Shown here: positions 1 through 64,000 of the stretch, in pieces
Layout: every line of letters starts with the position of its first letter
Numbering within the stretch: the stretch's first letter is position 1
Virus record (IMG/VR): IMGVR_UViG_3300033977_000049
Location: 1-64,000 of that record
DNA from: a virus
Reading direction: 5' to 3' (one strand)
Length of the DNA stretch: 64,000 bases
Position numbers and translations under genes: made by a program
Notes under the pieces: generated by a model
The model's database searches: none
Seen by the model: only the letters and a program-made list of their open reading frames with translations
Told to the model about the DNA's origin: nothing

Positions 1-222
1 TTGCCTGCTAATGCCAAGCTGAGCGCGGGTGGGGACCTTTATTTGCGCAACCTGACTACGCTCCCTGCTAATGCCAAGCTGAGCGCGGGTGAGAACCTTA
101 ATTTGCACAACCTAACCATGCTCCCTGCTAATGCCAAGCTGAGCGCGGGTGGGGACCTTGACTTGAGCGGCCTGACTACGCTCCCTGCTAATGCCAAGCT
201 GAGCGCGGGTGGGGACCTTTAT
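1..222 (+). repeat. Tandem 60-bp coding repeat (3 full units plus a partial unit)
   Basis: cctgctaatgccaagctgagcgcgggt recurs at 4, 64, 124 and 184. Confidence 0.95.
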
Positions 223-294
223 CTTAATAATGATTTACGTGAAACGAAACTTTCTAAAGATGTCACTATTAAGAAAAATATCATTTATTATTAA
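1..294 (+). CDS. Leucine-rich-repeat protein, 3' part (truncated by window start)
   Basis: 20-aa repeats LPANAKLSAGGDLxLxxLTT, followed by a short non-repeat C-terminus; no true start visible. Confidence 0.75.
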   Translation: MPANAKLSAGGDLYLRNLTTLPANAKLSAGENLNLHNLTMLPANAKLSAGGDLDLSGLTTLPANAKLSAGGDLYLNNDLRETKLSKDVTIKKNIIYY

Positions 295-317
295 AAACTA
301 AACCTTCTGGAGGACTT

Positions 318-503
318 ATGAAAGAAACTATTGTACGCGATAAGTTATATGAAACATATAATAAAGTATTCGCAAGATTTATTCACGATCATCTTGCTAA
401 CAATAAACAGGCAGAATTGGAATTTGATAGAATCGTTTGGGAATTAGCTAGCGATCAAGCTAAACGGTTTGTAGAATTCTATGACAATATGGTGACCACA
501 TGA
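318..503 (+). CDS. Hypothetical protein
   Basis: GGAGG RBS upstream; ATGA overlap with the next ORF. Confidence 0.6.
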   Translation: MKETIVRDKLYETYNKVFARFIHDHLANNKQAELEFDRIVWELASDQAKRFVEFYDNMVTT

Positions 504-826
504 ATGGTGCAGCTTTATTAGCCACTGTTTTATTCTTAGGCGGACCTGGCCAGGGACTTACAATCGATGCGGGGCCTATTTGTTCCTGTAAGATAGATCA
601 AGTGGGGGATACGCTTATTATTTATCGCAAAAAAGTTTACAGAGGAGAGGCAACTGAAAGATTGCCCGTAGTTACAATTCCCTCCTCCGAAAGGAATTGG
701 AATCGCGCTGTTAATCTATGCATGGCCTATCGCAGGCGAGAAAAATGGGCATTACAAAACGATCCAATGAAGGTAAAGGAGAGGAAAGATGCCATACATA
801 AACAGGGGATACAGAGAAAAACTTGA
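500..826 (+). CDS. Hypothetical protein, possible signal peptide
   Basis: Hydrophobic N-terminus; translationally coupled to upstream ORF. Confidence 0.5.
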   Translation: MNGAALLATVLFLGGPGQGLTIDAGPICSCKIDQVGDTLIIYRKKVYRGEATERLPVVTIPSSERNWNRAVNLCMAYRRREKWALQNDPMKVKERKDAIHKQGIQRKT

Positions 827-1088
827 TCCATTTATTAGTGTTTTATCTGAGAAAATTTGTGAAACTGCACAAAATAAAACCGATATTTTTGGCATGTTGA
901 ATTATGCCTTTACCAGGATATCGTTATTGGTTATTGAAAGTACTTATGAAAGGCTGCAATATTGGTTGATAGCTGAATTAACCGGAATATTGCACAATAT
1001 TTCGGATGAATTTTATAGGCGCGTAGTTTCGCCGTATGAAGATAATAAGATGAAAGAATCAGGAGATGTACCAGAATATAAACAATAG
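789..1088 (+). CDS. Conserved phage hypothetical protein
   Basis: MPYI...GxLNY...EFYRRVVxPYED.K...GDV pattern seen in small phage proteins; GAGG RBS. Confidence 0.65.
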   Translation: MPYINRGYREKLDPFISVLSEKICETAQNKTDIFGMLNYAFTRISLLVIESTYERLQYWLIAELTGILHNISDEFYRRVVSPYEDNKMKESGDVPEYKQ

Positions 1089-1255
1089 GAGAAAAATATG
1101 TGCGTTGTAAAAATAGGTTTAGTTAGTTTTTCATTAGTTTTTGCTGGATTCCTCGCTGCCAGATGGAGGTAGAAAATTTATTGGAGTAGAGCAGCAGTTT
1201 CAGGGTCTTATGGATAGTATAGAAAAAGAAAAGAAAAAATGAAGGATTCAATAAT

Positions 1256-2350
1256 ATGGCATATTTATACAAAAATCAACAGGGGCATGAAGTCAATGTA
1301 CATAGTTTCAGTTCTGGCTCAGATTTCAGAAAATGCCCAAGGCTTTATCAATTAAAGCGCATCTTAGGCTGGCGTGAGAAAGAAGATCGGGCCGCCATGA
1401 GATTTGGAAATGCCTTGGAATCTGCTATACAAAAATATCATGAGACTCAATTATCTCCGGAAGAAGAATTTAAAAGAATTTGGGATAAAGTAAGACAGGT
1501 TGAGAGTGTAAACTATGGGGAATCTTCTTGGGAAGAAATGTTAATCCAAGGCGCTGATATGTGCAGGCTATATGTTGCTAAATGCTCTACATTTCCGATT
1601 GACAGGCCCAAGTTTCAATTGAATTACAGAAAAGAGGTATATCCTAATACTTATTTAGGTGGTATTATTTTCACTGCTTATCTCGATATTCTCTCTCAAT
1701 TGCCGGAAAGTGGAAAGTTAATTATTGACGTTAAAAGTTCTGGCCGGGACCTGCAATCACCGCTACTCGCTCTTGATCCTCAGCTTCGCCGGTATGCCTG
1801 GCTAACGGGAATAGAAAATGTGGCCTTTATGTGGTTTACTAGAGTTACGCCGGAAATAAAAAGGGGCCATAAAGTATATGTATTTGAGCGCCACGGAGAT
1901 CCCCTAATAGTGTTTGTTGCGGGTATTCCAAATGAATCCAATCCTGTTCTTATTAGCGAAAAAGACTATGAGGAATATGAAAAAAGCAGCCAAGGATTAA
2001 AAGGTAAAGCCCTGGATGGCATTAAGGAAAGCTTTGCGGAAACTAGGGGGATAGTTATTCCTCATAGCGGATTTACAAAACAAAGATTAACATTTTTTCA
2101 GGGAAAAATCTCCAAAGAAGAACAGGATGATTCCGGAGAGGCTATAGGCCGGGAAATAGCAGAAATTGTAGCGGCAAGAGAGGCTGGTAAATATCCCCAA
2201 CATTGCGGTATCCGTTTCCCGGACGATAATTGCTTGCATTGTCCTATGCGGGGTATTTGTGGACATGATGATAAGTTAAGAGATGAATTATTGATAGCCC
2301 CATCAGCACAACAAGATCCTGATTGGGTAAAAGAATTTTTGGAGGATTAA
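1256..2350 (+). CDS. PD-(D/E)XK exonuclease, Cas4/RecB-like, with probable Fe-S cysteines
   Basis: N-terminal CPR...FGNAL motif, LDIL...IIDVK catalytic motif, Q.xxY, C-terminal CxxCxxxxxC. Confidence 0.8.
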   Translation: MAYLYKNQQGHEVNVHSFSSGSDFRKCPRLYQLKRILGWREKEDRAAMRFGNALESAIQKYHETQLSPEEEFKRIWDKVRQVESVNYGESSWEEMLIQGADMCRLYVAKCSTFPIDRPKFQLNYRKEVYPNTYLGGIIFTAYLDILSQLPESGKLIIDVKSSGRDLQSPLLALDPQLRRYAWLTGIENVAFMWFTRVTPEIKRGHKVYVFERHGDPLIVFVAGIPNESNPVLISEKDYEEYEKSSQGLKGKALDGIKESFAETRGIVIPHSGFTKQRLTFFQGKISKEEQDDSGEAIGREIAEIVAAREAGKYPQHCGIRFPDDNCLHCPMRGICGHDDKLRDELLIAPSAQQDPDWVKEFLED

Positions 2351-2353
2351 ATA

Positions 2354-2920
2354 ATGAATGATATCAATCATCGGGATATATGGGAATATATAACTGCCAA
2401 AGAATTAGAATCCGGCATTGTCAGATTAAGCGATGATATACAATCATGTAGCCTCCATGATTTTTCAAAAACATATAATTACCTATTAAGTAAGAAAATG
2501 AAATATGCTCAATTAATAATTACCAGTCCGGGGGGTGGTGCATATCATGCATTTGCTATGTATGATATATTGAAAATGGCTGAAAATAAAGGACTTATAA
2601 CAACTGGATTGGTAGAGGGATTTGCCGCTAGCGCAGCGTCTATGATTGTTCTTCAGGGATGTAAACATAGGCTATCCACTCCACTTGCTAGGCTACACCT
2701 TCATGAAGTTCAGCAATGGGTTTTCTTGGATGTACAAACCGCCTCTGATGTACAGGATAGGGCAAAGGAAATGAAAGTTTTAATGGATATGATTGTAAAA
2801 ATCTTGTCTGAAAGAACTGGTAGGTCAGCAACAGAACTTTTAGAATTTATCCAGCGCCGGGAAAGGTGGATGTCGGCTAAAGAAGCATTAGAATATGGAT
2901 TGATTGATGAGATTATTTAG
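2354..2920 (+). CDS. clpP: ClpP-family serine protease
   Basis: ITSPGG, AASAAS (catalytic Ser), LHE, and WMSAKEALEYGLIDEI C-terminal signature. Confidence 0.85.
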   Translation: MNDINHRDIWEYITAKELESGIVRLSDDIQSCSLHDFSKTYNYLLSKKMKYAQLIITSPGGGAYHAFAMYDILKMAENKGLITTGLVEGFAASAASMIVLQGCKHRLSTPLARLHLHEVQQWVFLDVQTASDVQDRAKEMKVLMDMIVKILSERTGRSATELLEFIQRRERWMSAKEALEYGLIDEII

Positions 2921-2928
2921 GAGGATGT

Positions 2929-3171
2929 ATGATTACAAAAATCAAGCTTGTTGAATTGATTTTTACAGCACTTCCCCTACCCAGGCCTCATGATATTAGT
3001 TGTGTATCTGAAAAAAATGCAATACTTTTTATTTGGGGCGTAGATAAAACTAAATTTAGGGTAAATGTAAATCTTCATGTAGAAGAGGTAAAGGGCTGCC
3101 TTGTAAGTAAAAGCGACAAAGCCGCATTAATCGAAAATATTTTTGTTAGAAGCTTAGGACTGATTATTTAG
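2929..3171 (+). CDS. Hypothetical protein
   Basis: GGAGG RBS; fits the operon. Confidence 0.55.
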   Translation: MITKIKLVELIFTALPLPRPHDISCVSEKNAILFIWGVDKTKFRVNVNLHVEEVKGCLVSKSDKAALIENIFVRSLGLII

Positions 3172-3179
3172 GAGATTTA

Positions 3180-3272
3180 ATGAATAGAATATGTAATCGG
3201 ATATGTTTTTGTTGTGGGGAACATTATAGAACCGGATGTGTTTTAGGTCCAATTTGCGGTAAGAAGTTTTAA
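3180..3272 (+). CDS. 30-aa Cys-rich microprotein (not in ORF track)
   Basis: AGGAG RBS; MNRICNRICFCCGEHYRTGCVLGPICGKKF fills an intergenic gap. Confidence 0.4.
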   Translation: MNRICNRICFCCGEHYRTGCVLGPICGKKF

Positions 3273-3299
3273 AACTAAGAAAAATCTAGAGGATGATGA

Positions 3300-4421
3300 A
3301 TGCCAAAAAGAATCATAGACGGAGAGGCCCTTTGGACATCTCAAAAATTAAAAAATGTTCCCTATGAATATAGACTTCATTATGCCATGTGGATACCATT
3401 AGCAGAGGCTAACGGATGTTTTGAGGCTTCCGTGCCTTTAATTAAATCAAAAGTTTATTCATTTTTATTTCCAGATATAGAATTGCAAACTATAGAAGAT
3501 ATATTAACAAGTTTTTGCCGAGTAGGATTAATTAATCTATATAATGCCCGTGGGAAAAAATGGGGATTTTTCGTTGGAATTGATAAACCAGGTAGATTAC
3601 CTTCTAAAAAACACTTAGATAGATATCAAAATTTACCTCCAGGTCCTATGGATATAAAATCTGTCCCGGAAAGTCCGGGACCGGGAGAGGATAAAACCCA
3701 AACCAAACCAATCCAAAACCAAACCAAACCCTTCGGGCATAGTCCCGGACTAGAATATGATGAAAATCAAAAAAAAGACTTATATTCGGAGGAAGAAATG
3801 TCAAGCCTTATAAAAGAAATTAGAGGAATTTGTATTAAATATTTTGGAGCTTACGAACCGTTAAAACAGATGGGTGATCCGACTGTGGAGGTTTTGAATG
3901 AATACGCTGAAGCTTTTGGTAGACAATTTGTCATAGATTCTTTTGAAGATTTTATTAAAACCCAAGGCTCTGATATAGGCCCGTATCCTATCAGGAAGTT
4001 TCTACATTACGCGCCGGATATTTTTAAGGGTAAAAAGATTTTTAAGCCCGATGATATGCTGCAAAATCTTCTTGAAAAGATTATCCGAATTTCTGGATCT
4101 GATGTTACTTTTAGCGCGGCTCAACTTGGAGCAGTTAAAGATTTATTGGATAAATATGGAGAAAAAGATTTTCTTCTGGCTTATCGGGATTTTTATTCTC
4201 GCATCCAGGGAGATGATTTTCAATTAAAGAATGCCGGAAAGCAATGGGCTGAAAGGGGTGAGCAATTTATTATGAATCTGAATATTGCCCGTGAGCGCCA
4301 ACAGGAACGAAATATCCTAGCGGGAAAATTAGAAAAATTGGGAAGGGAACAAGTTGATAAAGTTAGGCAAGAAAGAGAGAAAAAAGAAAAAGAAGAAATG
4401 GAAACGGAGGTTCCAATATAA
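3300..4421 (+). CDS. Phage replication initiator protein
   Basis: MPKRII..LWTS.KL N-terminal winged-helix-like domain, low-complexity linker containing DNA repeats, position upstream of primase-helicase. Confidence 0.65.
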   Translation: MPKRIIDGEALWTSQKLKNVPYEYRLHYAMWIPLAEANGCFEASVPLIKSKVYSFLFPDIELQTIEDILTSFCRVGLINLYNARGKKWGFFVGIDKPGRLPSKKHLDRYQNLPPGPMDIKSVPESPGPGEDKTQTKPIQNQTKPFGHSPGLEYDENQKKDLYSEEEMSSLIKEIRGICIKYFGAYEPLKQMGDPTVEVLNEYAEAFGRQFVIDSFEDFIKTQGSDIGPYPIRKFLHYAPDIFKGKKIFKPDDMLQNLLEKIIRISGSDVTFSAAQLGAVKDLLDKYGEKDFLLAYRDFYSRIQGDDFQLKNAGKQWAERGEQFIMNLNIARERQQERNILAGKLEKLGREQVDKVRQEREKKEKEEMETEVPI

Positions 4422-5008
4422 TGAAACAAGCATATAAAATAGCGATTATTGCGGCCCTTGCATATCTGGTTGGATTTGGAATTACAATAACTTTGGCGTA
4501 TAAACAGGCCTTGCCAACTCTTCCATTTTATAACAACGCATCGGGAGATAAAGAAGAAAAAGCTATACCCGCAACCGACGAAGAAATTAAGGCGCTATCT
4601 AATCAGTCTAAAGAAGCTATGAAAGTTTTTGCGGCTGCGATAGTATTAGAATCAGGCATTGATGTAGAGGCAGCGCAAGAAAATAAAGATATTATTCAGC
4701 ATGTCATGGAAATATTAGGAAAAATTGAAAAACAACCGCAGTTATTTAATTCGCCCCTTGGATTTGATTTAGTATGGGAATTAGATAATGCTTCTTACAA
4801 TGCTTTATGGTGCGTGGGAGTGACAGAACATATCGCGGCAGTTTCTTTATACAATAAAGAAGAAATAGACCCCGGATTGATTGAGGTTAATAAGGCTTGT
4901 AAAGCTGCTAATCATGCCTTATACGAAGCTTCTATCGTGGCACCGAGATTGTATCGCCAGTATCTTCTAGATCATACAAAATCACAGAAATTACAGGCGG
5001 GATTATAA
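4421..5008 (+). CDS. Membrane-anchored hypothetical protein
   Basis: N-terminal transmembrane segment IAIIAALAYLVGFGITITLAY. Confidence 0.6.
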   Translation: MKQAYKIAIIAALAYLVGFGITITLAYKQALPTLPFYNNASGDKEEKAIPATDEEIKALSNQSKEAMKVFAAAIVLESGIDVEAAQENKDIIQHVMEILGKIEKQPQLFNSPLGFDLVWELDNASYNALWCVGVTEHIAAVSLYNKEEIDPGLIEVNKACKAANHALYEASIVAPRLYRQYLLDHTKSQKLQAGL

Positions 5009-5023
5009 AATTCGGAGGATTCA

Positions 5024-6022
5024 ATGCTTCGCATAGGTGTTATAGGTTATGGCTATTGGGGTCCGAATATAGTTAGGAATTTATATGCCCTGGATGATGT
5101 GAGATTTGTATCTATATGCGATCAAGACCCAATAGCCCTAAAACGAGCCATGCGTTTATATTCAAACGCTTGGACTACTTTAAATTCAGATGATATATTA
5201 CGTTCGCCAGATATTGATGCAATAGCCGTTACTACTCCCACATGGACCCATTTTGATTTAGCAAGGGTTGCTCTTGAAAACGGAAAACATGTTTTCATTG
5301 AAAAACCTATGACCCTTTATTCATATGAAGCTGAAAAATTAATTGAATTAGCTCAGAAGAAAAATCTAAAGATTATGATAGATCATACTTTTCTTTTTAC
5401 TGAAGCAGTTAAAATGATCCATCAATTGATTTATCAAGGCGTGTTAGGAGATGTATACTATTATGATTCCATGAGAGTAAATTTGGGAATTTTCAGGAAC
5501 GATACCGATGTGATATATGACCTCGCATCTCATGACTTATCTATTATGGACTATATTATTAACAAGAAACCTCAAGGGATAATAGCAACCGGCAAGGCAC
5601 ATTTCAATAAGCATATAGATATGGCTTTTATTACGGTTTATTTTGGAAAAAATACTATTGCCCATATAAATGTCAACTGGCTTTCGCCCGTAAAAGTACG
5701 AACCACCTTAATCGGAGGGTCAAGGAAGATGATAATGTGGAATGATCTCGATGCAGATGAGAAAGTAAAAGTTTATGATAAGGGCGTGCAATTGGCCGAC
5801 ACGCAAAATATCCATGAGGCTTTGGCTAGTTATCGATCCGGAGATATTTGGATTCCTAAACTATCCCAGGAAGAAGCGCTAAAAGTGGAATTGGCCTATT
5901 TTTTGAAATGTATTGAGACAAATGAAACTCCCATTAACGATGGCGTTTCCGGTTTACGGATAGTTAAATTGCTTGAAGCAGCAGAGGAATCTATACGGAT
6001 GGGAAGGGAAATTATATTGTAA
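5024..6022 (+). CDS. Gfo/Idh/MocA NAD-dependent oxidoreductase (nucleotide-sugar dehydrogenase type)
   Basis: IGVIGYGYWG Rossmann motif, GKHVFIEKP, DLASHDLS. Confidence 0.92.
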   Translation: MLRIGVIGYGYWGPNIVRNLYALDDVRFVSICDQDPIALKRAMRLYSNAWTTLNSDDILRSPDIDAIAVTTPTWTHFDLARVALENGKHVFIEKPMTLYSYEAEKLIELAQKKNLKIMIDHTFLFTEAVKMIHQLIYQGVLGDVYYYDSMRVNLGIFRNDTDVIYDLASHDLSIMDYIINKKPQGIIATGKAHFNKHIDMAFITVYFGKNTIAHINVNWLSPVKVRTTLIGGSRKMIMWNDLDADEKVKVYDKGVQLADTQNIHEALASYRSGDIWIPKLSQEEALKVELAYFLKCIETNETPINDGVSGLRIVKLLEAAEESIRMGREIIL

Positions 6023-6502
6023 ATGCGATATACATTTAATTTATCTTTTATTAAAAATTGCCATTTTGGAAAAGATGTTAGAATCTCCAAATTTTTGAAT
6101 CTTTACGATTGTACTATTGGGGATGAAACCAAGATCGGTGCATTTGTAGAAATTCAAAAAGGCGTTATTATTGGGAAAAGATGCAAGATTTCTAGCCATA
6201 GTTTGATTTGTGAGGGTGTAATTATTGAAGATAATGTTTTCATCGGACATGGGGTTATGTTTACCAATGACAAATATCCCAGAGCAACTAATCCAGATGG
6301 AACCCCTCAGGGGCCGGATGATTGGAAATTAGAACGAACCTTGGTGAAACGGGGAGCCTCTATAGGATCTAATGTCGTCATCCTGCCCGGAGTAATTATT
6401 GGAGAAAATGCTATGGTGGGGGCCGGAAGTGTAGTCACCAAAGATGTTTTGCCTAATACGGTTGTATTGGGAAATCCGGCTAGAATGCAAGTAAGGGGTT
6501 GA
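6023..6502 (+). CDS. Hexapeptide-repeat sugar N-acetyltransferase (WbpD/FdtC-like)
   Basis: Left-handed beta-helix repeats, FIGHGVMFTND.YP, GAGSVVTKDV...GNPAR. Confidence 0.9.
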   Translation: MRYTFNLSFIKNCHFGKDVRISKFLNLYDCTIGDETKIGAFVEIQKGVIIGKRCKISSHSLICEGVIIEDNVFIGHGVMFTNDKYPRATNPDGTPQGPDDWKLERTLVKRGASIGSNVVILPGVIIGENAMVGAGSVVTKDVLPNTVVLGNPARMQVRG

Positions 6503-6819
6503 CCAATATGAAAATATATGAACTGATTAAATATTTATATGGTATAAAGCCACGCTATACGGCTTTCTGCTTAACCCCTAAAACAGAACCAAAACAAATT
6601 AAATTGCCCAATGGAACTATTATAACCTATACAAATAAAGGCATTAGCTCTTACGAAGCCCGACATTTTCAAACTCCAGAATATGCTCAAGAATGGGCAA
6701 GGCTATCTGGTATCCAGATTTCGTTGGCACACGCTAGAAATTGGTTACCTACATCAGGCAGCGGCATCTGGCGAAGGGGTTCAGAAAATAAATATGCAAC
6801 CCGACAAAGACTTTCTTAA
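6499..6819 (+). CDS. Hypothetical protein
   Basis: ORF bridging the acetyltransferase and primase genes. Confidence 0.4.
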   Translation: MTNMKIYELIKYLYGIKPRYTAFCLTPKTEPKQIKLPNGTIITYTNKGISSYEARHFQTPEYAQEWARLSGIQISLAHARNWLPTSGSGIWRRGSENKYATRQRLS

Positions 6820-8743
6820 AAGGCATCCGTCCGTTATCCGGTTATATGCTTCTATTTTGGGTCAGCAATTACAGAAGGAAGGCCCAAATTATGTGGCATT
6901 ATGCCCAATGCACCCGGATAAGTCTACTAAATCTTTTAAAATCAAAGTCGGGCCGGAAGATAGGAATTACTGGCATTGCTTTGGTACTTGTAGCCGTGGA
7001 GGGGATATATTTGATTTATTGATGCTTATCAAACCGGATAGATTTAAAAGTTATAGCGATGCGGTTTCTTTTGTTAGGGAATATGTGGAAAAGAATGCCA
7101 CTAGTTGGGATAAAGATAAAGACAAGGTTGATGCTATTTTTAAGCCCCTATCAGAAGAGAAAAAAGAATATCGAAAAATTGATCTAAAGTGGTATCTCGA
7201 TCATTATGTCGCTAATCTTATGAATAGTTCAGAAGCTCAAGAATGGCTTATGCGGGAGCGCGGCATAACTCTAGAAACAGCCGTTCGTTTAAATCTAGGC
7301 TACATTAAAAATCTGGGAGAAAAGTTGGGTCAGGATTTAGCCGATAAAGGTTGGATTTCTCTTCCCTATATTGACAATGAACAAGTGATTCTTTTAAAAT
7401 ACCGCAGCATGGCGAAAAAAGATTACAGACGTTTTCCCGGTATGGAAACTACCTTATTTAATCTACCCACCATTGATGCCTTTGACAGTCTTTATACCTG
7501 TGAGGGGGAGTTCGACGCCAGTATTTTAGAACAAGCTGGATTCCATGCTATCTCTTTACCAGCAGGAACTAATTCTAAATATAAATCAGTAATTACTTCC
7601 GAAATGCGTGATCGTATTATGGAGGCCAATGAAATTATTTTAGCAGGAGATAACGATCCCACTGGCATAGGAACAATGGATAAGTTGTGGAATGAATTAG
7701 ATGATTGTAAAAAAGTTCGTCGGCTTGTATGGCCGGAAGGATGTAAAGATGCTAATGCTACTTTTCTTACAAAATGTAAGGGAGATGTGCAAGAATTTAA
7801 AAAATTAGTTGAAGAATTGTCTGCGGCATCTAGGTTATACGTCATGAAAAATGTATATTCTCTACAGCAGGCAATGCTCTTATCGGGACGTACCAATCTG
7901 GCAGATGATCCTCGACGCTTACGCTTTCCATGGCCCAGCGTAGATAATATGGCAATTCTTTTACCTGGATCGGTGATGGCCTTTTCAGCTACACAGACAA
8001 AACAGGGTAAGAGTACATTTATTTTACAATCTACTTTAAATCAAGCTATGCAATATAAAGAGGTGATCTTAAATTATCAATGCGAACTAACTAGAGATGA
8101 GCTAGCCTGTATAGCGACTTCCCATCTTCTTCAGCGCAATCGCAATCACTTAACGCATGAAGATTATATTGAGGCATCAAAATTAATTGCTGGTATACAA
8201 TATTATATTGGCCGAGATGAAACATTACGAACCATTACACCGGTCTTGGATTTAATCGAGGCAGCTATTAAACGCCTGGGGGCTACGGTTGTAGTCTTAG
8301 ATCATTTTCATTTTGTTTGTCGCAATGTTGATAATCAAATACAGGAGGAGGAAAATGCCTTCCAAAGAATAAAACAAATGGCCGGTAAATATAAGATTAA
8401 ATTTATTGTGATTGGACAGCCCCGCAAAGCCCGACAATCCGAAAAGGGTAAGATGATTCATATCACAGATTTAAAGGGATCGGAAGTCTTTGGTTCGGAC
8501 AGCGATGCTATATTTATTCTCCATCGAGATTTAATTGTTAATTCAGACCCCGATAATCCCCCGGTAGACGATTATGAGCCGGATACTAAAATAGTGCTAT
8601 TAGCGGCTCGGTCTAAGGGGGATGGGGCAACTGAAGCTCGACTTTATTATACTGGTACTTTGGCCACTTTTAGGGAAATGGATGAAATGACTTTTAAAGA
8701 TAAAGGAGATGCGATTCAGGATAACGTACAATCTGAATTATAA
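6794..8743 (+). CDS. DNA primase-helicase fusion (CHC2 Zn finger, TOPRIM, DnaB-like SF4 helicase)
   Basis: CPMH...CFGTC zinc finger, CEGEFDA, GDND, KDAN, Walker A variant TKQGKS, VLDH, LKGS; start set at ATG 6794 rather than 6683. Confidence 0.9.
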   Translation: MQPDKDFLKRHPSVIRLYASILGQQLQKEGPNYVALCPMHPDKSTKSFKIKVGPEDRNYWHCFGTCSRGGDIFDLLMLIKPDRFKSYSDAVSFVREYVEKNATSWDKDKDKVDAIFKPLSEEKKEYRKIDLKWYLDHYVANLMNSSEAQEWLMRERGITLETAVRLNLGYIKNLGEKLGQDLADKGWISLPYIDNEQVILLKYRSMAKKDYRRFPGMETTLFNLPTIDAFDSLYTCEGEFDASILEQAGFHAISLPAGTNSKYKSVITSEMRDRIMEANEIILAGDNDPTGIGTMDKLWNELDDCKKVRRLVWPEGCKDANATFLTKCKGDVQEFKKLVEELSAASRLYVMKNVYSLQQAMLLSGRTNLADDPRRLRFPWPSVDNMAILLPGSVMAFSATQTKQGKSTFILQSTLNQAMQYKEVILNYQCELTRDELACIATSHLLQRNRNHLTHEDYIEASKLIAGIQYYIGRDETLRTITPVLDLIEAAIKRLGATVVVLDHFHFVCRNVDNQIQEEENAFQRIKQMAGKYKIKFIVIGQPRKARQSEKGKMIHITDLKGSEVFGSDSDAIFILHRDLIVNSDPDNPPVDDYEPDTKIVLLAARSKGDGATEARLYYTGTLATFREMDEMTFKDKGDAIQDNVQSEL

Positions 8744-8792
8744 AGTATCGAAATTTGTGGGAATCATGGTATTATAATGGTGGAGGATGTAG

Positions 8793-9866
8793 ATGACATT
8801 AAGTGAGCAGGATCTTAATACGCTAAAAAGATTGGTAACCGTGCTCTATAATGCCACCAAATCATATAGGAATTCTCAAATCACTTTTAATGCTAAAGTG
8901 GAAACTTTACATGCGGCTGATTATGGAATCGATATCGTAACCCCATTTCCGTTTTCCGGAATCGATCCTGCTATATTGTTTCGGGTAAACGCAAAAGCTT
9001 TGCGCGATGTTTTGGTGGAATTCGATAAAGAAATAGAGTTTAAGCCAGAAGAAAATTTTCTTTATATAGAAAGGGAATCTGCCAAGATTAAAATTCCTAT
9101 TCAGAAAGTTAAAATTATTCCTGATATGCCTGTATTAGAGGGAATATTAGGCCTACAGTGTCCTGGTAAACAACTTTGTGAGCTTTTGGATTATGCGTTA
9201 ATGATTGAATTGAATTTAGGATATCCCGACATTCAAATCGAATTAAATAAAAGTCAATTACGGGTCTTTTCTACCGATGGACGCTGTTTAGTTATGGCAC
9301 AACAAAAATTAGAATCTGACCATCCCCCTGATCCATATACGATTTTAATCGGAAGACATGCGGCAGAAGTAGTGCAAATGGTCGGATCTAAATTAAAAGA
9401 TATCATAATCTTTGCTAATGAAAATACTTTAGCTTTTGATTTAGGAAATATCCGTCTATATGCTCGTCCTAGTAGTCGTAAATTTCCTGATTACGGAGGT
9501 TTTATGGATTTTCCATATAGGAATTCTTATTATATTGCACCGTCAAATATTAAAAAGGCTTTAAAGATTTTGGCAACAGTTATAGAAGATGAAAAGGGAA
9601 CTACAGTAATATGGAGATTCTCAGGGGATAAATTAACCCTATCAGTGAATGATGAACAAGCAAATAATACCATCGAGATAACTCCCATAACGTATGATCC
9701 CGCCTTTGGCGGATCAGATGAAACAGTAAAGCTTGGATATGCTTATCTTAAAAAAATATTTGATATTTTTCATGATACGGTCATGGTTAAAATTCACACG
9801 GATGATGGGAAGCCAGTGCAGTTTGAATGTAATAATGTTAGGGTTACATTGGCGCAAAAGGTATAA
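8793..9866 (+). CDS. dnaN: DNA polymerase III beta sliding clamp homologue
   Basis: 357 aa; STDGRCL (ATDGHRL-like) and KFPDY motifs; C-terminal KPV. Confidence 0.8.
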   Translation: MTLSEQDLNTLKRLVTVLYNATKSYRNSQITFNAKVETLHAADYGIDIVTPFPFSGIDPAILFRVNAKALRDVLVEFDKEIEFKPEENFLYIERESAKIKIPIQKVKIIPDMPVLEGILGLQCPGKQLCELLDYALMIELNLGYPDIQIELNKSQLRVFSTDGRCLVMAQQKLESDHPPDPYTILIGRHAAEVVQMVGSKLKDIIIFANENTLAFDLGNIRLYARPSSRKFPDYGGFMDFPYRNSYYIAPSNIKKALKILATVIEDEKGTTVIWRFSGDKLTLSVNDEQANNTIEITPITYDPAFGGSDETVKLGYAYLKKIFDIFHDTVMVKIHTDDGKPVQFECNNVRVTLAQKV

Positions 9867-9874
9867 GGATTTCA

Positions 9875-10519
9875 ATGACTGTTGACCCAAATAATATACC
9901 GCTGAAAATGACACGAGAAGAATTGGAATATTGGATTCTCTTTGCTATTTGTGTTGCTAATAAACCAGCAAGCGTGACATCTCAAAAGATGAATCAATTC
10001 ATGGCGCTATCTGAAAAATCGATGCCATTTGAAAAAGTTCAAGACATGTTAGATCATAATAATCTTGATTATTGTTTGCGTTTAGTAAAATTCGGTCAAT
10101 ATAAGCGTATTAATAAAGCATTTATAGAAGCTATTAAATTAGATTTAATAAAATTAGAACAAGCTGAGCCGCCTGAAGCTCTTCAAATGCTTATTAATAT
10201 TTCGGGTATAGGTACTAAAACGGCCCGTATGATTTTAATGTATGCCTTTCCAGCGCATGCAGATCTATGGGTTCCGCTGGATACGCATATTCTTAAATTT
10301 TTACGCAAACAGGGTTATGTTACACCGGCGCACACTCCCCCTGCCGGTATTATCTATAACATTCTTCAAGATGCATTTCGCCGTGAAGCTCAAAAGCGAA
10401 ATATGACCATGCGGGAATTGGATACTAAAGTTTGGTTATCTTATGCAGAGAATAAGGGGGATCTTTCCTGGGATATACAAGCGGAGCAAAATAATGGACG
10501 AACAATTAGCCAAAACTGA
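9875..10519 (+). CDS. HhH DNA glycosylase/AP lyase, 8-oxoguanine glycosylase-like
   Basis: ISGIGTKTARMIL helix-hairpin-helix with catalytic Lys, PLDTHILKFL Asp motif, ELDTKVW end. Confidence 0.8.
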   Translation: MTVDPNNIPLKMTREELEYWILFAICVANKPASVTSQKMNQFMALSEKSMPFEKVQDMLDHNNLDYCLRLVKFGQYKRINKAFIEAIKLDLIKLEQAEPPEALQMLINISGIGTKTARMILMYAFPAHADLWVPLDTHILKFLRKQGYVTPAHTPPAGIIYNILQDAFRREAQKRNMTMRELDTKVWLSYAENKGDLSWDIQAEQNNGRTISQN

Positions 10520-11195
10520 AAAATTAGAAAAATTTATATTTACCCCATCTGATAAAAAGCGGGCGGGAGAATTAAAAAAGGAAATCGATGATACTGTAGT
10601 GCGGATTGCAGATGGGTATATTGCAGTCCACCAGGGATTCGTCCGGCTTGGGGCTTTGGTTTTAGAAGTAGAACAGAAGAAATTTTGGTATTTGTGGGGG
10701 TCTACTTCTTATCATAATTATATTTATGATTTGGGCAAGAAAATTCTTAAGGGGCATACGCAGATCTATAATGCGGTTAGCGTTGCGAGACATTTACTTC
10801 CTCATGTGAATGAAAAAGATTTAGAAGATATGGGTATCACAAATGCGAATGCCCTTGCTAGAGTGGTAAGGATAACCGGTCAAGCGCCTTCAGAAGGTAT
10901 TGTAGAAGCTGGGAAAGCGATGACGCTTCCCGAATATCGCGCTGCTCTTGAAAAAGAATTCAAAGTAATTGATACTAAGCCTGGTGAAAAATATCGAGAC
11001 TTGGGAGGTTTCTGGTGTACAGATGAAGAATGGGAAACGATTCAGCAGGCATTAAGAATTTTAAAAGTGCAGATGATTAAATCAGGGGAAGTCACAAAAG
11101 ATAGTAACGAACAATATATTTTTAAGATTTCTATATTGCATATGGCAGAGGAAATTATAGGAACCTATTCAGAGGAGGAATCAAATGATCGTTAA
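10494..11195 (+). CDS. Hypothetical protein
   Basis: GGAG RBS before ATG 10494; helical protein. Confidence 0.6.
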   Translation: MDEQLAKTEKLEKFIFTPSDKKRAGELKKEIDDTVVRIADGYIAVHQGFVRLGALVLEVEQKKFWYLWGSTSYHNYIYDLGKKILKGHTQIYNAVSVARHLLPHVNEKDLEDMGITNANALARVVRITGQAPSEGIVEAGKAMTLPEYRAALEKEFKVIDTKPGEKYRDLGGFWCTDEEWETIQQALRILKVQMIKSGEVTKDSNEQYIFKISILHMAEEIIGTYSEEESNDR

Positions 11196-11409
11196 AATAA
11201 CCCTTAAATATACTTCATTAGGTTTGGGATCTGTTTATCAATATCCTCTTGAGCGAGTATTCTTGGATGTAAAAAAGATTTCTTTTTCTCCTAGATTTGT
11301 GGTAGTGAAATTGGAATCGGGTGCAACGCATTCATTTCCTATAAATGAAATTCTTGAAATAACTAGAAAAGAAGGAAGTGCTTCCCGTGGACCGGAAATA
11401 AAAGTATAA
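11185..11409 (+). CDS. Hypothetical protein
   Basis: GGAGG RBS; overlaps upstream stop. Confidence 0.55.
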   Translation: MIVKITLKYTSLGLGSVYQYPLERVFLDVKKISFSPRFVVVKLESGATHSFPINEILEITRKEGSASRGPEIKV

Positions 11410-11415
11410 TTTAAA

Positions 11416-11787
11416 ATGAAAGCAATTGCTTATGTGGAATTAAAAGACGGTCAGCCGATTCGGATTTTTCGTACCGTAAAATCGGCTATGGCATATTCTG
11501 CCAAGATAGTTACGCATCCTGAATTAAAAAACCGGCAGGTTGTGCCGATGGCAAGGATGGATGCGGTTAGAGCGATTAGGAATAAAATATTTGAAATGCA
11601 AGGCCATCGCTGCTTATGGTGCGGAGAATGGCTGGCCAAGGATACAGCGCAGATGCATGAACAGCAGCCGCGTGGGGAAGGCGGCGAAATTAGCTTGGAA
11701 AATTCGATTGTGCTTTGCTATGATTGCCATCAGGGAAGAAAAGATAGTGCCCATGGGAATCGAAGATTACATTTTGGAGGTAAATAA
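11416..11787 (+). CDS. HNH endonuclease
   Basis: CLWC...MHE..PRGEGG...EN...LCYDCH. Confidence 0.8.
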   Translation: MKAIAYVELKDGQPIRIFRTVKSAMAYSAKIVTHPELKNRQVVPMARMDAVRAIRNKIFEMQGHRCLWCGEWLAKDTAQMHEQQPRGEGGEISLENSIVLCYDCHQGRKDSAHGNRRLHFGGK

Positions 11788-11969
11788 TGTGGATTAGATT
11801 AACAATGCCCAATGATAAAAGTATCTATGTAAATTCAGAAGCTATGGATTTTATTCGACTCCCCTTAGCTGTAGAAAATGGGGAATGTGTCATTGGATTT
11901 GCATCTGGACATATACAAGCATTTAAAGAATCCTTTACTGAGGTTATATCTAAAATCATCAAGGAATAA
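11787..11969 (+). CDS. Hypothetical protein
   Basis: GGAGG RBS; TAATG overlap. Confidence 0.55.
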   Translation: MWIRLTMPNDKSIYVNSEAMDFIRLPLAVENGECVIGFASGHIQAFKESFTEVISKIIKE

Positions 11970-11972
11970 AAT

Positions 11973-12557
11973 ATGGGAACCACGAGTCAAACCAAAATCA
12001 CTGTTACCTGTGACAATCCTAAATGCGATGCGGTTGTGGAATGGGTTGCGGAAGAAGTAGAACAAAATGAAGAGGCTGTTCCGGAAGCCTTTTTCCGGAT
12101 TTTAAAATTAACTCGAAGTTATATTGATCCGGCTTCTGGCGAAAAATTAAATCTTTGTTTTTGTTCGGCGCATTGTTTAATTAAATGGCTTCAAAGTTGT
12201 TATAAGCCCTCTATTTCTCCGCGTGAAAAGACTCGGCAGATGCAGGGCAATAAGGATATTTCCAAGGCTGAAAGTGCTTGCAAGGCAACTGGTGTTATCG
12301 ACACCATTCCGCCCCCGCTACCGGAGGGGATAATATTATCCCCTCCGCATTTTCTGCAAGGCGAAGAGAAAATAGTTCGGGCTGAGGAGGTCGATAAAAA
12401 AGCGGTCAACGTAGTTCCAGCCCCGATACCGGAGGGAATGGTATTATTCCCTCCGTATCCTCTTGCTCCAAAACAAGCAGAAGATGCTGCGGCAATGCAA
12501 GCGGATAATGTAACACCCTTGGAAAGTATTGAAAATGAAAACATTAATCCATCATAG
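11973..12557 (+). CDS. Zn-binding hypothetical protein with Pro-rich tail
   Basis: CDNPKC...FCSAHC; internal repeat PPPLPEGIILSPP / PAPIPEGMVLFPP. Confidence 0.6.
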   Translation: MGTTSQTKITVTCDNPKCDAVVEWVAEEVEQNEEAVPEAFFRILKLTRSYIDPASGEKLNLCFCSAHCLIKWLQSCYKPSISPREKTRQMQGNKDISKAESACKATGVIDTIPPPLPEGIILSPPHFLQGEEKIVRAEEVDKKAVNVVPAPIPEGMVLFPPYPLAPKQAEDAAAMQADNVTPLESIENENINPS

Positions 12558-12565
12558 GAGGAAAA

Positions 12566-12946
12566 ATGTGGATTTATGAACAAGCTACCGGTCGTCTATT
12601 AACTCCCGATATAAGCCATATAGCTACCGGTTATGCAGGTGGTAATGAAGGAAAAAATCCTGAAGGCAAAAATAATCCAGATATGCAATGTATTCCAGAT
12701 GTGGGGCCATTGCCACGCGGTATTTATTATATGCAGGAACCAGTGGAGCATCGCTTAGGGTTATTCGCAATACCATTATTGCCAGATAAAAATAATGATA
12801 TGTGCGGACGCGGAGGATTTTATTGCCATGGTGATAAAATTTCTGATCCGGGAAACGGATCAGAAGGATGTATTGTGATGCCAAATGAAATCCGTCATAA
12901 GATGTGGGATTCCATAGATCATGTTATAGCAGTGGTACATGGATAA
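12566..12946 (+). CDS. Tlde1/DUF2778-family L,D-transpeptidase-fold peptidoglycan enzyme
   Basis: GYAG, GPLPRGIY, RGGFYCHGD...SEGCIV (His/Cys dyad). Confidence 0.8.
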   Translation: MWIYEQATGRLLTPDISHIATGYAGGNEGKNPEGKNNPDMQCIPDVGPLPRGIYYMQEPVEHRLGLFAIPLLPDKNNDMCGRGGFYCHGDKISDPGNGSEGCIVMPNEIRHKMWDSIDHVIAVVHG

Positions 12947-13406
12947 AAATATGGATGAAGATCTTCAAAGAGAATATTTAAGTCCGGCTGGATACTTGCT
13001 TTATTTAGCATGTACTTTAGCCTGGAGGGAAGAAAGAAGTAATGGATTAAATGGAATGATGGGAGTATTGTTTGTGCTTCGCAATCGGGTGAAGAAAGAA
13101 TTTTTCGGTGGATCGCTCTATAAAAATATTATTCAGCACGGTCAATTTTCCAGCATGACGATTGTGGGAGATTCCCAGACTGTTGCATATCCTGATCCCG
13201 CTGATCCGACATTCCAAAAATTAATGTCTATGGCCCCTTCGATTCTTAGTGGGGCTAATGAAGGTGATATTACGGCGGGGGCTTTATATTATGCCGATCT
13301 TGGAAGCCCTGCATATGTTAAGGGCGGATGGTTTGATAAGACGATAGTGAATTCTAGCCAACATGAAAGAACAGCGGCAATCGGCAGCACCTTATATTTT
13401 AACTAG
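12939..13406 (+). CDS. SleB/Hydrolase_2 cell-wall hydrolase (endolysin candidate)
   Basis: LAWREER...GMMGVLFVLRNRV...QFSS...GALYY. Confidence 0.8.
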   Translation: MDKNMDEDLQREYLSPAGYLLYLACTLAWREERSNGLNGMMGVLFVLRNRVKKEFFGGSLYKNIIQHGQFSSMTIVGDSQTVAYPDPADPTFQKLMSMAPSILSGANEGDITAGALYYADLGSPAYVKGGWFDKTIVNSSQHERTAAIGSTLYFN

Positions 13407-13415
13407 GAGAATGAA

Positions 13416-14213
13416 ATGAAATTGTTATTGGCTTTAATTTTGGCTGTATTATCTGCACCATTGCTTTTGGCACAAACTCTTTCCCAGGCGGAGAAGGATT
13501 ATGTCAACAATACATTGTACCCCGCGACAGCGTTATTATATGTGCAAAACTCGGAAGGTTCCATGGACATGCGATGCACAAGCACGGCCATAGCAGAAGA
13601 TGATAAAAGTTATACATTTGTCAGCGCAAGCCACTGTGGATGCGTAGAAGATACAGTGAAAAATCTTGTGACTCCAGAAAAAACTTTTTTCTTTATAGCG
13701 CCGGATTCCAGTAAAGATAAAATTTACCTTCGAGCAACTGTTGTGGGATGCGGATTCCGCCATCGTGGTGATGATTTTTTATTGCTCACTATAGGTAAGA
13801 CTGTACATTTCCCTATTGTACCGCTTGGTAAAGATCCCAAATTACTTGATGCATTTATTAATATAGGGGGGCCGCTAGGATTAGGACGACAAGTTTTTCT
13901 TGGTTCGGTTAGTGCTCCGAAGGTAGATAGACCTATAATAGAGGGTGATATAAATTGGGAAGGGGCTGTATTAATTCAGGAATTTGGTGTAAATGGCGGA
14001 TCTAGCGGATCAAGTGTTATATGTCTCGATCAGCATGCTGTGTGCGCGTGTATAGTGGGTAGCGTTGGAGAGACTACTATAATCGGAATGCCAGTTTCCA
14101 GATTAATTAAATTTAAGGCTGATTTAGAGGCTGGAAAATACCGCTGGTATAATTCAAATCCCGATTTGCCTGCAAAAATCATTGTAGAAGGAGAGAGCGG
14201 AAAGAAAGACTAA
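13416..14213 (+). CDS. Secreted trypsin-like (S1) serine protease
   Basis: Signal peptide; triad motifs SASHC, DDFLLL, GGSSGS. Confidence 0.8.
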   Translation: MKLLLALILAVLSAPLLLAQTLSQAEKDYVNNTLYPATALLYVQNSEGSMDMRCTSTAIAEDDKSYTFVSASHCGCVEDTVKNLVTPEKTFFFIAPDSSKDKIYLRATVVGCGFRHRGDDFLLLTIGKTVHFPIVPLGKDPKLLDAFINIGGPLGLGRQVFLGSVSAPKVDRPIIEGDINWEGAVLIQEFGVNGGSSGSSVICLDQHAVCACIVGSVGETTIIGMPVSRLIKFKADLEAGKYRWYNSNPDLPAKIIVEGESGKKD

Positions 14214-14221
14214 GGTGATAC

Positions 14222-14557
14222 ATGTTATATGCATTTACTGCAATTACGCTGGCTTTACTAATCTTATTAGTGGGTGGGGGCACCGTGGCTATCGTGGCCC
14301 TCTGGTCTTCTTCCAGAACTTATCGACAAATAGCAGAACAATTAAAAGAGGAAGGATTGCGCTTGGCTGCTCAACTTGCAGAGCGCGACCTTCACTGCCA
14401 AGCGGTGGCAAAAGCTTTAGAAATAGAACGCAATGTCTTCCAGGAATTTATTAAGAAGCCTATTATTGCCGCTCTTAGTACAGAACAATTTCAAATTTTG
14501 GTTCGGGAAATTAAGTCGGGATTAAAGTACGATAAAGATAAGGAATTATTGAATTAA
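14222..14557 (+). CDS. Membrane protein with coiled coil
   Basis: N-terminal TM helix followed by a heptad region. Confidence 0.55.
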   Translation: MLYAFTAITLALLILLVGGGTVAIVALWSSSRTYRQIAEQLKEEGLRLAAQLAERDLHCQAVAKALEIERNVFQEFIKKPIIAALSTEQFQILVREIKSGLKYDKDKELLN

Positions 14558-15009
14558 TGAACATAAAAGCGATTAACGCTCGCCTTGAAAAATCTTATGG
14601 CATAACCCTGGACGAATATAATCAACTGTTGAAAAGCCAGGATGGGGTGTGTGCAATTTGCAAACGTCCGCCAAAGAAAAATATGCTTAGCGTGGACCAT
14701 GACCATAAATTTAATAAAATCAAGGGCTTTGTGGCAAAATACGGCGTAAAATATGAGGCCATCCCAACCGGAAAGTTTTGGGAATTTATCAAATTAACTC
14801 CCAATAAAGGTATTATTGGGGCCACAAGAAAAGAAGCTCTGGAAAAATTTAGGGCATTTTTCAAAAGAAGATCAATAAGAGGTTTGTTATGTATGAGATG
14901 CAATCGTTCTCTACAAATGATGTGCGATGATCCTGTCAGATTAAGGAGAGCGGCTGATTATTTAGAGCTATTTAATTTGTCCGTAAAGCGGACGGATACA
15001 ATACAATGA
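14557..15009 (+). CDS. Endonuclease VII-family nuclease
   Basis: YGITLDEY...Q.GVCAIC...VDHDH...RGLLCMRCN. Confidence 0.85.
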   Translation: MNIKAINARLEKSYGITLDEYNQLLKSQDGVCAICKRPPKKNMLSVDHDHKFNKIKGFVAKYGVKYEAIPTGKFWEFIKLTPNKGIIGATRKEALEKFRAFFKRRSIRGLLCMRCNRSLQMMCDDPVRLRRAADYLELFNLSVKRTDTIQ

Positions 15010-15317
15010 TTGCAAAATATACTTGCATTAGATGCCATAAAAAGATTAAAGAGGAAGCGTGGTTACATTATGATAAAATAGAATTGGCATTATGCAAAGA
15101 ATGTACTATAAAATCCGTTATGCAATGGGAATCGGATCTCCTGGCGGCAATCAATATTCCTAGCGCTGCTATAGCTGCTTTAGGTAAAAGAGCTAACGGC
15201 TTAGCCGGTAGAACTAAAGGCAAAATAGTTAGAAATCATAATCCGGCAATGCCAACATTATCACTAGAAAGAATGTTTGCGATGGCAAAATCGGTATGGC
15301 AAAAGACTATAATATAA
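15006..15317 (+). CDS. Zn-finger hypothetical protein
   Basis: CIRC...CKEC. Confidence 0.5.
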   Translation: MIAKYTCIRCHKKIKEEAWLHYDKIELALCKECTIKSVMQWESDLLAAINIPSAAIAALGKRANGLAGRTKGKIVRNHNPAMPTLSLERMFAMAKSVWQKTII

Positions 15318-15520
15318 ATACAAAACAGGAAAACAATTCTGAAATGATATTTAATCAGGCGGTTACATTTAGAAGTGTAAGAATGAAAGATCCGGACTTT
15401 ATTACTTTGCATAATATATGTAAATTATTAGATTGTAAGCCAAGTCAAGTATCGAGAAAAGTAAAAGAACTTTTTGATGAGATAGAAAATCTTATAAAAC
15501 AGATTAGGGAATTTCACTAG
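15296..15520 (+). CDS. Hypothetical protein, possible HTH
   Basis: LHNICKLLDCKPSQVSRK helix-turn-helix-like pattern. Confidence 0.4.
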   Translation: MAKDYNINTKQENNSEMIFNQAVTFRSVRMKDPDFITLHNICKLLDCKPSQVSRKVKELFDEIENLIKQIREFH

Positions 15521-15555
15521 GATAAAAGTTGTAAATGAATTTTTAGGAGATTAGA

Positions 15556-16383
15556 ATGAAAAAGATTTGTGTTGTTTCGGATATTCATGCGGGAAGTAGT
15601 TATGGATTACTTCCTCCGAATGCACATTATGGAGAGAATGACTGTCCGCAAAATGATTGCCAAAAATATCTTTGGGATCTATGGCTGAAACATTGCGAAA
15701 CTTTGAAGCAATTAAGGCCCGATCTTTGCATTTTTTTGGGCGATGCTATAGACGGAGATCAATGGAGAAATGGTGGGAGGGAAGTTCGCTCTGTAATTCT
15801 TTCTGCTCAAATTGAATGGGCAAGCGAGATCCTTTCTTATCTTCCTAAAGTTCCTAAATATTTTATCCATGGAACTCCTTATCATGATGGCAAGTCGGGA
15901 GAATGCCTTGAATTAGTTGCAAAAGATATGAAGGCCGTTCAGCCTCCAAAGGGATATCCTTTAGCTGGAAATTATTCCTTCCATAGCCTGGATTTATCTA
16001 TGGAAGGAGTGGATATTAATTTTTTACATGAAATTCCCATTAGCGGAGCGTTATATCGAGGGGTGGCTCCAGATAGGGAAATGATTTGGAGCGCCCTGGC
16101 CGGGAAAGAAGGAAAGGCTTTAAAATGCGATTTGGTTGTAAGGGCGCATGCTCATTATTTTGTACATGTAGAACATGCAAGTAAACATGGCGTGATTAAT
16201 CCCTGCTGGCAACTTCCTACGCCTTATACTACTAGAAAATCCGCTTTCCGGATGATACCGGATATAGGAGGAACCTTTATTACGGTTGATGGTAAAGCAA
16301 AAGAGGCAGGAAGAGATCCTATTTTTGTTCAAAAATTTATTTATCCTCTGCCTCTATTTAAATCCATATCAATAGGGAAATAA
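15556..16383 (+). CDS. Calcineurin-like metallophosphoesterase
   Basis: SDIH, LGDAIDG, GTPYH, H, AHAH motifs. Confidence 0.85.
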   Translation: MKKICVVSDIHAGSSYGLLPPNAHYGENDCPQNDCQKYLWDLWLKHCETLKQLRPDLCIFLGDAIDGDQWRNGGREVRSVILSAQIEWASEILSYLPKVPKYFIHGTPYHDGKSGECLELVAKDMKAVQPPKGYPLAGNYSFHSLDLSMEGVDINFLHEIPISGALYRGVAPDREMIWSALAGKEGKALKCDLVVRAHAHYFVHVEHASKHGVINPCWQLPTPYTTRKSAFRMIPDIGGTFITVDGKAKEAGRDPIFVQKFIYPLPLFKSISIGK

Positions 16384-16385
16384 AT

Positions 16386-16700
16386 ATGGATGCTAAAAAA
16401 TATTTTAAAGATCAAATATTAGCCATGAAAAATATTAAGCCAAGAATTGTGGATATGAATATTAATTTTATTATTAATGATATTCCTTTTAAAGAATCGA
16501 ATACAGATAGGGTTAAGAAATATTTGCAATCTTTATCATTAGGGAAAATGGTTACAACCAATAAGCTTGCTAATATTTTACAGATACATCCGGCGGATTA
16601 TTCTTTAAAAAAATTATCCGATTATCAAGTTCGATATAATGGAATAAAATATTGGGGAAATATAGATACTATAAAGAAATTTAAAGAAAAATATCTTTAA
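16386..16700 (+). CDS. Hypothetical protein
   Basis: Operon-embedded ORF. Confidence 0.5.
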   Translation: MDAKKYFKDQILAMKNIKPRIVDMNINFIINDIPFKESNTDRVKKYLQSLSLGKMVTTNKLANILQIHPADYSLKKLSDYQVRYNGIKYWGNIDTIKKFKEKYL

Positions 16701-16705
16701 TTTAA

Positions 16706-17137
16706 ATGAGATTATATTTAGCTGCTAGCTATTCTCGCAAAAAGGAAATTAAAGCCATAGCCAAGCGCTTTAGAAAGGCTGGCTTTAAAATAACATCGGA
16801 TTGGTTCAATCGCACTGATGGCCTTCATTTAAAGGAAGAGGCGGAAAGCGATATTGCCGGTGTGCGTCTGTGCGATGCGCTTGTACGCTTTACTGACAAA
16901 GCAGATGAAAGTTATGTTCCAATAGAATTAATCAGTGGCGGTAGGATGTTTGAAACGGGATTTGCCTGTGCTATAGGAAAGATTATAGTTACCGTGGGCG
17001 GGAAACAGAATGTATTTGATGATTTGCCTTATATTATTCATGCAGAAAATGTTTCACATGCGATTAAAATCTTAAGGAGAAAACGGGATGGGATCAACGC
17101 AAAGATTCGCAACGGGAGCAACGCGAGATGCAGATGA
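16706..17137 (+). CDS. Nucleoside 2-deoxyribosyltransferase-like protein
   Basis: LYLAAS...D..GV..CDALV...GGRMFETGFA. Confidence 0.75.
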   Translation: MRLYLAASYSRKKEIKAIAKRFRKAGFKITSDWFNRTDGLHLKEEAESDIAGVRLCDALVRFTDKADESYVPIELISGGRMFETGFACAIGKIIVTVGGKQNVFDDLPYIIHAENVSHAIKILRRKRDGINAKIRNGSNARCR

Positions 17138-17441
17138 AGGAAAATTAGATTATGAAGGTTTTCTTTCCCCTTTAGCAATTAAGCGATATGCTCAATATAT
17201 GCATGAGCATAGAATGCAATCAGATGGCACTTTAAGAGATTCAGATAATTGGGCCAAGGGAATTCCGCGTAGAAAATATATGAAATCGTTATATCGTCAT
17301 GTGTTAGATGTATGGTATCTCTTGCGTGAATATCCAGAACTGGCAACCACCAATGATATTCAAGATGCCCTTTGTGGAGTCATGTTTAATTCAATGGGGA
17401 TGCTCCATGAAATACTTCTTAAGAGAGACGTCAATTCATGA
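17088..17441 (+). CDS. dATP/dGTP diphosphohydrolase-like protein
   Basis: FATGATRD..GKLDY...NWAKGIP...SLYRH...FN. Confidence 0.75.
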   Translation: MGSTQRFATGATRDADEGKLDYEGFLSPLAIKRYAQYMHEHRMQSDGTLRDSDNWAKGIPRRKYMKSLYRHVLDVWYLLREYPELATTNDIQDALCGVMFNSMGMLHEILLKRDVNS

Positions 17442-17848
17442 TTTATAAAACCACCAAAGAAAATTTTGAATGCTTTAAGCAGTCTGTTATTTGCTGGCAA
17501 AAATTATTTGGCCTTACCGATTATCGTATAGAAGTAGAACACAATAAACTTCAGCGGCAGGATGCTCTGGCTCATATATCTTGCGATATAGATGAAAGGT
17601 GGGCCGTTATTACTCTCAATATAAAATGGCCTTTTAAGCCAAACGGACTCGGCTTAGAAAAATCAGCATTCCATGAAATCTGCCATCTTTTGACGGCAGA
17701 AATGGATAAGCTTGGCAAGGAAAGATATAGTACTTTGGATGAAATTAATCGGGCTAATGAAGCATTTGTTTCAAGAATGGAAAATTTCTACGAAGATTTT
17801 ATCTATCCAAAAATGAAAAATGGGCATCTTAAAAAGAATGCCCATTGA
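17438..17848 (+). CDS. Zincin-like metallopeptidase-fold protein
   Basis: AFHEICHLL HExxH motif with downstream NE. Confidence 0.65.
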   Translation: MIYKTTKENFECFKQSVICWQKLFGLTDYRIEVEHNKLQRQDALAHISCDIDERWAVITLNIKWPFKPNGLGLEKSAFHEICHLLTAEMDKLGKERYSTLDEINRANEAFVSRMENFYEDFIYPKMKNGHLKKNAH

Positions 17849-17871
17849 AATAAAAATATATATTTTTTATT
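17819..17871. terminator. Probable bidirectional terminator at the convergence of the two arms
   Basis: Inverted repeat aatgggcat/atgcccatt, followed by an AT-rich inverted repeat aataaaaa...tttttatt. Confidence 0.55.
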
Positions 17872-17877
17872 ACGTAA

Positions 17878-20800
17878 TTACTCTTCTTCCCAAGGCCTTG
17901 ATCCGGGGAACGTCCTAAGAATCCATTGATAAGTTGGATCTGCTTTTCTTTCAGCCGGGGTCATTTTCTTTAATGCCTTCGTCTGGTAAGCCTTTTTCTT
18001 TTGTAGCATTAAGGCCGAAAGAGATGTTTTTTCAGAACTAGTCATTAAATCCCACACTTGTAAAAAATCCGGCATGGCTAGCCTACTACATCTGAGATAT
18101 AGCCTAGCTAATGCCGGGTCCATACCTCCTGTAGTTCTAATTTCTTTTACAATACGCTTAGCTTCATCAAGCGGAATCTGCCCATCTTCAACCATTTGAT
18201 GTAAATCTTGTTGGCTTATTTCGCCCTTACGAAGTTGATCTTCATATTCCAACATTAATTGATGTTTGCGAAGGGCGGCTTCATCCACTGGACCTTCTTC
18301 AGTTCTATTAGTAGCTAATTGTATGGCCTTACTTTCAGCCTCAGATCTTAATGGAGTAGGAATAATTCCAGCACCCCTTAATCCCTGTTGCCAACTAGGA
18401 ATTTCGGCAGGCATTTCACCCGCTGCGGATTTGCCTATATATTGCAGTGAAATGGGCATAACATTACGGACCACATCCATAGTTTGCTGCCATGGGGTTA
18501 ATTTTCTGCCTAAAGCATCTCTGCCACTATATAAGCTGGTAGCCATGCGCATAGTAGGACTTGCCCGACCACGCATAAAGCCAACCGGATCATCAGCCAT
18601 ATGAAACATATCGCCCGGCAAGGTCCGCATACTCCAAACTTTTTTATGGCCTTCTTTATCTTCTGTAACTATGCCAAATGGAGCTTCTGGATGCGCCTGT
18701 CCGTTATTTACAAGCATATTGACGGCCCTAGCGGTTACCCACATTGCGCCTACAAAATAAGCCATATCGCGGCGTAATAATTTCCCCCCGGTGGGATCGA
18801 ATAATCTTTTGACTAAGCGGACTTCAGATTCCAGCCAATCTGGAGCTAGAGTAACCAAGCGGAACCAATCTTGAGTACCAACAGATCTTCCCATATCTCG
18901 GTAATTCAATCCACCAAATCTTTCATTGGTTTCGATAGCCGCTGCCCTTGCCGCTGCCCTGATTGGATCAAGGCCAGAAAAATCAGGATGGGCCTGTAAA
19001 TATCGCTCATATAATTTTGGATCTTTGGCAAATCTTTCTCGCCATTCCCCAAATAATTTTTTCCCCACCATGGCTTTAAGGCTAGGCATTAATCTTTCAA
19101 AAGTAAATTCTTGTAGCCAATTTTGCGCATCGCGTATTCCAGGCATTTTTCTTAACAATATACTTTTAGTCCCGCTAGCCGATAATCCTTCGCTAAAGTC
19201 TGATTCTGCCTGGAATCGATGGCCTAATGTCATTGACTGTTCAACTAACATAGCTAGGTCTGGATCTGTTTTTAAATCCCACTTAACTAGTCTTGGTATT
19301 ACACCACTCATAAGGGAACGCAATCCAAGTTGACTGATATGAAAGGGTGATAATGATAATAGAATTTGTTTAAATTGTGTTCCTAATCCTAATACAGCCC
19401 GGCCAACAGCGCTTCCGCGCAGCGGAGATTGTTCGAGTCCTAATCTGCGAGTCACATATTGATAAACATCGGGATGAACCCTTACATCACCCTTAACTAA
19501 GACTGGAGTTCCATCAGGCGCATAAGCAGCCCAATTCCAATGCCTAAAGGCTGGATGGTCAATGGTCATGTAATCATGTGTATTATAGAGATATATTGGA
19601 TCGCCTTTTGGACGCTGAAGCGTGGCATCTAAAGGATCTTTAGGCGGTGGATTATCTGGTACTCCGGTTAATCTTTGTGTCTTATCTTCTATGGCGGGAG
19701 GCAATGCCATTTCTTCTCCGGATATAGGCCCACCCTTTTCTTGAAGTAATATATTTTCTTTATTGGCCCTATTTATTAATTTCCTTGTAATATCTTTTAT
19801 AGTACCATGATAATGATTATATTGCCTATCCTCCCATTCTTCTAGTGGTATTTCTCTTAAAACAGATATATATATATCTGAATTATCTGGAGATGCCGGT
19901 AGTCTATTTAAAGTATCTAGAGCGGATTGATAACTAGATGTTTCAATGTTCCATTGTTTATAATCGGGTGCATTATCTGATTTCCAAGATCTAATTCTAA
20001 TATAACCCCTGTCTATTGCTTTATTGCTAGCCTCCTCTCCAGTTCCAAATCGTTCGGGTAATATATCTGGATGTTCAGATCCTTCTGGTAATTCTTTGAA
20101 TTTTCCAGATGGAGAAATCCATCCACTTCCGGTAATGGATTCTTGAATGCCCATTCTTTGAAATAGTAATTTAGGAGGTTTTGTTGGAAAATCCACAAAT
20201 CCCTTTGGTTCTTTATAGTTATACCGACCCGAATATCCTGCCGCCCTTAAAGCATTATCTACTCTATCTTGAACATATCTAGGATCGATCAATTCTACTC
20301 TGGCAAGTTCTCTGGCAATATATGCAAGATGGTTGGTATCATTATTAGCTGCTGTTTTTTGGATATTTTTTAAATCTTCGGGTCTGGATTTTTCAGCCAT
20401 TTTCAAAATATGCCTTAACGAATCTGCATAGATTTCTGGATCTTTTATAATAGCATCATTATGCCGAAGTCGCATTTGCCTAAACCATTCATTCATTGGC
20501 ATTGGATGATCCCATAGCAAGGCAGCGCCATCTTTTACAGCTTGATCCCGTTCATCCCATGCCGGAGATTCTTGAAATAAAGCTGTAGGATTAGAAGGTA
20601 TATTTTCTATAGATCGTGGAGTTGAATATGCTTCTGTATTTAATTCATTAGAAATCCTACCATGAATATTATGTTCACCCATCATGCCATATCGCAATGC
20701 TCGAATGGCATCAATAGGATCGCTAGTGATAAATGGTTTTGATTTGCCGCTGAAAATGCTGAACGATTCGGCATCTCCGAATCTTTCCTGGATGGCCCTA

Positions 20801-23800
20801 GCAATAGCATTTTTCGCGGCTATATCAAATTTCCCAGCTTCAAACCAATATCCATTTCCATTCTTGCCAAATTTTATAGCTCCCTTTTCCAAGGCGCTGT
20901 CAACTGTATCTCCCAATCCATATTTCAGCATGGATGATAATTTCAAATTTTGTTCGTGAGTGCTAAATTTTCTTATTGGAATTATATCGTTTCCAATAAT
21001 CCAACCCTGTTCATACGGCTTGCGCGTTATTGGCTTGGGGATTTCGGCTCTAAGGCGTAAGATACTGTCGGCTTTGGCTGCCCTGTTTTTTTCGAGATCG
21101 GTTCTGTAATCCTGGATGCGTGTGGCAATATCTTGCAAAGTCTTAATATCAGGTTTTTCAACTGAGCCTTCCTCGATTCTTGTGACTGCATCTTTTGCTG
21201 CGCGTTCTGCGTTCTCAATAACGCCTGGATCAATTCCTGCTCCTGTGAGGGCATCTCTTACCTCCTTATCGGTTGCTAAAAGTTCTACTAAATCTGTGGT
21301 CTGTGCTTTTAATTCTTTTTGCCATATATCCGGACTGGATTCCATTTGTTTAACAATAAAATCTAATGGCTTGCTACTCGCTGTATCCAATCCACTTAAT
21401 TCCGCTAGGGTTCTCATAAATATCCATACTGAGGCCTGCGCTTGTGATGGAGTCCAGTTTAAATCCTTGGCTATGTTTCTTAATTGAGCTTGATATAACA
21501 AATATTCATGAGGCCTGCCTTGATAATCAAACGGTTTTTGGCCCTTAAACAATTGCATCCATGTATCAATTGTAGCTCGATGGTTATTGCCCATTAAATT
21601 AGCGAAGAAGGCAGAAACTTTTGGCCCTGAAAGATCACTCCATTCCGATAGGGTTGACATAATATTGTCCGGGACTTTATATGGTCGTGGTTCTCCGGTG
21701 CGATAATCTCTATAATCATCATAATATTCAGAACCGGCTAGATCTGTTCCAATTTTTTGAGATTCAATTGCCCTGCCATGCGCTATATCAGTAATTGATT
21801 TTCTGTCCGCTGGCCTTCCTTTATCATTCCAATCTCCCCATATCTGCAAAGCCTGGATAAGGTCCGTTTTTACAGCCTTACGGGGAGAAATGGCAGCAAG
21901 TAATTTAGTAAAAATTGGAAAATCTTCCGGATTGAATATTTTTTGGAATCCAGCTAAATATCTATCATACCAGAAACGGCCTCCTGCGCCCACTAATGCG
22001 GCAGCTTTTAATTGTTCGGGCATTGCTTTATCGGCGGTATCTGCTGCCAAATATAATTTTTGATAATGCGGTGACAGTTTATTCCATTCCCATTGGTCAA
22101 TACCTGAAGGCGTGGGAGTCTGTTGTTTTCCATATCTTTCCGCTCCATGGGATTCATCAATTAAATCCTGGGCATGTTTATAAATCTCACCCATTGCATG
22201 ATGCAAGCGGGGATCTATTTCTTCGGCCAACTTTCTAGAATACAAGGCATATCTTTCCCTGGCTTCGTTGACGATTTTTTCTAAAGGCGAGGCGGATTCA
22301 TGCAAGGTGGTAATATCAATATCTGGGGCTAGTTGAAGTAAAAATTCCGCTCCTTTAGTTGCGGCAGCATGCAATTTGTCAGTACTTATAGCTGGAAGTC
22401 TACGTTTTAAAGATTCTGGCATGCTGTTAAGCATTTGGCTTGCCAATCCATAAAGCTTGCCAGCAAAATTTCTTAACATTGTAGTATCTGCCCAGCTTTT
22501 TTCTAGGGCATTTTCATCAAAATCAGCCTCGGATGCGGTGGTAAGTTTTTTGGCTAATTCAGTTCCCTCATATACTGCTGTGTTATAAATATTGGCATGG
22601 GAGATATTATCCGCATTCTTTTGCAACCAATCCACGGTACGAGCCATAGATTCGGCTGTTTCTCCCGGAAGTCCGATCATGATGTTGGGAATCAGGGCAA
22701 TATCCGCTTCCTTTAGCCTGGCGGCTGCCTTATCAATTAACTGCTCTGTAGCTGGTTTGTGCAATTCTTTCAATAGATCATTATTATAAGTTTCTACTCC
22801 GATTTCCGCAAAGCGGATACCAGATTTCTTTAACCAATCAATGGAAAATTTATTTGCTTGCGCGGCTGTGGTTTGTATAATGAATCCGCCAAAATCGGGA
22901 TTAATATCCTTGATGCGGTTATAAAGTTCCGGAAGCATTTCATAATTGGGAGCTTGCCCAAATGTTTTGTCGTTCAGATATACCAATCTCGAACCTAGCT
23001 TGCCAATAGCATCGGCCTGTTGATTAATAGCTTCTGGAGATGGCATTTCAATGCGTTTTTCTATCGTACAAAAGGCGCATTTATGTAGGCATCCAGTAGA
23101 CATGGTAAGGCGAGGAATAACATCCTGGCCAGATTCTTTGAAGTGGCGATAGTCCACGCCTTCTTTATACGGCACGCCCATGTCACGGGCTAGGCTTGCC
23201 ATATTATCATGCCATTTTACATTAGGTAAATCTTTAAAGAATTCCGCTCCACCGCTATATCCGCCAACATCTATATGGCCTTTATAGGCAGATGCTATAT
23301 TACGGATCATATCTCTATTAACATCTAGTGCTGAAAATGCTATTCTTCCATATCCGGCCTTACTCAAAAAATCTTTAGCTTCCGATAAACTACGGATCAC
23401 ATATGCATCAGCATCGGGAATAAAATTAGAAGCAAATCCCATCCACTGCGGAATCTCCCAAAAATCATCTAGGCGTTTATATCCCGGCCTGCTACCATCA
23501 TATAATTTATCATAATAACGGCTTTCCATAACCTCTTCCGGCAATCGAGGTTCGCTTGATTCTGGGTTAATTAGCTTATTGGATATTTGAACGAGCAATG
23601 TTCTATGAGCATTGCCGGTTTCTCGCGCTCCCTTGCCCGTGTCTACGGATCTACGTATCCAGGGGTTTCCGGTATCAGCAGATGCTTCCTTATAGGTATA
23701 ATTGGGATTGGAAATATCGCTTCCATCAATATTTAGAAGCTTTAGATCTGGCAACCCCTCCCTGGATCTTATTTCTTCGGCACTTAAAGGAATATTAGCT

Positions 23801-26800
23801 AAATCAATTGAATCTTTTCCTTGCAGGAGAGTATCATTTGGTCTAGCCAGCTTTCTCATTGCCTGTTTACGAAAACCAAATTCCGAATCGTTAGCTTCGG
23901 CAAGATTTCTATAAGCCAAATGTCCATAACCCTCTCGATCAACATTCCAGTCAATTCCAATAGGGCTATTAGGATGAGTTTTTAATCTAGTTAAGGCATC
24001 GGAAACTTGCTCAATTGTATTAGGATTGAGTCGCCCAAATTGAATACCTACAAATCCAGCATGTTGATCGCCTGGATTCATAATACGGATTAATCCTGCA
24101 TTAAATGCATCTTCATAGTCTGTATATCCATGCTCTGTCAACCATTCAGGATGCCCAAGGGGAACCGTTTCAGATCGGCCATCGGGAAAGATAAATGAAG
24201 ATCCCTCAACCGGGCCTAATATTATGCTAGGGCGCTTTCCTTTTATATCCACTCCAGCTTCTTCCCGAACTTTATCCTTCATTTGCAGGAGAACATTAAA
24301 TTGTTGCTGTTCAAATTTCCTGCCTTGTTCTTTTCTCATTTCCCCAAGGCGATCTTCGGGATTAGGCCATGCCGCGTCCCCTGGTTTTATACCGGTTCCA
24401 CCGGTGGAAATAAATGGATAATTTTTACCATCAAGATGTACGATTCCCTGCTGGTTATATTTTTTCCCCAGCATCATAGCTTGCCCTATATCCGGCACAG
24501 TTACACTAACTTCCATTATCCATTGTTTAGCATCTTTATCATACCAAACTCCTACGTTATTAGAAGGATCGCGCAATAATCCTATTATTTTAGGGCTAGC
24601 AATAAACCCCTGCACTTCTTTAGCAGTAGGTTTATGATCTAATTTAATTGTATATTCATTTTCGGGATAGATACTAACTGCATATTCTCCCGAAACTCCC
24701 ATATTACCGCGATATAAATTAAAGGTAGCTCCATTATTAGCCTGAACTAAATCAGAAATAGCTTCATGGGGATTTAATATTTCTTTTCTAGGTCTACCTA
24801 TGCGTCCGAATATTTCTTCAAGAAAAGGAGGTAGTGGGATCTTAAGCATTTGGGCAGATGGATTTCTTAGGCCATCATATATATCTCTCATCCACCGCTT
24901 GAACTTAGCAAATACCCCTGCCATTTCCGGTACATAAGTTCTACCGGTAATTAAATGAGATTCCAAAGCTCTTGCAGTTTTTTCTTCAGCATCAACAGTC
25001 CATGTTCCGTTTTTCACTCCAGCCCAATTTTCTAATATCCTTAAATCTTCTTCCGGTAGCCCTCTCCGGAAAACGTGGAACATTTCATGCACAAGCGTAC
25101 TAAAATCGGCCCCTTGCATAGCGCGTATAATCACCTTGCCATCATTCTGAAAATCGGCCATGCCTTTTACACCGGCCCATCTTTCTCTAGGTATGCCAGC
25201 AGCCCTTAAATGCTCTTCAGTCCCTCGTTCAAATCCTTCTAATCCTCTTTCCCTCCAATATTCTTCTAGTGACACCCCTCGCATGCGAGCAAAGGCGCGA
25301 GCCAAGGAAATTCCACCCTCCACTTGTTCATCTGTTAATCCCATTCCCCAGGCATCTTTAATTTGCTGTCTAAATTTATCTGTAACAGGTTCCAGTCCAA
25401 CCGTTTCTTGTAATAATGGCTTTTCTACTTTAGGAACCGCTTCTTCTGGGGGAGCTAATTTAGGAAATCTGACAACAATATCACCATTTTTAATGGCCTT
25501 ATCTAATGTTCCTTCTTTTCTCCTAGCTTCGATTTCCTTAGCGGCAATGCGAATATCTCTAATTCTACGTCCGTCAATCAAAAGAAATGGATTTTCACCA
25601 TTAGGCATTTCCACAACTTTTCCGGAACCGGAATAGGCTGCTATTGGCCTGCCATCTGAAGTTTTATTACCGCGATCAATCATATCGGCTACAAATTCAC
25701 GAGCCGCAATAGCCTCTCCCAAACGGGCTTTATAATTAGCCATTAATTCAATAGGATCGGTTATAAGAAGTTTTTTACCCAAAAGCATGCCCAGCACTGT
25801 ATCATCTATAATACGATGATTCAGCATGGAAATATTAGTATGAAATTCTGAATAGTTTCTTATTTCATGCACAAAACGATTAACTGCCTGATTATCGGTA
25901 TCTTTACCCCAAATACGAGTAATATAATCTTCGATAAAAGGTATGTGTATATCATGCAGGGCCGCATTTGCTAAATCCGCTGCAAATTCATTTTCAGACA
26001 ATTTTGCCAATTCCCGAATACGGGCAGTAGGATTAATTGATTTTTCATATATCTTGATTATTCTATCAATTTCTTCTGGAGTATATTTTGTTGATACTAA
26101 ACGACGCCCCGCAACCTCCAGTTTTCTTTTATCCATTTCTTCATGAATAGAAGTCAGGTCCGGCCTAATATCAGTCCGTCCCATTTCTAGCACAGGAATG
26201 TGTTCAAATCCTAAATCTTTATAGGCTTGCAAAGCATATCTTCCATTAACGCCAACAATATTACCTTCCGCATCTCGATAAATTTCAATCGGATCTATCG
26301 GCCTTCCCGCTCTAATGCGATGAATAACAGTATCAATATTCTTTTGGGCTTCTTCTCTAAGCTCTGGAGACATGCCTTGACGTATATCAAGGCTTCCAGA
26401 TGTTGCCATAAGCGTAGCATCAACAGATTTAAGAATAGGCTCTTGATTAGCCCTAGCGTTTGGATCGTAAATTTCAGCGCGGGGCCTTAATCTTTCTGTG
26501 TCTTCGGCGGTAGCCCTTCCAGCCGATTCTTTGAATAAACTTAAATCTCTCTGAAGAGCTTCTTTATCTTCTCCTCTATCCCTTAAAAGAAAGGCAGCAA
26601 ATCTATCTTCAGGATTTACATCTTTAAATGTTTTGTTTTTATCAGCCCTAAATAAATCCGCCGTTCGATTTACTTCGGTAACTTTTCTATCAAATTCACC
26701 ACCCATCTGTCGTGTTTTTTGAGCTTCCTCGCTAGGTATTAAATTTTGAATTCCAAATTTTTCTGCTAATGCTCCCACTTCTGGCCTTAAATGAGCGCGA

Positions 26801-27900
26801 GCTTGAAATCCTGCTGCCACTCCTAGTCCTATATTACCCAAAATAGAAGGTGCCATTTCAAGTGCTTGTGCCGGATCTTCAGAAAGAGCCTTTCTAAATT
26901 GAGGATATTGGTATATCGCTCCCAATATCATATTTGTACTAAAACCTAAATCAGTTAACCCCTGTATGGTTTTTGCAATAGTATCAGCCTTGGTTAATGG
27001 CATTCTAGCGCTACGAAGTATAGCGCCAAGTCCATTAATAATCAGTCCGCGATTTCTTAAATCGGAAAGATCAAGCCCTATCCTTCTTAGCCAATATCTT
27101 CCTTCTGTAAATAAGCGAGGATTAATGCCAGCCGATGAAAGAGCTTCTGGAACGCTTCTTCCTAAAGACATGGCTTTTTCAGCTATTTGTGCTCCACGGG
27201 CGATTTCTCCTATTTCATCATTTGTAAATAATCTAGCGGCAGCGGCAACTCCCTGCTTGCCTAGCGCTTCAATGGTTTCTTTACTGGCAGCACCAGCCGC
27301 TACATCTCTAAGCGCTGCCTCTCCAGCCGCCGTACCCAATCCACCTCCCCAGGTTCCTATAGTCAATGCGAGCATAGCAGGAGCGGTTTGAGAATATAGC
27401 AAATCTGTAATAAATCTACCCACACCTCCCACAAGTGCTCCAGTATATTTCCCGGCAGCCTCTCCAGCAAAAGTGCTAACAGCTTCTTTAGTGGATTCTC
27501 CGATCTCTTTAGCCCATCTTCCTCCTTCATATTTTAATACATCTGGTAATCCCAAGGCATCAACTATTTGATTGCCCTTAGGTTCCCAAATCCAATCCCA
27601 CATAGATCTGATAACGCCTTCTTTATCTCGCTGGGAAGTGGCAGGTGGGGCTATAGCCGGTTCGGTAGAAACTGGAGTTGAACTGATCGGAATTAATCCT
27701 AATTCCTCTGGGCTTTTGTAACCAATGGATTCTTTTGTTATAGAAGTTAATGGTGTTAGCCCAAGTTCTTCAGGAGATTTATAAGTAGTAGGAAATCGCC
27801 CTGCTATAGGCGGTGCTACTGGCATGGGAGATTTAGCTTTTGTTGCTACGGGAATTAATCCAAGCTCTTCCGGCGATTTGTAAATATCTTGATCTGCCAT
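17878..27900 (-). CDS. Giant (3340 aa) internal virion/ejection protein of large-polyvalent-protein type
   Basis: Last gene of the structural arm; contains degenerate ParB-like, HExxH metallopeptidase, SAM-lyase-like, CxxxCxxC radical SAM and glycosylase-like segments. Confidence 0.8.
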   Translation of the reverse strand: MADQDIYKSPEELGLIPVATKAKSPMPVAPPIAGRFPTTYKSPEELGLTPLTSITKESIGYKSPEELGLIPISSTPVSTEPAIAPPATSQRDKEGVIRSMWDWIWEPKGNQIVDALGLPDVLKYEGGRWAKEIGESTKEAVSTFAGEAAGKYTGALVGGVGRFITDLLYSQTAPAMLALTIGTWGGGLGTAAGEAALRDVAAGAASKETIEALGKQGVAAAARLFTNDEIGEIARGAQIAEKAMSLGRSVPEALSSAGINPRLFTEGRYWLRRIGLDLSDLRNRGLIINGLGAILRSARMPLTKADTIAKTIQGLTDLGFSTNMILGAIYQYPQFRKALSEDPAQALEMAPSILGNIGLGVAAGFQARAHLRPEVGALAEKFGIQNLIPSEEAQKTRQMGGEFDRKVTEVNRTADLFRADKNKTFKDVNPEDRFAAFLLRDRGEDKEALQRDLSLFKESAGRATAEDTERLRPRAEIYDPNARANQEPILKSVDATLMATSGSLDIRQGMSPELREEAQKNIDTVIHRIRAGRPIDPIEIYRDAEGNIVGVNGRYALQAYKDLGFEHIPVLEMGRTDIRPDLTSIHEEMDKRKLEVAGRRLVSTKYTPEEIDRIIKIYEKSINPTARIRELAKLSENEFAADLANAALHDIHIPFIEDYITRIWGKDTDNQAVNRFVHEIRNYSEFHTNISMLNHRIIDDTVLGMLLGKKLLITDPIELMANYKARLGEAIAAREFVADMIDRGNKTSDGRPIAAYSGSGKVVEMPNGENPFLLIDGRRIRDIRIAAKEIEARRKEGTLDKAIKNGDIVVRFPKLAPPEEAVPKVEKPLLQETVGLEPVTDKFRQQIKDAWGMGLTDEQVEGGISLARAFARMRGVSLEEYWRERGLEGFERGTEEHLRAAGIPRERWAGVKGMADFQNDGKVIIRAMQGADFSTLVHEMFHVFRRGLPEEDLRILENWAGVKNGTWTVDAEEKTARALESHLITGRTYVPEMAGVFAKFKRWMRDIYDGLRNPSAQMLKIPLPPFLEEIFGRIGRPRKEILNPHEAISDLVQANNGATFNLYRGNMGVSGEYAVSIYPENEYTIKLDHKPTAKEVQGFIASPKIIGLLRDPSNNVGVWYDKDAKQWIMEVSVTVPDIGQAMMLGKKYNQQGIVHLDGKNYPFISTGGTGIKPGDAAWPNPEDRLGEMRKEQGRKFEQQQFNVLLQMKDKVREEAGVDIKGKRPSIILGPVEGSSFIFPDGRSETVPLGHPEWLTEHGYTDYEDAFNAGLIRIMNPGDQHAGFVGIQFGRLNPNTIEQVSDALTRLKTHPNSPIGIDWNVDREGYGHLAYRNLAEANDSEFGFRKQAMRKLARPNDTLLQGKDSIDLANIPLSAEEIRSREGLPDLKLLNIDGSDISNPNYTYKEASADTGNPWIRRSVDTGKGARETGNAHRTLLVQISNKLINPESSEPRLPEEVMESRYYDKLYDGSRPGYKRLDDFWEIPQWMGFASNFIPDADAYVIRSLSEAKDFLSKAGYGRIAFSALDVNRDMIRNIASAYKGHIDVGGYSGGAEFFKDLPNVKWHDNMASLARDMGVPYKEGVDYRHFKESGQDVIPRLTMSTGCLHKCAFCTIEKRIEMPSPEAINQQADAIGKLGSRLVYLNDKTFGQAPNYEMLPELYNRIKDINPDFGGFIIQTTAAQANKFSIDWLKKSGIRFAEIGVETYNNDLLKELHKPATEQLIDKAAARLKEADIALIPNIMIGLPGETAESMARTVDWLQKNADNISHANIYNTAVYEGTELAKKLTTASEADFDENALEKSWADTTMLRNFAGKLYGLASQMLNSMPESLKRRLPAISTDKLHAAATKGAEFLLQLAPDIDITTLHESASPLEKIVNEARERYALYSRKLAEEIDPRLHHAMGEIYKHAQDLIDESHGAERYGKQQTPTPSGIDQWEWNKLSPHYQKLYLAADTADKAMPEQLKAAALVGAGGRFWYDRYLAGFQKIFNPEDFPIFTKLLAAISPRKAVKTDLIQALQIWGDWNDKGRPADRKSITDIAHGRAIESQKIGTDLAGSEYYDDYRDYRTGEPRPYKVPDNIMSTLSEWSDLSGPKVSAFFANLMGNNHRATIDTWMQLFKGQKPFDYQGRPHEYLLYQAQLRNIAKDLNWTPSQAQASVWIFMRTLAELSGLDTASSKPLDFIVKQMESSPDIWQKELKAQTTDLVELLATDKEVRDALTGAGIDPGVIENAERAAKDAVTRIEEGSVEKPDIKTLQDIATRIQDYRTDLEKNRAAKADSILRLRAEIPKPITRKPYEQGWIIGNDIIPIRKFSTHEQNLKLSSMLKYGLGDTVDSALEKGAIKFGKNGNGYWFEAGKFDIAAKNAIARAIQERFGDAESFSIFSGKSKPFITSDPIDAIRALRYGMMGEHNIHGRISNELNTEAYSTPRSIENIPSNPTALFQESPAWDERDQAVKDGAALLWDHPMPMNEWFRQMRLRHNDAIIKDPEIYADSLRHILKMAEKSRPEDLKNIQKTAANNDTNHLAYIARELARVELIDPRYVQDRVDNALRAAGYSGRYNYKEPKGFVDFPTKPPKLLFQRMGIQESITGSGWISPSGKFKELPEGSEHPDILPERFGTGEEASNKAIDRGYIRIRSWKSDNAPDYKQWNIETSSYQSALDTLNRLPASPDNSDIYISVLREIPLEEWEDRQYNHYHGTIKDITRKLINRANKENILLQEKGGPISGEEMALPPAIEDKTQRLTGVPDNPPPKDPLDATLQRPKGDPIYLYNTHDYMTIDHPAFRHWNWAAYAPDGTPVLVKGDVRVHPDVYQYVTRRLGLEQSPLRGSAVGRAVLGLGTQFKQILLSLSPFHISQLGLRSLMSGVIPRLVKWDLKTDPDLAMLVEQSMTLGHRFQAESDFSEGLSASGTKSILLRKMPGIRDAQNWLQEFTFERLMPSLKAMVGKKLFGEWRERFAKDPKLYERYLQAHPDFSGLDPIRAAARAAAIETNERFGGLNYRDMGRSVGTQDWFRLVTLAPDWLESEVRLVKRLFDPTGGKLLRRDMAYFVGAMWVTARAVNMLVNNGQAHPEAPFGIVTEDKEGHKKVWSMRTLPGDMFHMADDPVGFMRGRASPTMRMATSLYSGRDALGRKLTPWQQTMDVVRNVMPISLQYIGKSAAGEMPAEIPSWQQGLRGAGIIPTPLRSEAESKAIQLATNRTEEGPVDEAALRKHQLMLEYEDQLRKGEISQQDLHQMVEDGQIPLDEAKRIVKEIRTTGGMDPALARLYLRCSRLAMPDFLQVWDLMTSSEKTSLSALMLQKKKAYQTKALKKMTPAERKADPTYQWILRTFPGSRPWEEE

Positions 27901-27912
27901 AATTTATTTTTA

Positions 27913-29838
27913 TTAGGGAAGTATGGCTCCCGCCACAGTTGGGAGCACAGTCCTGGCAGTTGAAATTGCGCCGGGGCGCTGTGAAGGAGGAATTGCTTCT
28001 GCCGCTGCTTCAACTGGAATTTTTTGATATTTTTTATTGTTAATATACCATTGTACATCTTTTATTGGGACTTGTTCTATTTTACCTTCGGGAGTCAGCA
28101 TGGCTGTATAACCCGCACGCTCTCCTGGATGAAATTCTTTCATAAGTTCTGTCGTTCCACGAGGGGGAATTCTTTTATAGCCAGCCTTAATCGCAGCTTC
28201 AGCTTTTTCTTTAGTATCGGCCTTTACTGGTACGCCACCCCTAGGATTATATAGCCATTCCTGCCCTGGCTTAAGACTATCCCATTCTTCTATTGGTATT
28301 TGAGCTTGTAGCGCCGCTATATCCTCGGGTGGAGGGGCCGCAGCTTGAACCTTTCCTCTTAATAGGCCTAGGCGTTGTTGATAGCTATCTCTTTCTCTTT
28401 GTAAACTATCTACAATATCCATTTGTTTTGCAACTGCGGGATCTTTCGGGTCTGCATCTTTAGGAAAGCTAATATGTGATAATTGATCGTTAATAGCATC
28501 CATTCTTTCTTCAAACGTTCCCGCTAAATCAACCGCATCTGAAACGGTTAATGTATCCGCAACCCGTTTTTGAGCCTCATCTGTAGGAACTCCTTGCCTT
28601 TCAAGCGTCATAACATCGCTAGACCATTTTTTGAGAAGATCTAATTGAGCTTGTTTTTGTAGTTGTTCTTTCCGGGTGCCCTTTTCCACGTCTATTTCAA
28701 GATTTCTAAGTAATTGAGATAATCTTTCCGTTTCTAATCTACTCTTTTCAGTTGCCAGTTTAGCTTGTTCTTCTTGTTCTGCTAAATCCCTTATTCGTTT
28801 ACCCGAATTCTTTTCCTCGGCCTGCTCTGTATGTAAAAGTATAGTATTAAATTGATCCCAAGTTATGGATTTATTATTTGCAGCATAACCCTTAAGGGTA
28901 TTAGTCAAGCCTTCAAAATCTTTATCTACTCCGCTTTTTTCTAATTTATCAATAATAGCTTGACCTTCGGGAGTATTGAAGGGGATGGGCTTATTTGGAT
29001 CAATATCAATTACCCCTATATTATTATCGAAACTCACACTACCCCTAGACCCATCTGGATTTAATACATTAGGATCATCTTTCCAGGTTGAAAGATTTGG
29101 ACCAAGATCAATAAATAATTTTTTATGAGCATCACCTGCCATTTTTTTAGCCTCAGCGGTGCTAACTATTTGACCGGACATTTGAAGCTTATTAACTAAT
29201 AGATCATATATAGGACGATTTCCTTCCGTTGCCATTTGTTGAATTTTTAAATCCTGATTAGCCCTGTTATACATACCTTGAATCATTTCTTGATTTAAAT
29301 GAGCTATATTAGCTTGGACTAATGTTTCTTCGCGCTTTTCTCTGGATAATTCCATGCCCCGCTGAAATTCCTGTTGAGCTTGCTGTATTTGCTGTTGGCG
29401 TTGTCCGCCTAAAAATTGACGCTCTGTTTCTGCCCCTGCTATTTCAGCCTGGAATCCTCCGCCCCAGATGTTTCGCTGGTGCTGCTCCATACCAGCCGCT
29501 CCACCTAATATAGAAGCCGCTAATATATCCCGAAAGAATGCTCCGGGCCGTCTTCGGCCAACATTAACTTCTTCCATTTGTCCGGTTTTCGGATTAATTC
29601 TAGGAACAGATTGCTCTGCATTCATTGAGCGATATAAAGATCGTGCTGCGCCACGAATATCTCTTCCCATTCTTTGCCTTAATCCGGGGCGTTGCATTGC
29701 CGGTGGTGCCGCTTGAGTTGCGGCAGGAGGTATAGTAGTAGGGGCAAGAGCGGTTGGCAGTTGCGCACCTGGACTTCCAAGCACTGCTATTCCCGGCGCT
29801 GTATTTGCTTGTGGAGTAATATTATTTCCGTTTGCCAT
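27913..29838 (-). CDS. Putative internal virion (DNA ejection) protein
   Basis: Gln/Ala-rich coiled coil; lies between the pilot-like protein and the giant protein. Confidence 0.6.
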   Translation of the reverse strand: MANGNNITPQANTAPGIAVLGSPGAQLPTALAPTTIPPAATQAAPPAMQRPGLRQRMGRDIRGAARSLYRSMNAEQSVPRINPKTGQMEEVNVGRRRPGAFFRDILAASILGGAAGMEQHQRNIWGGGFQAEIAGAETERQFLGGQRQQQIQQAQQEFQRGMELSREKREETLVQANIAHLNQEMIQGMYNRANQDLKIQQMATEGNRPIYDLLVNKLQMSGQIVSTAEAKKMAGDAHKKLFIDLGPNLSTWKDDPNVLNPDGSRGSVSFDNNIGVIDIDPNKPIPFNTPEGQAIIDKLEKSGVDKDFEGLTNTLKGYAANNKSITWDQFNTILLHTEQAEEKNSGKRIRDLAEQEEQAKLATEKSRLETERLSQLLRNLEIDVEKGTRKEQLQKQAQLDLLKKWSSDVMTLERQGVPTDEAQKRVADTLTVSDAVDLAGTFEERMDAINDQLSHISFPKDADPKDPAVAKQMDIVDSLQRERDSYQQRLGLLRGKVQAAAPPPEDIAALQAQIPIEEWDSLKPGQEWLYNPRGGVPVKADTKEKAEAAIKAGYKRIPPRGTTELMKEFHPGERAGYTAMLTPEGKIEQVPIKDVQWYINNKKYQKIPVEAAAEAIPPSQRPGAISTARTVLPTVAGAILP

Positions 29839-29840
29839 AT

Positions 29841-30248
29841 TTATTCCTTATCCGTTAACCGGACAGATTCATTAAAATATTCTAAAATCGTTTTTTCCGA
29901 TACCTTCTCATCCTGCAACGCTCGCCGGAGAAATGATATTATTTTTTTTACATTACCGGGATCTGATATTCCATATACTCTAAGAAGAGAAGCTAAAGTA
30001 TCAGTGGTTTTGATATTCGCCCGGCTACTACCGCTAATCTTTTTCTCAAGATCGAAATAACCGGCTCTATAACCAGCCACTAAACTTGTAAATTTTCGTC
30101 TACCTTCATCATCGGTTTCATGTTTTCCTGGAGGACCGAAACTTTTAAGCATAAGGGGATTGCGAAGTTTGTAAGCTGTTGATCCAGGATCGGTGAATGC
30201 CCCGTTGAGATTGCCAAGTGCATCTAATAGAGCTTCAAGCTTATTCAT
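29841..30248 (-). CDS. Hypothetical virion-associated protein, possible degenerate lysozyme-like fold
   Basis: RNPLML...F.S...G......L...TL..LL..Y resembles NNPGNI-type phage proteins; start likely ATG 30248. Confidence 0.45.
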   Translation of the reverse strand: MNKLEALLDALGNLNGAFTDPGSTAYKLRNPLMLKSFGPPGKHETDDEGRRKFTSLVAGYRAGYFDLEKKISGSSRANIKTTDTLASLLRVYGISDPGNVKKIISFLRRALQDEKVSEKTILEYFNESVRLTDKE

Positions 30249-30249
30249 T

Positions 30250-31200
30250 TTAAAAACCCTCAGGAACCACGGGTTCAAATGTAGAAGGTCCGGTACTAGT
30301 TACGGCTGATGCTATAGTAGGATTACTTACATCTGCAATTAACTGAGGAGTGCTATTGGTAGGGGTAGAACTTCCACCACCTAAAACCCCTCCCCATTGC
30401 CCAAGACCTCCGCTAAGATAATTAGCTCCAGGTCCAGTTGCCCAGGATGATCCGCTGGCTGCGCCCCCTACGGCCTGCCCGAATTGCGCTCCTAATTGTG
30501 CCCCTGCTGGTCCGCCCAAAACTGCTCCTGCTATTCCACCCAAAGCTCCTCCAATTGCGCCCCATGGACTTGCAGCGGCTTGTTCTGCTGCTATTTGAGT
30601 TTGAGCAGCAAAGGCTTCTTTACCAGCCGCGCTAGCTTGAGCGGCCATAGATGAGGGCGCTTCTAATGCAGCGGTTTGACCAAGCACACCAAGGGCGGTC
30701 TGCCAATTCTGTCTTCCCTGTGCATATCCAGCTTCCGTAATTCCTGTCATTAATTGTGATTCTTGACCTGCCGCTGCTTGATAGCCTTGACCTTGTAATT
30801 GTGCCGCAGCGCCACTAGGGAGGAACGCATTACCCCCTCCCCTTGCCGCCAAAGCTTCATTTAGCGCCTGTTGATTGGCCGCAAAAGTAGTTGCAGTTTG
30901 TCCAATAGCCTGAGTTTCAAGCGCTGCCTGTTCTGTTGGAGAAAATCCATATTGATTAGGCCCGGCAGCTACGATCCCTTGAGCAGCATTTCTAAGGCTG
31001 CCTAAAATAGCCTGTTGACCAGAAAAGGCAGTCGCCCATGCATTATTAAGAGCGGCATAAGTTCCGGACATATCATTAGCAATAGTAGTTTGTGCCACTG
31101 AAGGTCCCTTGGCTAATTCTAATAGGCCATGGTATTCATAAAATTCATGCTCAAGAATATTACCATGCCAATCTATAACAAATTTGGTTGTTATTCTCAT
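30250..31200 (-). CDS. Gly/Ala-rich DNA pilot/ejection protein
   Basis: Ala/Gln-rich body and Gly-zipper WGAIGGALGGIAGAVLGG. Confidence 0.65.
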   Translation of the reverse strand: MRITTKFVIDWHGNILEHEFYEYHGLLELAKGPSVAQTTIANDMSGTYAALNNAWATAFSGQQAILGSLRNAAQGIVAAGPNQYGFSPTEQAALETQAIGQTATTFAANQQALNEALAARGGGNAFLPSGAAAQLQGQGYQAAAGQESQLMTGITEAGYAQGRQNWQTALGVLGQTAALEAPSSMAAQASAAGKEAFAAQTQIAAEQAAASPWGAIGGALGGIAGAVLGGPAGAQLGAQFGQAVGGAASGSSWATGPGANYLSGGLGQWGGVLGGGSSTPTNSTPQLIADVSNPTIASAVTSTGPSTFEPVVPEGF

Positions 31201-31201
31201 A

Positions 31202-31375
31202 TTACTTCTCTTTGGGACTAACTAACTCGTGGGCAGCAGAAATTACTTTCTTTGCCAACACGTTAATTTCTTTTGCAGATACGTTAGGGAAATGGGATCT
31301 GACTATGCGCCCAACAGTAAAGTGCGATAATCTATTAATAGAATTATGGATTTCTCGCCTTTGATTTTTATTCAT
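31202..31375 (-). CDS. 57-aa hypothetical protein (not in ORF track)
   Basis: MNKNQRREIHNSINRL...SPKEK exactly fills the gap, overlapping the upstream stop (TAATG). Confidence 0.55.
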   Translation of the reverse strand: MNKNQRREIHNSINRLSHFTVGRIVRSHFPNVSAKEINVLAKKVISAAHELVSPKEK

Positions 31376-32583
31376 TAAATATTTAACGCTCCCGCTGGTC
31401 TATATCCATTTTTTAAGGATACTAATTCGGCCACTACCCAGCATTCTCCGTCAAAATTTTTCTCGGTTGTAAATAAGCGAGGGGCTTGAAATCTTACCGG
31501 AGTTCCTATTTGCTGAGCTTTGATTTTATTAGTAAAATATAGAAAGCTATTTTGATTCCAAAAGCTTTTATTAGAAGAGTCTTGAAAGGCTCCTCTGCCA
31601 TCGGTTGAAGAAACTTGAATGAATGCCCATCCAGCCGGGGCTAAAACTCTATACAATTCCTTTATAACGTGAATGGGATCTTTTAATTTAGAAAATATAT
31701 CGAAAGCCCTTATAACTCCCACCGAACTATCGGCTAAGGGCCATTTCTTATTTAAATTATTATCTAGGCATGTAAATCCTTGGCGCGTGACTTTACCCAA
31801 TTCTATTTTCTTCAACCCATTAATATCTGCCCAGCGCTCTGTAAGTTGTTTAATATATTTATCATATATCGTAAAAACATTATCTTGAATCTCTGCATTA
31901 ATATCTGATTTTAGCCAAGTATTTTCTCCATGAATTCTGTAAATATATAAACCTTTATCAATTCTGAGAAATTTAGTGGCTAAATACATTCTGCATATTA
32001 AATCCAAATCATCTAATACCCTTAAATCTTTTGCATATCCACCAATAGATTCATAAACGGATTTGCGAAATGCTCTTATGTGATCTGGGGCATACCAAAT
32101 TCTGGAAACAGAATCGGGATATGGATCAAAGGCAATGAATTCATTTAATTTTATCCCATTCCATTCTATTTCTCTATATTTCCAACCATGAGTTTCATCG
32201 TACAATGCAGGCTTCGTATAGCGCGGGCCTTCTTTATTCAATTGAGCATGGACTAGATTAGAATATACAAATCCAATTTCTGGATCTTGAAAGGCTTTAT
32301 AAACTTCCTCTAAGGCGTTGGGCATTAAAAGATCATCGTGATCCATTTCCACAAATATCTCTCCTGTAGCTTTTGCACATGCCGCCGCCTTTAGCGGACC
32401 AATCATTTTAGGGGCATTCCATTCTAAAAATCCCTTAACCCTAGAATCACTAAATTGAATGGGCTGTGCCCCGTTATTATAAAGGATTATCCATTCCCAA
32501 TCCGTATAGGATTGTAATTTTAAAGATTCGTATAACTCATTCAACCATTTAGAATCATGCGTTGCAGTGTATACTGAAATCAT
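31375..32583 (-). CDS. GT2 glycosyltransferase fused to a methyltransferase-like domain
   Basis: ISVYTATH, Q.YTDWEWII, MDHDD, LDDLDL; C-terminal WPLADSSV...KELYRVLAPAG. Confidence 0.85.
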   Translation of the reverse strand: MISVYTATHDSKWLNELYESLKLQSYTDWEWIILYNNGAQPIQFSDSRVKGFLEWNAPKMIGPLKAAACAKATGEIFVEMDHDDLLMPNALEEVYKAFQDPEIGFVYSNLVHAQLNKEGPRYTKPALYDETHGWKYREIEWNGIKLNEFIAFDPYPDSVSRIWYAPDHIRAFRKSVYESIGGYAKDLRVLDDLDLICRMYLATKFLRIDKGLYIYRIHGENTWLKSDINAEIQDNVFTIYDKYIKQLTERWADINGLKKIELGKVTRQGFTCLDNNLNKKWPLADSSVGVIRAFDIFSKLKDPIHVIKELYRVLAPAGWAFIQVSSTDGRGAFQDSSNKSFWNQNSFLYFTNKIKAQQIGTPVRFQAPRLFTTEKNFDGECWVVAELVSLKNGYRPAGALNI

Positions 32584-33110
32584 TATTTTGGTGCGCTCCG
32601 ACTTCCAGAATGAATTCTATATATCCAAGTAATTTCTGGAATAAATTTAAATTTAGCTCCAAGCTCGCCCAATCTTAACCACATATCCCAATTGGGATAA
32701 ACGGCCTTTCTAAATCCATTTACACTTAGCAGTGTAGATTTTTTGGTTAAAACAGTTGTTGGAATATAATTTTTTACCCTTAATGAAAATAAATCAAAAT
32801 CTTGAGATGTCCAGCTTTTACAGGCTCCCTGCATTTCGCAATCAGAATAAATTACGTCACATTCATCATGTTCTGCCCATAATCTTTCTAAATGATGTGG
32901 AAGAAATAAGTCATCGTCATTTAAAAATGCAATCCATTCTGTTTTTGATTCTCTTAATAAAGTATTAAGGGTATCAGCCTCTCCCTTGCGCTGTTGATCT
33001 ATGGCAATAATATGGTCAAACGCCTTCATAGTTTGATGTGAAACGGATTTCCTGCATTCCGTTAGCATACAATAGCGCTCTGGAAGAGATGGAGTTAAAA
33101 CTGTAATCAT
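32583..33110 (-). CDS. GT2 glycosyltransferase
   Basis: ITVLTPS, FLNDDD, WDMWLR, YRIH. Confidence 0.85.
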   Translation of the reverse strand: MITVLTPSLPERYCMLTECRKSVSHQTMKAFDHIIAIDQQRKGEADTLNTLLRESKTEWIAFLNDDDLFLPHHLERLWAEHDECDVIYSDCEMQGACKSWTSQDFDLFSLRVKNYIPTTVLTKKSTLLSVNGFRKAVYPNWDMWLRLGELGAKFKFIPEITWIYRIHSGSRSAPK

Positions 33111-33111
33111 A

Positions 33112-34836
33112 TTACACCACAATTAAAGTTGCTGAAGAATAACCTTGAAGATCTGCAACTTGACCGGCATTTGTAGTCTGTCCTTGTACGTATAAGTGTG
33201 CAGCGCTACTAGGAGTAACAATTGTTCCTTTAATTAAAACCCAACTATATCCGGTTGCTTGACACATTACCGCCCCGACTGATCCAAAGCCAACAGTACC
33301 CACAGCCCCTATCAATTGTGCGCTTAGAGAAGTATTTACTCCCTGTGCTCCTTGCGCTCCCATAATTAATACAGAACCACTAGACATGGCTACAGTACCC
33401 TGTATAGTAAACTGCAAGCCCTGTGCTCCAGCGGAGACGTAAATGGGTAAATATATATCTACTTGATAAGCCGTGGATGTGGCTAATGTTGGAAAGGCAA
33501 ATATATTAGATAAAGTAGTGCTTAAAGAAGCTGCCGCAGCATAGTAAGCATAAAGTGCTCCAGTTGGCCCTGTATAGCCAGTATATCCTGTATATCCAGT
33601 GAAATTACCTGCTCCAGTATAGCCCGTGTAGCCTGTATATCCAGTAGGGCCTGTATAGCCGGTATAACCTGTAAAATTTCCTGGGCCAGTATAGCCAGTA
33701 GGGCCAGTATATCCAGTATATCCAGTAAAGTTTCCCGGTCCAGTATATCCCGTTGGACCTGTGTATCCTGTATATCCAGTATATCCCGTGAAGTTGCCCG
33801 CTCCCGTATATCCAGTAGGGCCTGTATAGCCGGTATAACCTGTAAAATTTCCTGGGCCAGTATAGCCAGTAGGGCCAGTATATCCAGTATATCCAGTAAA
33901 GTTTCCCGGTCCAGTATATCCAGTTGGGCCGGTATATCCGGTATAGCCTGTATATCCTGTAAAATTTCCCGGTCCTGTGTAACCGGTGTATCCCGTTGGA
34001 CCGGTTCCGGTATATCCAGTATATCCGGTATAGCCGGTTGCACCCGCTCCTGTATAGCCTGTATATCCAGTATAACCAGTAAAATTACCAGGTCCGGTAT
34101 ATCCGGTATAGCCGGTTGCACCCGCTCCTGTATAGCCTGTATATCCAGTATAACCAGTAAAATTACCAGGTCCGGTATATCCAGTTGGCCCTGTATATCC
34201 AGTTGGTCCTATTACTCCAGCAGTACCTTGAGGTCCTGTATAGCCGGTATAACCGGTATATCCAGTTGGGCCAGTGTATCCAGTAAAAGCTCCAGATCCG
34301 GTATAACCGGTATATCCAGTTGGACCGGTATATCCCGTAAATGCCCCAGGGCCGGTATAGCCTGTATAACCCGTAGGGCCGGTATATCCAGTATAACCTG
34401 TAAATGCACCGGGGCCAGTATAGCCTGTATAGCCAGTGGGACCTGTATACCCCGTATATCCAGTAAATGCACCCGCGCCGGTATATCCAGTGGGTCCAGT
34501 ATATCCCGTATAACCAGTATAACCAGTTGGTCCAGTCGCTCCAGCCACGCCAATAGGTCCAGTATAACCTGTATAGCCGGATGGTCCGGTATATCCAGTA
34601 TATCCAGTTGGGCCAGTATAACCAGTAAAATTACCCGGACCTGTATATCCGGTATAACCAGTAGGACCCGAAAATCCACCATAGGGAAGAGAATTCCAAG
34701 CTGTTACACCATCCCCAATTTTTATTTGATGGGTATCGATTTCTAGTCCCATTTCTCCTGAATAGAGAACTGGGTTATTCGATGTCCAGTTGGAGGCGGT
34801 ATCTCTTCGGAATTGAAAGATCAAATCGAAAGACAT
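33112..34836 (-). CDS. Fibre protein: Mtd-N-type anchor domain, Gly-Tyr-Thr/Gly-Pro-Thr repeats, C-terminal beta head
   Basis: [39 protein letters not shown], then about 370 aa of G-X-T repeats. Confidence 0.85.
33555..34668 (-). repeat. Collagen-like G-X-T coding repeat with internal duplications
   Basis: 9-bp periodicity; near-identical blocks at about 33641/33812 (171-bp offset) and 34025/34103 (78-bp offset). Confidence 0.9.
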
Positions 34837-35069
34837 TATGAAACCTGTGCAGAATTACCAAAATCTATCGCAAAACAACTACTGGTTCTCGGGGTAGAAG
34901 CAGAACCTCCATCAATAAGTAAATTGCCAAAGAAAATAGTAGCCATCTGATTTAATGAAGCCTGTACCGTTTGGCCGCTTTGCACTAGGGGTATAATTTC
35001 CCCTCCCTGTAGGGCAGCGGCTTGCGGCAATTGGCTTATTTTTATCTCTTGTCTATTAATATATGCCAT
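34836..35069 (-). CDS. Small tail-associated protein
   Basis: [18 protein letters not shown] motif typical of fibre N-termini; IDGGSA. Confidence 0.6.
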
Positions 35070-35071
35070 GA

Positions 35072-35410
35072 TTAATATTTATTAAAAAATCCAGACAGCC
35101 ACGGTTCTTCTTTTAAAAAAGTAGAAATTAAATTGTGCATAGAATCGTTCAAGGGATTTTGAAGCATGATCGCTGACTTGGCTGCTGTAATGGAATCGTT
35201 TTGAGTTAAAGATAGATCGCAAGCGGCGCTTGACGCATACATTTTAATCCAAAAAGAATACCAAGCATAACTTACCGCATTTAATAAAAGCGTTCCATTT
35301 AATTGATCCAGCCAATTTACTGTGTTATCATCTAAAATGGTTTCGCATTCTAATAATGTACTAGATTCGGTATCTATAAGCGTTTCACTTTCTGTCATTA
35401 AGTCGAACAT
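35072..35410 (-). CDS. Hypothetical protein (paralogue of 47213..47473)
   Basis: C-terminus MHNLISTFLKEEPWLSGFFNKY. Confidence 0.55.
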   Translation of the reverse strand: MFDLMTESETLIDTESSTLLECETILDDNTVNWLDQLNGTLLLNAVSYAWYSFWIKMYASSAACDLSLTQNDSITAAKSAIMLQNPLNDSMHNLISTFLKEEPWLSGFFNKY

Positions 35411-38400
35411 TCTAGCTTAGCCAACTCTTCTTTTAAAATCTTTCTATCTTCTTCGCGGTGCGACCATCCAAGTCGATATATATCATCCATAACTTTTGGC
35501 TCTCTGGAAAAATGATGATGAATCATTTTGGCATCTTCGCACCTATGGGCTTCATTTATTTTAATGGCCCTGGACCATAACAGGTTATCGCATCCTACAT
35601 GAAAAAACTTTTCCGAAAAGATTTCTCCGAATTTTTCAATCAAATCTTTTCTAATTAAAAAGTGCTCGCAAATATTACTTTTGTCTGGATAAAGCTCTCC
35701 GGTATTAAATGTTACAAGGCCATGATTCTTTGATGCCTTTACTGCATTATAAAGGCTCCAGGATTCAAACTCCGTATCATTAGCGGCAAAAACATAAACA
35801 TCAGAATTGTTGTTTGCGCGGTACATTCTATTAACTTTTTGAGGAACTGTAGCTTTTTTATCGTTATCTATAATAACATCAATGAGATGCTTGGGATAAT
35901 AAAGGCGATCAATTGAATCCAAGCACCGCTTTAGTCCCGATTCTCTTTCTAGGGTTGGAATTAAAATGCCCACCCTAGGAAGGAAATTGGGTGAATCAGA
36001 AGCCCAACTTTTCATAAAATGATGGAATCCTATAGTATTATCCGTTAACCGGATAGTCCCATCTTGATGATTATAGGGGAAAAAATATTCAGGGGAAAGA
36101 ATTTTAATGGTATAATCCGATGCTACCTTTCCTGGCGCTAACCATAGACATCTAGGCTCGCCATAAGCTTGAAGATATATCTTTGGGGTAATCACTTCTT
36201 GCGCTGCTTCAAAGACATATGCATCATCTCCGGAAAATTTTTCTTCTATTTCCCTAAGGCACTCTTTCATAATTGGATGATGCGGAATAGATCCCATTAT
36301 AGAATTAGCAATAAAACAATTTTCTTCTTGGCATACAAATAGCTTATATTGTAATAAATTATCAAAATTTTTTCCCGAAAGAATTTCCATATCGGCATCA
36401 CAATAAATGCCACCTTCTTTTTCTAAATACCACATGCGCAGATAATCAACCGCCTTAATCCATTTTCCCGATGCCAAAGCCTTTTCCACATAAGATATAT
36501 TTCTTGGAATGTCTTTTAATCCAATAATTTTATGCTCGTAACCTAGCACCGCTCGCTGGCTGTTAATACATTTTTCTATAAAGGGTGGCATGGTTTCATT
36601 ATTAGGTAATCCCCATATAGTAAAAATTTTCTTGGGAATTAATAATTCTAAAGAAATCATGTCTTTATATAATTCCTGCATTTCTATTAGAGGGGGTTGA
36701 TAATCTCTTGTTTGGCCTAAAAAAATAGGATCAAATGCACTTCCCGTATCTAAGCATGTAACATTATGATTGGCTTCCAATACACTAGCTATCAGTGGTT
36801 TAGCTGCAAGTCCACAGCTAAATATAAAAATAGAATTATTTTGGCAATATGGGCGTAGCTTGTCTAAAATGGCGTTGTAATTTGCAAATGCATTTCTTTC
36901 TGGAACTTCTATAAATTTAGCCTTCAACATTTCTGTAACTTTACTTAGCTTAGACGGTCCTATAAAAACCTTTATCCTGTCAAGATTGCTTAGGGTTTTA
37001 TAAAAATCATGGATGGGAGTTAGGTCTTTATCTTTTGGATGTAATAAAATATTTCCCAATTGTAAGCTATCTTTATCTCTCCAGAATGCAATGTAAGTAT
37101 CGGGCAGATTATATAAAAAGTTGAATGCTTTGCGCAGGGCTTGATTAAGTTCTAGGGAATAAGCTTGCCCATCACAATTTTCGCCCTTTACATATTCCAT
37201 GCAATGTTGTTCACCGTCGCCAAATTTGATGAAAGCAAATGGTTCGTTCGATATAAGTTTTTGTAAAAGTTCGTTTAACGATTTTGGATATTTTCCAAAT
37301 GGTTTCTCTACTATATCACTATGCCATAACAGACCATCCGGCACTTGTTCCACCTGAGATTCCTCAACAGGATTTCTTTCTTCAAAATATTGTCTATCTT
37401 GATTATATTTTGGATGTTGAGGGTCATAAGCTATAGCTTTTTGCCAGTGCTCTTTTGATTTTTCTTGCTGGCCTAAACGCCAAAATGCCCAATATAACAT
37501 TTCATGGGGATAATTTGTATAGTGCGATCCTATATTGCAATAACAATCATTAAGGGGAATTTCTAATGCAGCCGCTCCATAACATACTGTCTTTTGAGCA
37601 TCGCCCTTTTTATAAAAATATTCAGCTAGTTTAATTAAAGGTTCGCGCCTAGTTCCGTCTACCGTAAAAGATTTATGGTAAGCTTCTAGCGCCCTGTCAT
37701 CTTCACCCAAAGCGAGATAGGAATCCCCTATAAAAATAAAAGATTGCCCGCGCTCCTGTGCCCACCTATTCATTGCAACGTGTCTGTTTAATTCCTGAAT
37801 AGCAGATTTGAAACGCCCATTCCAACATAATTCTCGGCCAAAATAGTGTGCATTTCGGTCATTTTCCGGATGTAAATAACAATCTAGGGCAAGGGCTGGT
37901 AAATAATTAGAGCGATGTTCGTGAGGTGCTTGATGGTGCTCTACTAACATGATTTCTTGGGGTAAATAGGTGCATTTAGCTTGTCCAACTAATATTTCAT
38001 GTACGATTCCCTGCCAGTGCATTTTGCGCCGATCATAAGTTCTGCAATGTCGAAATTGAATAGCGGGCTGCCCATTAGGATATCGGCAGAATATAAAATG
38101 CATTTCCATCTGCTCGTATCCTTCATCAATTAATTTTTCGATAGCATCTATATTTAAGGTGTTATATTTTTCATCACAATCAACAATGGATACGATATTA
38201 TTGTTAGCCAATTCCACGGCGCGATTTCGGGCAGCAGCAAAATCAAATAATTTATCTCCGGCCTTGATAATAGATTCTTCGCCTTCAATAATAAACTTTT
38301 TATTTACCGCGTCGGCCACTTCTTCGGTAACTATGTGTTTAAATTTCTCGCCTTCTTCAAATACTCTATAGCCATAATTTCTGGCTACCTTAACAGTATC

Positions 38401-38571
38401 ATCCTTACTTCCGGTATCAACTAGGACGACTTCCCCGCCTCGCTTTAAAAATTCAGATAAAGATTTATGAAGTCTCCAGAGATTCGGTGCTTCATTGCGA
38501 GCAATTAAGCATACCGAGAAGCGAACTCCTGATTTATGGATTTTTATTGGATGCCGACTTTTCTTTTCCAT
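35398..38571 (-). CDS. Multidomain glycosyltransferase: GT2, TPR, GT-D-like, GT32 (DXD), GT2
   Basis: SVCLIARNE/VDTGSKD/DCDE/WQGIVHE; TPR; FIKFGDGE...LDTGSAFD; IPKKIFTIW...DYLR...GGIYCDADM; ILIPTLER...FAAND. Confidence 0.85.
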   Translation of the reverse strand: MEKKSRHPIKIHKSGVRFSVCLIARNEAPNLWRLHKSLSEFLKRGGEVVLVDTGSKDDTVKVARNYGYRVFEEGEKFKHIVTEEVADAVNKKFIIEGEESIIKAGDKLFDFAAARNRAVELANNNIVSIVDCDEKYNTLNIDAIEKLIDEGYEQMEMHFIFCRYPNGQPAIQFRHCRTYDRRKMHWQGIVHEILVGQAKCTYLPQEIMLVEHHQAPHEHRSNYLPALALDCYLHPENDRNAHYFGRELCWNGRFKSAIQELNRHVAMNRWAQERGQSFIFIGDSYLALGEDDRALEAYHKSFTVDGTRREPLIKLAEYFYKKGDAQKTVCYGAAALEIPLNDCYCNIGSHYTNYPHEMLYWAFWRLGQQEKSKEHWQKAIAYDPQHPKYNQDRQYFEERNPVEESQVEQVPDGLLWHSDIVEKPFGKYPKSLNELLQKLISNEPFAFIKFGDGEQHCMEYVKGENCDGQAYSLELNQALRKAFNFLYNLPDTYIAFWRDKDSLQLGNILLHPKDKDLTPIHDFYKTLSNLDRIKVFIGPSKLSKVTEMLKAKFIEVPERNAFANYNAILDKLRPYCQNNSIFIFSCGLAAKPLIASVLEANHNVTCLDTGSAFDPIFLGQTRDYQPPLIEMQELYKDMISLELLIPKKIFTIWGLPNNETMPPFIEKCINSQRAVLGYEHKIIGLKDIPRNISYVEKALASGKWIKAVDYLRMWYLEKEGGIYCDADMEILSGKNFDNLLQYKLFVCQEENCFIANSIMGSIPHHPIMKECLREIEEKFSGDDAYVFEAAQEVITPKIYLQAYGEPRCLWLAPGKVASDYTIKILSPEYFFPYNHQDGTIRLTDNTIGFHHFMKSWASDSPNFLPRVGILIPTLERESGLKRCLDSIDRLYYPKHLIDVIIDNDKKATVPQKVNRMYRANNNSDVYVFAANDTEFESWSLYNAVKASKNHGLVTFNTGELYPDKSNICEHFLIRKDLIEKFGEIFSEKFFHVGCDNLLWSRAIKINEAHRCEDAKMIHHHFSREPKVMDDIYRLGWSHREEDRKILKEELAKLECST

Positions 38572-38983
38572 GGTCGCTCCTTTTTTCTATATCTGATATT
38601 CTTAACCTATAAACCTTCCAGGGCAATTCTTCAAATCCAAATTTTTTGGAAAATGTAGGAATAGTTTCTTCAGTAGCTACATAATATATTTCCCCGGAAC
38701 CTTCTTGTATAGCTGATGTAATGGCATCTTGGAATAGCGTCTGTAATGCTACTGCAATTTCCCCTATCGAAGCTGAAGGATTAATACAAAGGCTTTCTAA
38801 ATGCAAGGGCCTTTGAATTGGTGCAAACATAATTGGCCCATTTTTATTGCAAATAGCTCGAATGGATGTATTTTTATAAGTTAAAACGCTGGGATCTATC
38901 TCATTATTTCTAGTAGACAGTGCCCATTCACAGAATAATTTCCTATCGCTAGCCTTTGCTGGACGCACGAATACGGGTAGCAT
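38534..38983 (-). CDS. GNAT-fold protein
   Basis: VRPAKASD N-terminus, LESLCINP, FSKKFGFEE. Confidence 0.55.
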   Translation of the reverse strand: MLPVFVRPAKASDRKLFCEWALSTRNNEIDPSVLTYKNTSIRAICNKNGPIMFAPIQRPLHLESLCINPSASIGEIAVALQTLFQDAITSAIQEGSGEIYYVATEETIPTFSKKFGFEELPWKVYRLRISDIEKRSDHGKEKSASNKNP

Positions 38984-38991
38984 ATATTCTC

Positions 38992-39384
38992 CTAATTTTT
39001 GGGATCGGCGGTTGCAGCAGTGGACATTTTTGAAGGACTGACCGCAGTGCTAATTTTAGCCTTTGCCATGCCCAGCCTTTCCCTTTCCGCAGTATCCAAT
39101 CGTTTATTAATATCAGTTATGGCTTGTTCTATTCGAGCCACGGCGGGAACAATTATATCTAATTTTTGTTTAAAGTCTTCATTGGCACTTTGCAATGCCG
39201 TTACTTTTTCATTAATAGATGTGGATTGTATGGCATTTCCTGACAGTTGATCCGCCACTTTGGAGCGGTCTGACCATAGCCACCCTATTAATCCAAATAG
39301 AGCACAAAGCAGCATAATAATAACCGTTGCTGCTCCCCAATTAATATGTGGCGATCTACATTCCGGATGATGGTGATTATGCAT
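38992..39384 (-). CDS. Membrane protein with coiled coil
   Basis: Single TM segment followed by heptad repeats. Confidence 0.55.
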   Translation of the reverse strand: MHNHHHPECRSPHINWGAATVIIMLLCALFGLIGWLWSDRSKVADQLSGNAIQSTSINEKVTALQSANEDFKQKLDIIVPAVARIEQAITDINKRLDTAERERLGMAKAKISTAVSPSKMSTAATADPKN

Positions 39385-40516
39385 TTATTTTTCCTTCAGC
39401 AAAGGACCTATTACTGATAATTCTTGATGCTTCATTTTCCGGTAAAGACAAGTTTAAAATTCTATCGCATATTAGTTTGGATAGATAATATTTGCCGACC
39501 CAATAGGCAGAAATGGCAAGTTCGTCTAGTGCTCGCCATTCATATACTTCTTTTTCCACAAACAATCTATCATTTGGAATCGGTATGTTTACTGCTTGTT
39601 GGGCAAAAAGAAAAGCAGCATCATGATAATTATGACATCTATAATATCTAGCCAGGCGATATATAGGTTCGGCCCTAGTCGGACGGCGATTATAGGCCCT
39701 TAAATATGAAAATACTATTTCTTTTTCTGATAAATCAAGTTGCTCTGATACGCAGCCAATTTGATATGCCGACCACCAAGCCTCTTCATCCCAGCCGCCC
39801 ATTTCCATCCGTCGTGTATAAAGATCTATGGCTTCCTTAAAATTTCCAAGATCACGATGGGTTTGGGCTAGATAAAATATTGTACGGCAATCGTCTGGAT
39901 TTTTTCTATAAGCCCCTAAAAGAAGCCCCAAATCCCTTTCTAGCTTTTCTTTATATTGTTCCGGAGTTTTTCCGGGTCGTTCTCTATAAATTCCGGAAAG
40001 CGGATACGTGGTATAAAATCTCTGACAATCCAGATATTCATGAGTCTCACCTTTCCAAATCCAAGGTAAATTGCTTCTAATTAAAAATGGCCTTAAATAT
40101 TGCAGTGAACAATATTTTTCCAATATTTCATAGCAATCTTTTTCTAGGGGATCGGGAAGTTTGAAATTCGTGTCTGGAAATAATTTTGTGCGCCCATCCA
40201 TAAGCATAATATAATCACAATTCATTTCTTGGGCTAATTTTAGTGCTTCATTTCTATTATGCTCAAAATTTTTCCATTCGCTAGTTTTTATTGTTATCGG
40301 AAGGCCAAGATTATTACACGTTTCCTGGCAAATCTGTAAAGTATTATCTTTGCTTCCGGTATCTATAATTGCGGCATGTGTAATAAAGGGCAATGCCGAT
40401 TTAATAGTATTTTCTATGTATTGCGCCTCATCTCGCACAATCATATTCCAGCAAATTGTATTTTTAGTTAAAGCATTTGGCTCGTTAAAACGACGCCGAT
40501 CAATAACTTTTATCAT
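39377..40516 (-). CDS. GT2 glycosyltransferase with TPR domain
   Basis: ICWNMIVRDE, IDTGSKDNT, NF..NRN.AL, WKGETHE, FYLAQT, RPTRAEP; the DxD motif is atypical (MDGR). Confidence 0.85.
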   Translation of the reverse strand: MIKVIDRRRFNEPNALTKNTICWNMIVRDEAQYIENTIKSALPFITHAAIIDTGSKDNTLQICQETCNNLGLPITIKTSEWKNFEHNRNEALKLAQEMNCDYIMLMDGRTKLFPDTNFKLPDPLEKDCYEILEKYCSLQYLRPFLIRSNLPWIWKGETHEYLDCQRFYTTYPLSGIYRERPGKTPEQYKEKLERDLGLLLGAYRKNPDDCRTIFYLAQTHRDLGNFKEAIDLYTRRMEMGGWDEEAWWSAYQIGCVSEQLDLSEKEIVFSYLRAYNRRPTRAEPIYRLARYYRCHNYHDAAFLFAQQAVNIPIPNDRLFVEKEVYEWRALDELAISAYWVGKYYLSKLICDRILNLSLPENEASRIISNRSFAEGKINA

Positions 40517-40527
40517 TTTCCCCTTTT

Positions 40528-43281
40528 TTAAGTTACACTTATCAAAAATACAATTTGATAATTACCATTACTTCCTGCAACTGAATAAGAAAATGTGGGA
40601 TTTAATGGCCCGCCCGTAGGAATGCCTGTATATAAACAACCAGAAGCATTAGCACCATCATTAACCTGTTGCTGTTTCGTAACCGTAGCTGCTGGATCGG
40701 ATACAGTATCAGTAGAAGCAGCGCGATTAGAACCAAAATAAATCGCCAAATCCGTAGAACATGGAGAGGGTGAGGTACTTGAGTTCATGCTAAGTGTTAT
40801 AGAAGAAGATCCAGTTGTATTAATTTGACTGGTAATGGGAAACCAAATTCTATCCATGCCCTTGAGAGTTATAATGGCTAAGACCGCATCATACGTTCCA
40901 CTAAAACTGATTGTAACTGATCCATTGCTAATGTCAGTAGAATTTAAAACTTTCCAAAAAGTATTTTTTGTCCAACTAGCTTGATTAACTGAATCAATGG
41001 AAACCCATCCGTTAGGAGTTGTGGCATAATAACCTCCAGCCGTAAAAATAATAGCCAAATCACCAGCTTGGGTTCCCGAAGGCCAAGAAACTGTATAACT
41101 TGACGCACTCGATGCTTGAATGCCAGTTCCCCTAATGGATGGCGTGGAAACCGCCCCTCCCGTAGCACCAGTTGGTCCGGTTGCTCCAGTGGCTCCTGCT
41201 CCAGTTACTCCAGTTAGTCCAGTGGGTCCAGCGGGTCCAGTGGGTCCAGCGGGTCCAGTGGGTCCAGTGGGTCCAGCGGGTCCAGTTGGCCCTTGTAATC
41301 CAGCAGCCGCCGTATTTGGCGGACCTTGCACAATAGTTGTATCTGTAACGGCTCCGGCCCATCCATTACCACTTAAATCCGGCTCTGGGCTAGTGCCCAT
41401 AAATTTCCAATAAACTGTAGGATAGCCCACCGATACATCCATTGAGGGATATCCATTTGCCAGATTAGTTATATCTGTTGCGGTTAATTCTTTTCCTATC
41501 CACACCGCAGGCTCGGCAACGGAATGAGGTGAAAAATAGCTTGTAGTAGTTCCCACTATACCAGCATTAGTCTGGAAAAATCCATTAGTACCAGTCATAG
41601 GACCTTGATTGCTTCCCGGACCAATCGTAGAAACTAATGCTCCGTTTAAATAAGTATAATATGTTCCATTCCCAGAAGTAATAAAGGCTATATGATTCCA
41701 AACTCCCACCATTCCAGCCCAATAACTCGATGGAATACATACAGCGCCCCAATCGATCCAGGCTTGGGAACCGGAATTATAATAAGAAGTCCATAATAAT
41801 GCTCCTGATGGGCCGCTTTGCACATCCCAATCTAGGGCCATGTCGAAATAATAATTTGCCGATCCATCATTCCAATATGATTCTGCAAAACAGCATTCTA
41901 TAGTATCACTTGCTTGGCCAGTTTTAGGTTGCCATAATGGTTTAAACCAAAATGACATAGACATAGAACCGCCAGAATATGTAATTCCAGAACTGGTGGT
42001 ATAGGTTGTGGTTATATGTCCTGTAGAGCCATCGCCTTTACGTCCGGAAAATGGAGCAGTGGCATTAGCGCCCGTTGTTCCGGTTAATCCGGTTGGACCA
42101 GTCATGCCAGTTGGCCCTGTTGATCCAGTGGGTCCTGTTCCCCCACCACCCGATCCTCCCGTTGGAGCTTCCCAATTTATTCCATAGGGCTGAGAAGGAT
42201 CAACGGTTAATACATAACCAGCGGTTGCTCCTACTGGTAACACTACATCTTGTTTGCCGCTGCCAGTAATTAATCCGCCTTCAGGCAATAAGGGTAGTCC
42301 CGTTATAATTTGCTGAGCCGCAGAGGAAAATGTTGCTAAAATGACCGCATAAGCTGCCGCTGATGTTCCCGGACCCCCTACCGATGAGGTTACTTGACCA
42401 GATGGCAGATTGCTTATCGATGCAGTAGCAATCTCATACCAACCGCTACTCCAGGAGGGAACCGTAAATGAAGAGGGAGACCAAGATCCCCATGTTGGGG
42501 TATAATAAAATGAAAAAGTAGCAAGGGCCAATACCGGACCAGATGAACTAACTGTGCTAGTAGCAAGTGTTCCCGGTTGATTTCCAGCATTTCCCGTACC
42601 AACTGTTAGACTTGGCTTTCCTTGAATTTCAATAACATAACAAACATCATATCCGTATCCCGGAGTTGGCCAAGTGTTAGAAGTAAAATTCCAAGAGCTT
42701 CCATCTCCCGATTGGACAATTTTTTCTCCTATAACTGCATTGCCGCCATATCCAGAACCGCTATAACTGGATAATTGTTTAAATCCAGTCGGAAGATTTA
42801 TTGTAACCGGACCACTGGACGAACTAGAGAGTGCTATAGCTATTAACGTATTTCCTGGTGTGGGAGAATTAGGAAGAGTAACGGTAAGTGGATTGGAATA
42901 AACATTTCCAGTTTGAGAAGCTTGTACGATTTGAGGAATAGTAGGCGCTGTGGGTTGTACCGTTACAGTTCCAGCAGCAGCTTTTTGAGCCGCTTGATTA
43001 GCTTTTACAAGAGCTTGCTGCGCTGTATTACTTATCAGCGTAGGCATTGTAGGAAGATTTCTAACAAAAGTTGGCCGATCTGGAAAGAATCTGGTTGTAT
43101 AAATATCAGCAGCCGGATCTACGGGAAGATTCCCACGATTGGGAGATGGATTTCCGGGAACAGATAGAAGGGTTCCTTGATCCTTAGTTGGCGCTATGGG
43201 AATTTGTGGCGCTGGATTTTGCGAGGATTGAAATTCCGCCTGCGTTGCTGGCGTTGCCGCTCTTGATTCAAGTGATGGCAT
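40528..43281 (-). CDS. Tail fibre/spike with collagen G-P-T segments and a LamG-like domain
   Basis: GPT/GPA triplets, SMSFWFK...WNHIAF...YLNG LamG pattern, Ser/Thr-rich beta domains. Confidence 0.75.
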
Positions 43282-43286
43282 CTAAT

Positions 43287-46200
43287 TTATTCTCGTCCGC
43301 TTAGACTTCCCCAAACGGAAAGGGTATAAAGCTCATTTCTTACGGCTTCCGCTGGAAATGCTATTTGCATTTGTATATGCCGACCAATAATTGGTACAGC
43401 GCCTTGCAAAAGATAAAACCTCTTACTCATAATCGAGGTACTAGGGGTTAAAATCGGAGGATCGCTTACGCTATTAGGAAGTGCTTCAAATGAAATGCGA
43501 GTTGGATTTAAATAATCATAAACCTCATCTAATATAACGCTAACGGTTGGAATGCTTCCTTTATTAGGCAATTCAACAGTAATACTTTCAATTTCCGCTA
43601 TCTGTCCCGGTTGGGCCAAAACCAAGCTACCAAGAATAATAGAACCAGTATATGTATTTCCTAAATCGGTAAATATTCCATTGGGTCCGGGAGGAGTTCT
43701 ATAGGCAACCATTGCCTGATTCGTGTATGAATTCCATACCCCAACTAATAATTGATGAACTCCAGGGGCGGTTTCGACAGAGCCGATAGATGTATAGCTC
43801 CATTGAGAATTATCGTATCCGGTTCCAGTATTTCCAGTTGCAGCAACTCCATTAGCATTGGTCACTGTGAATGTACTAGAGCCGATTGCCGTTACGGGAA
43901 ATGTTCCGTTATTACCAGCATTCGCCATGCCGATAACAGTAATGTTATCTCCAACTACTATAGCATTACCCGTTAAGCTGGTATAGGTATAAGTCCAAGA
44001 ACTTCCCGAACCTGACACCGTGGTTATGGTATTTATTATAGGACCAGCAAAAAATTTTGCCTTTGGACTCCACGCGGGTCCGCCTTCTGGAGGCTGATTC
44101 CAATTACACCTGTACCAAGTAGAACTTCCATCAGCAAGAAATACCGCTTTATCTGAACTTCCTGAAATCAATGATGCTACGTAAACTGTACTAGGATTAT
44201 ATGCCGGATCAATTTCCAGCCGATTACCAATTGCGAATCCATCCTCATTAATACCAGCAGCCGAAAATCTTATAAATTGGCGGTCGGCAGAATACAACCA
44301 AGTATTTACCCCATCTGCGGCAAGAGCATTATACGAACTAAGTCCAAGGCCCGTTAACATGGGCATGGGATACATGGATGCAAGAGTACTTCCGGCAATA
44401 TAATAAAGATCGGATTGAGTCCATACTAATAAGGCAGATGATGTGGGAACTAATCTATTGATTTGTGTTGGAAAGGTAAAATAATTTAATGGCGGAAATG
44501 CCTCTGAGCCATTTCCAACAAGGCAATCTGGACCAGCAGAATAATAAAGTAAATTGCCGACCGCTCCCCATATCCGCCCTAAATGATAAGCCATCTTAAC
44601 AATGCCAGATGGAGGAGGGTTGTTTACATAATTTACTGGTCCTGGTTGGGTTATTATAAGTGATATATCGGGAGAGTTATCTTCTATTTGTACCGTGCTT
44701 ACGCCCGGAGTCCATCCACTAGGCCAAAGAGTGGTGCAAAGATATGGAGAAGTTGGAATATTTAAAAATATTGATCCACCATCAGTAATACGAAATACCC
44801 AAATTTGATCTACCTGTGGATCGGTAGGGGCTAAAAGCGTTACCTTAACTCCCGTAGCATTTGTAAATATTCCCGTGCCCGTACTAGGAGGAGTGGTGGA
44901 AGAAACATGTCCACTTTTACTATTTCCATAAGCCGCAACATATTGATATCCAGTAAAGGCATTAAATGTTCCGGGCGTGGTATCAATAGATATAGGCGGA
45001 CCTCCGGTTGCCCATATAGTGATTTTAACCCAAGTAATATACCACGTTGCCAATCCCGTTCCTTGAGGATTAAATGCTTGAAGCGCTACACCAAATCCAA
45101 TTCCACCCACACTAGAAGCGGCGATATTTTGTATGCCCCAAAAATCTCCAGCCCCTCCTATGGAAATTGTACTCGAAGAAGTCCCTAACTGTACCGTTCT
45201 TACATTTCCGGTAGGCTGTCCGGCCAATAAAAGCTGAGCGGTTAAATAACATCCCGAAGGATTGCTTCCTTGATATCCATTTACCTGAACCTGAATTCCT
45301 TGCACGACAGATGGAGAAGTAATATTAAATCCAAAATTAGTTCCCTCTAATAAGTCGCTTTTATTAGACGATGGCAAGCTATAAGTAACCGCAATTTTAA
45401 TGGCATCTACTTCACCCACATTTGCTTGCGTTGCCGGATAACCAGTTGCGGTAACTATTAAACTTACTCCAAAGGCAGATGAATTAATAAGATCGGGAGT
45501 TAATGACGATCCCCATAAAACTCCATCGTAACTTCTCCAAGTCAAATTTCCGGGCCATGAATTGGGACTAACATCATATTGGGCATTACTAGATCCAACT
45601 CCCAAAAGTTGCAAAGAGCCATATAATCCGGGATATTGAGAAGTTTGATATTGAGCGGCACATTTTACCGATACTGTAACATCAATAATTTTTGCATATG
45701 AAGGTATGGTAAATCCAAATCCACTTGCCTGTAATGGGCTGGAGGTTGTTCCCGGCTGCATAGTAATAGTAGCACAATTTCCATCTTCGATTTCCACATA
45801 GAAAGGATTCTGCCATTCATTCATGTAATCAATGGCAGCGGTGGGAAATAAAGGCCCCACGACTTTTGAAGGAATAGACCCAACTGTTACTGTAGCGGGT
45901 CCGCCAGTTCCGGTAGTAATACTACCATAAGCGAACCAAGGAACTCCATTACCAAAACTATAATTAGACCCATTGCTAATAACTACATTACCGGCTCCAG
46001 AATTTACAATAGATACTATAAATGGGCTGCTAGGAGATCCCAGCAAAGGCATTGTTACTGCCACGCCGGATGCGTTATTACAAATAATATAAGTACCATT
46101 ATCATTGCTTTGAATTGTATAAGTTGATCCAGTTACAGGGGAATTTGGGCTTTGTGTGGTAGTCAAAACCTGACCGGACTGATAATGAAGATTAGTTCCG

Positions 46201-46850
46201 TCACAATAAAGCGTTACAGTATCGTTAGTGCGAAGCGTAATACTTAATACTCCTGCCGCTGATACATCAGCCGCAGTACCCGGCAGGGAAGGCCCAGATG
46301 GTCCGGAAAACGGACCAATAGAAATACCCCAATTTCTTACTCCCTGTGTGATTCCGCTTACATTAGGGTCGCACCATGCTAAGGCGCGAGAGCCGGTACC
46401 CATATAGAGCACATTTCCCACGCCTTGAAAATAACATTGATTATTAATTTCGGAAGCTTGTTTGGAAAAAATTTGGGTAGATAACGAAGGGGTAATGACA
46501 TCTACTTCCACCGCCGTATCCACTATTACATCAAACGGATTGGGGATAGAAGCTATTTGGCGGAAGGAATAAAAACTTTTGATTTGTGCGGATAGGCTTG
46601 CAGTAGAATAAGGGGCTAATCCAGGACGGCGAATATATGTACCATAATTAGTCAACTCCATATTCGAGCCGTCAACCAACATGTCAGTGCGGACGCCATA
46701 GAATCTGGTATAATACCTACTGTCGGGTCCGTTGAAAGGACTGCGATTAGTCCAAAGGCCAGAGAAGAAATGCTGTGTGGACAGGGGTATAAAATGAGTC
46801 GCGTTTTTAGGTTGAGCGCCAGAAGACTGAAGCAGTCCTGGATCTGCCAT
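43287..46850 (-). CDS. Tail nozzle/stabilisation protein (tubular protein B-like)
   Basis: FSGLWT...N..LT..G...RRPG start, MAYHLGRIW...LYYS propeller motifs, inserted beta-sandwich domains. Confidence 0.7.
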   Translation of the reverse strand: MADPGLLQSSGAQPKNATHFIPLSTQHFFSGLWTNRSPFNGPDSRYYTRFYGVRTDMLVDGSNMELTNYGTYIRRPGLAPYSTASLSAQIKSFYSFRQIASIPNPFDVIVDTAVEVDVITPSLSTQIFSKQASEINNQCYFQGVGNVLYMGTGSRALAWCDPNVSGITQGVRNWGISIGPFSGPSGPSLPGTAADVSAAGVLSITLRTNDTVTLYCDGTNLHYQSGQVLTTTQSPNSPVTGSTYTIQSNDNGTYIICNNASGVAVTMPLLGSPSSPFIVSIVNSGAGNVVISNGSNYSFGNGVPWFAYGSITTGTGGPATVTVGSIPSKVVGPLFPTAAIDYMNEWQNPFYVEIEDGNCATITMQPGTTSSPLQASGFGFTIPSYAKIIDVTVSVKCAAQYQTSQYPGLYGSLQLLGVGSSNAQYDVSPNSWPGNLTWRSYDGVLWGSSLTPDLINSSAFGVSLIVTATGYPATQANVGEVDAIKIAVTYSLPSSNKSDLLEGTNFGFNITSPSVVQGIQVQVNGYQGSNPSGCYLTAQLLLAGQPTGNVRTVQLGTSSSTISIGGAGDFWGIQNIAASSVGGIGFGVALQAFNPQGTGLATWYITWVKITIWATGGPPISIDTTPGTFNAFTGYQYVAAYGNSKSGHVSSTTPPSTGTGIFTNATGVKVTLLAPTDPQVDQIWVFRITDGGSIFLNIPTSPYLCTTLWPSGWTPGVSTVQIEDNSPDISLIITQPGPVNYVNNPPPSGIVKMAYHLGRIWGAVGNLLYYSAGPDCLVGNGSEAFPPLNYFTFPTQINRLVPTSSALLVWTQSDLYYIAGSTLASMYPMPMLTGLGLSSYNALAADGVNTWLYSADRQFIRFSAAGINEDGFAIGNRLEIDPAYNPSTVYVASLISGSSDKAVFLADGSSTWYRCNWNQPPEGGPAWSPKAKFFAGPIINTITTVSGSGSSWTYTYTSLTGNAIVVGDNITVIGMANAGNNGTFPVTAIGSSTFTVTNANGVAATGNTGTGYDNSQWSYTSIGSVETAPGVHQLLVGVWNSYTNQAMVAYRTPPGPNGIFTDLGNTYTGSIILGSLVLAQPGQIAEIESITVELPNKGSIPTVSVILDEVYDYLNPTRISFEALPNSVSDPPILTPSTSIMSKRFYLLQGAVPIIGRHIQMQIAFPAEAVRNELYTLSVWGSLSGRE

Positions 46851-46861
46851 CTAATTACTCC

Positions 46862-47203
46862 TTACATTTCTTCTATGCCGTAAATATAGCCGCTGACGGC
46901 ACCGCTTGCCGTTACGTCGAGATAAAGTTTATTATTTTGTGTGCTAGATAGATATCCGGAATACGGAAATTGTGCGACAATGCCAATTCCCGCTGCCAGT
47001 AATGGAGTGCGTATAAATTCCGTTCCGCTTCCATCTTCAAAAAGAATACTACCGGCAACGCTTAATGATAAAGCCCATCCTAATAGCCTAAACCATTTAC
47101 CGGTAGCTGGAGTCCAAACCGCTACGGGAGTTCCAGCGGTAATAGATGTAGCTTTTAGTTCATTTATAACCAACTTTATTTGGTCTAATCTGTCTAAAAT
47201 CAT
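46862..47203 (-). CDS. Small beta-rich structural protein
   Basis: AGGAG RBS; late operon position. Confidence 0.55.
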   Translation of the reverse strand: MILDRLDQIKLVINELKATSITAGTPVAVWTPATGKWFRLLGWALSLSVAGSILFEDGSGTEFIRTPLLAAGIGIVAQFPYSGYLSSTQNNKLYLDVTASGAVSGYIYGIEEM

Positions 47204-47212
47204 AATTGCTCC

Positions 47213-47473
47213 TTAATAACTGGAGAAAAATTGTGCTAAGCTGGGGTCTTCCGCCAGCCTGTTTTTAATCATGCCATGAATCGGGGCATCGGGTGCAATG
47301 CCTTCCAGGGCGGTATTCCATGCAAGAAAATAATTATTCCATACAGCTTTTTGCGCTATGGATTTTCCGGATAATATTTGGGCACACGAATTTCTAGTAC
47401 TATAGGGAAAGAAAATATTTCCTACTATATCCAAGAGTATATTGGGAGGCATTGCATCAAAAGGAAGGGCCAT
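47213..47473 (-). CDS. Hypothetical protein (paralogue of 35072..35410)
   Basis: C-terminus IHGMIKNRLAEDPSLAQFFSSY. Confidence 0.55.
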   Translation of the reverse strand: MALPFDAMPPNILLDIVGNIFFPYSTRNSCAQILSGKSIAQKAVWNNYFLAWNTALEGIAPDAPIHGMIKNRLAEDPSLAQFFSSY

Positions 47474-47732
47474 GTAAATGTTTCTTTAAATAAATTATAC
47501 CAAAAGCCAAGAGTGCTCCTATTAAATAAGCTGTGGTATCATGCCAGCCACTCTGAATAGTTTGTTCTTCTACGATAATATCAAAAATAAACTCCTTCAA
47601 AATTGACCAGATAATGAGCAGCAGAAATGCCAGCTTTATATGCTTAAAATAAGCGCCGGTCATGATAAAGGCATAACCAGCAGCAATATGGGCCAAACAA
47701 CAAATTAAAGCATCTGAAGGTGCCCAAATCAT
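47457..47732 (-). CDS. Small three-TM membrane protein
   Basis: H..AG...KE..D...D..AY..G pattern with three hydrophobic segments. Confidence 0.6.
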   Translation of the reverse strand: MIWAPSDALICCLAHIAAGYAFIMTGAYFKHIKLAFLLLIIWSILKEFIFDIIVEEQTIQSGWHDTTAYLIGALLAFGIIYLKKHLHGPSF

Positions 47733-47755
47733 AATTTGCTCATTTTACAAAAATC

Positions 47756-47778
47756 TGTGGTATAATAATCGTGGAGGA
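47756..47778 (+). promoter_or_regulatory. Extended -10 promoter plus RBS for the antisense endonuclease gene
   Basis: TGTGGTATAAT followed by GGAGG and ATG 47783. Confidence 0.6.
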
Positions 47779-47782
47779 TGCT

Positions 47783-48487
47783 ATGCCACGACCAGTTCAC
47801 TTACGGGCTAATAATGGCCTAAAAATATGTTCAAAATGTCACCTAGAAAAGCCGCTATCGGAATTCTTTAAAGATAAGCGGAATGCCTATGACGGCCTAC
47901 AAGGGCACTGCAAAGATTGCCATAGACACGCTATTAAGAGATGGGGGTTGGCACATAGGAGAAAAATCCCCATTGTTATTGGCTCCGTTGATCCATTAAA
48001 AGAATTGCCACAGGGACCACCTAAAAATGAAAAAGGTAAATATGTCAGGGAGCCTATTATGGAAGGATCAAAAATCTGTTCTCAATGCCATCAAAACAGG
48101 TTGGTTATTGAATATCAACCCCAATCTGAAAATTTAGATGGAAGGCGTAATATGTGCAATGAATGTCGTAGTTTAAGAAGAAGAAAATTTGACCAATTAA
48201 ATCCAGAATTGGCAATTAAAAGAAATAGAAAAAATACTCTAAAACAGTTTCATAATATGACACTTGAAGAATATAACAATTTATTAAAAAAGCAAAATAG
48301 AGTTTGTGCTATTTGTAAAAATCCTCAAAAATGGACGCAAACTAAAAATCTCGTTATAGATCACGATCATAAAACAAATACAAGGCGAGGTTTATTATGT
48401 GTTCATTGTAATAGTATGTTAGGTCAGGCCCATGATAATCCTGACATTCTTCGCTCTGCCGCTGATTATTTAGAAAAATATTCCTAA
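47783..48487 (+). CDS. Free-standing Endonuclease VII-family homing endonuclease, antisense to the late operon
   Basis: Two N-terminal CxxC...CxxC Zn ribbons; CAIC...IDHDH...RGLLCVHCN. Confidence 0.85.
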   Translation: MPRPVHLRANNGLKICSKCHLEKPLSEFFKDKRNAYDGLQGHCKDCHRHAIKRWGLAHRRKIPIVIGSVDPLKELPQGPPKNEKGKYVREPIMEGSKICSQCHQNRLVIEYQPQSENLDGRRNMCNECRSLRRRKFDQLNPELAIKRNRKNTLKQFHNMTLEEYNNLLKKQNRVCAICKNPQKWTQTKNLVIDHDHKTNTRRGLLCVHCNSMLGQAHDNPDILRSAADYLEKYS

Positions 48488-48612
48488 TTTATTCCTAGCC
48501 TATAAATATAATCTAATTATAATTTAATTCTTTGATTTTAAAGAAGATATTTTTATAATCAACATACATATGGGTTTTCAGGACCAAGGAAAATTGAATA
48601 AGTCCTTTATTA

Positions 48613-49611
48613 TCACCACTGTCCATATGCGTAAGGATTCGCGGGTCCTAGCGGATATCCGAAACTGCCTGCCCCTGTAATCCCACTACTAGGATAAAAT
48701 GAAAATGCCTGCTGTTCTCTATCAGCCGCTCTCAATGCAGTATTCAAATCCAGCAACCATTGCTGAAATGCATCAACCGATTTTCTATCTCCGGCATCCT
48801 GGTGCTTTCTCAGCATCGATATAAATCCCTGGCGGAATAGATAGCTGTAATCATCTGGTATGGGTGTAATTAAACTGGTTAATGAATTTAACTTGGGGGC
48901 TTTTTTCTGATATACACAATAAACGGACCATACGATACCCGATGATGGGGGAAGCGTAGACATTCTCAGGGCTGCACCAGCAGGATCGGCAACGGTCCAT
49001 ACAACTGTCCCATCAGAAACCGTTGTCCCCGGCGTGGCATTCATCGGTGCATACGGTGCCGTAGTTCCAGTAGTTCCCCATGTAGAAACAAATAAATAAT
49101 TTCCATTGCTATCTATAATTTGTTGAATTGGACTTGCTGGACAAGTCGTAGCTCCTAATCCTGTAGGATAAAGAGTGTTAGCCAACCAAGTTCCATATAT
49201 AGCAAGCGGAACGGGCACCCAGCAAATTCCAAATGGCTGCGCCTGCATATAAATAGGTTGTAAATCACGCACCGCTTCCATAGGAAAGAGTGGCTTGGGT
49301 ATCGAAGTATTATTTATATCAACCCTAGTGCATGCCTCTAGCCATCCCATATCTATGATACTTGGATAGGTGCTATAAAGAGCCTGCACGCCTATATAAT
49401 CCTGCTGAAGGGCAACAGTACAAAATGGTGCAACATATTGCCGGTTCCATTTCCAATTCATGGGCTGTGCTAACATGCGTTGCATAACATCGTTAGCAAT
49501 AGTAAGCGCTGGTTCTTGTGCCCATCCAGCGTCCGGGAATAAAGAGACTAATTCCGGAATAGTTCTGGCAAAGTGAAGAACTTGATCTATCGTTATTGTA
49601 GTGCTAGGCAT
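48613..49611 (-). CDS. Neck/tail ring (adaptor) protein, paralogue 3
   Basis: EPALTIANDV...P.NWKWNR; PIPDDYSYLFRQG. Confidence 0.65.
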   Translation of the reverse strand: MPSTTITIDQVLHFARTIPELVSLFPDAGWAQEPALTIANDVMQRMLAQPMNWKWNRQYVAPFCTVALQQDYIGVQALYSTYPSIIDMGWLEACTRVDINNTSIPKPLFPMEAVRDLQPIYMQAQPFGICWVPVPLAIYGTWLANTLYPTGLGATTCPASPIQQIIDSNGNYLFVSTWGTTGTTAPYAPMNATPGTTVSDGTVVWTVADPAGAALRMSTLPPSSGIVWSVYCVYQKKAPKLNSLTSLITPIPDDYSYLFRQGFISMLRKHQDAGDRKSVDAFQQWLLDLNTALRAADREQQAFSFYPSSGITGAGSFGYPLGPANPYAYGQW

Positions 49612-49612
49612 A

Positions 49613-50359
49613 TTATGCTCCGCGTGGCTGTTGCTGAACTTGCATTCCTAGTTCAGCGCGGGATGTCACAATGCGTTGCACATCCTTTTGAGTTATAAGG
49701 CGCTCTTTAAGAAATATATTTCTTTCAGTTTCGGTTAGCCCGGTATTCGCCGCCACGACTTGCCGGATAAATAAATCCATGGCAACCTCGGCACGGGGAT
49801 CGCCTGAATATTCATAGCTTCGGGCAATAAAACCCTGCTCGATTAAATAAAAGAATTGATCCGGCACTGGAGAAAATGTTCCACTTAAAGCTGTTAATCT
49901 GGCCGGGGCTTGCTGGAAAACCACTACCACGCTATATGCCTGATCGGAAAGTGGAAATAATCTAAAAGTAACATTTCCAGTAGATGGATCTTGTTTAAAA
50001 ACGCAAATACTATTGGGCCTCATTACGGTTTGATCTATGCCCAATACATGCCTAACATTTAGAGTTAAATTACTAGGGCTAGTCCCCGCAATGCTTAAAT
50101 TGGCATTTTCGATATATCCATATGCTGTTAAAGCACTAACTACATTATCTTGCGTACTTGTGCTGGCAGTAAAGGTTGTGGTATTGCGATTCCAGGGATA
50201 GCTAAATGGAGGAGAAAGAATAAATGAAAGAACATAGTTGGCAATGGATAGGGCAGGTTCCATGCTCCATCCTGAAATTGCATTAATTGGTATTAACGAT
50301 GGATTAGCCCTTGCATATCTTACAAGGTCATTAACTGTATAGGTGGAAATGCCCGCCAT
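49613..50359 (-). CDS. Neck/tail ring (adaptor) protein, paralogue 2
   Basis: EPALSIANYV...P.SYPWNR; FRLFP; PVPDQFFYLIEQG; GAGG RBS before ATG 50359. Confidence 0.65.
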   Translation of the reverse strand: MAGISTYTVNDLVRYARANPSLIPINAISGWSMEPALSIANYVLSFILSPPFSYPWNRNTTTFTASTSTQDNVVSALTAYGYIENANLSIAGTSPSNLTLNVRHVLGIDQTVMRPNSICVFKQDPSTGNVTFRLFPLSDQAYSVVVVFQQAPARLTALSGTFSPVPDQFFYLIEQGFIARSYEYSGDPRAEVAMDLFIRQVVAANTGLTETERNIFLKERLITQKDVQRIVTSRAELGMQVQQQPRGA

Positions 50360-50360
50360 A

Positions 50361-51101
50361 TTAACCTCGTTCCGCAATATTATAACGAACGCTTTGCGGA
50401 GGTTCTTTCATTTGAGTACCCGAATAGTCTGCCATGCGATTGCGCAAATGAAGATTTTGCTGCGTTTCCCCTTGGCCTGCATGATGGGAATTAAGCATTT
50501 GGAAAAAGTTATTCATGATATAGGCAAATCGCTCATCACCCTTTTGCTCATAAGCCTTAGCCATAAATCCCGTATTATATATATAACTAAGAAAATCGGG
50601 GATGGGTGTCCATGTTCCGGTAGTGGCAGTAAAGAGAGGAGCTTGGGATTGCGCGATAAGGGTTACGGTATAAGCTTGATCGGGGGTAGGAAAAATTCTA
50701 AAACCAATATTACCGGCATTATCATCTGTTTGAACGGCAATAGCAGTTGGCTCAGATGTAGTAGTATCTATAGCCAGGGAATCTCTAATAAATAATTCTT
50801 TAACTACGCCGGTTGTACTGATAACAGCTTTTTCCAGCCATCCAAAATTAGTTATGGATGTAGAATAATCCTGACCCCCGGCAGTGGATATTGATAAGGT
50901 GGGATATGGAGTTATCCGATTCCACCTCCAGGCATAGGGTGGTGCGAGCATGGCTTGGCGAACCCAATCTCCCATACTAAGAGCCGGTTCATTGGAGAAA
51001 CCAGAAATAGCTCCAAGACCTACAAGGGGGCGCATTTGCACGAAAGTCTGTACAAATGCCACAGTACGGGCAAGTGTATTCGTACAGTTAGAATACGGCA
51101 T
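50361..51101 (-). CDS. Neck/tail ring (adaptor) protein, paralogue 1
   Basis: EPALSMGDWV...P.AWRWNR; FRIFPTPD..Y; PIPDFLSYIYNTG. Confidence 0.65.
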   Translation of the reverse strand: MPYSNCTNTLARTVAFVQTFVQMRPLVGLGAISGFSNEPALSMGDWVRQAMLAPPYAWRWNRITPYPTLSISTAGGQDYSTSITNFGWLEKAVISTTGVVKELFIRDSLAIDTTTSEPTAIAVQTDDNAGNIGFRIFPTPDQAYTVTLIAQSQAPLFTATTGTWTPIPDFLSYIYNTGFMAKAYEQKGDERFAYIMNNFFQMLNSHHAGQGETQQNLHLRNRMADYSGTQMKEPPQSVRYNIAERG

Positions 51102-51115
51102 TTAAATATCCAGAT

Positions 51116-51631
51116 TTATTCTTTCTTACCTTGACCTAGGCGGATAGCTTTGGCGGGATCGGTAAAGGTTCTCCGACCAGAAGCAGAGGGTTGATTTCCA
51201 GACTTCTTTCGCATGAATAAGTTATAATCCGGATCTCCCTGTCTCCATACTCGCGTGCAATTGGTGCAAATACCAATCACTTCTCCGCTATCCAAATAAT
51301 GCTTAATAATAGCAGTTAAACCGTAGGGACTTTTAAAATCGCTTTGACTATTTGAACCCTGAATATGTTCACAACTCTGTTGGTCAAGAAGGCGATTAGC
51401 CTCTAGCTGTTCCCGCTGCTTTTTCATGGCAGCCCTAATGCGCCTATTATTTTCATCTACAACAGGGCTTACATAAGGTTCGCGGGACTTGATAATAGCC
51501 TCGACAAGCGCTTTTTGCTGTTCGGCTTGCTGGTCAGCTATTTTTCCTATCAATTCTGCAAGATCATTCTTGGTAAGAGTAATTTTTTGTTCGTCTCCTG
51601 CGAAAGCAGGATCTTCTACCTTATTAGTCAT
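51116..51631 (-). CDS. Hypothetical protein (coiled coil plus C/H Zn site)
   Basis: CEH...H...CTNC; AGGAG RBS. Confidence 0.6.
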   Translation of the reverse strand: MTNKVEDPAFAGDEQKITLTKNDLAELIGKIADQQAEQQKALVEAIIKSREPYVSPVVDENNRRIRAAMKKQREQLEANRLLDQQSCEHIQGSNSQSDFKSPYGLTAIIKHYLDSGEVIGICTNCTRVWRQGDPDYNLFMRKKSGNQPSASGRRTFTDPAKAIRLGQGKKE

Positions 51632-51650
51632 TTCATTCTCCTTAACTCGG

Positions 51651-52391
51651 TTACAATCCGGTAACCACGGTTGAGTTAGGCCCTTTTATCAGACGGCTGC
51701 GAAGATTGTATAAATCCCGCCTCCATACAATACTAGCTGGCCCTTGTGCTTCACCAAAAGCTTTATTACAATCTTCTTCGGTGATTAATCCTTTTAAAAT
51801 AAAGCGCATTAGTGGAGTGCGCCACCCGCGAATTTGTTCTTTAACTGGTACATCTCTGGAATTAAAAACATAAATACTATATTCGGGAAGTGGCCCCATG
51901 GGAATGTAACCCATATAAGAATAATCTTTGCCATCTGCCTGGGGTCTACCATAAGCAACCCATAGGGCAATATCAAAAACAAATCTTCCGTCCATCAAAT
52001 AAAGCAAACGATCTCCGCTTAAAGATACAAGTTTTCTTAATTTATTTAAAAACTCACTATGGTGCATCCATTTTCCGGATAAACGCGCTGCAACATTCAT
52101 ATAATCTTCTTGATTTTCCCAGCGCTGGATTTTAGTGCCTTCTAGATTATAATTTAATTCTTTAAGCCTGTGAATATGTTCAGCGGTAGATAATTTAGGC
52201 GCCATTTCACATTGAGCGCATTGATTACGAACACCTTCACGATACGAAGAGTCTCGCCTAAAAGCTGAATGGGGTAAAATATTCCAACAACTTTGGCATT
52301 GTTTCCAATTGGGGGTATTTATTGTTTGATCTAAAACCTCTAGGGGAACCGGAATTCCGTTATGTCCCAAAATCTGCTCTGCTGTCAGCAT
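51651..52391 (-). CDS. Hypothetical protein with N-terminal Zn ribbon
   Basis: CQSC...F.RD...G...QCAQC. Confidence 0.6.
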   Translation of the reverse strand: MLTAEQILGHNGIPVPLEVLDQTINTPNWKQCQSCWNILPHSAFRRDSSYREGVRNQCAQCEMAPKLSTAEHIHRLKELNYNLEGTKIQRWENQEDYMNVAARLSGKWMHHSEFLNKLRKLVSLSGDRLLYLMDGRFVFDIALWVAYGRPQADGKDYSYMGYIPMGPLPEYSIYVFNSRDVPVKEQIRGWRTPLMRFILKGLITEEDCNKAFGEAQGPASIVWRRDLYNLRSRLIKGPNSTVVTGL

Positions 52392-52402
52392 TTTGTTAAC
52401 TC

Positions 52403-53041
52403 CTAAGTGAAAACTTCTTCTCTTTTGCTAATTCTTTCTAGATCAGGCTTGAATATTGGATCTGCCTGTAATTTTCCGTTTGCAAGATATACCATGGCCA
52501 CTCCCCCTGGCTGGACAAGGGTACGGGTATGGTCTTGATGTAAGAGTACGCCCAATTCATGTACTATACTAGAATGGCCTGAAATGATATCCGGTATTCC
52601 AGTTGCCAATCCATGCTCTATTCCTTCTAAAATAACAGGATCAACTCTCCGGCGAAAATCATTCAAAGTTTCTCCTCCGGGAAATGGGATATCTGGATAT
52701 AATACGGTATAGTAATGAACAATGTTTTCTGTTTCTGGGTTTCGCTCTTTGCCGCTAAGCTCTCCGACATCTAAAGCATGTAATTGTTCTGTATAAATCG
52801 GAGTAATACCCTTTTTACGGCCAATAATATCAGAAGTCTGGACTGATCTTAATTTATCAGAAGAAACAATTAATCCCACTTCGAGTGGTTCAAAGAAATA
52901 GGCCAAAACATTAGCATCTTTAAAGCCTTGTTTATCCAGGGGTGGATTGGCCGGACCGCGAAATTTATGCTGTTCGTTTAAAACGGTTGTGCCATGGCGC
53001 ACAACATATAAAACAGGAATTTTATCTGGATTTTGGGCCAT
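52403..53041 (-). CDS. Histidine phosphatase (phosphoglycerate mutase family)
   Basis: VVRHGTT..N, SSD..R..QT, PGGET..F..R, SGH. Confidence 0.9.
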   Translation of the reverse strand: MAQNPDKIPVLYVVRHGTTVLNEQHKFRGPANPPLDKQGFKDANVLAYFFEPLEVGLIVSSDKLRSVQTSDIIGRKKGITPIYTEQLHALDVGELSGKERNPETENIVHYYTVLYPDIPFPGGETLNDFRRRVDPVILEGIEHGLATGIPDIISGHSSIVHELGVLLHQDHTRTLVQPGGVAMVYLANGKLQADPIFKPDLERISKREEVFT

Positions 53042-53049
53042 GTTATATC

Positions 53050-53241
53050 CTAATCGTAAAATATAGCATTAAGATTTGGCATTCCGTTTTTAGTGGTTAC
53101 GGATGCTTGGAATGGACTGTCAGATGTTCCGCTGGCAGGGTTTGAAGGATCTGATATTACTCTTCCGCACTCTTTGCACATATTTCCGGGAGTTAAAAAA
53201 TAAACCAAAACCCATTTCTTACAAAATTGGCAATATTTCAT
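53050..53241 (-). CDS. Small Zn-ribbon protein
   Basis: CQFC...CKEC; start uncertain. Confidence 0.4.
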   Translation of the reverse strand: MKYCQFCKKWVLVYFLTPGNMCKECGRVISDPSNPASGTSDSPFQASVTTKNGMPNLNAIFYD

Positions 53242-53242
53242 A

Positions 53243-53515
53243 TTATTGGGTGGGATTTTGAGAATTGCTTTTTCCATTCCAACTAGGATGGGAAGTAATA
53301 ACTTCCGCACCTTTATCTAATCCATAAAGGGCAGATAAAAATATCGTACCACCACTCCAATCCGGCATAGCGTGGGTTTTCAATAAAACATGCATTCCAC
53401 ATGCCAACACTACAACAGCGGCAGCGGCAAAAGCTATCTTGCCTATAGAAAGAGTTCCGTCGGGATCTTCAAAAAGCTGGCGGATATCTGTATATAGTGT
53501 AGATAGTATTGTCAT
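53243..53515 (-). CDS. Holin candidate
   Basis: 90 aa, two hydrophobic segments, polar C-terminal tail. Confidence 0.5.
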   Translation of the reverse strand: MTILSTLYTDIRQLFEDPDGTLSIGKIAFAAAAVVVLACGMHVLLKTHAMPDWSGGTIFLSALYGLDKGAEVITSHPSWNGKSNSQNPTQ

Positions 53516-53784
53516 TAATATTCAACTTCCTTGTATAATTTATAATCGTTCCTATACATTTTACTATGTCTAAATGTAAATTTGGGTAAATATGCATTGC
53601 CATTGACAGAGTTTGCGATATATTTTTTATCGCCAATAAATAATATAACAGTAAGCCTATCGGTTATCAATTTTTCCAAAAATCCAGCAGGATCACATAC
53701 GCCGGGGGAATAATATATACGATTGCTACAATTTCTACACAATTTATTATTTTTAATATGTTGAAATGTTATTTTCATGGACAC
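53515..53784 (-). CDS. Hypothetical protein
   Basis: Operon-embedded ORF with Cys motif. Confidence 0.4.
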   Translation of the reverse strand: MSMKITFQHIKNNKLCRNCSNRIYYSPGVCDPAGFLEKLITDRLTVILFIGDKKYIANSVNGNAYLPKFTFRHSKMYRNDYKLYKEVEY

Positions 53785-53788
53785 CTCG

Positions 53789-53971
53789 TTAAGGCTGTAT
53801 TTTTTGTCCGCATAGCGGACACTTTTTAGGCGCTATCCCTATCCAAATCCATCCGCAAAAACATTTTACGTCTTCACAGATATCTTTCTTTGTTAAAACC
53901 ATCGTACAATTTGGGCACTTACGAACCCAAACTAAATCTTCTCTGTAGGCCATAAAGCCTCCAGAATGCAT
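53789..53971 (-). CDS. Small Cys-rich Zn-ribbon protein
   Basis: CPNC, CFCG and CPLCG motifs. Confidence 0.5.
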   Translation of the reverse strand: MHSGGFMAYREDLVWVRKCPNCTMVLTKKDICEDVKCFCGWIWIGIAPKKCPLCGQKIQP

Positions 53972-53974
53972 AAA

Positions 53975-54286
53975 TTACTTACATAGCAATGGAACTGGTG
54001 TACTTATATTCCATGTGCTTTCATGTTTACAGCGGCATCGATATGTATAAATTCCTAAAAGATCATTTGTAATATAAATTATTGTTAAAGGATCTGAGCA
54101 TAATTCATTATTACAAGCGGGACAATAAATATAAGTTACCTGATTTTTAACACCATGATTTTCATCACATTTTTCCAAAGACCACATGGGTATTTGTATC
54201 CAGCGCGTACCAAATAAAAATCCGGTTACTTTAGCCCATTTACCTCGCTTATATTTTCGATACCATTTGAAATTTTCCAAAAACAT
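53975..54286 (-). CDS. Cys-rich hypothetical protein
   Basis: CPAC...CRC; start placed at ATG 54286 because the longer ORF overlaps structured RNA. Confidence 0.5.
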   Translation of the reverse strand: MFLENFKWYRKYKRGKWAKVTGFLFGTRWIQIPMWSLEKCDENHGVKNQVTYIYCPACNNELCSDPLTIIYITNDLLGIYTYRCRCKHESTWNISTPVPLLCK

Positions 54287-54308
54287 AAATTCTTCTGTTA
54301 ATGAAAAT

Positions 54309-54560
54309 CCTTTGGGCTGCCGGGTGGCAGCGCGACAGCCCCAAGGGTGGCGTACAACTAATCTGCCAATTAGTTCATCGCCAAAAGCCACATCTTTTAA
54401 TGGGGCTTAGCTATCTTCCAATCCGGTTTCAAGCCTATAAACCCATCAATCATGCGGCGTGCTCGCCCATTATATTGTTATATTAGGGGGCGAGAAGTGA
54501 GGGAAAATATATATATTTTCCCCCAAAAATCATTAGCAATCGTTCTGTATAATCAATCCG
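54309..54560 (-). ncRNA. Candidate structured non-coding region downstream of the capsid gene
   Basis: Five or six consecutive stem-loops, several GC-rich, in an AT-rich genome. Confidence 0.35.
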
Positions 54561-54564
54561 ATTA

Positions 54565-56563
54565 TTAAGGAGCGACAGCTTCAATCCTACGCAGAGTCAT
54601 AACGGAGCCGGGTCGCAATGTGTTAGTATATTTCACATTATATGAAACCCAACCACCAATTTGACGGGCAGGATCGGAAACGGAACCACTAGCTGGTGCC
54701 TCTTGGATCATGAGGCGGTAATTTTTCTCACCAGTTGTGGGGTTTTTACCCAAGAACACACTGAATATAGCGTCATCACCAAATACATATGTGATATATT
54801 TGGGAACGCCATCCACGGTCGGCGTGGGGCAAGTCGTGGTTTGCTTGAAGCGGCATCCGGCAAATTCGATCACTTCATCATCAGTGAGAGGAGAGAACAA
54901 TTTGCGGACGGTACTTTCATTGCGCTTCAAAATGTCAGTCAATCCATTGTTAGTTGTGTCGTTAAGAATATCCTCAACAACATAAGGATGAATAATGCCT
55001 CCCCAATAACCATCTTTGGTTAGGGGGCGAGCATTAACGCCCTTAAGAGACTGAGTAGCAGCACGGATAGTCGATGCGGTAACGAGTGCACCACCAGTAA
55101 GGTCGATGTTTACATTACCATCAACCGCCGCAGCAGCATCAGCCGTCAACTGAACAAGGGTATTAAGAGACAGTGCCAACCGGTAATTCAGTTCGGTAGC
55201 CAAATTTTGGAGCAGAGACGGATCATCAATTGCCACGTCCATCGCTAGATCGGAACTGTTAATAAAATCACAATATTGTCCGATTGTGGCGACTATCTTT
55301 GACGTAGACTCTGAGATCGGAGATCCAACTGAACCTTCACTAGCAGGTTGAGTGTTAGCACCAAATAGCGAATAAGTGAAGAATTGGATCTGGTTCCCGG
55401 CATGGAGCGGAAGGGGCTTCTGCTTAGTCATAAGCAAGAAGGGCGTTTCCGCTTTCAGGTTTGGGCAAATGTGTTTAGGCTTTAATTATCACTAATAAAG
55501 CGCTCTACATGTTACCATGTAGTTCGGACTCTATCTTAACTTCCAAAGAAGTTTCCGGCGTATTAGTCTCTGGGGATAATGGCTGATAAAGTTTTTGGAA
55601 TTGTTGATATAAATCTTCTCTAGCTTCCTGATTTACTTTACTATCTAAACGTATAAATTGTAAAATCAAGTTTGCTTCTTGTTTTTTTAATATTAAATAT
55701 GGCAATATTGCCAGTAGAAGATTTTCTTGAATTTCATTCCCGAATATAGTCCATCGGAAAGCAGGTATATAATTTTCATTTGCAGAATGTTTTGGTTTAA
55801 ATATTCCACCAAAATGTAAAACTAAATATTCCATTAATGCCCTACTGCAATTAGTAATATTTATAACCTTGTGATAGCAATAGCCATTGGCATTATATTG
55901 TTTAGTTTTAATTATTCTTAAAGAACCCTCGCCATCGATTAATGCTGCAAGGTAGGAAAAATCTGATTTTGTATTATGCATTAATCCAATAGATTTCGAT
56001 GACCCGCTATTTAATATCTTACTTTTAAAATAAAAATTTTCACGTATATCGGGAATGATTTTATTTCCTAAATCAATAAAAGAAAGACATAATTTTGCCT
56101 GTTCTTTTTTAATGATAAGGGAATCTAAAACAGATAGTAACAGAGACTTTATCCTCTCTTTACCACCATGCGGTTCCCAATTAAAAGATCTTGTTCCGGG
56201 TTTAAAGGAACCGCCAAAATGCTTTATTAGGTAATTCATTAACCTTTTATCTTTATTAGATACGCTAAGATTAATAGAATATCCCCAATAGCCTTTTTGA
56301 TTTTTACAGCGATAGACACCAATATTGCCTTCTCCGTCAATTAATCCCGCAAGATAAGCATAATGTCTATCTTTTCTAGCCATTCTTTCCTCCGTCTAGT
56401 CCTCCCACAATCATTATAACATATTTTTTAAAAAATATGTGGATTTTGACGGATATAGCCGAATTTAAAGGCGACCAAATTTTATCGCCTGACGCTCATA
56501 GAAAATGGCAACCAAGTTCGGGAATGTTCCCGAAGTTAACACCGAAGCAGGAGTATAACTCAT
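54565..56563 (-). CDS. Major capsid protein, N4-gp56 family; spliced, exons 56563-56484 and 55465-54565 (326 aa)
   Basis: Joined exons read MSYTPASVLTSGTFPNLVAIFYERQAI/PNLKAETPFLLMTKQKPLPLHAGNQIQF; motifs EG..G, QY.DF...SD, IIHP, DP..Q.G. Confidence 0.88.
55466..56483 (-). mobile_element. Group I self-splicing intron
   Basis: 5' exon ends in U; P1 GGCGAU/GUCGCC with U.G wobble; R element CAGAGACUA; S element AAGAUAGAGUCC; terminal omega-G; splicing restores the frame. Confidence 0.9.
55505..56383 (-). CDS. Intron-encoded double-motif LAGLIDADG homing endonuclease
   Basis: YLAGLIDGEG and YLAALIDGEG motifs; ORF runs through the P7 core. Confidence 0.92.
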   Translation of the reverse strand: MARKDRHYAYLAGLIDGEGNIGVYRCKNQKGYWGYSINLSVSNKDKRLMNYLIKHFGGSFKPGTRSFNWEPHGGKERIKSLLLSVLDSLIIKKEQAKLCLSFIDLGNKIIPDIRENFYFKSKILNSGSSKSIGLMHNTKSDFSYLAALIDGEGSLRIIKTKQYNANGYCYHKVINITNCSRALMEYLVLHFGGIFKPKHSANENYIPAFRWTIFGNEIQENLLLAILPYLILKKQEANLILQFIRLDSKVNQEAREDLYQQFQKLYQPLSPETNTPETSLEVKIESELHGNM

Positions 56564-56608
56564 GGTTGTTTTGCCCTAAACGGGCTAAATACCTCTTGTT
56601 AAGATAGT

Positions 56609-57883
56609 TTAGCGCCGAGCGGATTGACGTGTCTTAAAGCGAATAACTGAAGCCATAAGCTCGTTAATATCTTTATCAGACATGCTCTCCAACTCTTCGA
56701 CTGTGGGCGCTGCGCTTGGTTCTGAAGTAGGTGCTCCACTGGCCTCGCTGGTTCTAACTCCAAATCCAATACTAGCCGCTCGCGGACGTGGCGCTCCAGG
56801 AATCCCCGTGGGCGCTGGCGTCGGTGCCGGTGTTGCCGGTTGTGCTGTTACAGGTGCCACTGGTGCGGGCGCTGGCTGTGCTGCTGGCACTGGTGCTGGC
56901 GTTGGCTCAACTTCTTCTTCTACGGCTTGTAGCTCAAGCAATCCGTCTTGAGCTAAAACATCGAAGGCCTCTGCCAGTGTTTGTCTATTGAAAAATCCTC
57001 GTTTTGGCAATTCAAGCATAACTTGATTAGCATTTGCATCTGTAAGTTCTACGCCTAATTTCGCCTTTGCCAAATATCCTATAATCATCCTATAATTAGT
57101 ATCAGTAGAAAGATATTCAGGATGTGATTCCACAAATGCCCTAGCTTCTGTATCGATATAAAGTTCTTGAGATGCCTGGGCACCCAATCTTGCATTTTCA
57201 ACTATATCTTCGAGCTTCATGCCCGTCTTTTTCTCGATAAGAGCAGTTAGGGCAGCATCGGGATCGCTCGTAAGTTGATTCTTAATTTCAAACTTCTCAT
57301 CTGCCGTCAATTCACGAACTCTAGTTCTGGCTCGTGCAGGTGTTGGTGCGGCTGACTGTGTGGCAACTTTTAATTTCAACTGTTTATTTTGCTGCCTAAT
57401 TTGCTTAGTTGCGTTAAGTTTAGCAGTAAGAACTTGTCTTAGAAGTTCGCTTTCGTCTTTTCCATAAAAAACCTCCGCTCCGCTTCCTTCTCCAATGCTC
57501 AGCGTAGCCTTTTTACCAGTTGGGGTATCTTCGATAACCACCACAGAACCATCGTCATATTCATATACTTCAGGTTCTTTAGCGGTTGGTGCGGTTACTA
57601 CAGGCTGAGGTGCCGTTACTGGAGTTGACGCAGGCGTGTTTGTAATAACTTCCGGCTGTAGTACTGCTTCCGGTTCGGGTGCAAAGGGATGTGCTTGAGC
57701 AGCATCCAATTTAGCTTGCGCGGCTGCAATAGCTGCTTTATCTTCATCTGTTGCGGTATCTTCTACTAGACCTGTTAAAAAATCTGACCCTCCGGTGCGA
57801 GTATCCATAGGCGCAAATTTATCATCTAGCCAAGGCTTCACATCGGGATCTTCTGTCGGGTATTGCACTGTATCTGTGGCCAT
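56609..57883 (-). CDS. Capsid scaffolding protein
   Basis: Acidic, Pro/Ala-rich; immediately upstream of MCP; C-terminal ELESMSDKDI helix. Confidence 0.7.
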   Translation of the reverse strand: MATDTVQYPTEDPDVKPWLDDKFAPMDTRTGGSDFLTGLVEDTATDEDKAAIAAAQAKLDAAQAHPFAPEPEAVLQPEVITNTPASTPVTAPQPVVTAPTAKEPEVYEYDDGSVVVIEDTPTGKKATLSIGEGSGAEVFYGKDESELLRQVLTAKLNATKQIRQQNKQLKLKVATQSAAPTPARARTRVRELTADEKFEIKNQLTSDPDAALTALIEKKTGMKLEDIVENARLGAQASQELYIDTEARAFVESHPEYLSTDTNYRMIIGYLAKAKLGVELTDANANQVMLELPKRGFFNRQTLAEAFDVLAQDGLLELQAVEEEVEPTPAPVPAAQPAPAPVAPVTAQPATPAPTPAPTGIPGAPRPRAASIGFGVRTSEASGAPTSEPSAAPTVEELESMSDKDINELMASVIRFKTRQSARR

Positions 57884-57893
57884 ATCATTCTCC

Positions 57894-57916
57894 TGGTTAG
57901 AATCCGCTAACCACGG
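57894..57916 (-). promoter_or_regulatory. RNA hairpin abutting the scaffold RBS (second copy at 51643-51678)
   Basis: CCGUGGUUAG-CGGAUU-CUAACC-AGGAG. Confidence 0.6.
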
Positions 57917-57931
57917 GTTTAATTATGGGAT

Positions 57932-58294
57932 TTAAATTCCCTCCATTGGACCCGGTGTATGATGCCTTAAACTCTCTGAAAGCACCGCAGGGGGCTTTCG
58001 AGCGGCTTCAATCGCCGCATCCACGTCTTGCTTAAATTTAATAAATAATTGATTGGCAACTATAAAAACCGTGCTAGCTGCATTTACTTCATCTCTATCT
58101 TTAGGATCAATCTTAGTTATTTCTTCTGCTGATTTTGCAACATAAGATTGAAGCATTTCTAAAACCACATCAAATCCTGGAAGTACTCGAATTTGAGAAA
58201 GGGCACGGCCCTTTTCCCACATAGTAATATTATATTCTTCCTCTTCCGTAAGCTGGCGATTAAGAATTTGAGTTAATTTGGCAGTATCAAACAT
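57932..58294 (-). CDS. Small head-assembly protein between portal and scaffold
   Basis: Helical protein with a PGF motif in the typical post-portal position. Confidence 0.55.
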   Translation of the reverse strand: MFDTAKLTQILNRQLTEEEEYNITMWEKGRALSQIRVLPGFDVVLEMLQSYVAKSAEEITKIDPKDRDEVNAASTVFIVANQLFIKFKQDVDAAIEAARKPPAVLSESLRHHTPGPMEGI

Positions 58295-58297
58295 ATC

Positions 58298-58525
58298 TTA
58301 TACTCCATTGGATATATATTTTGGTGATATAAATTGTAATATAGGCTGTGGTATAAATGAAAATATAGGTTGTGGTATAAAAGGAAGAATAGGATTAGGT
58401 ATAAATTGAGGAATAGTGGACAGTGCTATGCTCCATCCGCAAAATGGACACATATCTATGGGCGGTGGGTAATCTATTAATCGATGGCAATTAGGACAAT
58501 ACATTTTTCTTTTCAGCCCTTTCAT
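58298..58525 (-). CDS. Small Zn-ribbon protein with a Pro-rich repeat tail
   Basis: CPNC...CPFC; repeated FIP(Q/N)PI. Confidence 0.45.
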   Translation of the reverse strand: MKGLKRKMYCPNCHRLIDYPPPIDMCPFCGWSIALSTIPQFIPNPILPFIPQPIFSFIPQPILQFISPKYISNGV

Positions 58526-58961
58526 ATTGAGTCCTTACAATTTGCTCAACACAACTAGTGGCATCTCCACACCAAGCAGCTATTCCTTCTTGAGTAAGGG
58601 CATCTAAAATAGCTAGCATTATTTCATTCGGATTACGCCTACATCCCGGCTGCCTCCAAAGCCATTGCAGACATTTAGTATTAACATCTTCATCGCTTTT
58701 ACATTCTTCAGCCGGTAAAAATCCTTTGCTATGTAGTTCGGTAATAACAGATTTACGGCATAATTGAAGGGTATGAAATGTATCTCTGCCAATTTCATAA
58801 CCCGCACGCCATGCTAAAAATTGTTTTTTATAATCGGCAGATTCTCTATCGGCTTCAATAATTTCCTCGCAGATTATATTACCAATGCGATTTTGCGAGT
58901 ATCTCCAATTTTCAAATGCTTCTCGCCATTGTGCATTAATATTATTAGGCATTGGCTCCAA
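58491..58961 (-). CDS. Hypothetical protein
   Basis: ORF overlapping the portal stop. Confidence 0.5.
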   Translation of the reverse strand: MEPMPNNINAQWREAFENWRYSQNRIGNIICEEIIEADRESADYKKQFLAWRAGYEIGRDTFHTLQLCRKSVITELHSKGFLPAEECKSDEDVNTKCLQWLWRQPGCRRNPNEIMLAILDALTQEGIAAWCGDATSCVEQIVRTQYERAEKKNVLS

Positions 58962-61029
58962 ATCCTATCCCTCCAGGCGCTCCGGCCACTTCTTCCGGAG
59001 TCGCAGCTTGCTCTATACTTTGTCTGAGAACTTCATTAGCGGCCCTAGCAATATTTTTATCATCCTGAAGCTGAGCAGTATTAGTTGCTCTTTGTTGTTC
59101 TAAGGCCATTTTACCTTGACTTTGAATTTGCGCTGCCGCTGCTTGTTTAGTAGCCATCCAGCGTTGTTTATCTTCAGCGGTCATGTCTACAACAACATCA
59201 TTTATATTCTTCCAATCGCTAACTTCAAACATCATGCGTATCAATTCCCGCACATTAATCTTCTTCCCTTCAATGGCCAGCGATTCAGTAATATTACTCG
59301 CTTGCAAAAATTGCATCATAATGGGAAGCGCCTGGGCCATATTGCGCCGGGCAAGCATTTTTGCAGCCGCGCTAATAGTGAATTTCATGCGAGATTTCTT
59401 CGGATTCAATAAATCAATAATATCTCCCTGCTTATCTTTGATATATTCATGGTTTAATTCATCGCTTAGAATATATCTTACGGTTTGAAGGGGCATTAGG
59501 TTTCGGTTCATATCAGCAACTTTATATAAATATGGCACCACAACTTGATTACACAGTTTTTCTACAAAATCCTCTACCCTGGAACCGCTACCAGAAGCCA
59601 TGAAATTAGCGCCCGCTGCTGATCTTGCTAAATTAGAATGCCCAGATGCTCCTGCCACTCCCTGTGTGGCAAATTCACTGGCTCCCGAAGTTTGCTCCAC
59701 CCTAGCTTGAGACATTGATAATGCCTGCATGGTTTCGGGAATGGGCTGTGGCCTTTGTAATGGCATTAGGGCATTTTCTTTATCAATATCGATAATTTTA
59801 CCGGGCGATACGCGCAAGTTTTGAGTGGGAACGCTCTGGCCTTTTACTCTGGTATAAACTCCATTCAACATGATGGCTAACATATCAAGCCATGTATTGA
59901 CAATGCCCATTTGCAAACGCTGTTCATTTCCTATAGTCTTTGCTAAGCCCATTGACCAAAATGCATTTGGGACATCCCACCAGCCAATGCTAAAAAATGG
60001 AATTTCATTAAAATAATTTCTAGTATTGGCAATGACTAATTTTCTTTGCAAAACAAGAATATATCTTTGATTATCCCATCTTTCTATTAATTCCAAGGGC
60101 TGATTAAATGGATCTTCGGTAGGTGCTTCCCATTGGGGTGTAGCGCGAGCATCAGATAATGGTGTGGGATAAAGAGTTTCGGCTGGGCCTTGAACGACTT
60201 CTTCTTTAGGGGGAAAGAAAAGTTCTAAAAGTTTTTCCCTGCTGGGAAGATTTTTAATATCTATGCGCTGTCTTAATCTATCCAATTCTTCCCAGGTTGG
60301 GTACATTTTATGGACAACATATTTAGCTTTTCGGATATCCGGTTCTTTTAATGTGGGATCGGGCAATACGCTTCTTAGATTACTAATATTTTCAAAGGTT
60401 GGCCTATCAACCAATCTTTCCGTAGGAACTTCTTCAAGCTCTTCATCAACGCTTGGAAGTTCTTCTACACCCCCTGCGGGAGAAGGCAATTTAATATTAG
60501 GAATAACACGCCGTAATTCAATATCTTCTTTTTTATAGACTTCCCATCCGTATTTCCAAATGCCAGTTCCATATAACAAGCAATTCATTACGCCCAATCT
60601 TAAATGTTCACGTATATTCATTTCCTCAAGCTGCCATGCTATAATGGCTGCATTGGCTCTTGCAACTTGAGCGGAAGTCCCCGGCTTTGGTTGTGCTAAA
60701 AATGGGGGATCGTCATAAAATAATCCCTTAATAATCTGGGGAGCTAGGGAATTAACAACCGTAGCTAATGTAAAGAATGGAATATTGGCACGCTCAACCT
60801 GAGTGCCTTCCCAAAACCTAGTTACAACCGGAGCCTGATAAAGAGTTCCGGCGGTAGTCCATCCCAATACCCAAGATTTGGTAGCCTCAAAATTCTCTGC
60901 GCGATCAGCATCTTTTAGAACTATATTGAGCGCAGTGCGGTCATCCCATACGCCAGTGGAAAGAACTTTTTTGGCATCTTGAAATTGTACTGGCTGTTGT
61001 ATTCCCGGTGGTTGCGGTAAAAGCGCCAT
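58945..61029 (-). CDS. Portal protein
   Basis: 694 aa after terminase; LLYGTGIWKYGW, PDP...I..AKYV, N.F.EIPF, FW.MGL, RSAAGA. Confidence 0.85.
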   Translation of the reverse strand: MALLPQPPGIQQPVQFQDAKKVLSTGVWDDRTALNIVLKDADRAENFEATKSWVLGWTTAGTLYQAPVVTRFWEGTQVERANIPFFTLATVVNSLAPQIIKGLFYDDPPFLAQPKPGTSAQVARANAAIIAWQLEEMNIREHLRLGVMNCLLYGTGIWKYGWEVYKKEDIELRRVIPNIKLPSPAGGVEELPSVDEELEEVPTERLVDRPTFENISNLRSVLPDPTLKEPDIRKAKYVVHKMYPTWEELDRLRQRIDIKNLPSREKLLELFFPPKEEVVQGPAETLYPTPLSDARATPQWEAPTEDPFNQPLELIERWDNQRYILVLQRKLVIANTRNYFNEIPFFSIGWWDVPNAFWSMGLAKTIGNEQRLQMGIVNTWLDMLAIMLNGVYTRVKGQSVPTQNLRVSPGKIIDIDKENALMPLQRPQPIPETMQALSMSQARVEQTSGASEFATQGVAGASGHSNLARSAAGANFMASGSGSRVEDFVEKLCNQVVVPYLYKVADMNRNLMPLQTVRYILSDELNHEYIKDKQGDIIDLLNPKKSRMKFTISAAAKMLARRNMAQALPIMMQFLQASNITESLAIEGKKINVRELIRMMFEVSDWKNINDVVVDMTAEDKQRWMATKQAAAAQIQSQGKMALEQQRATNTAQLQDDKNIARAANEVLRQSIEQAATPEEVAGAPGGIGFGANA

Positions 61030-61030
61030 G

Positions 61031-61546
61031 CTAATTTCCTAATAAATCTTGATGTTTCTGAAGATAAGATATCGCGGAAATAAGTGTCTGAATGTTATCT
61101 TTTGCCAATCCCAACATACCATTGCATGCAATACATAAAATTCCCCTAATTTTTATTCCACCAGTTCTATTTTCATATGCATGACAATGATCTATGCACC
61201 ATCCATCTCGCCTGCCTTGATTAAACGGCGGATTGGTGGTTCCGCATATAGCACATCTATTTCCTTGATTTTCTAACATTTTCGTGCGTTCTTCAAAAGT
61301 TATACCAAATTTTGATTTAATTTTTGAAGAATAATTATGAGGCCATTTTCTGGATTCATAAAATTTTCTTTTATGTGCCCTAAATTCTTTATAATGGTCT
61401 CTCTTCCAATCTCTTGCTTTTTGATATTCTTTATCTTTTTGTCTAGCTCTATAACGTATTTGAGCTTCTCTTTTATATTTTCTATATCCTACGGGATCTT
61501 CTTTCTTAAAATTTTCTCTCCATAATTTTGTAGTTTCTTTACTCAT
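61031..61546 (-). CDS. Endonuclease VII-family homing endonuclease
   Basis: FGIT.E...Q...CAIC...IDHCH...IRGILCIACN. Confidence 0.85.
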   Translation of the reverse strand: MSKETTKLWRENFKKEDPVGYRKYKREAQIRYRARQKDKEYQKARDWKRDHYKEFRAHKRKFYESRKWPHNYSSKIKSKFGITFEERTKMLENQGNRCAICGTTNPPFNQGRRDGWCIDHCHAYENRTGGIKIRGILCIACNGMLGLAKDNIQTLISAISYLQKHQDLLGN

Positions 61547-61548
61547 AT

Positions 61549-63504
61549 TTATCCAACTAATCCCGCACCCAAGAGTGGTGGTAATCCATCACACGGAGTA
61601 ATGGGCTTAAGCCCCGTATCTGGCTGTTCTGTTGGATTAATAACATGTGATCCGGCATCGCTAAATCCGGGTCTTCCAAATGCATCGCAATGCTCTTCGT
61701 AAATTAAATTCCAAGCCGCATCTTCCCTACTCCAAGCTGGCAATTCTCGCTTGGTAATCATTATTTCAATTTTAGGAAGCCATCTCACCTGCTGGGCAAT
61801 GACATCTGGAATATCATCATGATGATGACTTATAAGGCAACGCTCGAATTCATTATATAAAACATCTAAATATGGCAAGTGAGAAACAAACCATAGCCTA
61901 TCGGACATTAAGAGAGGATGCAAGGCTGCCATTCGTATTCTTTTTGCATCCTCTTGCTGATCCGGAACAAACCATTCGATTCGCCTACACACATCTAAAA
62001 GCCATTGCTTTTTGCGATTTTCAGCTTCAGCCATAATTGTAGGCTCTAGCAATCTTGATCCAGCACAATCTTCTATAGCTAAAACAGCGGGACGATATCT
62101 TTCAGCCTGATCCACTACAGATTTGGCCAATCCGGTAGGGCTGAATCTTTGCCTAACTAAATCAATCACATATAATTGGCTTTTGGCATTGTAGACGCTT
62201 ACGGCACAGGTGGAATAATCTCTTTTCTTTTTCTGGCTAAATGCAAAATCCCAAGTTATAATTGCAGGTGCCGTTGCTGGCACTTTATTAAAAGGTATAG
62301 TATGTAATTGCAGCAACGGCTTATCAAAAGTTATATTGCGTCGGGGGCGTGGATTTTGATTAATTTGTCCTTCAAATACAGCTTCATTTTCTTTTTGTTT
62401 ACGACGCAAGGTTTCATAAGAAAGAAGTTCTGGAAATAAAATATACCAATCTTCTTTTTTTAAATCATCTTCTTTTATTTCATTTGCTAAAAGCTTTTTT
62501 CTAGGTTCTGGCTTAACTTCCCAACCCTTGCCAATTAAAATAATTTTTCCCGTAACTGGATTTTTAAATAATTCCCATGGGCGAGGATCACTGGCACTAT
62601 CAAGGCCTTTGATTATTTCTATATCACCCACATTCTTTTCAATTTCTTCACCATAGCGATCTTCTTCGGCATAGCGAGTGCCAAGCATAACTACATAGCC
62701 ATAAGTGACCAGCATATTCTTATCAATATCCCAATTTTTAGATACCTTAGCGCATCCTTCAGGTGTTTGGGAATTGATATTGTCCACCATATCATCCGGT
62801 TTAATAATCTCAAAGTGGAGTCCGCTTACAGTGGATATGATAGAGGCTGCCATAATAGTTGACTCTTTACGAGTTACCTGATTGGCAAGCCATATTGGAC
62901 AATTAAAAGTTTCTCCAACTAATTTCTTTTCATCAACACAAAATTCTGGAAAAAATAAATTCATGGGCGAGGGGTCTTCCCTGATAACAAAATGCCCTCG
63001 TGTTTCATCTACAAATCCAGCAGCCAATTTATCTGTAGCGGTAAGATATAAAATTCTAATATCTGGAAAATTTAATATCCATTGCACGCTGTCTATAACA
63101 TCTATTGAACTTTTAAAGCTTCCTCTAGGGTAGAGGATAAATCGTTCTTTATAGACCGGATCTTGATCGGCTATTGATTTCGTATCATCTTTCTTGATAA
63201 AAACATCGCAAAGCGGGCGATGGGTGGCTTCATTAATAAGATTTACTTCAATAGGCTTGCCCACTCCGGTTGGGCATGAAGGCCAACAGAAATATTTAGC
63301 TGCCCAATAAAGATCCGCTTTGGTTCTCCGGCGCACTTCTTTAACTACAGGAATTTCTTTGAATTTATCCAGTCCTAATCTAATAGAATTTACTAGATTT
63401 TTCTTTACAACGGGATTTATAATAAAATTATATAATTCTAGATCGGGTATTAATTGCGGCCCATGAAATTGTACAGATAATTCATCAAACGTGATTTGGG
63501 ACAT
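61549..63504 (-). CDS. terL: Terminase large subunit
   Basis: PRGSFKS Walker A, G.HFEII.PDD Walker B, GTRY..ED, WDFAF...DYS RNase H nuclease, HDDIPD. Confidence 0.92.
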   Translation of the reverse strand: MSQITFDELSVQFHGPQLIPDLELYNFIINPVVKKNLVNSIRLGLDKFKEIPVVKEVRRRTKADLYWAAKYFCWPSCPTGVGKPIEVNLINEATHRPLCDVFIKKDDTKSIADQDPVYKERFILYPRGSFKSSIDVIDSVQWILNFPDIRILYLTATDKLAAGFVDETRGHFVIREDPSPMNLFFPEFCVDEKKLVGETFNCPIWLANQVTRKESTIMAASIISTVSGLHFEIIKPDDMVDNINSQTPEGCAKVSKNWDIDKNMLVTYGYVVMLGTRYAEEDRYGEEIEKNVGDIEIIKGLDSASDPRPWELFKNPVTGKIILIGKGWEVKPEPRKKLLANEIKEDDLKKEDWYILFPELLSYETLRRKQKENEAVFEGQINQNPRPRRNITFDKPLLQLHTIPFNKVPATAPAIITWDFAFSQKKKRDYSTCAVSVYNAKSQLYVIDLVRQRFSPTGLAKSVVDQAERYRPAVLAIEDCAGSRLLEPTIMAEAENRKKQWLLDVCRRIEWFVPDQQEDAKRIRMAALHPLLMSDRLWFVSHLPYLDVLYNEFERCLISHHHDDIPDVIAQQVRWLPKIEIMITKRELPAWSREDAAWNLIYEEHCDAFGRPGFSDAGSHVINPTEQPDTGLKPITPCDGLPPLLGAGLVG

Positions 63505-63508
63505 AAAA

Positions 63509-63925
63509 TTACAATGGAGCTAAATGGCGATACCATAAGAGATAATATAGAAGCATGGCCGCATTAGTTAATACGCCCTCTTTCATGGCAGTAAAAGCAA
63601 TATACCAAGGATAAAAAGATATCAAAAAGGCGCTAAATCTTTTAGTAAAATAACACCGCAGTCCCTTATAAATTAAATATCCCATGGGTAAATAAAGTAT
63701 GAGATAAAACTCTGCATGAAGAAAAAGGGCCGCGCTTGTAATTAATTTGTGGTTGAATGGATCACGGGCAAATGGATTTGCCTCTGACCAAGGTGGCATA
63801 TAAACATCACAAACAAAAGATATAAGCAAGTCTAGAGCATTGGCTATTAACATGGCAGAAATAGACATCCATAAAGGTTTGAAATCCCCGCTGTAAGAAT
63901 TTTTAATAGCCTTCCAGAGTCTCAT
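63509..63925 (-). CDS. Membrane protein
   Basis: Multiple hydrophobic segments; D...EANP motif. Confidence 0.55.
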   Translation of the reverse strand: MRLWKAIKNSYSGDFKPLWMSISAMLIANALDLLISFVCDVYMPPWSEANPFARDPFNHKLITSAALFLHAEFYLILYLPMGYLIYKGLRCYFTKRFSAFLISFYPWYIAFTAMKEGVLTNAAMLLYYLLWYRHLAPL

Positions 63926-64000
63926 TATTTCCTTCGCCCACCCATACTCATTAGCCCTATGGCAGAACGGGCTTGGCTGGCAGTTTCACTCTTTCCCTTT

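Follow-up and report, generated by a model that had tools for sequence, protein, structure and literature searches.

A recurring L-[F/Y/L]-Q peptide at module ends of a giant modular phage protein with an embedded zincin-like peptidase

A conserved carrier with exchangeable cargo

The stretch of DNA analysed here (the window, 64,000 nucleotides) comes from an uncultured phage and includes a minus-strand virion module with genes for terminase, portal, capsid, fibres and glycosyltransferases. The final gene of this module is a giant open reading frame (17878-27900, minus strand, as are all features of the protein described below) that encodes 3340 amino acids and is referred to here as P0001. 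It is a phage ‘polyvalent protein’ of modular build, in which an exchangeable cargo of about 1,940 residues (aa 818-2753) is held in a conserved carrier formed by N-terminal modules A and B and C-terminal module C. Modules A (aa 159-423; 26632-27426), present in at least 40 family members, and B (aa 591-817; 25450-26130) were defined by all-versus-all BLAST. Module C (aa 2754-3337; 17890-19641) was found in 1386 proteins of 557-3715 aa in length (E ≤ 1e-3) and is C-terminal in every one. Minimal family members consist of A, B and C, with B directly adjoining C; in P0013, for example, B ends at residue 772 and C starts at 778. A single weakly hydrophobic segment is present in module C of P0001 (aa 3046-3064).

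The cargo comprises a zincin-like metallopeptidase with an associated module (S1b), a repeated domain (X), a radical SAM enzyme, a DUF7178 module followed by module S4b, and a small helical domain (S5). The metallopeptidase core spans aa 902-1038 (24787-25197), and its HEMFH sequence lies at aa 938-942 (25075-25089), as given in a preliminary description of this DNA. Module S1b (aa 1043-1190; 24331-24774) is common to P0001, P0008, P0009, P0011, P0157 and L005 and had no PDB or Pfam match in profile searches. The first X copy (X1; aa 1211-1361; 23818-24270) has homologues in P0008, which has two copies, and in L005; the second (aa 2585-2722; 19735-20148) matches the first with a BLASTP E value of 0.006 and the L005 domain with an E value of 1e-5. 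The radical SAM module (aa 1379-1840; 22381-23766; Pfam PF04055, E 2.9e-14) also occurs in P0002-4, P0033 and P0157 and has weak PDB matches to TM_1862 and ELP3. The DUF7178 module (aa 1887-2278; 21067-22242; Pfam PF23802) has 28 homologous stretches, and the Pfam match itself spans aa 2079-2163. Module S4b (aa 2284-2444; 20569-21051) was ruled out as another X copy (hhalign E 0.23). Module S5 (aa 2446-2553; 20242-20565) is predicted by AlphaFold to be helical (pLDDT 64-85).

This inventory bears out the radical SAM segment of the preliminary description. Its ‘SAM-lyase-like’ segment found no support in PDB-profile or Pfam searches, and neither did the ‘glycosylase-like’ label for the DUF7178 part in Pfam, PDB-sequence or Foldseek searches. 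Two of its separate ‘unknown modules’ are copies of the one X domain.

Placement and recurrence of the junction peptide

The tripeptide L[LF]Q occurs exactly seven times in P0001 and is absent from the first 828 and the last 620 aa, in agreement with the earlier count and coordinates. Motif 1 (PLLQ/E, in which the slash follows the Gln; aa 829-831; 25408-25416) is located 12 aa past the end of module B, and motif 2 (VLLQ/M; aa 1204-1206; 24283-24291) inside the 37-aa gap between S1b and X1. Motifs 3 (TLLQ/G; aa 1358; 23821-23829) and 7 (ILLQ/E; aa 2718; 19741-19749) form the C-terminal ends of the two X copies. Motif 4 (FLLQ/L; aa 1854-1856; 22333-22341) separates the radical SAM and DUF7178 modules, motif 5 (ALFQ/E; aa 2441; 20572-20580) ends S4b, and motif 6 (LLFQ/R; aa 2579; 20158-20166) follows S5. 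A related LYQ (aa 2135) falls within the DUF7178 Pfam match, as had been cautioned. Codons differ among the seven sites, so the repeat is at the level of protein and not of DNA; sites 1358 and 2718 end paralogous copies and are therefore not fully independent.

By composition, 1.28 occurrences are expected (P(≥7) = 8e-4, 5000 shuffles), within the earlier estimate of about one to two. LLQ alone occurs five times against 0.94 expected, which is outside the 12 most over-represented tripeptides, and in 5% of shuffled versions of P0001 the smallest p value across all tripeptides gets down to 3e-5. Because the pattern was chosen post hoc, multiple testing leaves the P0001 count on its own within chance. 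The placement of the sites goes beyond chance: seven of seven lie in the cargo insert, at module ends that were defined independently by homology, and the claim that they mark the borders of a modular protein thus held up. Outside the giant open reading frame, L[LF]Q shows no genome-wide excess (13 versus 9.4).

The same HExxH domain is present in six near relatives (P0008, P0009, P0010, P0011, P0157 and L005), in which L[FY]Q occurs 21 times versus 4.4 expected (p 9e-9); ratios in family members that lack this zincin are 0.8-1.65. Across the family the consensus reads L-[F/Y]-Q, with LLQ as the variant of this phage; the fixed L[L/F]Q site proposed earlier stands as a junction motif but not in that form. 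In relatives the motif is found again at corresponding ends: after module B (MFQ/E in P0011 and LFQ/T in P0010, at the position of motif 1), after S1b (LFQ in P0011 and LYQ in L005, at that of motif 2) and 9-30 aa before module C (FYQ in P0009, LFQ in P0011 and MYQ in L005). At the end of the X domain, P0001 and P0008 share an aligned DTL[LF]Q, and five of five X copies end in LLQ, LFQ, LYQ or MYQ. In P0001, P0009 and P0157, the last residues of S4b (or its counterpart S4) are LFQ and homology stops past the Gln; S5 is preceded by LFQ/ES, VYQ/ES and LFQ/TS, respectively. In L120, VYQ/E directly follows the radical SAM module. The cargo swaps that had been sought at the motif were found; for example, what separates P0009 from P0157 is a ParB-like cassette of 140 aa, whose insertion is exact at the motif: ...LFQ/[...VYQ]/(E/T)SGELTPEA. 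Conservation at the borders is nevertheless incomplete: the counterpart of motif 4 reads ILH in P0157 and P0009 and VLQ in P0033. P0157, in which the peptidase is intact (HELSH), retains one clear site; ILH, NFEQ and PPRQ stand at positions that are occupied by sites in other members. The junction consensus is [P/G/E]-x-[T/A/P]-L-[F/Y/L]-Q, with E/R/T/K and then G/S after the Gln.

LFQ ranked 5 of 8000 tripeptides (37 versus 11.6 expected, p 2e-9) in an unbiased scan of an independent set, drawn from other viral contigs and made up of 30 non-redundant giant proteins (84,405 aa in total) that carry this zincin; of the four tripeptides that ranked higher, two are peptidase-domain motifs. Away from the peptidase, the 30 proteins contain 47 L[FY]Q, compared with 21.7 expected for the whole proteins. 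LLQ, the form of five of the P0001 sites, is not enriched in this wider set (23 versus 27). Of 40 unique domains, 20 have two hydrophobic residues and Gln 25-60 aa upstream of HExxH, usually with a gap of 2-10 aa to the first strand, and about 31 have x-x-Q at that place. The motif is thus statistically tied to the HExxH domain family, both in the relatives and in the independent set. The peptidase of P0001 has no adjoining site; the closest motif is 84 aa upstream.

Motif flanks look like exposed linkers in their composition: the hydrophobic fraction at P9-P4 and P1'-P4' is 0.09-0.18 against a background of 0.29, and Pro at P6 reaches 0.21 versus 0.05. For the seven P0001 sites alone, flank hydropathy does not differ from the cargo average. 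Segment-wise AlphaFold prediction, a check proposed with the preliminary description, puts five sites in coil or where confidence is low. None falls where pLDDT is ≥ 70, and no motif was placed in a confident core. LLQ829 is in coil (pLDDT < 50 across aa 806-834), LFQ2441 and LFQ2579 are in stretches with pLDDT < 50 (aa 2376-2446 and 2565-2654), and LLQ1854 (pLDDT about 52) and LLQ2718 are at the ends of low-confidence helices, adjoining coil. The second AlphaFold model was poor (mean pLDDT 58), so these placements are a weak test of whether the sites are buried.

The embedded peptidase and readings of the motif

A 29-row alignment shows no variation at H938, E939 and H942 and almost none at E973/E980, and the core is predicted with a pLDDT of 86-95; with its invariant HExxH and downstream Glu, the peptidase looks active. 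Its fold matches are weak (anthrax lethal factor, 1yqy, Z 4.0; PPEP-2/3, 6fpc, Z 3.6 with 20% identity, and 9g0j, Z 3.4), and Foldseek returned zero zincin matches for the domain. Relatives retain the motif at matching module ends, and it accompanies a built-in zinc protease, which makes it the probable cutting site of that protease; we give L-[F/Y/L]-Q about an even chance of being the processing site of the embedded zincin. We infer that the zincin cuts the bond, that it does so after Gln and that the protein is packaged and ejected. The zincin would recognize the junction peptide and split the chain into separate products, which the preliminary description supposed to be anti-host effectors, and cassettes would be gained or lost jointly with their own C-terminal site. 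Counting against this reading are the ClpP-like protease that the phage itself encodes, the uncut packaging of the phage N4 virion RNA polymerase despite such a peptidase, the loss of sites in P0157, the lack of LLQ enrichment in the wider set, the absence of a site next to the P0001 peptidase, the mild L[FY]Q excess (1.65x) in members without the zincin and the weakness of the fold matches (Z ≤ 4.0).

The protein may instead work as one long chain, in which the motif is an uncut structural or docking element. It might form a conserved C-terminal cap or tail on the modules, or bind the zincin, a chaperone or the capsid interior as a pseudo-substrate or tether. We consider this unlikely, while leaving it a real share of the probability. 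The motif does belong to conserved C-terminal tails (of the X domain, and in ‘TPEM[KR]xxVxEGxP-LFQ’ and ‘NxGTYDPxxPxI-L[FY]Q’), its tight spacing of 2-10 aa from the first strand of the peptidase could mean that it is part of the fold, and two P0001 sites are at predicted helix ends. The virion RNA polymerase of phage N4, which is packaged uncut, and the plasmid proteins ArdC and TraC1 have such peptidases and travel uncut (PMC5512222). However, the same tripeptide has been reached by unrelated types of module with nothing conserved downstream of the Gln, the flanks are rich in Pro and Gly and poor in hydrophobic residues, the motif in P0001 is uncoupled from the peptidase domain, LLQ829 lies in a disordered stretch, and cassette insertions and deletions are exact at the motif. 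That the seven tripeptides are a functionless chance cluster, chosen in hindsight and helped by a duplicated domain, is already disfavoured and, in our view, very improbable. It would fit the rank of LLQ below the top tripeptides of P0001, the comparable p values that shuffles reach for some tripeptide, the unconserved LLQ1854, the paralogy of the 1358 and 2718 ends and the unenriched LLQ of the wider set; it is at odds with the independent enrichment of L[FY]Q in six relatives, with the rank of LFQ across 30 unrelated carriers, with modules that end exactly at the motif and a cassette indel bounded by it, and with the position of seven of seven sites at homology-defined module ends.

The sites might also be cut by another protease, either of the host or a ClpP-like enzyme acting on capsid contents in the manner of head maturation. 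T4 and phiKZ-like phages offer a precedent, as their head proteases cut internal proteins at short motifs. The window encodes a ClpP-like protein of 188 aa (2354-2920, plus strand), left out of account in the preliminary description, that matches PF00574 (E 1e-29) and PHROG 94 ‘head maturation protease’ (E 1e-24). Furthermore, a 1187-aa virion protein starts with MADPGLLQ/SS and P0011 with ...LVSLFQ/NA, which suggests trimming in trans. Yet the ClpP-like gene is located in the replication block and not in the head module, there is no excess of L[LF]Q outside the giant open reading frame, and ClpP-like genes occur in 0 of 29 other viral records that carry this zincin and the LFQ grammar, one of them that of the near relative L005, whose 94-kb genome is complete. 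The S78 and S49 head-protease families are each found in 0 of 14 viral records with this zincin, 8 of which are at least 98% complete, and a search for a 3C-like (chymotrypsin-fold) protease detected none. We regard cutting by another protease as improbable.

Comparison with known systems

RNA viruses process their polyproteins with 3C and 3C-like proteases, whose cuts fall after Gln, for example at LFQ/G. The sites described here are similar in having Gln at the putative P1, hydrophobic residues before it and a position between units of one chain; the candidate enzyme in P0001 is a zinc metallopeptidase, and the resemblance is by analogy only. Anthrax lethal factor and the PPEPs are M34 zincins, which are small and highly site-specific endopeptidases: lethal factor acts on the basic and hydrophobic N termini of MAP kinase kinases and PPEPs act at Pro-Pro. 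These M34 enzymes (lethal factor and PPEP-1/2/3) share HExxH and a downstream Glu with the P0001 domain and provide its best, albeit weak, whole-domain structural matches, but their specificities differ from L-[F/Y/L]-Q. In T4, gp21 cuts at L/I-x-E, and in phiKZ-like phages gp175 cuts at S/A/G-x-E. The capsid-internal proteins of these phages resemble what is proposed for P0001, namely virion-internal cargo that is cut at a short recurring motif before or after packaging. There, a separate head protease also cuts head proteins, whereas here the motif follows an embedded zincin in genomes without detectable head proteases.

A giant polyvalent protein with a metallopeptidase domain is also known from a podovirus: phi24B gp47 (2811 aa), which was detected in virions by proteomics and is a proposed ejection protein; its domains differ (LPD1/5/38 and MuF-C), and neither a junction motif nor processing was reported (bioRxiv 10.64898/2026.04.10.717836). 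P0001 also resembles the polyvalent proteins with a zincin-like metallopeptidase hub of Iyer, Burroughs, Anand, de Souza and Aravind (2017), in which unrelated enzymes are combined with an HExxH...E metallopeptidase in a giant phage protein (PMC5512222). That study predicted autoproteolytic release of domains by such zincins and names no cleavage motif (‘LFQ’ and ‘linker’ are absent from its text; PMC5512222); the junction peptide and the exchange of cassettes together with their sites are new observations. The P0001 peptidase subfamily is matched by no Pfam model, and a search of 50,697 GenBank phage records gave no relative of the A-B-cargo-C carrier. Relatives of P0001 share Pfam families that are typical of the class, namely ART-PolyVal, InPase and ParBc.

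Carrier and cargo modules of the giant protein

The viral record is 88 kb in length, with an estimated completeness of 89%, and includes a podovirus-like virion module that encodes terminase, portal, capsid, SU10-type adaptors, collagen-like fibres and glycosyltransferases. The final gene of this module is an ORF at 17878-27900 (minus strand) that encodes a protein of 3,340 amino acids (P0001). Its place as the last gene of the structural operon makes this protein of an uncultured phage a candidate for packaging or for delivery with the DNA. The closest relative of the portal is from Tunturiibacter phage Tunturi_3, an Acidobacteria phage (33% identity), and an assembly of Ca. Sulfotelmatobacter holds one family member; both point to a possible host among the Acidobacteriota. 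The major-capsid ORF (54565-55437, minus strand) has an ORF for an HNH endonuclease (55505-56383, minus strand) immediately upstream of it. The capsid ORF starts with TTG, and its PHROG match starts from position 55 of the profile; either an interruption of the capsid gene or a wrongly called start is possible.

Module C, the last ~580 residues of P0001, has 1,386 matching proteins in a library of 1.8 billion, in every case at the C terminus of proteins that range from 557 to 3,715 amino acids. Neither a relative nor a match to module C was obtained in GenBank phages by megablast or tblastn; a scan of IMG/VR with a single module C sequence was also negative, but a scan with an alignment yielded matches. 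Two further blocks were found to be conserved when P0001 was compared by BLAST with the module-C proteins: A, at aa 159-423, and B, at aa 591-817. B is joined directly to C in minimal members of the family, so P0001 carries an insert of ~1,940 amino acids (aa 818-2753) between these carrier modules.

On the basis of homology, the insert comprises, all on the minus strand, an HExxH peptidase (aa 902-1038), module S1b (aa 1043-1190), a first copy of a domain that we call X (aa 1211-1361; 23818-24270), a radical SAM domain (PF04055; aa 1379-1840), DUF7178 (aa 1887-2278), module S4b (aa 2284-2444), helical module S5 (aa 2446-2553) and a second X copy (aa 2585-2722; 19735-20148). The two X copies are paralogues. 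The X domain, which is without a known fold, spans ~140 amino acids with the pattern G-S-[SG]-[FW]-I-x-P-x-G ... H-P ... G-[LY]-I-R-I; it occurs twice in the homologue P0008 and once in the L005 protein, and is clearly seen only in proteins that carry the zincin-type peptidase. A search for stand-alone X-domain homologues found none. S4b is not a third copy (hhalign E of 0.23 against an S4b-free profile; an earlier HMM match was circular), and the 'SAM-lyase-like' label that the preliminary description gave to S1b finds no support, with no match by PDB profile or Pfam. Between A and B lies a ParB-like stretch, RIRAGRPIDPIEIY...GRYALQAYKDLGFEHIPV (26170-26340, minus strand; about aa 520-577); relative P0009 has a Pfam ParBc match. 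The N terminus (aa 7-72; 27685-27882, minus strand) has three repeats of YKSPEELGL[IT]P; their place in P0009 is taken by S-I-F-x-x-L-G-I repeats.

A Gln-terminated motif at module borders

It had been observed that the tripeptide L[LF]Q recurs in P0001 at the borders of recognizable segments, and this is confirmed. There are exactly seven copies, at aa 829, 1204, 1358, 1854, 2441, 2579 and 2718, and the nucleotide coordinates assigned to them are correct; the first 828 and the last 620 residues have none. All seven copies are inside the insert, the first 12 residues past B and the last 34 residues before C, and each lies either between two modules or right at the end of one. The caveat that one LYQ lies inside a domain also holds (aa 2135, within the DUF7178 match).

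The composition of P0001 predicts 1.28 occurrences (P(≥7) = 8e-4; 5,000 shuffles). However, the pattern was picked post hoc, LLQ alone (5 versus 0.94 expected) is outside the 12 most over-represented tripeptides of P0001, and a best-tripeptide p of 3e-5 was reached by 5% of shuffled copies of the protein; the count alone is therefore little proof. The seven sites use differing codons, indicating that the repeat is at the protein level and ruling out a DNA repeat or recombination microhomology. The flanks of these seven sites alone have the same hydropathy as the cargo average, with a signal emerging in pooled sets only, and L[LF]Q is not enriched over all module-C proteins (98 versus 107).

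Six members of the family share this peptidase with P0001 (P0008, P0009, P0010, P0011, P0157 and the L005 protein). In them the motif takes the broader form [LFMV]-[FLY]-Q, in surroundings that are polar and rich in proline, as in 'GQP-LFQ-EG', 'EET-LFQ-TR', 'PYT-LFQ-TG', 'EPA-FFQ-RG' and 'VNE-MYQ-RA', and L[FY]Q occurs 21 times versus 4.4 expected (p 9e-9); observed-to-expected ratios in peptidase-free family members are 0.8 and 1.65. In P0001, P0009 and P0157, module S4 terminates exactly at ...LFQ and similarity is gone past the Gln. The sequence directly before and into S5 is LFQ↓ES, VYQ↓ES or LFQ↓TS (the arrow marks the proposed cut after Gln), and all five copies of X end in LLQ, LFQ, LYQ or MYQ. 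Conservation at borders holds for the ends of S4 and X and the start of S5 and fails at LLQ1854, which aligns with ILH in both P0157 and P0009; one clear site is left in P0157. Exchange of cargo at the motif, which the preliminary description proposed looking for in homologues, is seen between P0009 and P0157 as the insertion of a 140-aa ParB-like cassette, ...LFQ↓[TGSTEK...KVYQ]↓(E/T)SGELTPEA. In the all-versus-all BLAST used for linker placement, long HSPs span the linkers.

An independent set of 35 further viral loci was retrieved with the peptidase alignment. In 20 of 40 unique peptidase domains a hydrophobic-hydrophobic-Gln sequence lies 2-10 residues ahead of the first strand ('EGQPLFQ-GP-KGAIEF', 'ENLLFQ-RN-KGAVSF'), and x-x-Q is present there in about 31 of the 40. 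An unbiased scan of 30 non-redundant carriers (84,405 aa) ranks LFQ fifth of 8,000 tripeptides (37 versus 11.6, p 2e-9), behind TPE, VHE, SPE and VFD, of which VHE and VFD belong to the peptidase. Away from the peptidase there are 47 occurrences of L[FY]Q, compared with an expectation of 21.7 over the full-length proteins. In many cases they end conserved tails ('TPEM[KR]xxVxEGxP-LFQ', 'NxGTYDPxxPxI-L[FY]Q'), and several flank the peptidase on either side. Pooled motif flanks have a hydrophobic fraction of 0.09-0.18 versus 0.29, and Pro at P6 at 0.21 versus 0.05. LLQ is not enriched in this set (23 versus 27), so the form in P0001 is a local variant. TPE is the top over-represented tripeptide in the peptidase-bearing giant proteins of loci L084-L118 (71 versus 17) and belongs to the tail (V/I)-T-P-E-M-[KR]-x-x-V-x-E-G-x-P-L-F-Q, which closes a conserved upstream domain.

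The embedded zincin-like peptidase and other candidate enzymes

The HEMFH sequence is located at aa 938-942 (25075-25089), as described. A 29-row alignment shows no variation at H938, E939 or H942 and almost none at E973/E980. An AlphaFold model of aa 800-1045 from this alignment (mean pLDDT 74) has a peptidase core of two strands plus helices (pLDDT 86-95), preceded by a helical subdomain (aa 841-900). HEMFH lies in the helix 933-947 and further helices follow, the gluzincin arrangement of an HExxH helix and a Glu ligand in the next helix. Structural matches in VIA-align are weak (anthrax lethal factor, Z 4.0 over 109 aligned residues; PPEP-2, Z 3.6, 20% identity; PPEP-3, Z 3.4), and non-zincin entries reach equal Z in the same listing. 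Foldseek returned no match at E ≤ 0.001 for either of our two models; Pfam has no model for this peptidase subfamily, with zincin matches sub-threshold only.

LLQ829 lies within a coil (aa 806-834, pLDDT < 50). A second model, of aa 1830-2770 from 14 rows, is of low quality (mean pLDDT 58); in it LFQ2441 is at the end of a stretch with pLDDT < 50 (2376-2446), LFQ2579 is inside another (2565-2654), and LLQ2718 and LLQ1854 are at low-confidence helix ends that adjoin coil. None of the five modelled sites lies in a region with a pLDDT of 70 or more.

The interpretation that P0001 is a self-processing polyprotein is partly supported. We consider it about an even chance that the embedded zincin cleaves at L-[F/Y/L]-Q, and no factor other than this zincin accompanies the motif. 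That the seven motifs arose by chance is very improbable: the post hoc count in P0001 would allow it, but the six relatives and the independent set show an excess of L[FY]Q. Cutting by another protease is also improbable, if slightly less so. The genome of P0001 itself has a ClpP-like ORF (2354-2920, plus strand; PF00574, E 1e-29; PHROG 'head maturation protease', E 1e-24), which may be the cutting enzyme in this phage, but a search of 29 further viral records that encode this zincin, among them the complete genome (94 kb) of L005, a near relative, found no ClpP-like gene. The ORF lies in the plus-strand replication block beside an exonuclease, far from the head genes. In T4/phiKZ-type head processing the motif of the head protease also marks head proteins; here there is no excess of L[LF]Q in the rest of the genome (13 versus 9.4). 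S78 and S49 proteases were each undetected in 14 viral records with the zincin (8 of which are ≥98% complete), and no Pfam or PHROG match to a chymotrypsin-fold Cys/Ser protease was found in P0001 or the scanned ORFs, which include a subset of the small ORFs.

A more serious alternative, although an unlikely one, is that the motif is an uncut structural or docking element. Returning to cleavage by the zincin, we tentatively propose, at somewhat below even probability, that L-[F/Y/L]-Q is a fixed code read by an M34-like zincin subfamily embedded in giant phage proteins, which would be the equivalent in DNA phages of 3C-type polyprotein processing, and that phages exchange effector cassettes as units of a module and its C-terminal site. 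If so, any module placed between two sites would be automatically released as a separate protein.

Relation to polyvalent proteins

Polyvalent proteins were defined as phage or plasmid polypeptides that each combine two to fifteen functionally disparate domains, and zincin-like peptidases were proposed to release these domains; P1 DdrB was cited as processed and the N4 virion RNA polymerase as unprocessed, and no cleavage site was given (Iyer et al. 2017, PMC5512222). A polyvalent protein of 2,811 amino acids has been reported in phi24B particles (2026 preprint, bioRxiv 10.64898/2026.04.10.717836). P0001 is a member of this class. It combines disparate domains (zincin, radical SAM PF04055, DUF7178, the ParB-like stretch, the X repeat and the carrier modules) in the setting of a phage virion module, and domains common in polyvalent proteins, ART-PolyVal (PF18760), InPase (PF18823) and ParBc, are present in family members and in relatives that share modules. 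The carrier architecture and the candidate site are new.

Self-cutting of giant polyvalent phage proteins by their own zinc peptidases has been a prediction since 2017 and has been hard to test because no site was ever named. Candidate bonds are now residue-precise, with seven in one protein and a consensus across dozens of unrelated peptidase carriers. If the prediction is correct, the borders of modules could serve to annotate giant metagenomic proteins, of which thousands lack annotation, the swapping of injected effectors by phages would be explained by self-releasing cassettes, and the peptidase and its motif would constitute a new pair of site-specific protease and tag.

Two proteins have the motif near their start. 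The giant protein P0011 (L003:10001-20203) begins MPDSNPLVSLFQ↓NAT, and a virion protein of 1187 amino acids in the window (43287-46850, minus strand) begins MADPGLLQ↓SSG, placing the motif 6-12 residues from the N terminus, as would fit the trimming of a short propeptide. If the M34-like reading holds, further virion proteins, the one of 1187 amino acids among them, may be trimmed by the same enzyme. In P0002, a homologue that has the radical SAM module in common with P0001, L[LF]Q is missing, and polar linkers contain seven copies of 'ERS' against an expectation of 0.59 (p 3e-6); the copies at 1192 and 1664 flank its radical SAM module, and 'ERS' may be the junction peptide of another lineage.

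Follow-up and report, generated by a model that had tools for sequence, protein, structure and literature searches.

A radical SAM unit embedded in a giant polyvalent-type protein of an uncultured peat phage, and its linkage to an Ogg2-like domain

Class B radical SAM enzymes, among them MgmA/QCMT (9ccb), CysS (9n1d), OxsB (5ul4), TsrM (6wtf) and TokK (7kdx), are built from a five-stranded Rossmann-like N-terminal domain followed by a (β/α)6 core with a CxxxCxxC motif. In AprD4 (6fd2) the two domains follow each other in the same order, likewise with no auxiliary cluster. This radical SAM diol dehydratase acts on an aminoglycoside in antibiotic biosynthesis, outside any phage or DNA context, and a 2026 review counts it among the enzymes whose Rossmann-related, B12-like domain does not bind cobalamin (PMC12931638). 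In the methylthiotransferases MiaB, RimO and MtaB, a related core follows a flavodoxin-like N-terminal domain. Giant phage proteins in which unrelated enzyme domains are strung together are described as polyvalent proteins; the study concerned (Iyer, Burroughs, Anand, de Souza and Aravind 2017, PMC5512222) states that 131 domains were catalogued, and the word "radical" has 0 occurrences in its main text. Our literature search found no paper describing the family reported below, or an Fe-S radical enzyme as polyvalent cargo.

Here we analyzed a window of 64,000 nucleotides (positions 1 to 64,000) from IMGVR_UViG_3300033977_000049, an 88-kb IMG/VR phage record, uncultured and from peat. Its giant ORF, P0001, resembles the polyvalent proteins in that its single chain holds several unrelated enzymatic domains: a radical SAM unit, an Ogg2-like domain (DUF7178) and a HExxH zincin-like segment (Table 1).

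Table 1 Positions of P0001 and its features in the window.
Feature	Residues	Nucleotides	Strand	Remarks
Giant ORF P0001		17878..27900	minus	3,340 aa; polyvalent-protein character
Zincin-like HExxH segment	HEMFH at aa 938-942	24862..25170	minus	phrog_9880, E 5e-12; further cargo domain of P0001
Complete radical SAM unit	1433-1835	22396..23604	minus	conserved span in 305 clusters; model; free-standing homologue starts
N-terminal Rossmann-like (B12-binding-like) domain	1433-1590	23131..23604	minus	five strands, five or more helices (DSSP)
Radical SAM (β/α)6 core	1591-1786	22543..23130	minus	PF04055 54-57 bits; VIA Z 15-21
CxxxCxxC, [4Fe-4S] ligand motif	C1604/C1608/C1611	23068..23091	minus	invariant in 59/59 relatives
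C-terminal helical extension	1787-1835	22396..22542	minus	helices only after ~model residue 380 (DSSP); not a TRAM β-barrel
DUF7178 domain	1935-2235	21196..22098	minus	Pfam PF23802; Ogg2-like HhH DNA glycosylase/lyase fold
DUF7178 lysine	K2094	21619-21621	minus	invariant in DUF7178 alignment
DUF7178 aspartate	D2112	21565-21567	minus	invariant in DUF7178 alignment; 18 residues from K2094

The radical SAM unit and its family

The preliminary description of this DNA had recognized, from short motifs, a cobalamin-type radical SAM enzyme within a virion protein. All the motifs that it quoted (LTMSTGCLHKCAFC, LVYLNDKTFG, GIRFAEIGVET, NIMIGLPGET and IAFSAL...IDVGG) are in frame in P0001, and CxxxCxxC lies exactly where it had been placed. 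The profile and structure searches that it proposed, together with VIA, bear out a genuine radical SAM unit with a Rossmann-like domain ahead of it. Pfam Radical_SAM (PF04055) matched aa 1600-1759 at E 2.9e-14; its 54 bits exceed the gathering score of 29.5, and a six-frame search of the whole genome placed Radical_SAM at this one position only. An AlphaFold (AF2) model of the unit (pLDDT 91.7, pTM 0.89) adopts the radical SAM (β/α)6 fold, matches solved radical SAM enzymes and returned 271 PDB matches at E ≤ 0.001 in Foldseek. The span proposed earlier (aa ~1448-1833) covered nearly the whole unit, but the true start lies ~15 residues upstream; we place it at strand β1 (TLLVQIS, aa 1433, nt 23604) because the ORFs of free-standing homologues begin there, in agreement with the model.

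The unit was found in >300 protein clusters (50% identity), almost all of them viral. Because 305 cluster representatives were recovered at E < 1e-30 and all 59 aligned relatives retain the three cysteines, a chance match is excluded. In the N-terminal domain, the Q of LLVQ, the E, P and W of FWEIPxW, the S of FSAL, and GGY are invariant, as are the core motifs NDKTFGQ, GFxxQT, ExGxE and PNxxxGxPxE among relatives of just 28-60% identity. The family takes two forms, embedded in giant proteins of 2-5 thousand residues or free-standing (380 aa); the embedding and the almost exclusively viral occurrence set it apart from class B enzymes. A survey of homologues, also proposed earlier, found the cassette embedded in at least 185 giants. 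Across 73 IMG/VR loci the unit is 45-64% identical, while the remainder of the giants is not alignable, and it is the only widely conserved part of these proteins. Cysteine has been purged from the rest: outside the unit, the 185 giant homologues contain 246 Cys in 421,293 residues (0.058%), whereas inside it 131 of them have exactly 3. The whole of P0001 has 4.

When the unit was searched by tblastn in 50,697 phage records, the sole match was a stretch in Staphylococcus phage Kay with 25% identity; at the sensitivity used, the family thus appears to be absent from cultured phages in GenBank. BFVD held no close relative of the unit (identities ≤16%). Only 7 cellular or MAG loci emerged from a scan of genome contigs, which is pattern-dependent and by itself does not prove absence.

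By fold and motifs, aa 1433-1835 form an intact radical SAM enzyme unit, which is probably active. In the mechanism we propose, C1604, C1608 and C1611 would hold a [4Fe-4S] cluster, and SAM would be reductively cleaved to yield the 5′-deoxyadenosyl radical. The Rossmann-like front domain, positioned over the mouth of the barrel and possibly homologous in architecture to the class B cobalamin domain, would supply binding of cobalamin or of the substrate.

Class B affinity and the cobalamin question

The class B arrangement claimed in the preliminary description holds at the level of the fold (VIA Z 17.7-20.7 to class B enzymes); the cobalamin part is less certain, since the B12-binding HMM found no match. 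The highest VIA Z score of the unit was to AprD4 (6fd2; 21.1, rmsd 3.6, 357 residues aligned, 15% identity), followed by MgmA/QCMT (20.7), CysS (19.5), OxsB (18) and TsrM (17.7); methylthiotransferases, MiaB among them, scored ~19. On the predicted model, therefore, class B enzymes, the cobalamin-free AprD4 and methylthiotransferases are tied as top structural matches. The class B comparisons as a whole gave Z 17-21 over 320-364 residues, with sequence identities of 10-16%.

Profile comparisons were more discriminating. Against ten cellular class B sequences, full-length hhalign gave 99.3% (E 7e-21, 302 columns) across both domains, while the alignment to methylthiotransferases was confined to the core. 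The isolated N-terminal domain scored 47% against the class B N-terminal domain of the same number of cellular sequences (E 1.9e-4, 73 columns in register), compared with 1.2% against that of methylthiotransferases, and FSAL and GGY fall on strands β3 and β4 of class B N-terminal domains. At the sequence level, these profiles favour class B over methylthiotransferases. The best NCBIfam matches were PhpK, ladderane-B12 and HpnJ, with MiaB/RimO second and ArsL among the matches. RimO was also among the closest PDB sequences (E 6e-5). A methylthiotransferase identity was nonetheless rejected: the N-terminal domain has no Cys (none at aa 1390-1603) and hence no auxiliary cluster, the C-terminus consists of helices instead of a TRAM barrel, and UPF0004 (PF00919) matched 0 of 59 relatives, in addition to the 1.2% hhalign value.

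The Rossmann-like domain may have a substrate-binding function in an enzyme of the AprD4/ArsL kind, having lost cobalamin or never had it; the chemistry would then be a radical rearrangement, an elimination, a lesion reversal or a group transfer, not methylation. We regard this as a tentative possibility. AprD4 as top structural match and the presence of ArsL among the NCBIfam matches are in its favour, as is the failure of the B12-binding HMMs: Pfam PF02310 matched neither P0001 nor its genome, even at E ≤ 10. A further point is a conserved, family-specific insertion between β1 and the first helix (YYDKLY...GY.R..DFWEIPxW), which is unlike class B loops. Moreover, AprD4 and ArsL illustrate that the fold by itself is no proof of cobalamin binding (PMC12931638). 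On the other hand, the Z scores of AprD4 and the cobalamin-dependent MgmA differ by <1, a tie; the NCBIfam AprD4 model gave only 14-18 bits on the unit against a cut-off of 500; and the domain may bind cobalamin after all.

That the unit is a cobalamin-dependent class B methyltransferase, whose Rossmann domain would bind base-off cobalamin and which, after injection, would methylate an unactivated C or P atom of DNA, RNA, protein or a signal molecule, we consider somewhat unlikely. The N-terminal domain, with five strands (and five helices) ahead of the core by DSSP, does fit the "class I" B12-radical SAM description (PMC12931638). The class B Z scores, the placement of FSAL and GGY, and the PhpK P-methyltransferase family as best NCBIfam match agree with this assignment, and sub-threshold PF02310 matches (best E 0.0015) were seen in 10 of 59 relatives, none of the 59 matching UPF0004. 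Yet PF02310 fails on P0001 itself, the cobalamin-free AprD4 is the top structural match, and no curated class B family (PhpK, HpnJ, ladderane, KedN5 and others) scored above its cut-off, the best reaching 61.5 bits against 600. In addition, the isolated N-terminal domain reached just the 47% given above, and its profile alone returned chance-level matches only against PDB sequences. Collectively, a B12-type architecture is supported by the modelled fold, with cobalamin use only putative.

The DUF7178 partner and a possible DNA target

DUF7178, in Pfam a family of unknown function, lies downstream of the radical SAM unit in P0001. All of its top 24 matches in a VIA-wide comparison belong to the HhH-fold glycosylase superfamily, the best being TM1821 (3n0u; Z 12.1, 179 of 209 residues), and its profile matched MjaOgg (3fhf) in the PDB with E 4.5e-4. 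TM1821 and MjaOgg are Ogg2-type HhH DNA glycosylase/lyases, and the lysine and aspartate of Table 1 align with those of MjaOgg; this Lys/Asp pair is the catalytic pair of Ogg2 and EndoIII enzymes. The identity is ~9%, and DUF7178 differs from the Ogg2 enzymes by extra insertions, in a model of moderate confidence (pLDDT 72.9). The model thus suggests an Ogg2-type DNA glycosylase/lyase fold for DUF7178, with the Lys/Asp pair kept.

DUF7178 travels with the radical SAM unit in both forms of the family. It is fused in 100 of the 185 giants, with the order radical SAM followed by DUF7178 in 92. As a separate gene on the same strand, it lies 0-2.2 kb from the free-standing radical SAM gene on one MAG contig and in 8-9 of 19 viral loci, with the two genes overlapping in at least one locus, and it is the sole neighbour family seen again in more than 3 of these 19 loci. 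The free-standing pairs adjoin genes for a DNA polymerase, a primase, an anti-restriction protein and a dNMP phosphatase. Free-standing DUF7178 proteins are basic (pI 9.2-10.2). Domain co-occurrence in polyvalent proteins is, however, promiscuous in part, and DUF7178 was not detectable in about half of the giants.

A DNA-directed cassette is favoured because DUF7178, with its Ogg2-type fold, is co-inherited by fusion or as a neighbour. The preliminary description had left the target wide (incoming DNA, host RNA, protein or a defence signal); the DUF7178 linkage and the replication clusters narrow that list towards DNA. The radical SAM cassette and the Ogg2-type HhH glycosylase/lyase may act jointly, most likely on DNA, or on a nucleobase or nucleotide that is to enter DNA or has been taken out of it, and they would serve to repair or modify the phage genome at about the time of entry or replication. 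The radical SAM unit is acidic (median pI 5.6-5.9), which is unusual in a protein that binds DNA directly and would equally suit a small molecule or a protein as substrate.

Virion context and biological meaning

P0001 is the final gene of a minus-strand late/structural block. Upstream of it, this block encodes TerL, the portal, the major head protein, collagen-like fibres and glycosyltransferases; the giant gene of closer relatives stands immediately after the portal and head genes. Together with the polyvalent-protein character, this position suggests a virion or ejection role. Homologues carry ART-PolyVal, GNAT, NUDIX, ParBc and zincin-type modules and, in one case, SLT, in a shuffled order. 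Polyvalent hallmark domains among them are PF18760 (ART-PolyVal), PF18823, PF18857, PF18834 and PF18838, while P0001 itself has only the HEMFH segment. P0001 and the protein P0044 have N- and C-terminal scaffolds in common, with the cassette placed differently; the C-terminal scaffold covers aa 2765-3337.

Few other parts of P0001 could be matched. Megablast of its gene against phages gave zero matches, and tblastn with both halves matched only the zincin-like and DUF7178 segments, the former in proteins annotated as hypothetical from, among others, Xanthomonas phage CP2 and Pseudomonas phage AF. Kinship to the N4 virion RNA polymerase was dropped because, apart from the radical SAM unit, P0001 resembles no solved chain in sequence; the mention of "radical SAM" in the N4 paper concerns an HExxH motif only. 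L[LF]Q occurs at seven sites in P0001, two of them close to the unit borders (aa 1358 and aa 1854). Such sites were rejected as processing sites flanking the unit: in 165 giant homologues, 171 were observed against 164 expected, which is no enrichment, and they do not lie at the unit borders.

Based on these data, we favour, at a probability of roughly 0.6, the reading that aa 1433-1835 are a functional, virus-only radical SAM cargo cassette of a giant polyvalent protein, probably packaged and delivered with the DNA and having a DNA-related target. Where the cassette would act is a separate matter. The oxygen lability of [4Fe-4S] enzymes is established chemistry. Action right after injection is disfavoured because the oxygen-labile cluster, in a protein that probably passes the tail channel unfolded, must be rebuilt in the new host.

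Action late in the producer cell, on phage DNA before or during packaging or on virion proteins, with any packaged copy as inactive cargo, is somewhat unlikely. It would suit a gene expressed from the late block alongside the structural genes, when Fe-S assembly and reductants are available, and a [4Fe-4S] cluster would hardly survive oxygen and tail passage; the free-standing homologues are moreover ordinary cytoplasmic early/middle genes in replication clusters. However, repeated capture into at least 185 giant polyvalent proteins has to be accounted for, and proteins of this class are usually explained by delivery (PMC5512222). The near-total loss of other cysteines likewise fits a protein that leaves the cell.

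The more specific proposal that an oxygen-sensitive Fe-S radical enzyme and an Ogg2-like glycosylase/lyase are packaged in the capsid and injected as a virion-borne kit for DNA repair or modification, with radical chemistry on the incoming or the host DNA ahead of phage gene expression, strikes us as unlikely. It requires refolding and re-insertion of the cluster in the new host and, to our knowledge, chemistry of this kind is not known for injected phage proteins.

It is likewise improbable that the giant protein is no virion component but a cytoplasmic multi-enzyme protein that merely adjoins tail genes. In favour of this, PHROG and Pfam detected no structural domain in P0001, and the giant gene is missing from Tunturiibacter phage Tunturi_3, which by TerL and portal (30-33% identity) is the closest phage in culture and has only one small, free DUF7178 gene. 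Against this stand the same-strand terminal position in the structural block, the location right after portal and head genes in closer relatives, the low cysteine content and the ART-PolyVal and SLT lysozyme-type domains of homologues, which are both characteristic of injected proteins. That the radical SAM-like domain is degenerate, or structural without any catalysis, has nothing specific in its favour and is highly improbable, given the invariant cysteines in proteins purged of others, the invariant core motifs and the status of the unit as the most conserved part of the giants.

Injected phage proteins carry polymerases, ADP-ribosyltransferases, peptidases and lysozymes. As cargo of a delivered polyvalent protein, a radical SAM enzyme would bring an entirely different chemistry to this repertoire, and it would raise a physical puzzle, namely how an Fe-S enzyme could come intact through packaging, exposure outside the cell and ejection. 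The unit is likely important to these phages, because its family is large and almost only viral and it is the most conserved module of hypervariable giants. If it is cobalamin-dependent, phage infection would be tied to the B12 status of the host. The free-standing 380-aa homologues are easy material for biochemistry, and the linkage to DUF7178 offers a testable lead to a new pathway of DNA repair or modification.

An intact radical SAM unit with a class B-like fold plan

The radical SAM unit of the giant protein P0001 is intact, strongly conserved and class B-like (that is, resembling cobalamin-dependent radical SAM enzymes) in architecture. Every string quoted in the preliminary description was found in frame, and the CxxxCxxC motif lies exactly where that description placed it. 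Pfam Radical_SAM scores 54 bits (gathering score, 29.5), and a search of all six frames of the complete record yielded no other radical SAM match. The conserved unit reaches a little beyond the span first assigned to it, with relatives aligning from ~aa 1433 to ~aa 1835; in free-standing homologues the open reading frame starts exactly at the first strand, the TLLVQIS equivalent. An AlphaFold2 model of aa 1395-1850, with 33 homologues as input, has a mean pLDDT of 91.7 and a pTM of 0.89. In this model the Rossmann-like segment noted ahead of the core becomes a five-stranded α/β domain with helices between the strands, the core is a (β/α)6 fold of TIM-barrel type bearing the cysteine motif, and the C-terminal part is a helical tail.

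Of the 3,340 residues of P0001, just four are cysteines, and the motif accounts for three. In 185 giant homologues, the sequence outside the unit totals 421,293 residues and includes 246 cysteines (0.058%); the unit itself holds exactly three in 131 and four in 49 of the 185. This pattern indicates strong selection for the cluster ligands and leaves no room for an auxiliary cluster; such purging would match a protein meeting oxidising conditions.

The class B arrangement proposed earlier is supported by the fold and by hhalign over both domains, but Pfam B12-binding has no match anywhere in the genome, P0001 included, with the threshold relaxed to E≤10. In structure comparisons of the model with Foldseek and VIA-align, two-domain matches form the top tier, effectively tied, and single-domain radical SAM enzymes rank after them (Z ~15). 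The matches include AprD4 (6fd2; Z 21.1, 357 aligned), which binds no cobalamin, the cobalamin-dependent MgmA/QCMT (9ccb; Z 20.7), CysS (Z 19.5), OxsB (Z 18) and TsrM (Z 17.7), and the methylthiotransferases MiaB/MtaB/RimO (Z ~19-19.7). According to a 2026 review, class I B12-radical SAM enzymes carry a Rossmann domain of five strands and five helices ahead of the barrel; AprD4 and ArsL have a related domain yet bind no cobalamin (PMC12931638), so the fold alone is not decisive on this point. The top NCBIfam matches, to class B families (PhpK at 61.5 bits, ladderane-B12, HpnJ) and MiaB/RimO, are restricted to the core and score far below the cut-offs, and the unit belongs to no curated class B, AprD4 or methylthiotransferase family. 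The B12-binding model PF02310 gave weak matches in 10 of 59 relatives (best E 0.0015), UPF0004, the methylthiotransferase N-domain, matched none of the 59, and the N-domain profile alone found nothing among PDB sequences.

Profile comparison by hhalign used class B enzymes and methylthiotransferases drawn from five bacterial genomes. The family N-domain aligned to its class B counterpart at 47% probability (E 1.9e-4) over 73 columns in register, so that the first helix is matched by the FWEIPxW helix, β3 by FSAL and β4 by GGY, versus 1.2% (E 0.044, 15 columns) for the methylthiotransferase N-domain. At full length, the class B alignment (99.3%, E 7e-21, 302 columns) covers both domains, whereas that to methylthiotransferases (98.8%, E 9.9e-17, 169 columns) covers the core only. 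A methylthiotransferase identity was rejected because the N-domain lacks cysteine and the C-terminus is helical. The unit has an architecture of class B type and probably shares its origin with class B enzymes; the chance that it binds cobalamin we put at roughly one in three.

Distribution of the unit and setting of P0001

At E≤0.001, a profile-free exhaustive search returned 3,412 proteins, and 305 cluster representatives had E<1e-30. The best 150 matches are almost all 1,000-5,300 residues long, with the unit at varying positions. Among the matches of a second search were 157 giant relatives, whose other domains include ART-PolyVal, GNAT, histidine phosphatase, NUDIX, ParBc, SLT and several 'large polyvalent protein' domains; a third found >250 free-standing homologues of ~370-430 residues. 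Relatives are encoded at 73 IMG/VR loci. Only seven loci, mostly on MAG contigs, were found in 185,579 prokaryote species genomes, and no close relative among 50,697 GenBank phage records or in BFVD. The unit is the sole broadly conserved part of the giants (45-64% identity); elsewhere in P0001, no slice of 150-200 residues has matches in more than nine proteins, and aa 1051-1200 has eight homologues among giant proteins. The N- and C-terminal scaffold segments of P0001 recur in one small group (P0042-44, locus L013), in which the cassette position differs. The segment aa 521-809 lies ahead of the enzyme cargo in P0001 and behind it in the related P0044.

The IMG/VR record comprises 87,974 bases (CheckV completeness 89%), and a peat metagenome is the sole sequencing run found to contain the stretch. 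P0001, uninterrupted, is the final gene of the late block, which also encodes collagen-like/Mtd_N tail fibres and several GT2 glycosyltransferases. The glycosylation set is dense: collagen-like fibres lie between three GT2/TPR glycosyltransferase genes in the tail block, one product having 1,057 aa and several GT domains, and a nucleotide-sugar epimerase and one more glycosyltransferase lie beyond it. An HNH endonuclease sits between the major head protein and portal-side genes, and two endonuclease VII-like genes within the structural block. The closest cultured phage is Tunturiibacter phage Tunturi_3 (TerL 30%, portal 33% identity), whose host is an Acidobacteriota from soil in Finland, consistent with the peat origin; its small free DUF7178 gene is labelled 'portal protein', apparently a mis-annotation.

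Elsewhere in P0001, the nine-residue YKSPEELGL occurs three times at the far N-terminus, in a segment with no homologue among ~300 related proteins. Seven L[LF]Q motifs are present against ~1.7 expected from composition, two of them flanking the radical SAM unit on either side. No enrichment of the motif is seen across 165 giant homologues (171 versus 164 expected), so these are lineage-specific, if processing sites at all. The HEMFH segment shares 29-38% identity with hypothetical proteins from the cultured podophages CP2 (Xanthomonas), AF and HU1 (Pseudomonas), and from Leptolyngbya phage Lbo-JY46.

Features of the 64,000-nucleotide stretch and of P0001
Feature	Nucleotides	Strand	Residues	Remark
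Primase/helicase, clamp-like processivity factor, exonuclease	1-17848	+		replication genes
P0001	17878-27900	-	3,340 residues	contains radical SAM unit
CxxxCxxC	23068-23091	-	C1604/C1608/C1611	
Pfam Radical_SAM			1600-1759	
Five N-domain strands			40-45, 103-108, 125-130, 148-153, 167-169	AlphaFold2 model residues
DUF7178, Pfam match			2079-2163	
DUF7178, extended			~1935-2235	iterated HMM searches
Slice of P0001	includes 24400-24745	-	1051-1200	
HEMFH zincin-like segment	24862-25170	-		phrog_9880
ParB/sulfiredoxin-like stretch	26100-26400	-	~520-600	contains GVNGRYALQAYKDLGFEHIPV
YKSPEELGL	27694-27882	-	7, 40, 61 (7-69)	
L[LF]Q motifs	within 17878-27900	-	829, 1204, 1358, 1854, 2441, 2579, 2718	
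Glycosylation set	31375-43281	-		continues at G000:C1:65533-68221 (L001 1533-4221)
Endonuclease VII-like	51651-52391	-		
Major head protein	54565-55437	-		late block
HNH endonuclease	55505-56383	-		
Portal	58945-61029	-		late block
Endonuclease VII-like	61031-61546	-		
Large terminase	61549-63504	-		late block

A co-inherited Ogg2-like partner and the proposed function

The unit is carried by giant shuffled phage proteins and co-inherited with an Ogg2-like domain, DUF7178, which is present in 100 of the 185 giants and lies downstream of the unit in 92. A small same-strand DUF7178 gene also occurs 0-2.2 kb from the free-standing radical SAM gene at 8-9 of 19 loci, and likewise on one Neptuniibacter MAG contig; the two genes overlap in two loci. 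DUF7178 alone among neighbour families recurs in more than three of the 19. These pairs sit among small early genes, beside DNA polymerase, primase, an anti-restriction gene and dNMP phosphatase. When the DUF7178 model (pLDDT 72.9) was compared with 48,161 PDB representatives, all 24 top hits were HhH-fold glycosylases, comprising DNA glycosylases and the queuine-salvage enzyme DUF2419, with the Thermotoga Ogg2-type enzyme 3n0u as best match (Z 12.1, 179/209 residues). At the sequence level, the family profile matches Ogg2 'N-glycosylase/DNA lyase' chains (3fhf, E 4.5e-4). K2094 and D2112, invariant in the family and 18 residues apart, align to the Lys and Asp of Ogg2 enzymes, their catalytic pair.

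Based on these data, we propose that the unit would use a [4Fe-4S] cluster and SAM to generate a 5'-deoxyadenosyl radical, with the front domain binding either cobalamin or substrate. Because a glycosylase-like domain is linked to it by fusion and neighbourhood, and free-standing copies stand in a replication-module context, the substrate most probably lies within DNA metabolism: a DNA lesion or base, or a base or nucleotide that enters or leaves DNA. The cassette would here have been relocated into a polyvalent protein, which is probably packaged and delivered in the way suggested for that class (PMC5512222). A serious rival is late action inside the producer cell, since a delivered Fe-S enzyme would need either to endure oxygen and the ejection step or to regain its cluster once inside the new host, the unit is acidic (median pI ~5.7; free-standing DUF7178 proteins are basic, 9.2-10.2), and domain co-occurrence in polyvalent proteins is in part promiscuous.

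Polyvalent proteins are a known class, in whose founding paper the word 'radical' has no occurrence in the main text (PMC5512222); full-text literature searches turned up no account of DUF7178, nor of any radical SAM domain within a polyvalent or ejection protein of a phage. We rate the unit as a new radical SAM family that is virus-only, the seven prokaryote-genome loci aside, in a context that is new as well.

Follow-up and report, generated by a model that had tools for sequence, protein, structure and literature searches.

Polyvalent proteins of phages and conjugative elements, with their LPD domains (Iyer et al., 2017; PMC5512222), and polymorphic toxins accompanied by immunity genes are already known, and the locus analyzed here belongs with this kind of system. 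For phage MuF proteins, a polymorphic toxin followed by a downstream immunity gene is a described layout, in which the toxin occupies the C-terminal slot (PMC5576092). A further point of comparison is provided by the S-adenosylmethionine (SAM) lyases (PF23780; Svi3-3, PDB 6ZM9; SAM-AMP lyases), which, like the domain considered below, are small alpha+beta modules of similar size that are phage-borne and sometimes fused. True SAM lyases superpose at ~2.1 Å over >100 residues (PMC12255297). Only Gly56, Glu69, and Gln104 are strictly conserved in the active enzymes, with Tyr58 packing on the substrate; the Glu follows the beta2-beta3 loop, and the Gln lies in the loop before beta4 (PMC7877911, PMC12255297).

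We describe a mobile domain within a giant protein of a phage. Both the family to which this domain belongs and the family of small proteins encoded behind some of its members appear to be undescribed in the literature and databases searched.

The carrier protein and the limits of the domain

The window, i.e., the whole stretch of 64,000 nucleotides that was analyzed, comprises positions 1 to 64,000 of an IMG/VR virus record of 87,974 bp (IMGVR_UViG_3300033977_000049), with an estimated completeness of 89%. The carrier ORF, P0001 (Table 1), is the closing gene of the late/structural block. Genes for the large terminase subunit, the portal, the major head protein, and collagen-like tail fibers lie on the same strand between 33 and 63 kb, and several glycosyltransferases are also encoded on that strand. 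The location of the gene, together with the known properties of polyvalent proteins (PMC5512222), leads us to infer that P0001 is packaged in the virion and ejected. It is a very large phage protein composed of independently shuffling domains (Radical_SAM, DUF7178, an HEMFH region, and the present domain), as expected of a polyvalent protein. The only Pfam matches in the whole protein are Radical_SAM (residues 1600 to 1759) and DUF7178 (residues 2079 to 2163), and the PHROGs matches are phrog_9880 at residues 911 to 1013, which is the HEMFH region, and phrog_3842.

The preliminary description had placed a SAM-lyase-like domain at 24400 to 24745 on the basis of a peptide running from VGVWYD to QQGIVHL. 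That peptide is present within those limits (residues 1116 to 1156; 24433 to 24555, minus strand), but the domain itself is wider (Table 1), and the family HMM matches the window from 24325 to 24789 (E = 3.4e-49). The domain matches no Pfam family at E ≤ 10 (hmmscan), and its only PHROGs match, phrog_3718 at E = 0.29, is not informative. Neither phmmer nor profile searches of PDB sequences gave an informative match to the domain, SAM lyases included. When the domain and two stand-alone homologs were compared by tblastn with 50,697 phage records, nothing informative was returned; the same holds for a plasmid search with the domain. Scans for viral relatives with single proteins (the window domain, P0053, and P0020) found none.

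Table 1. The carrier gene, the domain, and its conserved motifs, in coordinates of the window
Feature	Position	Strand	Remarks
Giant ORF P0001, polyvalent type	17878..27900	minus	3340 aa; end of structural module
Autonomous domain, residues ~1041-1185 (~140 aa)	24346..24780	minus	Delimited by phmmer, family HMM, AF2, and BLAST coverage
N-terminal motif NNGATFNL (consensus GG-x-T-[FY]-N-L)	24715..24738	minus	G 97%, T 93% conserved
Strand motif YAVSIYPE (consensus Y-A-V-S-x-Y-P-E-R)	24661..24684	minus	V 95%, P 89% conserved
VGVWYD, G1117-x-W1119, hairpin strand 1	24538..24555	minus	G 99%, W 99%; model strand 74-81
MEVSVTV, E1130-x-S1132, hairpin strand 2	24496..24516	minus	D 94% + E 5%
YNQQGI, N1149-Q1150, loop from last helix to next strand	24442..24459	minus	Q 98%, N 81%; model helix 98-107, strand 112-115
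C-terminal TGGTG loop and P-x-x-x-R-L tail, closing the domain	24337..24405	minus	GGTG 63-80%, tail Arg 55%

Family architecture and the downstream partner gene

With residues 1030 to 1180 as the query, phmmer/HMMER searches of 1.84 billion cluster representatives returned 533 family representatives at E ≤ 1e-3, 86 of them at E ≤ 1e-10, and the match always fell on query residues ~17 to 145. Among the best 149 of the 533, the domain is internal in 72, C-terminal in 28, and N-terminal in 4, and it stands alone in 45 (≤260 aa). Many carriers are large: of the 150 proteins listed, 82 are longer than 700 aa and 43 are longer than 1,500 aa. The domain shuffles independently of the rest of P0001, whose coverage by the best 149 family members (BLAST) is confined to residues ~1001 to 1200 save for DUF7178, which is found in ~15 to 19 proteins. 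An obligate pairing with the upstream HEMFH region was considered and rejected, as residues 951 to 1000 are covered by no more than 6 matches among the same best 149. A word-indexed search limited to giant proteins returned a single protein, P0098. The domains found together with this one in fused members include MuF, 2'-5' RNA ligase/Acb1-like, DUF7178, and LPD38. One phage carrier of 939 aa also shows a RelA/SpoT-like motif when read by eye.

Stand-alone members match no Pfam family and bear no informative name. A heuristic screen (mean Kyte-Doolittle hydropathy of ≥2.2 in a 12-residue stretch of the first ~70 positions) flagged 23 of 86 short members (~27%) as having a signal peptide or lipobox, several with a lipobox-like L-x-G-C. 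Judged by these N termini, the flagged proteins would lie outside the cytoplasm.

A Chthonomonadaceae contig of 6.1 Mb carries one stand-alone member, and the surroundings of the stand-alone gene were followed by profile search in 151 genomes of one phylum, Armatimonadota. Five of these genomes contain the family gene, in seven full-length copies and one truncated copy. A homologous ORF of 96 to 135 aa lies directly downstream in all seven full-length loci, and in one of them (L003) its start overlaps the stop of the family gene by 4 bp. When the 151 genomes were searched with a profile of this partner, it was found in exactly those five, next to every family copy; one of the pairs is decayed and contains an in-frame stop. 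One further partner copy in the set is solitary. The two proteins diverge in step, as their identities covary between loci, and they differ in charge, with a pI of 4.1 to 5.1 for the family proteins and 6.7 to 9.8 for the partners. No match to the partner was found in Pfam or the PDB. The proteasome-like, RNA ligase, PPDK, and MazG genes that neighbor the stand-alone gene are not conserved between loci.

The linkage, which covers this one phylum and one phage, extends to a fused copy. In the IMG/VR locus L019, the gene after the portal encodes a MuF protein of 834 aa that ends in the domain (last ~160 residues; E = 1.4e-56). A downstream ORF of 88 aa, which overlaps this gene, is the only match to the partner HMM among 501 ORFs from nine related loci, although the match is weak (13.6 bits; E = 0.0014). 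The MuF protein of L018, the N-terminal part of which is 51% identical to that of L019, has an HExxH peptidase at its C terminus in place of the domain, and the small ORF behind it is also a different one. The domain can therefore be said to occupy a variable C-terminal slot, in view of these two endings and of the 28 C-terminal against 4 N-terminal placements in the family. A co-occurring downstream ORF accompanies the stand-alone and MuF-fused copies; the partner is absent from the window and the whole phage record, and also from L027, in which a protein of 939 aa terminates in the domain.

Conserved residues and predicted fold

In an alignment of 148 domain copies, the most strongly conserved positions fall in the motifs of Table 1, and further near-invariant positions are an A (97%) and an L in the helix after the D/E and an L in the strand after Y-N-Q. 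The window copy retains all of the near-invariant positions; at the acidic site it has Glu where most members have Asp. Several of these residues coincide with the SAM-lyase hallmarks. The G-x-W of VGVWYD sits where SAM lyases have G56-x-Y58 (PMC7877911), and the Gly-to-acid spacing of 13 equals that in T3 SAMase (G55 to E68) and in Svi3-3 (G56 to E69). The Gln of YNQQGI sits at the position of the B-loop Gln (Q104 in Svi3-3, Q94 in T3; B-loop as defined in PMC12255297). The hallmark residues present in the window domain are thus G1117, W1119, E1130, S1132, and Q1150, with Trp replacing Tyr. GG-x-T-x-N and GGTG are likewise conserved in the family, but they have no counterpart in the SAM-lyase signature. 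When judged by eye, YAVSIYPE also bears a likeness to YVLVSAFR of T3.

The T3 core pattern given in the preliminary description is accurate, as the T3 gene 0.3 product (NC_003298) reads ...TGCYREAISSAPTEEKTVRVRCKDKAQALNVARLACNEWEQDCVLVY.... Because the parallel falls on the most conserved positions of the family (D/E 99% and Q 98% at the Glu and Gln sites), it is more than a one-off look-alike. The expression G.[YFW].{10}[DE].[ST].{10,40}Q is found in T3 SAMase relatives, where it starts at G53/G55, and in 80 of the 149 family domains; in unrelated sequence it matches 5 times in 125,812 residues, or ~0.005 times per 135 aa. Since about one chance match is expected per 64-kb window, the motif is a lead and does not by itself demonstrate homology.

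AlphaFold2 models built with family alignments are confident for the window domain (pLDDT 94.8; pTM 0.88) and, with a pLDDT of 94.6, for a stand-alone homolog that is 35% identical to it (P0048). Both models have the same order of elements: helix, three strands, helix, long beta-hairpin, helix, and two strands. From the third strand on, this order is beta-alpha-beta-beta-alpha-beta, which in the models would correspond to a ferredoxin-like core. The structural neighbors also suggest such a core, because those found over model residues ~38 to 126, weak as they are, are ferredoxin-like domains (SPOR, RRM, ACT, and SAM lyases). Foldseek searches of the PDB with both models returned nothing at E ≤ 0.001. 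Against BFVD, however, Foldseek found 21 viral homologs at E ≤ 1e-3 with a TM of up to 0.77, all of them uncharacterized phage proteins. Some are stand-alone proteins of 104 to 140 aa in Gordonia, Microbacterium, and Salinibacter phages, and others are embedded in proteins of 800 to 1,100 aa annotated with XkdF or Zeta-toxin domains.

DUF3293 (PF11697) weakly matched 4 of 41 stand-alone members over the segment A-x-x-L-G-x-x-Y-N-Q-x-x-I, at best with E = 0.028 (15.4 bits), and all of these matches are far below the curated cutoff of 25 bits. DUF3293 has no match in the window domain or the phage record, and a DUF3293 phage protein appears at rank 32 of the BFVD list with a TM of 0.39. To our knowledge, DUF3293 has no known function. 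We found no mention of DUF3293 or DUF7178 in the literature searched.

Candidate roles and relation to known systems

The domain is probably, though not securely, a mobile module that polyvalent and MuF-type proteins of phages carry as effector cargo. SAM is one candidate substrate. As we picture it, a module of ~140 aa, with a beta-alpha-beta-beta-alpha-beta core preceded by an N-terminal helix and strands, would move independently of the domains around it. The near-invariant G-x-W, D/E-x-S, N-Q, GG-x-T-x-N, and GGTG motifs would form its working face. The small basic partner, which co-evolves with the module and follows it both in bacterial chromosomes and in the MuF fusion of a single phage, would resemble an immunity gene behind a toxin. 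On this analogy, the active and potentially toxic part would be the domain, and the partner would inhibit it; such an inhibitor may be kept where the producer must survive and be dispensed with in a giant structural-module protein. Because the window domain sits in such a virion-module protein without a partner, it would most likely act on the host, as an enzyme or tight ligand binder that is delivered or released. The analysis shows the domain, its family, the shuffling, and the linkage to the partner; the effector or toxic activity and the location of the active site are inferred. Three kinds of evidence make this the best-supported reading: the toxin-type slots that the family occupies (the MuF C terminus and proximity to Zeta, RelA/SpoT-like, and Acb1-like domains), invariant residues that, as far as an alignment can tell, form a catalytic-looking constellation, and the tie to a small co-evolving partner.

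A more specific proposal, in line with the preliminary description, is that the domain is a distant member of the phage SAM lyases (T3 SAMase/Svi3-3, PII-like) that splits SAM into MTA and homoserine lactone, thereby disabling SAM-dependent restriction or BREX at an early stage of infection, with the bacterial partner as the inhibitor. The family-invariant G-x-W, D/E-x-S, and N-Q mirror the hallmark G-x-Y...E-x-S/T...Q on equivalent elements. Both solved types of SAM lyase are among the tied-best neighbors, within one Z unit of the top for the two models, and they have the highest identities in the structural-neighbor lists, with aligned ranges colinear with the motif alignment. However, the Z scores of Svi3-3 and T3 SAMase are only 2.5 to 3.5, which is below any usual threshold, and SPOR, RRM, ACT, GyrI-like, and eIF4E chains reach the same values. 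Foldseek gave a TM of 0.19 (E = 0.47), and no SAMase is found among the best 50 BFVD matches, against the 21 uncharacterized homologs. Sequence profiles argue in the same direction: PF23780 (S-AdoMet_lyase) has no match in the domain or the whole 88-kb record at E ≤ 10, and hhalign of the family (41 or 148 sequences) against a 16-member T3-SAMase alignment gave a probability of 0.5 to 0.7%, the only local alignment being VSVTVPD..YNQ with VRVRCKD..YEQ. The conserved GG-x-T-x-N and GGTG also count against the proposal, as does the apparent export of ~27% of the short members; we would not expect SAM outside the cytoplasm. A SAM-centered cassette with the radical-SAM enzyme, which had been suggested from proximity, is rejected because residues 1401 to 1850 of P0001, the radical-SAM region, are covered by none of the other 149 representatives examined. 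The SAM-lyase label is suggestive and serves as a hypothesis rather than an annotation. Homology to the SAM lyases is possible but doubtful, actual cleavage of SAM by the domain is unlikely, and the proposal as a whole strikes us as improbable. There is an equally slim chance that the family is a deep SAM-lyase/PII-like branch, a metabolite-destroying effector that has a small inhibitor in bacteria and MuF toxins and is inhibitor-free in giant phage virion-module proteins. If that were true, depletion of SAM (or a related sulfonium or nucleotide metabolite) by a premade virion-borne protein would be a common phage strategy.

The roles within the pair could also be reversed, because an acidic upstream protein and a basic downstream one are the usual antitoxin-then-toxin order of type II systems. 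The domain would then be a nonenzymatic neutralizer of the antitoxin or immunity type and the basic partner the toxin, and phage copies in injected polyvalent proteins would disarm partner-like host toxins. Order and charge, together with the stop/start overlap, do follow the commonest type II polarity; the pair co-occurs strictly and is spread patchily (5 of 151 genomes), and the window phage has the domain without the partner. Against this, the G, W, D/E, Q, and T are near-invariant whether the domain stands alone, is secreted, or is fused, and the partner is mostly missing from these settings, which argues for a ligand or catalytic site that is fixed and not for a coevolving protein interface. 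The MuF C-terminal slot is moreover the slot for toxins (PMC5576092), and a globular protein of 175 aa with no DNA-binding region detected would be an atypical antitoxin. We give a neutralizer little credence. Against the effector reading itself, the flagged short members fit an exported protein and not obviously a cytoplasmic toxin/antidote pair. An envelope-directed ligand-binding module, binding peptidoglycan in the manner of SPOR, for example, and aiding the giant protein in the periplasm during genome ejection, seems very improbable.

As an effector cargo module, the domain can be set beside both known systems. It differs from the polyvalent proteins in that it matches no Pfam LPD model and in that P0001 has a radical-SAM domain; a term search of Iyer et al. 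(2017; PMC5512222) gave no mention of radical SAM. The likeness is that P0001 is a giant multidomain phage protein made of domains that turn up elsewhere in different combinations, that LPD38 is present in one homolog, and that the co-resident domains are of the conflict type (peptidase-like HExxH, Acb1/2'-5' ligase-like, and RelA/SpoT-like). With respect to the MuF toxins, none of the toxin families described (PMC5576092) includes the domain, which also has no Pfam match, and the window copy lies inside a protein of 3340 aa with neither a MuF domain nor a partner. The copy in L019, however, conforms to the MuF toxin/immunity layout, being a C-terminal extension of a MuF protein that adjoins the portal and is followed by an overlapping small ORF (PMC5576092).

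A basic partner gene 3′ of the domain

At the listed loci with stand-alone (L003 and L012 to L017) or MuF-fused (L019) copies of the domain, the domain gene is always directly followed on its 3′ side by a small partner gene. Its product belongs to a second unnamed protein family, which is basic, has about 85 conserved residues (consensus ...G..R.FTQ.V.V.D..LFARL..EV..G..I..TIV.E....G..TYL.DF), and gave no match in Pfam and PDB searches. The partner may act as an immunity protein or antitoxin; in the reverse assignment, it would itself be the toxin. In genome G146, a truncated copy of the domain family precedes a partner copy with an in-frame TGA; the two appear to be decaying together, which is consistent with functional coupling of the family gene and its partner.

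Coordinates of features in the window, in the domain-bearing loci, and in genome G146
Feature	Source	Position	Strand	P0001 residues
DUF7178	window	21412-21666		2079-2163
VLLQM	window	24280-24294		
HEMFH	window	25075-25089		938
PLLQE	window	25405-25419		
Major head gene	window	54565-55437		
Double HNH ORF	window	55505-56383	-	
Partner	L003	6525-6815		
Partner	L012	5633-5953		
Partner	L013	6461-6835		
Partner	L014	6576-6977		
Partner	L015	6532-6921		
Partner	L016	6522-6818		
Partner	L017	5584-5991		
Partner	L019	5867-6133		
MuF gene ending in domain, with insert	L019	3366-5870		
303-aa ORF within MuF gene	L019	4092-5003	- (opposite)	
939-aa phage protein	L027	3001-5820		
Decaying pair	G146	C4:1949990-1950661		

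Roughly one in four short members of the family carries a predicted N-terminal signal peptide (P0006, P0010, P0014, P0022, P0038, P0066, P0073, P0146, and P0203 to P0210, among others), several with a lipobox-like L-x-G-C. A secreted subgroup of ~300 aa (P0014, P0205 to P0207, and P0210) has an additional N-terminal domain starting C-G-F-V-x-G-F.

Other parts of the giant protein

Besides the domain itself, just one region of the giant protein P0001 recurs in the 149 family-containing proteins. This is DUF7178, present in ~15 to 19 of them; no mention of it was found in the literature searched. Two of the protein's L-L-Q motifs flank the domain together with the upstream HExxH region (phrog_9880), and their cleavage, if it occurs, would release a fragment of ~375 aa carrying both. 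BLAST of P0001 against the family-containing proteins revealed no co-occurrence of the HExxH region with the domain elsewhere.

Possible mobile elements among head genes and a further phage carrier

Within the head-gene block of the window, the major head gene is immediately preceded on its 5′ side by an ORF encoding a double HNH endonuclease (phrog_5046 and phrog_12980), a position that suggests that the head module harbours a homing element. In L019, an intein-like insert (…VYNLQTTDGWYFANGIITHNC…) splits the MuF gene that ends in the domain; together with the 303-aa ORF on the opposite strand, it looks like a mobile insertion within a head-morphogenesis gene.

In phage locus L027, the gene after one resembling tape-measure/transglycosylase genes encodes a protein with the domain at its C terminus and a RelA/SpoT-like nucleotidyltransferase motif (GYRDI…EIQI). 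This motif was read by eye, and the protein may represent another case of the domain being paired with a known toxin-type module.

Follow-up and report, generated by a model that had tools for sequence, protein, structure and literature searches.

What do the glycosyltransferases (GTs) encoded among the tail genes of a podovirus-like phage from peat act upon? In the 64,000-nt window (the whole stretch of DNA that was analysed), positions 31375-43281 form a 12-kb stretch in which two collagen-like fibre genes are interleaved with four soluble GT genes, and the surroundings are the late structural block (tail genes) of this uncultured peat-soil phage. Every gene of the stretch lies on the minus strand, to which all gene and domain coordinates below refer, and packing is tight throughout (43281 to 31375): neighbouring genes are at most 11 nt apart or overlap by up to 38 nt. 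The terminase (61549-63504) and an SU10-type portal (58945-61029) are upstream on the same strand, and the replication genes are on the opposite strand. The GT genes encode a GT2-TPR protein, a GT2-TPR/GT-D/GT32-like/GT2 protein, a GT2, and a GT2 joined to a methyltransferase fold; four small non-GT genes (130, 149, 112 and 77 aa) complete the stretch. ORFs, strand and Pfam matches bore out the sequence-only reading of four co-oriented GT genes flanking two G-X-T proteins in a tail operon, and its estimate of about seven GT domains agrees with the seven counted in the four genes from Pfam and NCBIfam matches and AlphaFold folds. Judging from gene content, the 12-kb cassette is probably a self-contained 'glyco-fibre' module, predicted to encode two trimeric collagen-like virion fibres together with their own cytoplasmic glycosylating enzymes.

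The two putative fibres differ in their repeats. The 917-aa protein (40528..43281) matched Pfam Collagen (E 3e-4), an NCBIfam Scl-like family and tail-fibre PHROGs. A triplet count gave ~26 G-X-Y triplets (G-P-T, G-A-T and similar, with Tyr absent at X), arranged in two short collagen-like stretches of G-X-T, aa 375-406 and aa 661-710, with globular domains between them. Its N-terminal ~79 aa were similar to the protein that follows the homologue of the 1187-aa gene in the related phage L017, and it shared domain similarity with a fibre of the jumbo-phage contig L022. The 574-aa protein (33112..34836), presumed to be the main glycan acceptor, matched Mtd_N at aa 8-45 (E 1e-12), Collagen (93.8 bits) and tail-fibre PHROGs. 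It had ~115 G-X-Y triplets, mostly G-Y-T or G-P-T (~110, aa 54-428), with a composition of 26% Gly, 21% Thr and 13% Tyr, and ended in a C-terminal head of ~145 aa. The repeats were interrupted every 3-7 triplets (most commonly 5-6) by G-[PA]-G-[NA]-F-T, which kept the three-residue register, and within the gene, units of 171 bp and of 78 bp had recently been duplicated (92-98% match). In hydroxyproline-free G-X-Thr repeats of this kind, discussed for Riftia cuticle collagen and Ac-(Gly-Pro-Thr)10, O-glycosylation of Thr lets a random coil become a stable triple helix, which galactosylated (GPT)10 forms and the bare peptide does not (PMC11923368). Riftia differs in being an animal collagen carrying galactose, and no relationship between the enzymes is implied.

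Next to the 917-aa fibre gene lies the gene for a 379-aa soluble enzyme (39377..40516) with a GT2 (GT-A) domain (Pfam, 36.5 bits against a cut-off of 23.3), TPRs and a match to phrog_13126. Its 552 homologues are ~360 aa long and many are bacterial. The closest characterised system is SgtA-BclA3 of Clostridioides difficile, in which SgtA, a 358-aa GT-A enzyme with four TPRs whose gene adjoins bclA3, modifies Thr residues in the collagen repeats of BclA3 with beta-O-GlcNAc (PMC7157674). This precedent fits the proposed pairing of a GT2-TPR enzyme with a neighbouring GXT collagen (PMC7157674): the two enzymes were likened by architecture, both being soluble GT-A-TPR proteins of ~360 aa without a TM segment in the phage enzyme, encoded beside a collagen with Thr at Y. 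The systems differ in that BclA3 belongs to the spore coat and the phage proteins would be virion fibres, in the two GT2-TPR paralogues and five further GT domains found here, and in the X position, which is mostly Tyr in the main (574-aa) fibre. SgtA is also Mn-dependent, whereas the 379-aa enzyme has D107-G-R109 in place of the D-A-D of most family members, so that the second Asp of the DXD is lost (alignment A3). Its nearest relative, P0122, also has D-G-R, and P0123 has D-A-H (alignment A3); the other invariant residues, E30, D57, R88, D107 and H159-E160, are kept (alignment A3). The 379-aa protein is a candidate initiating O-glycosyltransferase for the adjoining G-P/A-T fibre; with its D-G-R motif, it may be metal-independent, altered or inactive.

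The second GT2-TPR module forms the N-terminus of a 1057-aa enzyme (35398-38571), the five domains of which are GT2, TPR, GT-D, GT32-like and a C-terminal GT2-like domain. Residues 1-400 (37372..38571) comprised a GT2 (GT-A) domain (Pfam, 53.2 bits) and TPRs. The DXD was D131-C-D133, with D131, C132, D133 and E134 invariant (alignment A1). By sequence, this N-terminus matched PDB 22ao weakly (E 2.6e-4, over ~55 residues only), the entry of Listeria monocytogenes GmaR, a GT2-TPR flagellin O-GlcNAc transferase. GmaR is likewise a cytoplasmic GT2-TPR protein O-glycosyltransferase with a repetitive surface filament as substrate, although the filament is flagellin and not collagen. The third domain (aa ~425-635; 36667..37299), with G-D-G-E at aa 451-454, was assigned to the GT-D (DUF1792) fold by AF2 and Foldseek. 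Its Pfam profile score of 18.2 fell short of the cut-off of 27, and matches to GT-D-like and NCBIfam TIGR03728 were also weak; the AF2 model (pLDDT 86.4) matched the DUF1792 GT-D structures 4pfx, 4phr and 5v4a with E ~1e-6 to 2e-7. Of these, 4pfx and 5v4a are GT-D enzymes acting in the O-glycosylation of serine-rich repeat (SRR) adhesins. The streptococcal Fap1 system (4pfx, 4phr, 5v4a) shares with the phage locus the GT-D fold and the building of an O-glycan on a repetitive Ser/Thr-rich fibre, stepwise in the cytoplasm and by several, partly fused GTs. It differs in its acceptor (SRR as against collagen G-X-T), in a sequence identity of only 16%, and in that the phage GT-D is embedded in a five-domain chain.

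The fourth domain (aa ~640-855; 36007..36654) was of the retaining GT-A type and the GT32/Och1 kind according to Pfam and Foldseek, with matches to Gly_transf_sug (26.8 bits, cut-off 23) and Caps_synth. Its DXD was D725-A-D727, and D326 and D328 in model numbering were invariant (alignment A2). Foldseek retrieved Och1, YeGT and PaToxG (8ovt, 9n3s, 4mix); two of these nearest solved folds, YeGT and PaToxG, belong to toxins that glycosylate proteins. The C-terminal GT2-like domain (aa ~860-1057; 35398..35994) matched an NCBIfam GT2-type family at aa 858-943, and its motif, A-N-D-T-E-F at aa 930, was conserved in the ~580-aa members of the family (alignment A1), where the N-terminal GT2-TPR is usually accompanied by this domain. 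Among 80 viral GT2-TPR loci, a C-terminal GT2 was found in 72, a GT-D in 21 and a GT32-like domain in 15.

The two remaining GTs are encoded downstream of the 574-aa fibre. A short GT2 of 179 aa (32583..33122; Pfam, 36.1 bits; phrog_14775) carried the motif D69-D-D71. The 402-aa protein (31375..32583), whose family comprised 372 clusters (E<=1e-30), had a GT2 domain (36.1 bits) with the motif E-M-D81-H-D83-D84 and an SpsA/K4CP-type GT-A fold (AF2 model, pLDDT 92.7). A methyltransferase-like domain had been proposed here, and the fold was verified in the AF2 model: residues 244-402 form a class I methyltransferase fold (Z 11.4-12.3 to 3cc8, 3ccf, 1xxl, 1vl5 and others) and match Methyltransf_11 above the cut-off (23.9 bits against 21.2), with a SAM motif I that is degenerate (E-L-G-K-V) across the whole family (alignment A4). 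The 607-aa protein P0241 fuses homologues of both, the 179-aa-type GT2 (44% identity, E 6e-45) standing in front of the 402-aa-type part (60% identity). Comparable virus-encoded, soluble, multi-domain 'assembly-line' GTs that act on the virus's own structural protein are known from chlorovirus PBCV-1, in which A064R combines two rhamnosyltransferase domains with a methyltransferase and A111/114R has three GT functions (PMC9614988, PMC7826918). The likeness is one of organisation. PBCV-1 is a eukaryotic giant virus with N-linked glycans on its major capsid protein, whereas the acceptor here would be a collagen-like fibre.

A check proposed with the sequence-only reading was the co-occurrence of G-X-T fibres and GT2-TPR genes across phages, and it gave a positive answer in both directions. 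With aa 1-400 of the 1057-aa enzyme defining the family, 135 relatives were found in viral contigs, and 80 loci were kept. A Thr-rich collagen gene, defined as a collagen ORF on the same strand in which Thr fills 40% or more of the Y positions, was present in 73 of the 80, at a median gap of 1.2 kb. Kinship was handled by identity clustering only: at 80% identity there were 48 clusters, 42 of them with the association, and at 70% there were 32, of which 27 had it. No Thr-rich collagen was present in seven control loci (136 kb) of relatives lacking the GT. In the reverse direction, 34 further viral records coding for a 12-residue collagen motif were searched, and the GT family was found in 19, including all four of those at least 90% complete; it was not found in G022, an 80%-complete provirus with the motif. 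In 57 of 80 bacterial loci of the paralogous 379-aa family, a Thr-rich G-A/P-T collagen gene lay close by, in many cases as the immediate neighbour, and these loci spanned Burkholderiales, Streptomyces, Chlamydiae, Myxococcota and Acinetobacter. The fetched flank held no Thr-rich collagen gene in ~9% of the viral and 29% of the bacterial loci. The GT-collagen association is strong, two-way and cross-kingdom, and extends beyond this phage lineage; no published description of the module in phages was found.

Comparison of three related phages showed that the 12 kb is exactly a variable, swappable cassette. In G003, the homologue of the 1187-aa gene is followed by two small genes and then by homologues of the 316-aa and 145-aa genes, with neither collagen nor GT2 in the slot. 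The equivalent slot of L017 holds one 954-aa G-Y/P-T fibre and one GT2-TPR-GT32-GT2 enzyme, and that of the present phage two fibres and four GT genes. The other structural genes are conserved among the three, while GTs and fibres come and go together. The support for the claim that the GTs act on the fibres is strong and comparative-genomic in kind, comprising this joint presence and absence, the viral and bacterial co-occurrence and the reverse search.

How the module might work can be outlined from these architectures. The fibres would be glycosylated by cytoplasmic enzymes before or during assembly. The TPR parts of both GT2-TPR modules (the 379-aa enzyme and the 1057-aa N-terminus) would hold the repetitive G-X-Thr chain while the modules attach the first sugar, donated by a nucleotide sugar, to the hydroxyl of the Y-position Thr, as SgtA does on BclA3. 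The oligosaccharide would then be extended, one sugar per domain, by the GT-D, the GT32-like domain, the C-terminal GT2, the 179-aa enzyme and the GT2 domain of the 402-aa protein, and the methyltransferase-fold domain may, with some uncertainty, cap the glycan. The modified residues, the sugars used and the 'methyl cap' are details that we only infer. Glycosylation would be likely to benefit the phage by stabilising a triple helix that lacks hydroxyproline, by protecting the fibres and/or by contributing to adsorption.

At least one GT-TPR protein, especially the 379-aa protein with D-G-R, could instead be catalytically dead and serve, through its TPRs, as a repeat-binding chaperone or assembly factor for the fibres. 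TPR domains are protein-binding modules, and the second DXD Asp is gone in this protein and its closest relatives, in a family that otherwise has D-A-D. This account is nonetheless unlikely, as the remaining invariant residues from E30 to H159-E160 are retained, a canonical DXD is dispensable in some GT-A enzymes, and motifs are intact in the six other GT domains, D131xD133, G-D-G-E (aa 451), D725xD727, DDD (aa 69-71) and D81-H-D-D among them. It is also rather unlikely, with a little more to commend it, that the sugars go to other proteins of the virion (those of the capsid, decoration or tail, or the 1187-aa protein) instead of or besides the collagen repeats. The GT genes are in the structural block, 7-10 GT domains exceed the need of a simple Thr-GlcNAc, and a few GT-bearing loci have no detectable collagen gene. 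The claim that some mycobacteriophages glycosylate their capsids has published backing (Freeman et al., 2023, as cited in PMC12619734), and there too phage GTs lie beside structural genes and the virion is decorated; the acceptors are the capsid and tail-tube C-termini, and neither collagen repeats nor a GT2-TPR architecture is reported. Against such acceptors stand the tight same-strand linkage, seen in phages and bacteria alike, to Thr-rich collagen genes specifically, and the joint gain and loss of GTs and fibres in three phages whose other structural genes are conserved.

Non-protein substrates fit the locus less well. Remodelling of glycans on the host surface (LPS, capsule or wall polymers), as a superinfection block or an aid to release, would suit the PHROGs category of phrog_13126 and phrog_14775 ('moron, auxiliary metabolic gene and host takeover'), and polysaccharide building is common in the GT2, GT32, GT11 and GT31 families. 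By hydropathy, however, none of the locus GTs has a membrane segment, and a search of the phage genome found no Bac_transf, Glycos_transf_4 or Wzy_C/ligase gene. The combination of soluble GTs with a genome lacking lipid-carrier initiating transferases and Wzy/ligase argues against work on LPS or capsule; it leaves no lipid-linked route and so points to direct protein glycosylation. The late structural operon, the TPR fusions and the collagen linkage also indicate a protein substrate, and host glycans are very unlikely targets. Glycosylation of phage DNA bases as an anti-restriction measure appears extremely improbable: many phage GTs modify DNA, according to general statements (PMC10202952, PMC12619734), but neither the linkage to collagen nor architectures with TPR, GT-D and GT32 domains are in keeping with known DNA glycosyltransferases. 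The earlier argument from late-operon location holds as well, the GT genes lying among the tail genes and not with the opposite-strand replication genes.

Searches of RNA runs found none containing the locus. Among its small genes, the 130-aa protein (38992..39384) has, by hydropathy, one N-terminal membrane helix, followed by a coiled coil, and shows a weak Rz-type spanin likeness (DUF2570 and Rz-like PHROG matches, E 4e-4 to 1e-3). A homologue (33.6% identity) lies in contig L022 beside a 379-like GT gene, together with a 917-aa-like fibre. The conserved 149-aa protein (38534..38983) is common to L017, with 51% identity and an equivalent position after the GT gene; it had no family match in Pfam or PHROGs and no similarity to Tunturi_3 gp22 or the 135-aa protein of G003. 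An acidic 112-aa protein (35072..35410), encoded between the 1057-aa enzyme and the 574-aa fibre, and a 77-aa protein (34836..35069), directly upstream of the G-Y-T fibre gene with a 1-nt overlap, are ORFs only, with no Pfam or PHROG family matches. Just outside the window, upstream of the terminase, there is a second sugar island with a GHMP sugar kinase, GT31/GT11 domains and an SDR resembling GDP-fucose synthase; its probable role is to provide and attach a 6-deoxyhexose, for instance fucose.

The IMG/VR record was a linear sequence of 87,974 bp, estimated by CheckV to be 89% complete, and its DNA was found in a peat metagenome, probably the one it came from. Replication genes, including a PD-(D/E)XK nuclease, ClpP, a primase-helicase and a sliding-clamp-like protein, lay on the plus strand within roughly the first 17.8 kb. 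A long minus-strand structural block contained the large terminase (61549-63504) and an SU10-type portal (58945-61029), and a free-standing LAGLIDADG homing-endonuclease gene (55505-56383, minus strand; E 1.9e-10) lay inside the head-gene region. The last gene of the block (17878-27900, minus strand) encoded a 3340-aa protein with a radical SAM domain at residues 1600-1759 (E 2.9e-14) and a DUF7178 domain; its size and position are reminiscent of virion-packaged giant proteins. Megablast of the locus at 31375-43281 against GenBank phages gave no DNA-level match. The sole cultured relative by portal was the Tunturiibacter (Acidobacteriota) phage Tunturi_3, with 33% identity, and the annotation of its first 50 kb, a stretch that includes the structural block, lists neither a glycosyltransferase (GT) nor a collagen gene. 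Promoter and terminator scans returned the same counts as shuffled sequence and were uninformative on operon structure, and no RNA dataset containing the locus was listed.

Read along the minus strand from 43281 to 31375, the genes of the locus encoded a 917-aa fibre, proteins of 379, 130, 149, 1057, 112 and 77 aa, a 574-aa fibre, and proteins of 179 and 402 aa, with intergenic spacings of only -38 to +11 nt. Both fibres matched tail-fibre PHROGs. The 574-aa fibre had an Mtd_N-type N-terminus (E 1e-12), a Pfam Collagen match of 93.8 bits and 115 G-X-Y triplets, in which X was mainly Tyr or Pro and Y mainly Thr, giving an overall composition of 26% Gly, 21% Thr and 13% Tyr. Its repeats were broken by G-[PA]-G-[NA]-F-T every 3-7 triplets, most commonly every 5-6, and since Asn or Ala substitutes for Gly in these breaks, the three-residue register is preserved. 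The ten N-F-T "sequons" were rejected as a sign of N-glycosylation, since they arise automatically when Asn takes the place of Gly in the G-X-T register. Units of 78 and 171 bp had been duplicated recently, with copies matching at 92–98%. The Atlas model of the entire protein had a pLDDT of 0.46, and an Atlas search with the C-terminal head was uninformative, with BclA_C appearing only at 0.78, below the useful range. The 917-aa fibre was different in make-up, with 26 triplets in two shorter G-P/A-T segments that had no Tyr at X.

The sequence-only reading had counted about seven GT domains and one methyltransferase-like domain in this locus, a count that was borne out by Pfam, AF2 models and structure matches. 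All four GT genes exceeded the Pfam GT2 cut-off. A GT2 domain followed by TPR was found by Pfam in the 379-aa protein, whose gene started 11 nt past the 917-aa fibre gene, and in residues 1-400 of the 1057-aa protein, whose gene lay upstream of the 574-aa fibre gene with two small ORFs between them; both were devoid of transmembrane segments. The GT32 domain of the 1057-aa chain scored 26.8 bits with Pfam Gly_transf_sug (cut-off 23). The GT-D domain was only weakly detected by Pfam and NCBIfam TIGR03728, and residues 400-860 were therefore modelled with AF2 from an alignment of 22 homologues (pLDDT 86.4). By Foldseek, the first half of this model had the DUF1792 GT-D fold (4pfx, E 2.4e-7; 4phr, 1.2e-6; 5v4a, 1.1e-6), and the second half matched Och1 (9n3s, E 1e-6) and the protein-glycosylating toxins YeGT (8ovt) and PaToxG (4mix).

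Six of the seven GT domains had conserved acidic motifs. Within the 1057-aa chain, D131-C-D133 of the N-terminal GT2 was invariant among 19 aligned sequences, D725-A-D727 of the GT32-like domain was invariant in the alignment of the middle region, and the C-terminal GT2 had an N-D-T-E motif. The GT-D domain carried G-D-G-E at residues 451-454, kept in the consensus of the same middle-region alignment, which we take to be the GT-D catalytic motif, i.e., the DXE metal-binding motif near the N-terminus of DUF1792 domains. The 179-aa and 402-aa proteins had D-D-D and D-H-D-D, respectively. The exception was the 379-aa enzyme, with D107-G-R109 in place of the D-A-D seen in 14 of 17 aligned homologues; its nearest relatives had D-G-R, D-A-H or D-G-D, with the remaining invariant residues retained. 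One possibility is that the 379-aa protein is no longer catalytic and acts instead as a TPR chaperone.

The model of the 402-aa protein (pLDDT 92.7) combined an N-terminal SpsA/K4CP-type GT-A domain with a region (residues 244-402) that aligned by VIA-align to class I methyltransferases (3cc8, 3ccf, 1xxl, 1vl5, 6f5z, 3l8d and 2p8j) with Z of 11.4-12.3 and rmsd of 2.3-3.0 over 124-135 residues. Pfam Methyltransf_11 scored 23.9 bits (cut-off 21.2). The glycine-rich SAM motif I (E/DxGxGxG) was absent from this protein, which had I-E-L-G-K-V instead, and across 26 members of the family only the first Gly was kept, with L-G-C-G in one member. The domain is therefore called methyltransferase-like rather than a methyltransferase, and methylation by it is treated as a possibility. 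A PDB sequence search with this protein, and with the 231-aa and 553-aa proteins of a second sugar island described below, returned no match. The 179-aa and 402-aa genes were fused elsewhere as a single 607-aa protein (P0241), which ties the two functionally to each other. Homologues of the 1057-aa enzyme were numerous in metagenomes (580-1500 aa) and retained the N-terminal GT2-TPR and C-terminal GT2, with middle insertions of GT-D, GT32, Methyltransf_24/11 or, in one case, radical SAM. This family thus has very different tailoring domains inserted between conserved terminal GT modules. The radical SAM case, P0062 (1195 aa, covering 97% of the 1057-aa enzyme), carried PF04055 besides GT2, GT32 and Methyltransf_24.

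Comparison with related phages revealed how the cassette behaves as a unit. Five viral contigs had portals 53–66% identical to that of the record, and none of them carried a GT2 gene. One of these relatives, the 56.8-kb contig G003, extended into the region of interest. There, only two small genes separated the homologue of the 1187-aa protein from homologues of the window's 316-aa (39%) and 145-aa (54%) proteins, with neither collagen nor GT in the slot. In the 94-kb contig L017, found via the GT search, the 1187-aa homologue was followed by a 233-aa protein with a beginning like that of the 917-aa fibre; next came a G-Y/P-T fibre of 954 aa (206 triplets), a GT2-TPR-GT32-GT2 enzyme of 803 aa and a 149-aa homologue (51%), and then the 316-aa and 145-aa homologues. 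The interval delimited by the sequence-only reading therefore coincides exactly with a slot of variable content, flanked by two conserved tail genes, in which fibres and GTs vary jointly, being both absent, both simple or both elaborate. The 204-kb jumbo-phage contig L022 repeated a trio of 917-aa-like fibre, 379-like GT and 130-aa protein, which suggests that sub-cassettes move between unrelated phages. The 130-aa member of this trio (38992-39384, minus strand, mid-cassette; homologue at L022:14700-15080, beside the other two genes) was a single-pass membrane/coiled-coil protein with weak matches to Rz-like spanins, and could function either in lysis or in connection with the fibre. For the 149-aa protein, an assignment as GNAT was not supported: it had no similarity to the "acetyltransferase" gp22 of Tunturi_3; it was also not similar to the 135-aa protein in the equivalent slot of G003.

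Co-occurrence of GXT fibres and GT2-TPR enzymes across phages, proposed as a check in the sequence-only reading, was found in both search directions. An alignment of the N-terminal 400 aa was scanned against 2.9 million viral contigs (a scan with the single 1057-aa sequence confirmed no locus), and at least 135 GT2-TPR relatives were confirmed, from which 80 loci were kept. An ORF with at least six consecutive G-X-Y triplets was present in 76 of the 80, and in 73 the GT lay on the same strand as a collagen ORF with at least 40% Thr at Y, at a median distance of 1.2 kb (≤3 kb in 68). When the GTs were grouped by sequence identity, the link held in 42 of 48 clusters at the 80% level and in 27 of 32 at the 70% level. 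Seven control loci from GT-less relatives (136 kb) contained no Thr-rich collagen ORF. The reverse search used a DNA pattern encoding a 12-residue peptide and returned more than 120 viral stretches, with 12 of the contigs listed already in the GT set; another 34 records were searchable, and 19 of them carried the GT family, including all four that were at least 90% complete, and the negatives were mostly fragments of 3–34% completeness.

The association extended to bacteria. For the 379-aa family, 552 homologues with lengths near 360 aa were found, and many came from bacteria. A scan of contigs from one genome per species confirmed 383 relatives, of which 80 were kept, and a Thr-rich G-A/P-T collagen gene lay within 8 kb in 57 of these 80 loci, often adjacent. 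Taxa with a linked collagen included Cupriavidus, Acidovorax, Comamonas, Ralstonia, Paraburkholderia, Streptomyces, Parachlamydiaceae, Polyangiaceae and Acinetobacter. A separate 379-like gene was seen in one viral locus only (L022), leaving no power for a pairing test of GT family and collagen type. Together, these patterns, drawn from sequence, point to a widespread GT2-TPR family tied to Thr-rich collagen-like fibres.

The closest characterised system is SgtA of Clostridioides difficile, a 358-aa GT-A plus TPR enzyme whose gene adjoins bclA3 and which, in a Mn-dependent manner, adds beta-O-GlcNAc onto Thr of the BclA3 collagen repeats (PMC7157674). The 379-aa and 1057-aa enzymes are likened to SgtA, as it has been described, by architecture and gene neighbourhood, all three combining GT-A and TPR with a Thr-collagen neighbour. 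With respect to the Mn2+ dependence of SgtA, the N-terminus of the 1057-aa enzyme keeps D131-C-D133, whereas the 379-aa enzyme has D107-G-R109. Whereas anatomy, folds, motifs, enzyme solubility, cassette behaviour and co-occurrence were observed, the glycosylation steps that follow are inferred. The two GT2-TPR modules would, going by architecture and gene neighbourhood, likely be the initiating enzymes; the remaining five GT domains would likely elongate the glycan, and the methyltransferase-fold domain would possibly cap it. Thr-containing triplets are enriched in bacterial and viral collagens, and helix stabilisation is a concrete candidate benefit because Ac-(Gly-Pro-Thr)10 forms a triple helix only once its Thr is galactosylated (PMC11923368). 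Shielding and adhesion are other candidate benefits of fibre glycans.

Routine annotation treats phage glycosyltransferases as DNA-modifying or host-takeover enzymes, and PHROGs places the GT families examined here in the category "moron, auxiliary metabolic gene and host takeover". None of the GTs of the locus had a membrane segment, and no match to Bac_transf, Glycos_transf_4 or Wzy_C was found anywhere in the genome, so neither a lipid-carrier pathway nor an en-bloc oligosaccharyltransferase is encoded. Remodelling of the host surface is disfavoured on four counts: the enzymes are soluble, lipid-carrier machinery is missing, the genes sit in the late operon, and they are linked to collagen. 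The first two of these fit direct, stepwise protein glycosylation in the cytoplasm. A collagen-bearing actinophage GT has been read as protecting DNA or the cell wall (PMC10202952); for the present enzymes, DNA glycosylation is disfavoured by gene position and enzyme architecture. Mycobacteriophage-type virion glycosylation resembles the window in having GT genes within the structural block, but its acceptors are C-termini of capsid and tail-tube proteins, whereas the linkage here is to collagen fibres. Other virion proteins may nevertheless be glycosylated, perhaps in addition to the fibres.

Further sugar genes were found outside the cassette. A second sugar island lay past the right end of the window and immediately upstream of the terminase genes (G000:C1:64178-69896 of the whole record, minus strand), with all its genes on that strand. 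It encoded an SDR of 336 aa whose best match was GDP-L-fucose synthase (E 4.6e-43), a 553-aa protein in which GT31-type Galactosyl_T and GT11 fucosyltransferase domains are fused, a 332-aa GHMP sugar kinase (HddA-like, E 1.4e-37; fucokinase-like, E 1e-16), a 231-aa protein matching viral GT31-like proteins in the Atlas (score 0.97-0.98, TM 0.68-0.81), and a 455-aa protein of unassigned function. The Atlas cluster of GT31+GT11 fusions was mainly from Nucleocytoviricota. Among the early/replication genes, a GFO/IDH/MocA oxidoreductase (5024-6022, plus strand) was closest to UDP-N-acetylglucosamine 3-dehydrogenase (NCBIfam E 7e-48) and, on this similarity, may be a further sugar-nucleotide modifying enzyme. 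This brings the genome to as many as ten GT domains, along with sugar-nucleotide enzymes, which fits a complex glycan with a 6-deoxyhexose; the second island may be linked to the fibres.

The two collagen types differed in their X residues. Collagens beside the phage GT2-TPR+GT2 family (L011-L090) had a median of 37% Tyr at X, and in the bacterial 379-aa-family loci (L213-L292) X was Ala or Pro, with Tyr never among the top two residues. Tyr at X was more frequent in loci with a GT32-like domain (median 0.48 vs 0.34 without; Mann-Whitney p 2.6e-4). All of these figures are uncorrected for relatedness. PaToxG, like YeGT, is a tyrosine-modifying toxin, and glycosylates tyrosine; both are among the nearest solved folds of the GT32-like domain. 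These statistics, together with the PaToxG/YeGT-like fold, suggest Tyr glycosylation, as a reading of low probability. It can be extended to a joint scheme, which we consider improbable, in which GT2-TPR would start glycans on Thr at Y, GT32 would glycosylate Tyr at X, and each fibre type would have its cognate enzyme, the 379-aa family serving G-P/A-T collagens, the bacterial pattern, and the 1057-aa family serving G-Y-T collagens, the phage pattern. Counting those of the second island, as many as ten GT domains would build, on one polypeptide "assembly line", a complex heteroglycan with a fucose-type cap, and the result would be a new glycan-stabilised, hydroxyproline-free collagen using both repeat side chains.

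To our knowledge, among phages only a few mycobacteriophages have been shown to glycosylate their virions. O-glycosylation of Thr repeats in collagen-like proteins is known, as is virion glycosylation by enzymes that viruses encode; our literature search found no paper linking phage GT2-TPR enzymes with collagen-like fibres. The locus is unusually rich: it has seven GT domains, a five-domain chain in which GT-D and a toxin-like GT32 are included, a Tyr-rich G-Y-T fibre and, in addition, the second sugar island, and one phage lineage offers a natural three-state comparison of cassette absent, simple and elaborate. If the fibres are glycosylated, many phage "AMG" glycosyltransferases would need re-annotation as virion-maturation enzymes, and viral and bacterial G-X-Thr collagens would have an enzymatic answer to folding without hydroxyproline. 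Fibre glycans would then also be a new variable in phage host range, environmental stability and antibody recognition.

In-frame stops (TAA, TAG, TGA) occurred within GT2-TPR matches at G033:C1:21336-21896, G036:C1:35536-36129, G014:C1:9279-9605 and G026:C1:825-1745, and could reflect split genes, pseudogenes or assembly errors. The DNA motif of the reverse search was also present in GVMAG contigs, at the loci L099, L120, L123, L133, L136, L143, L150, L156, L159, L162 and L165. As these are giant-virus MAG contigs of IMG/VR, the occurrence of G-Y-T collagens extends beyond tailed phages.
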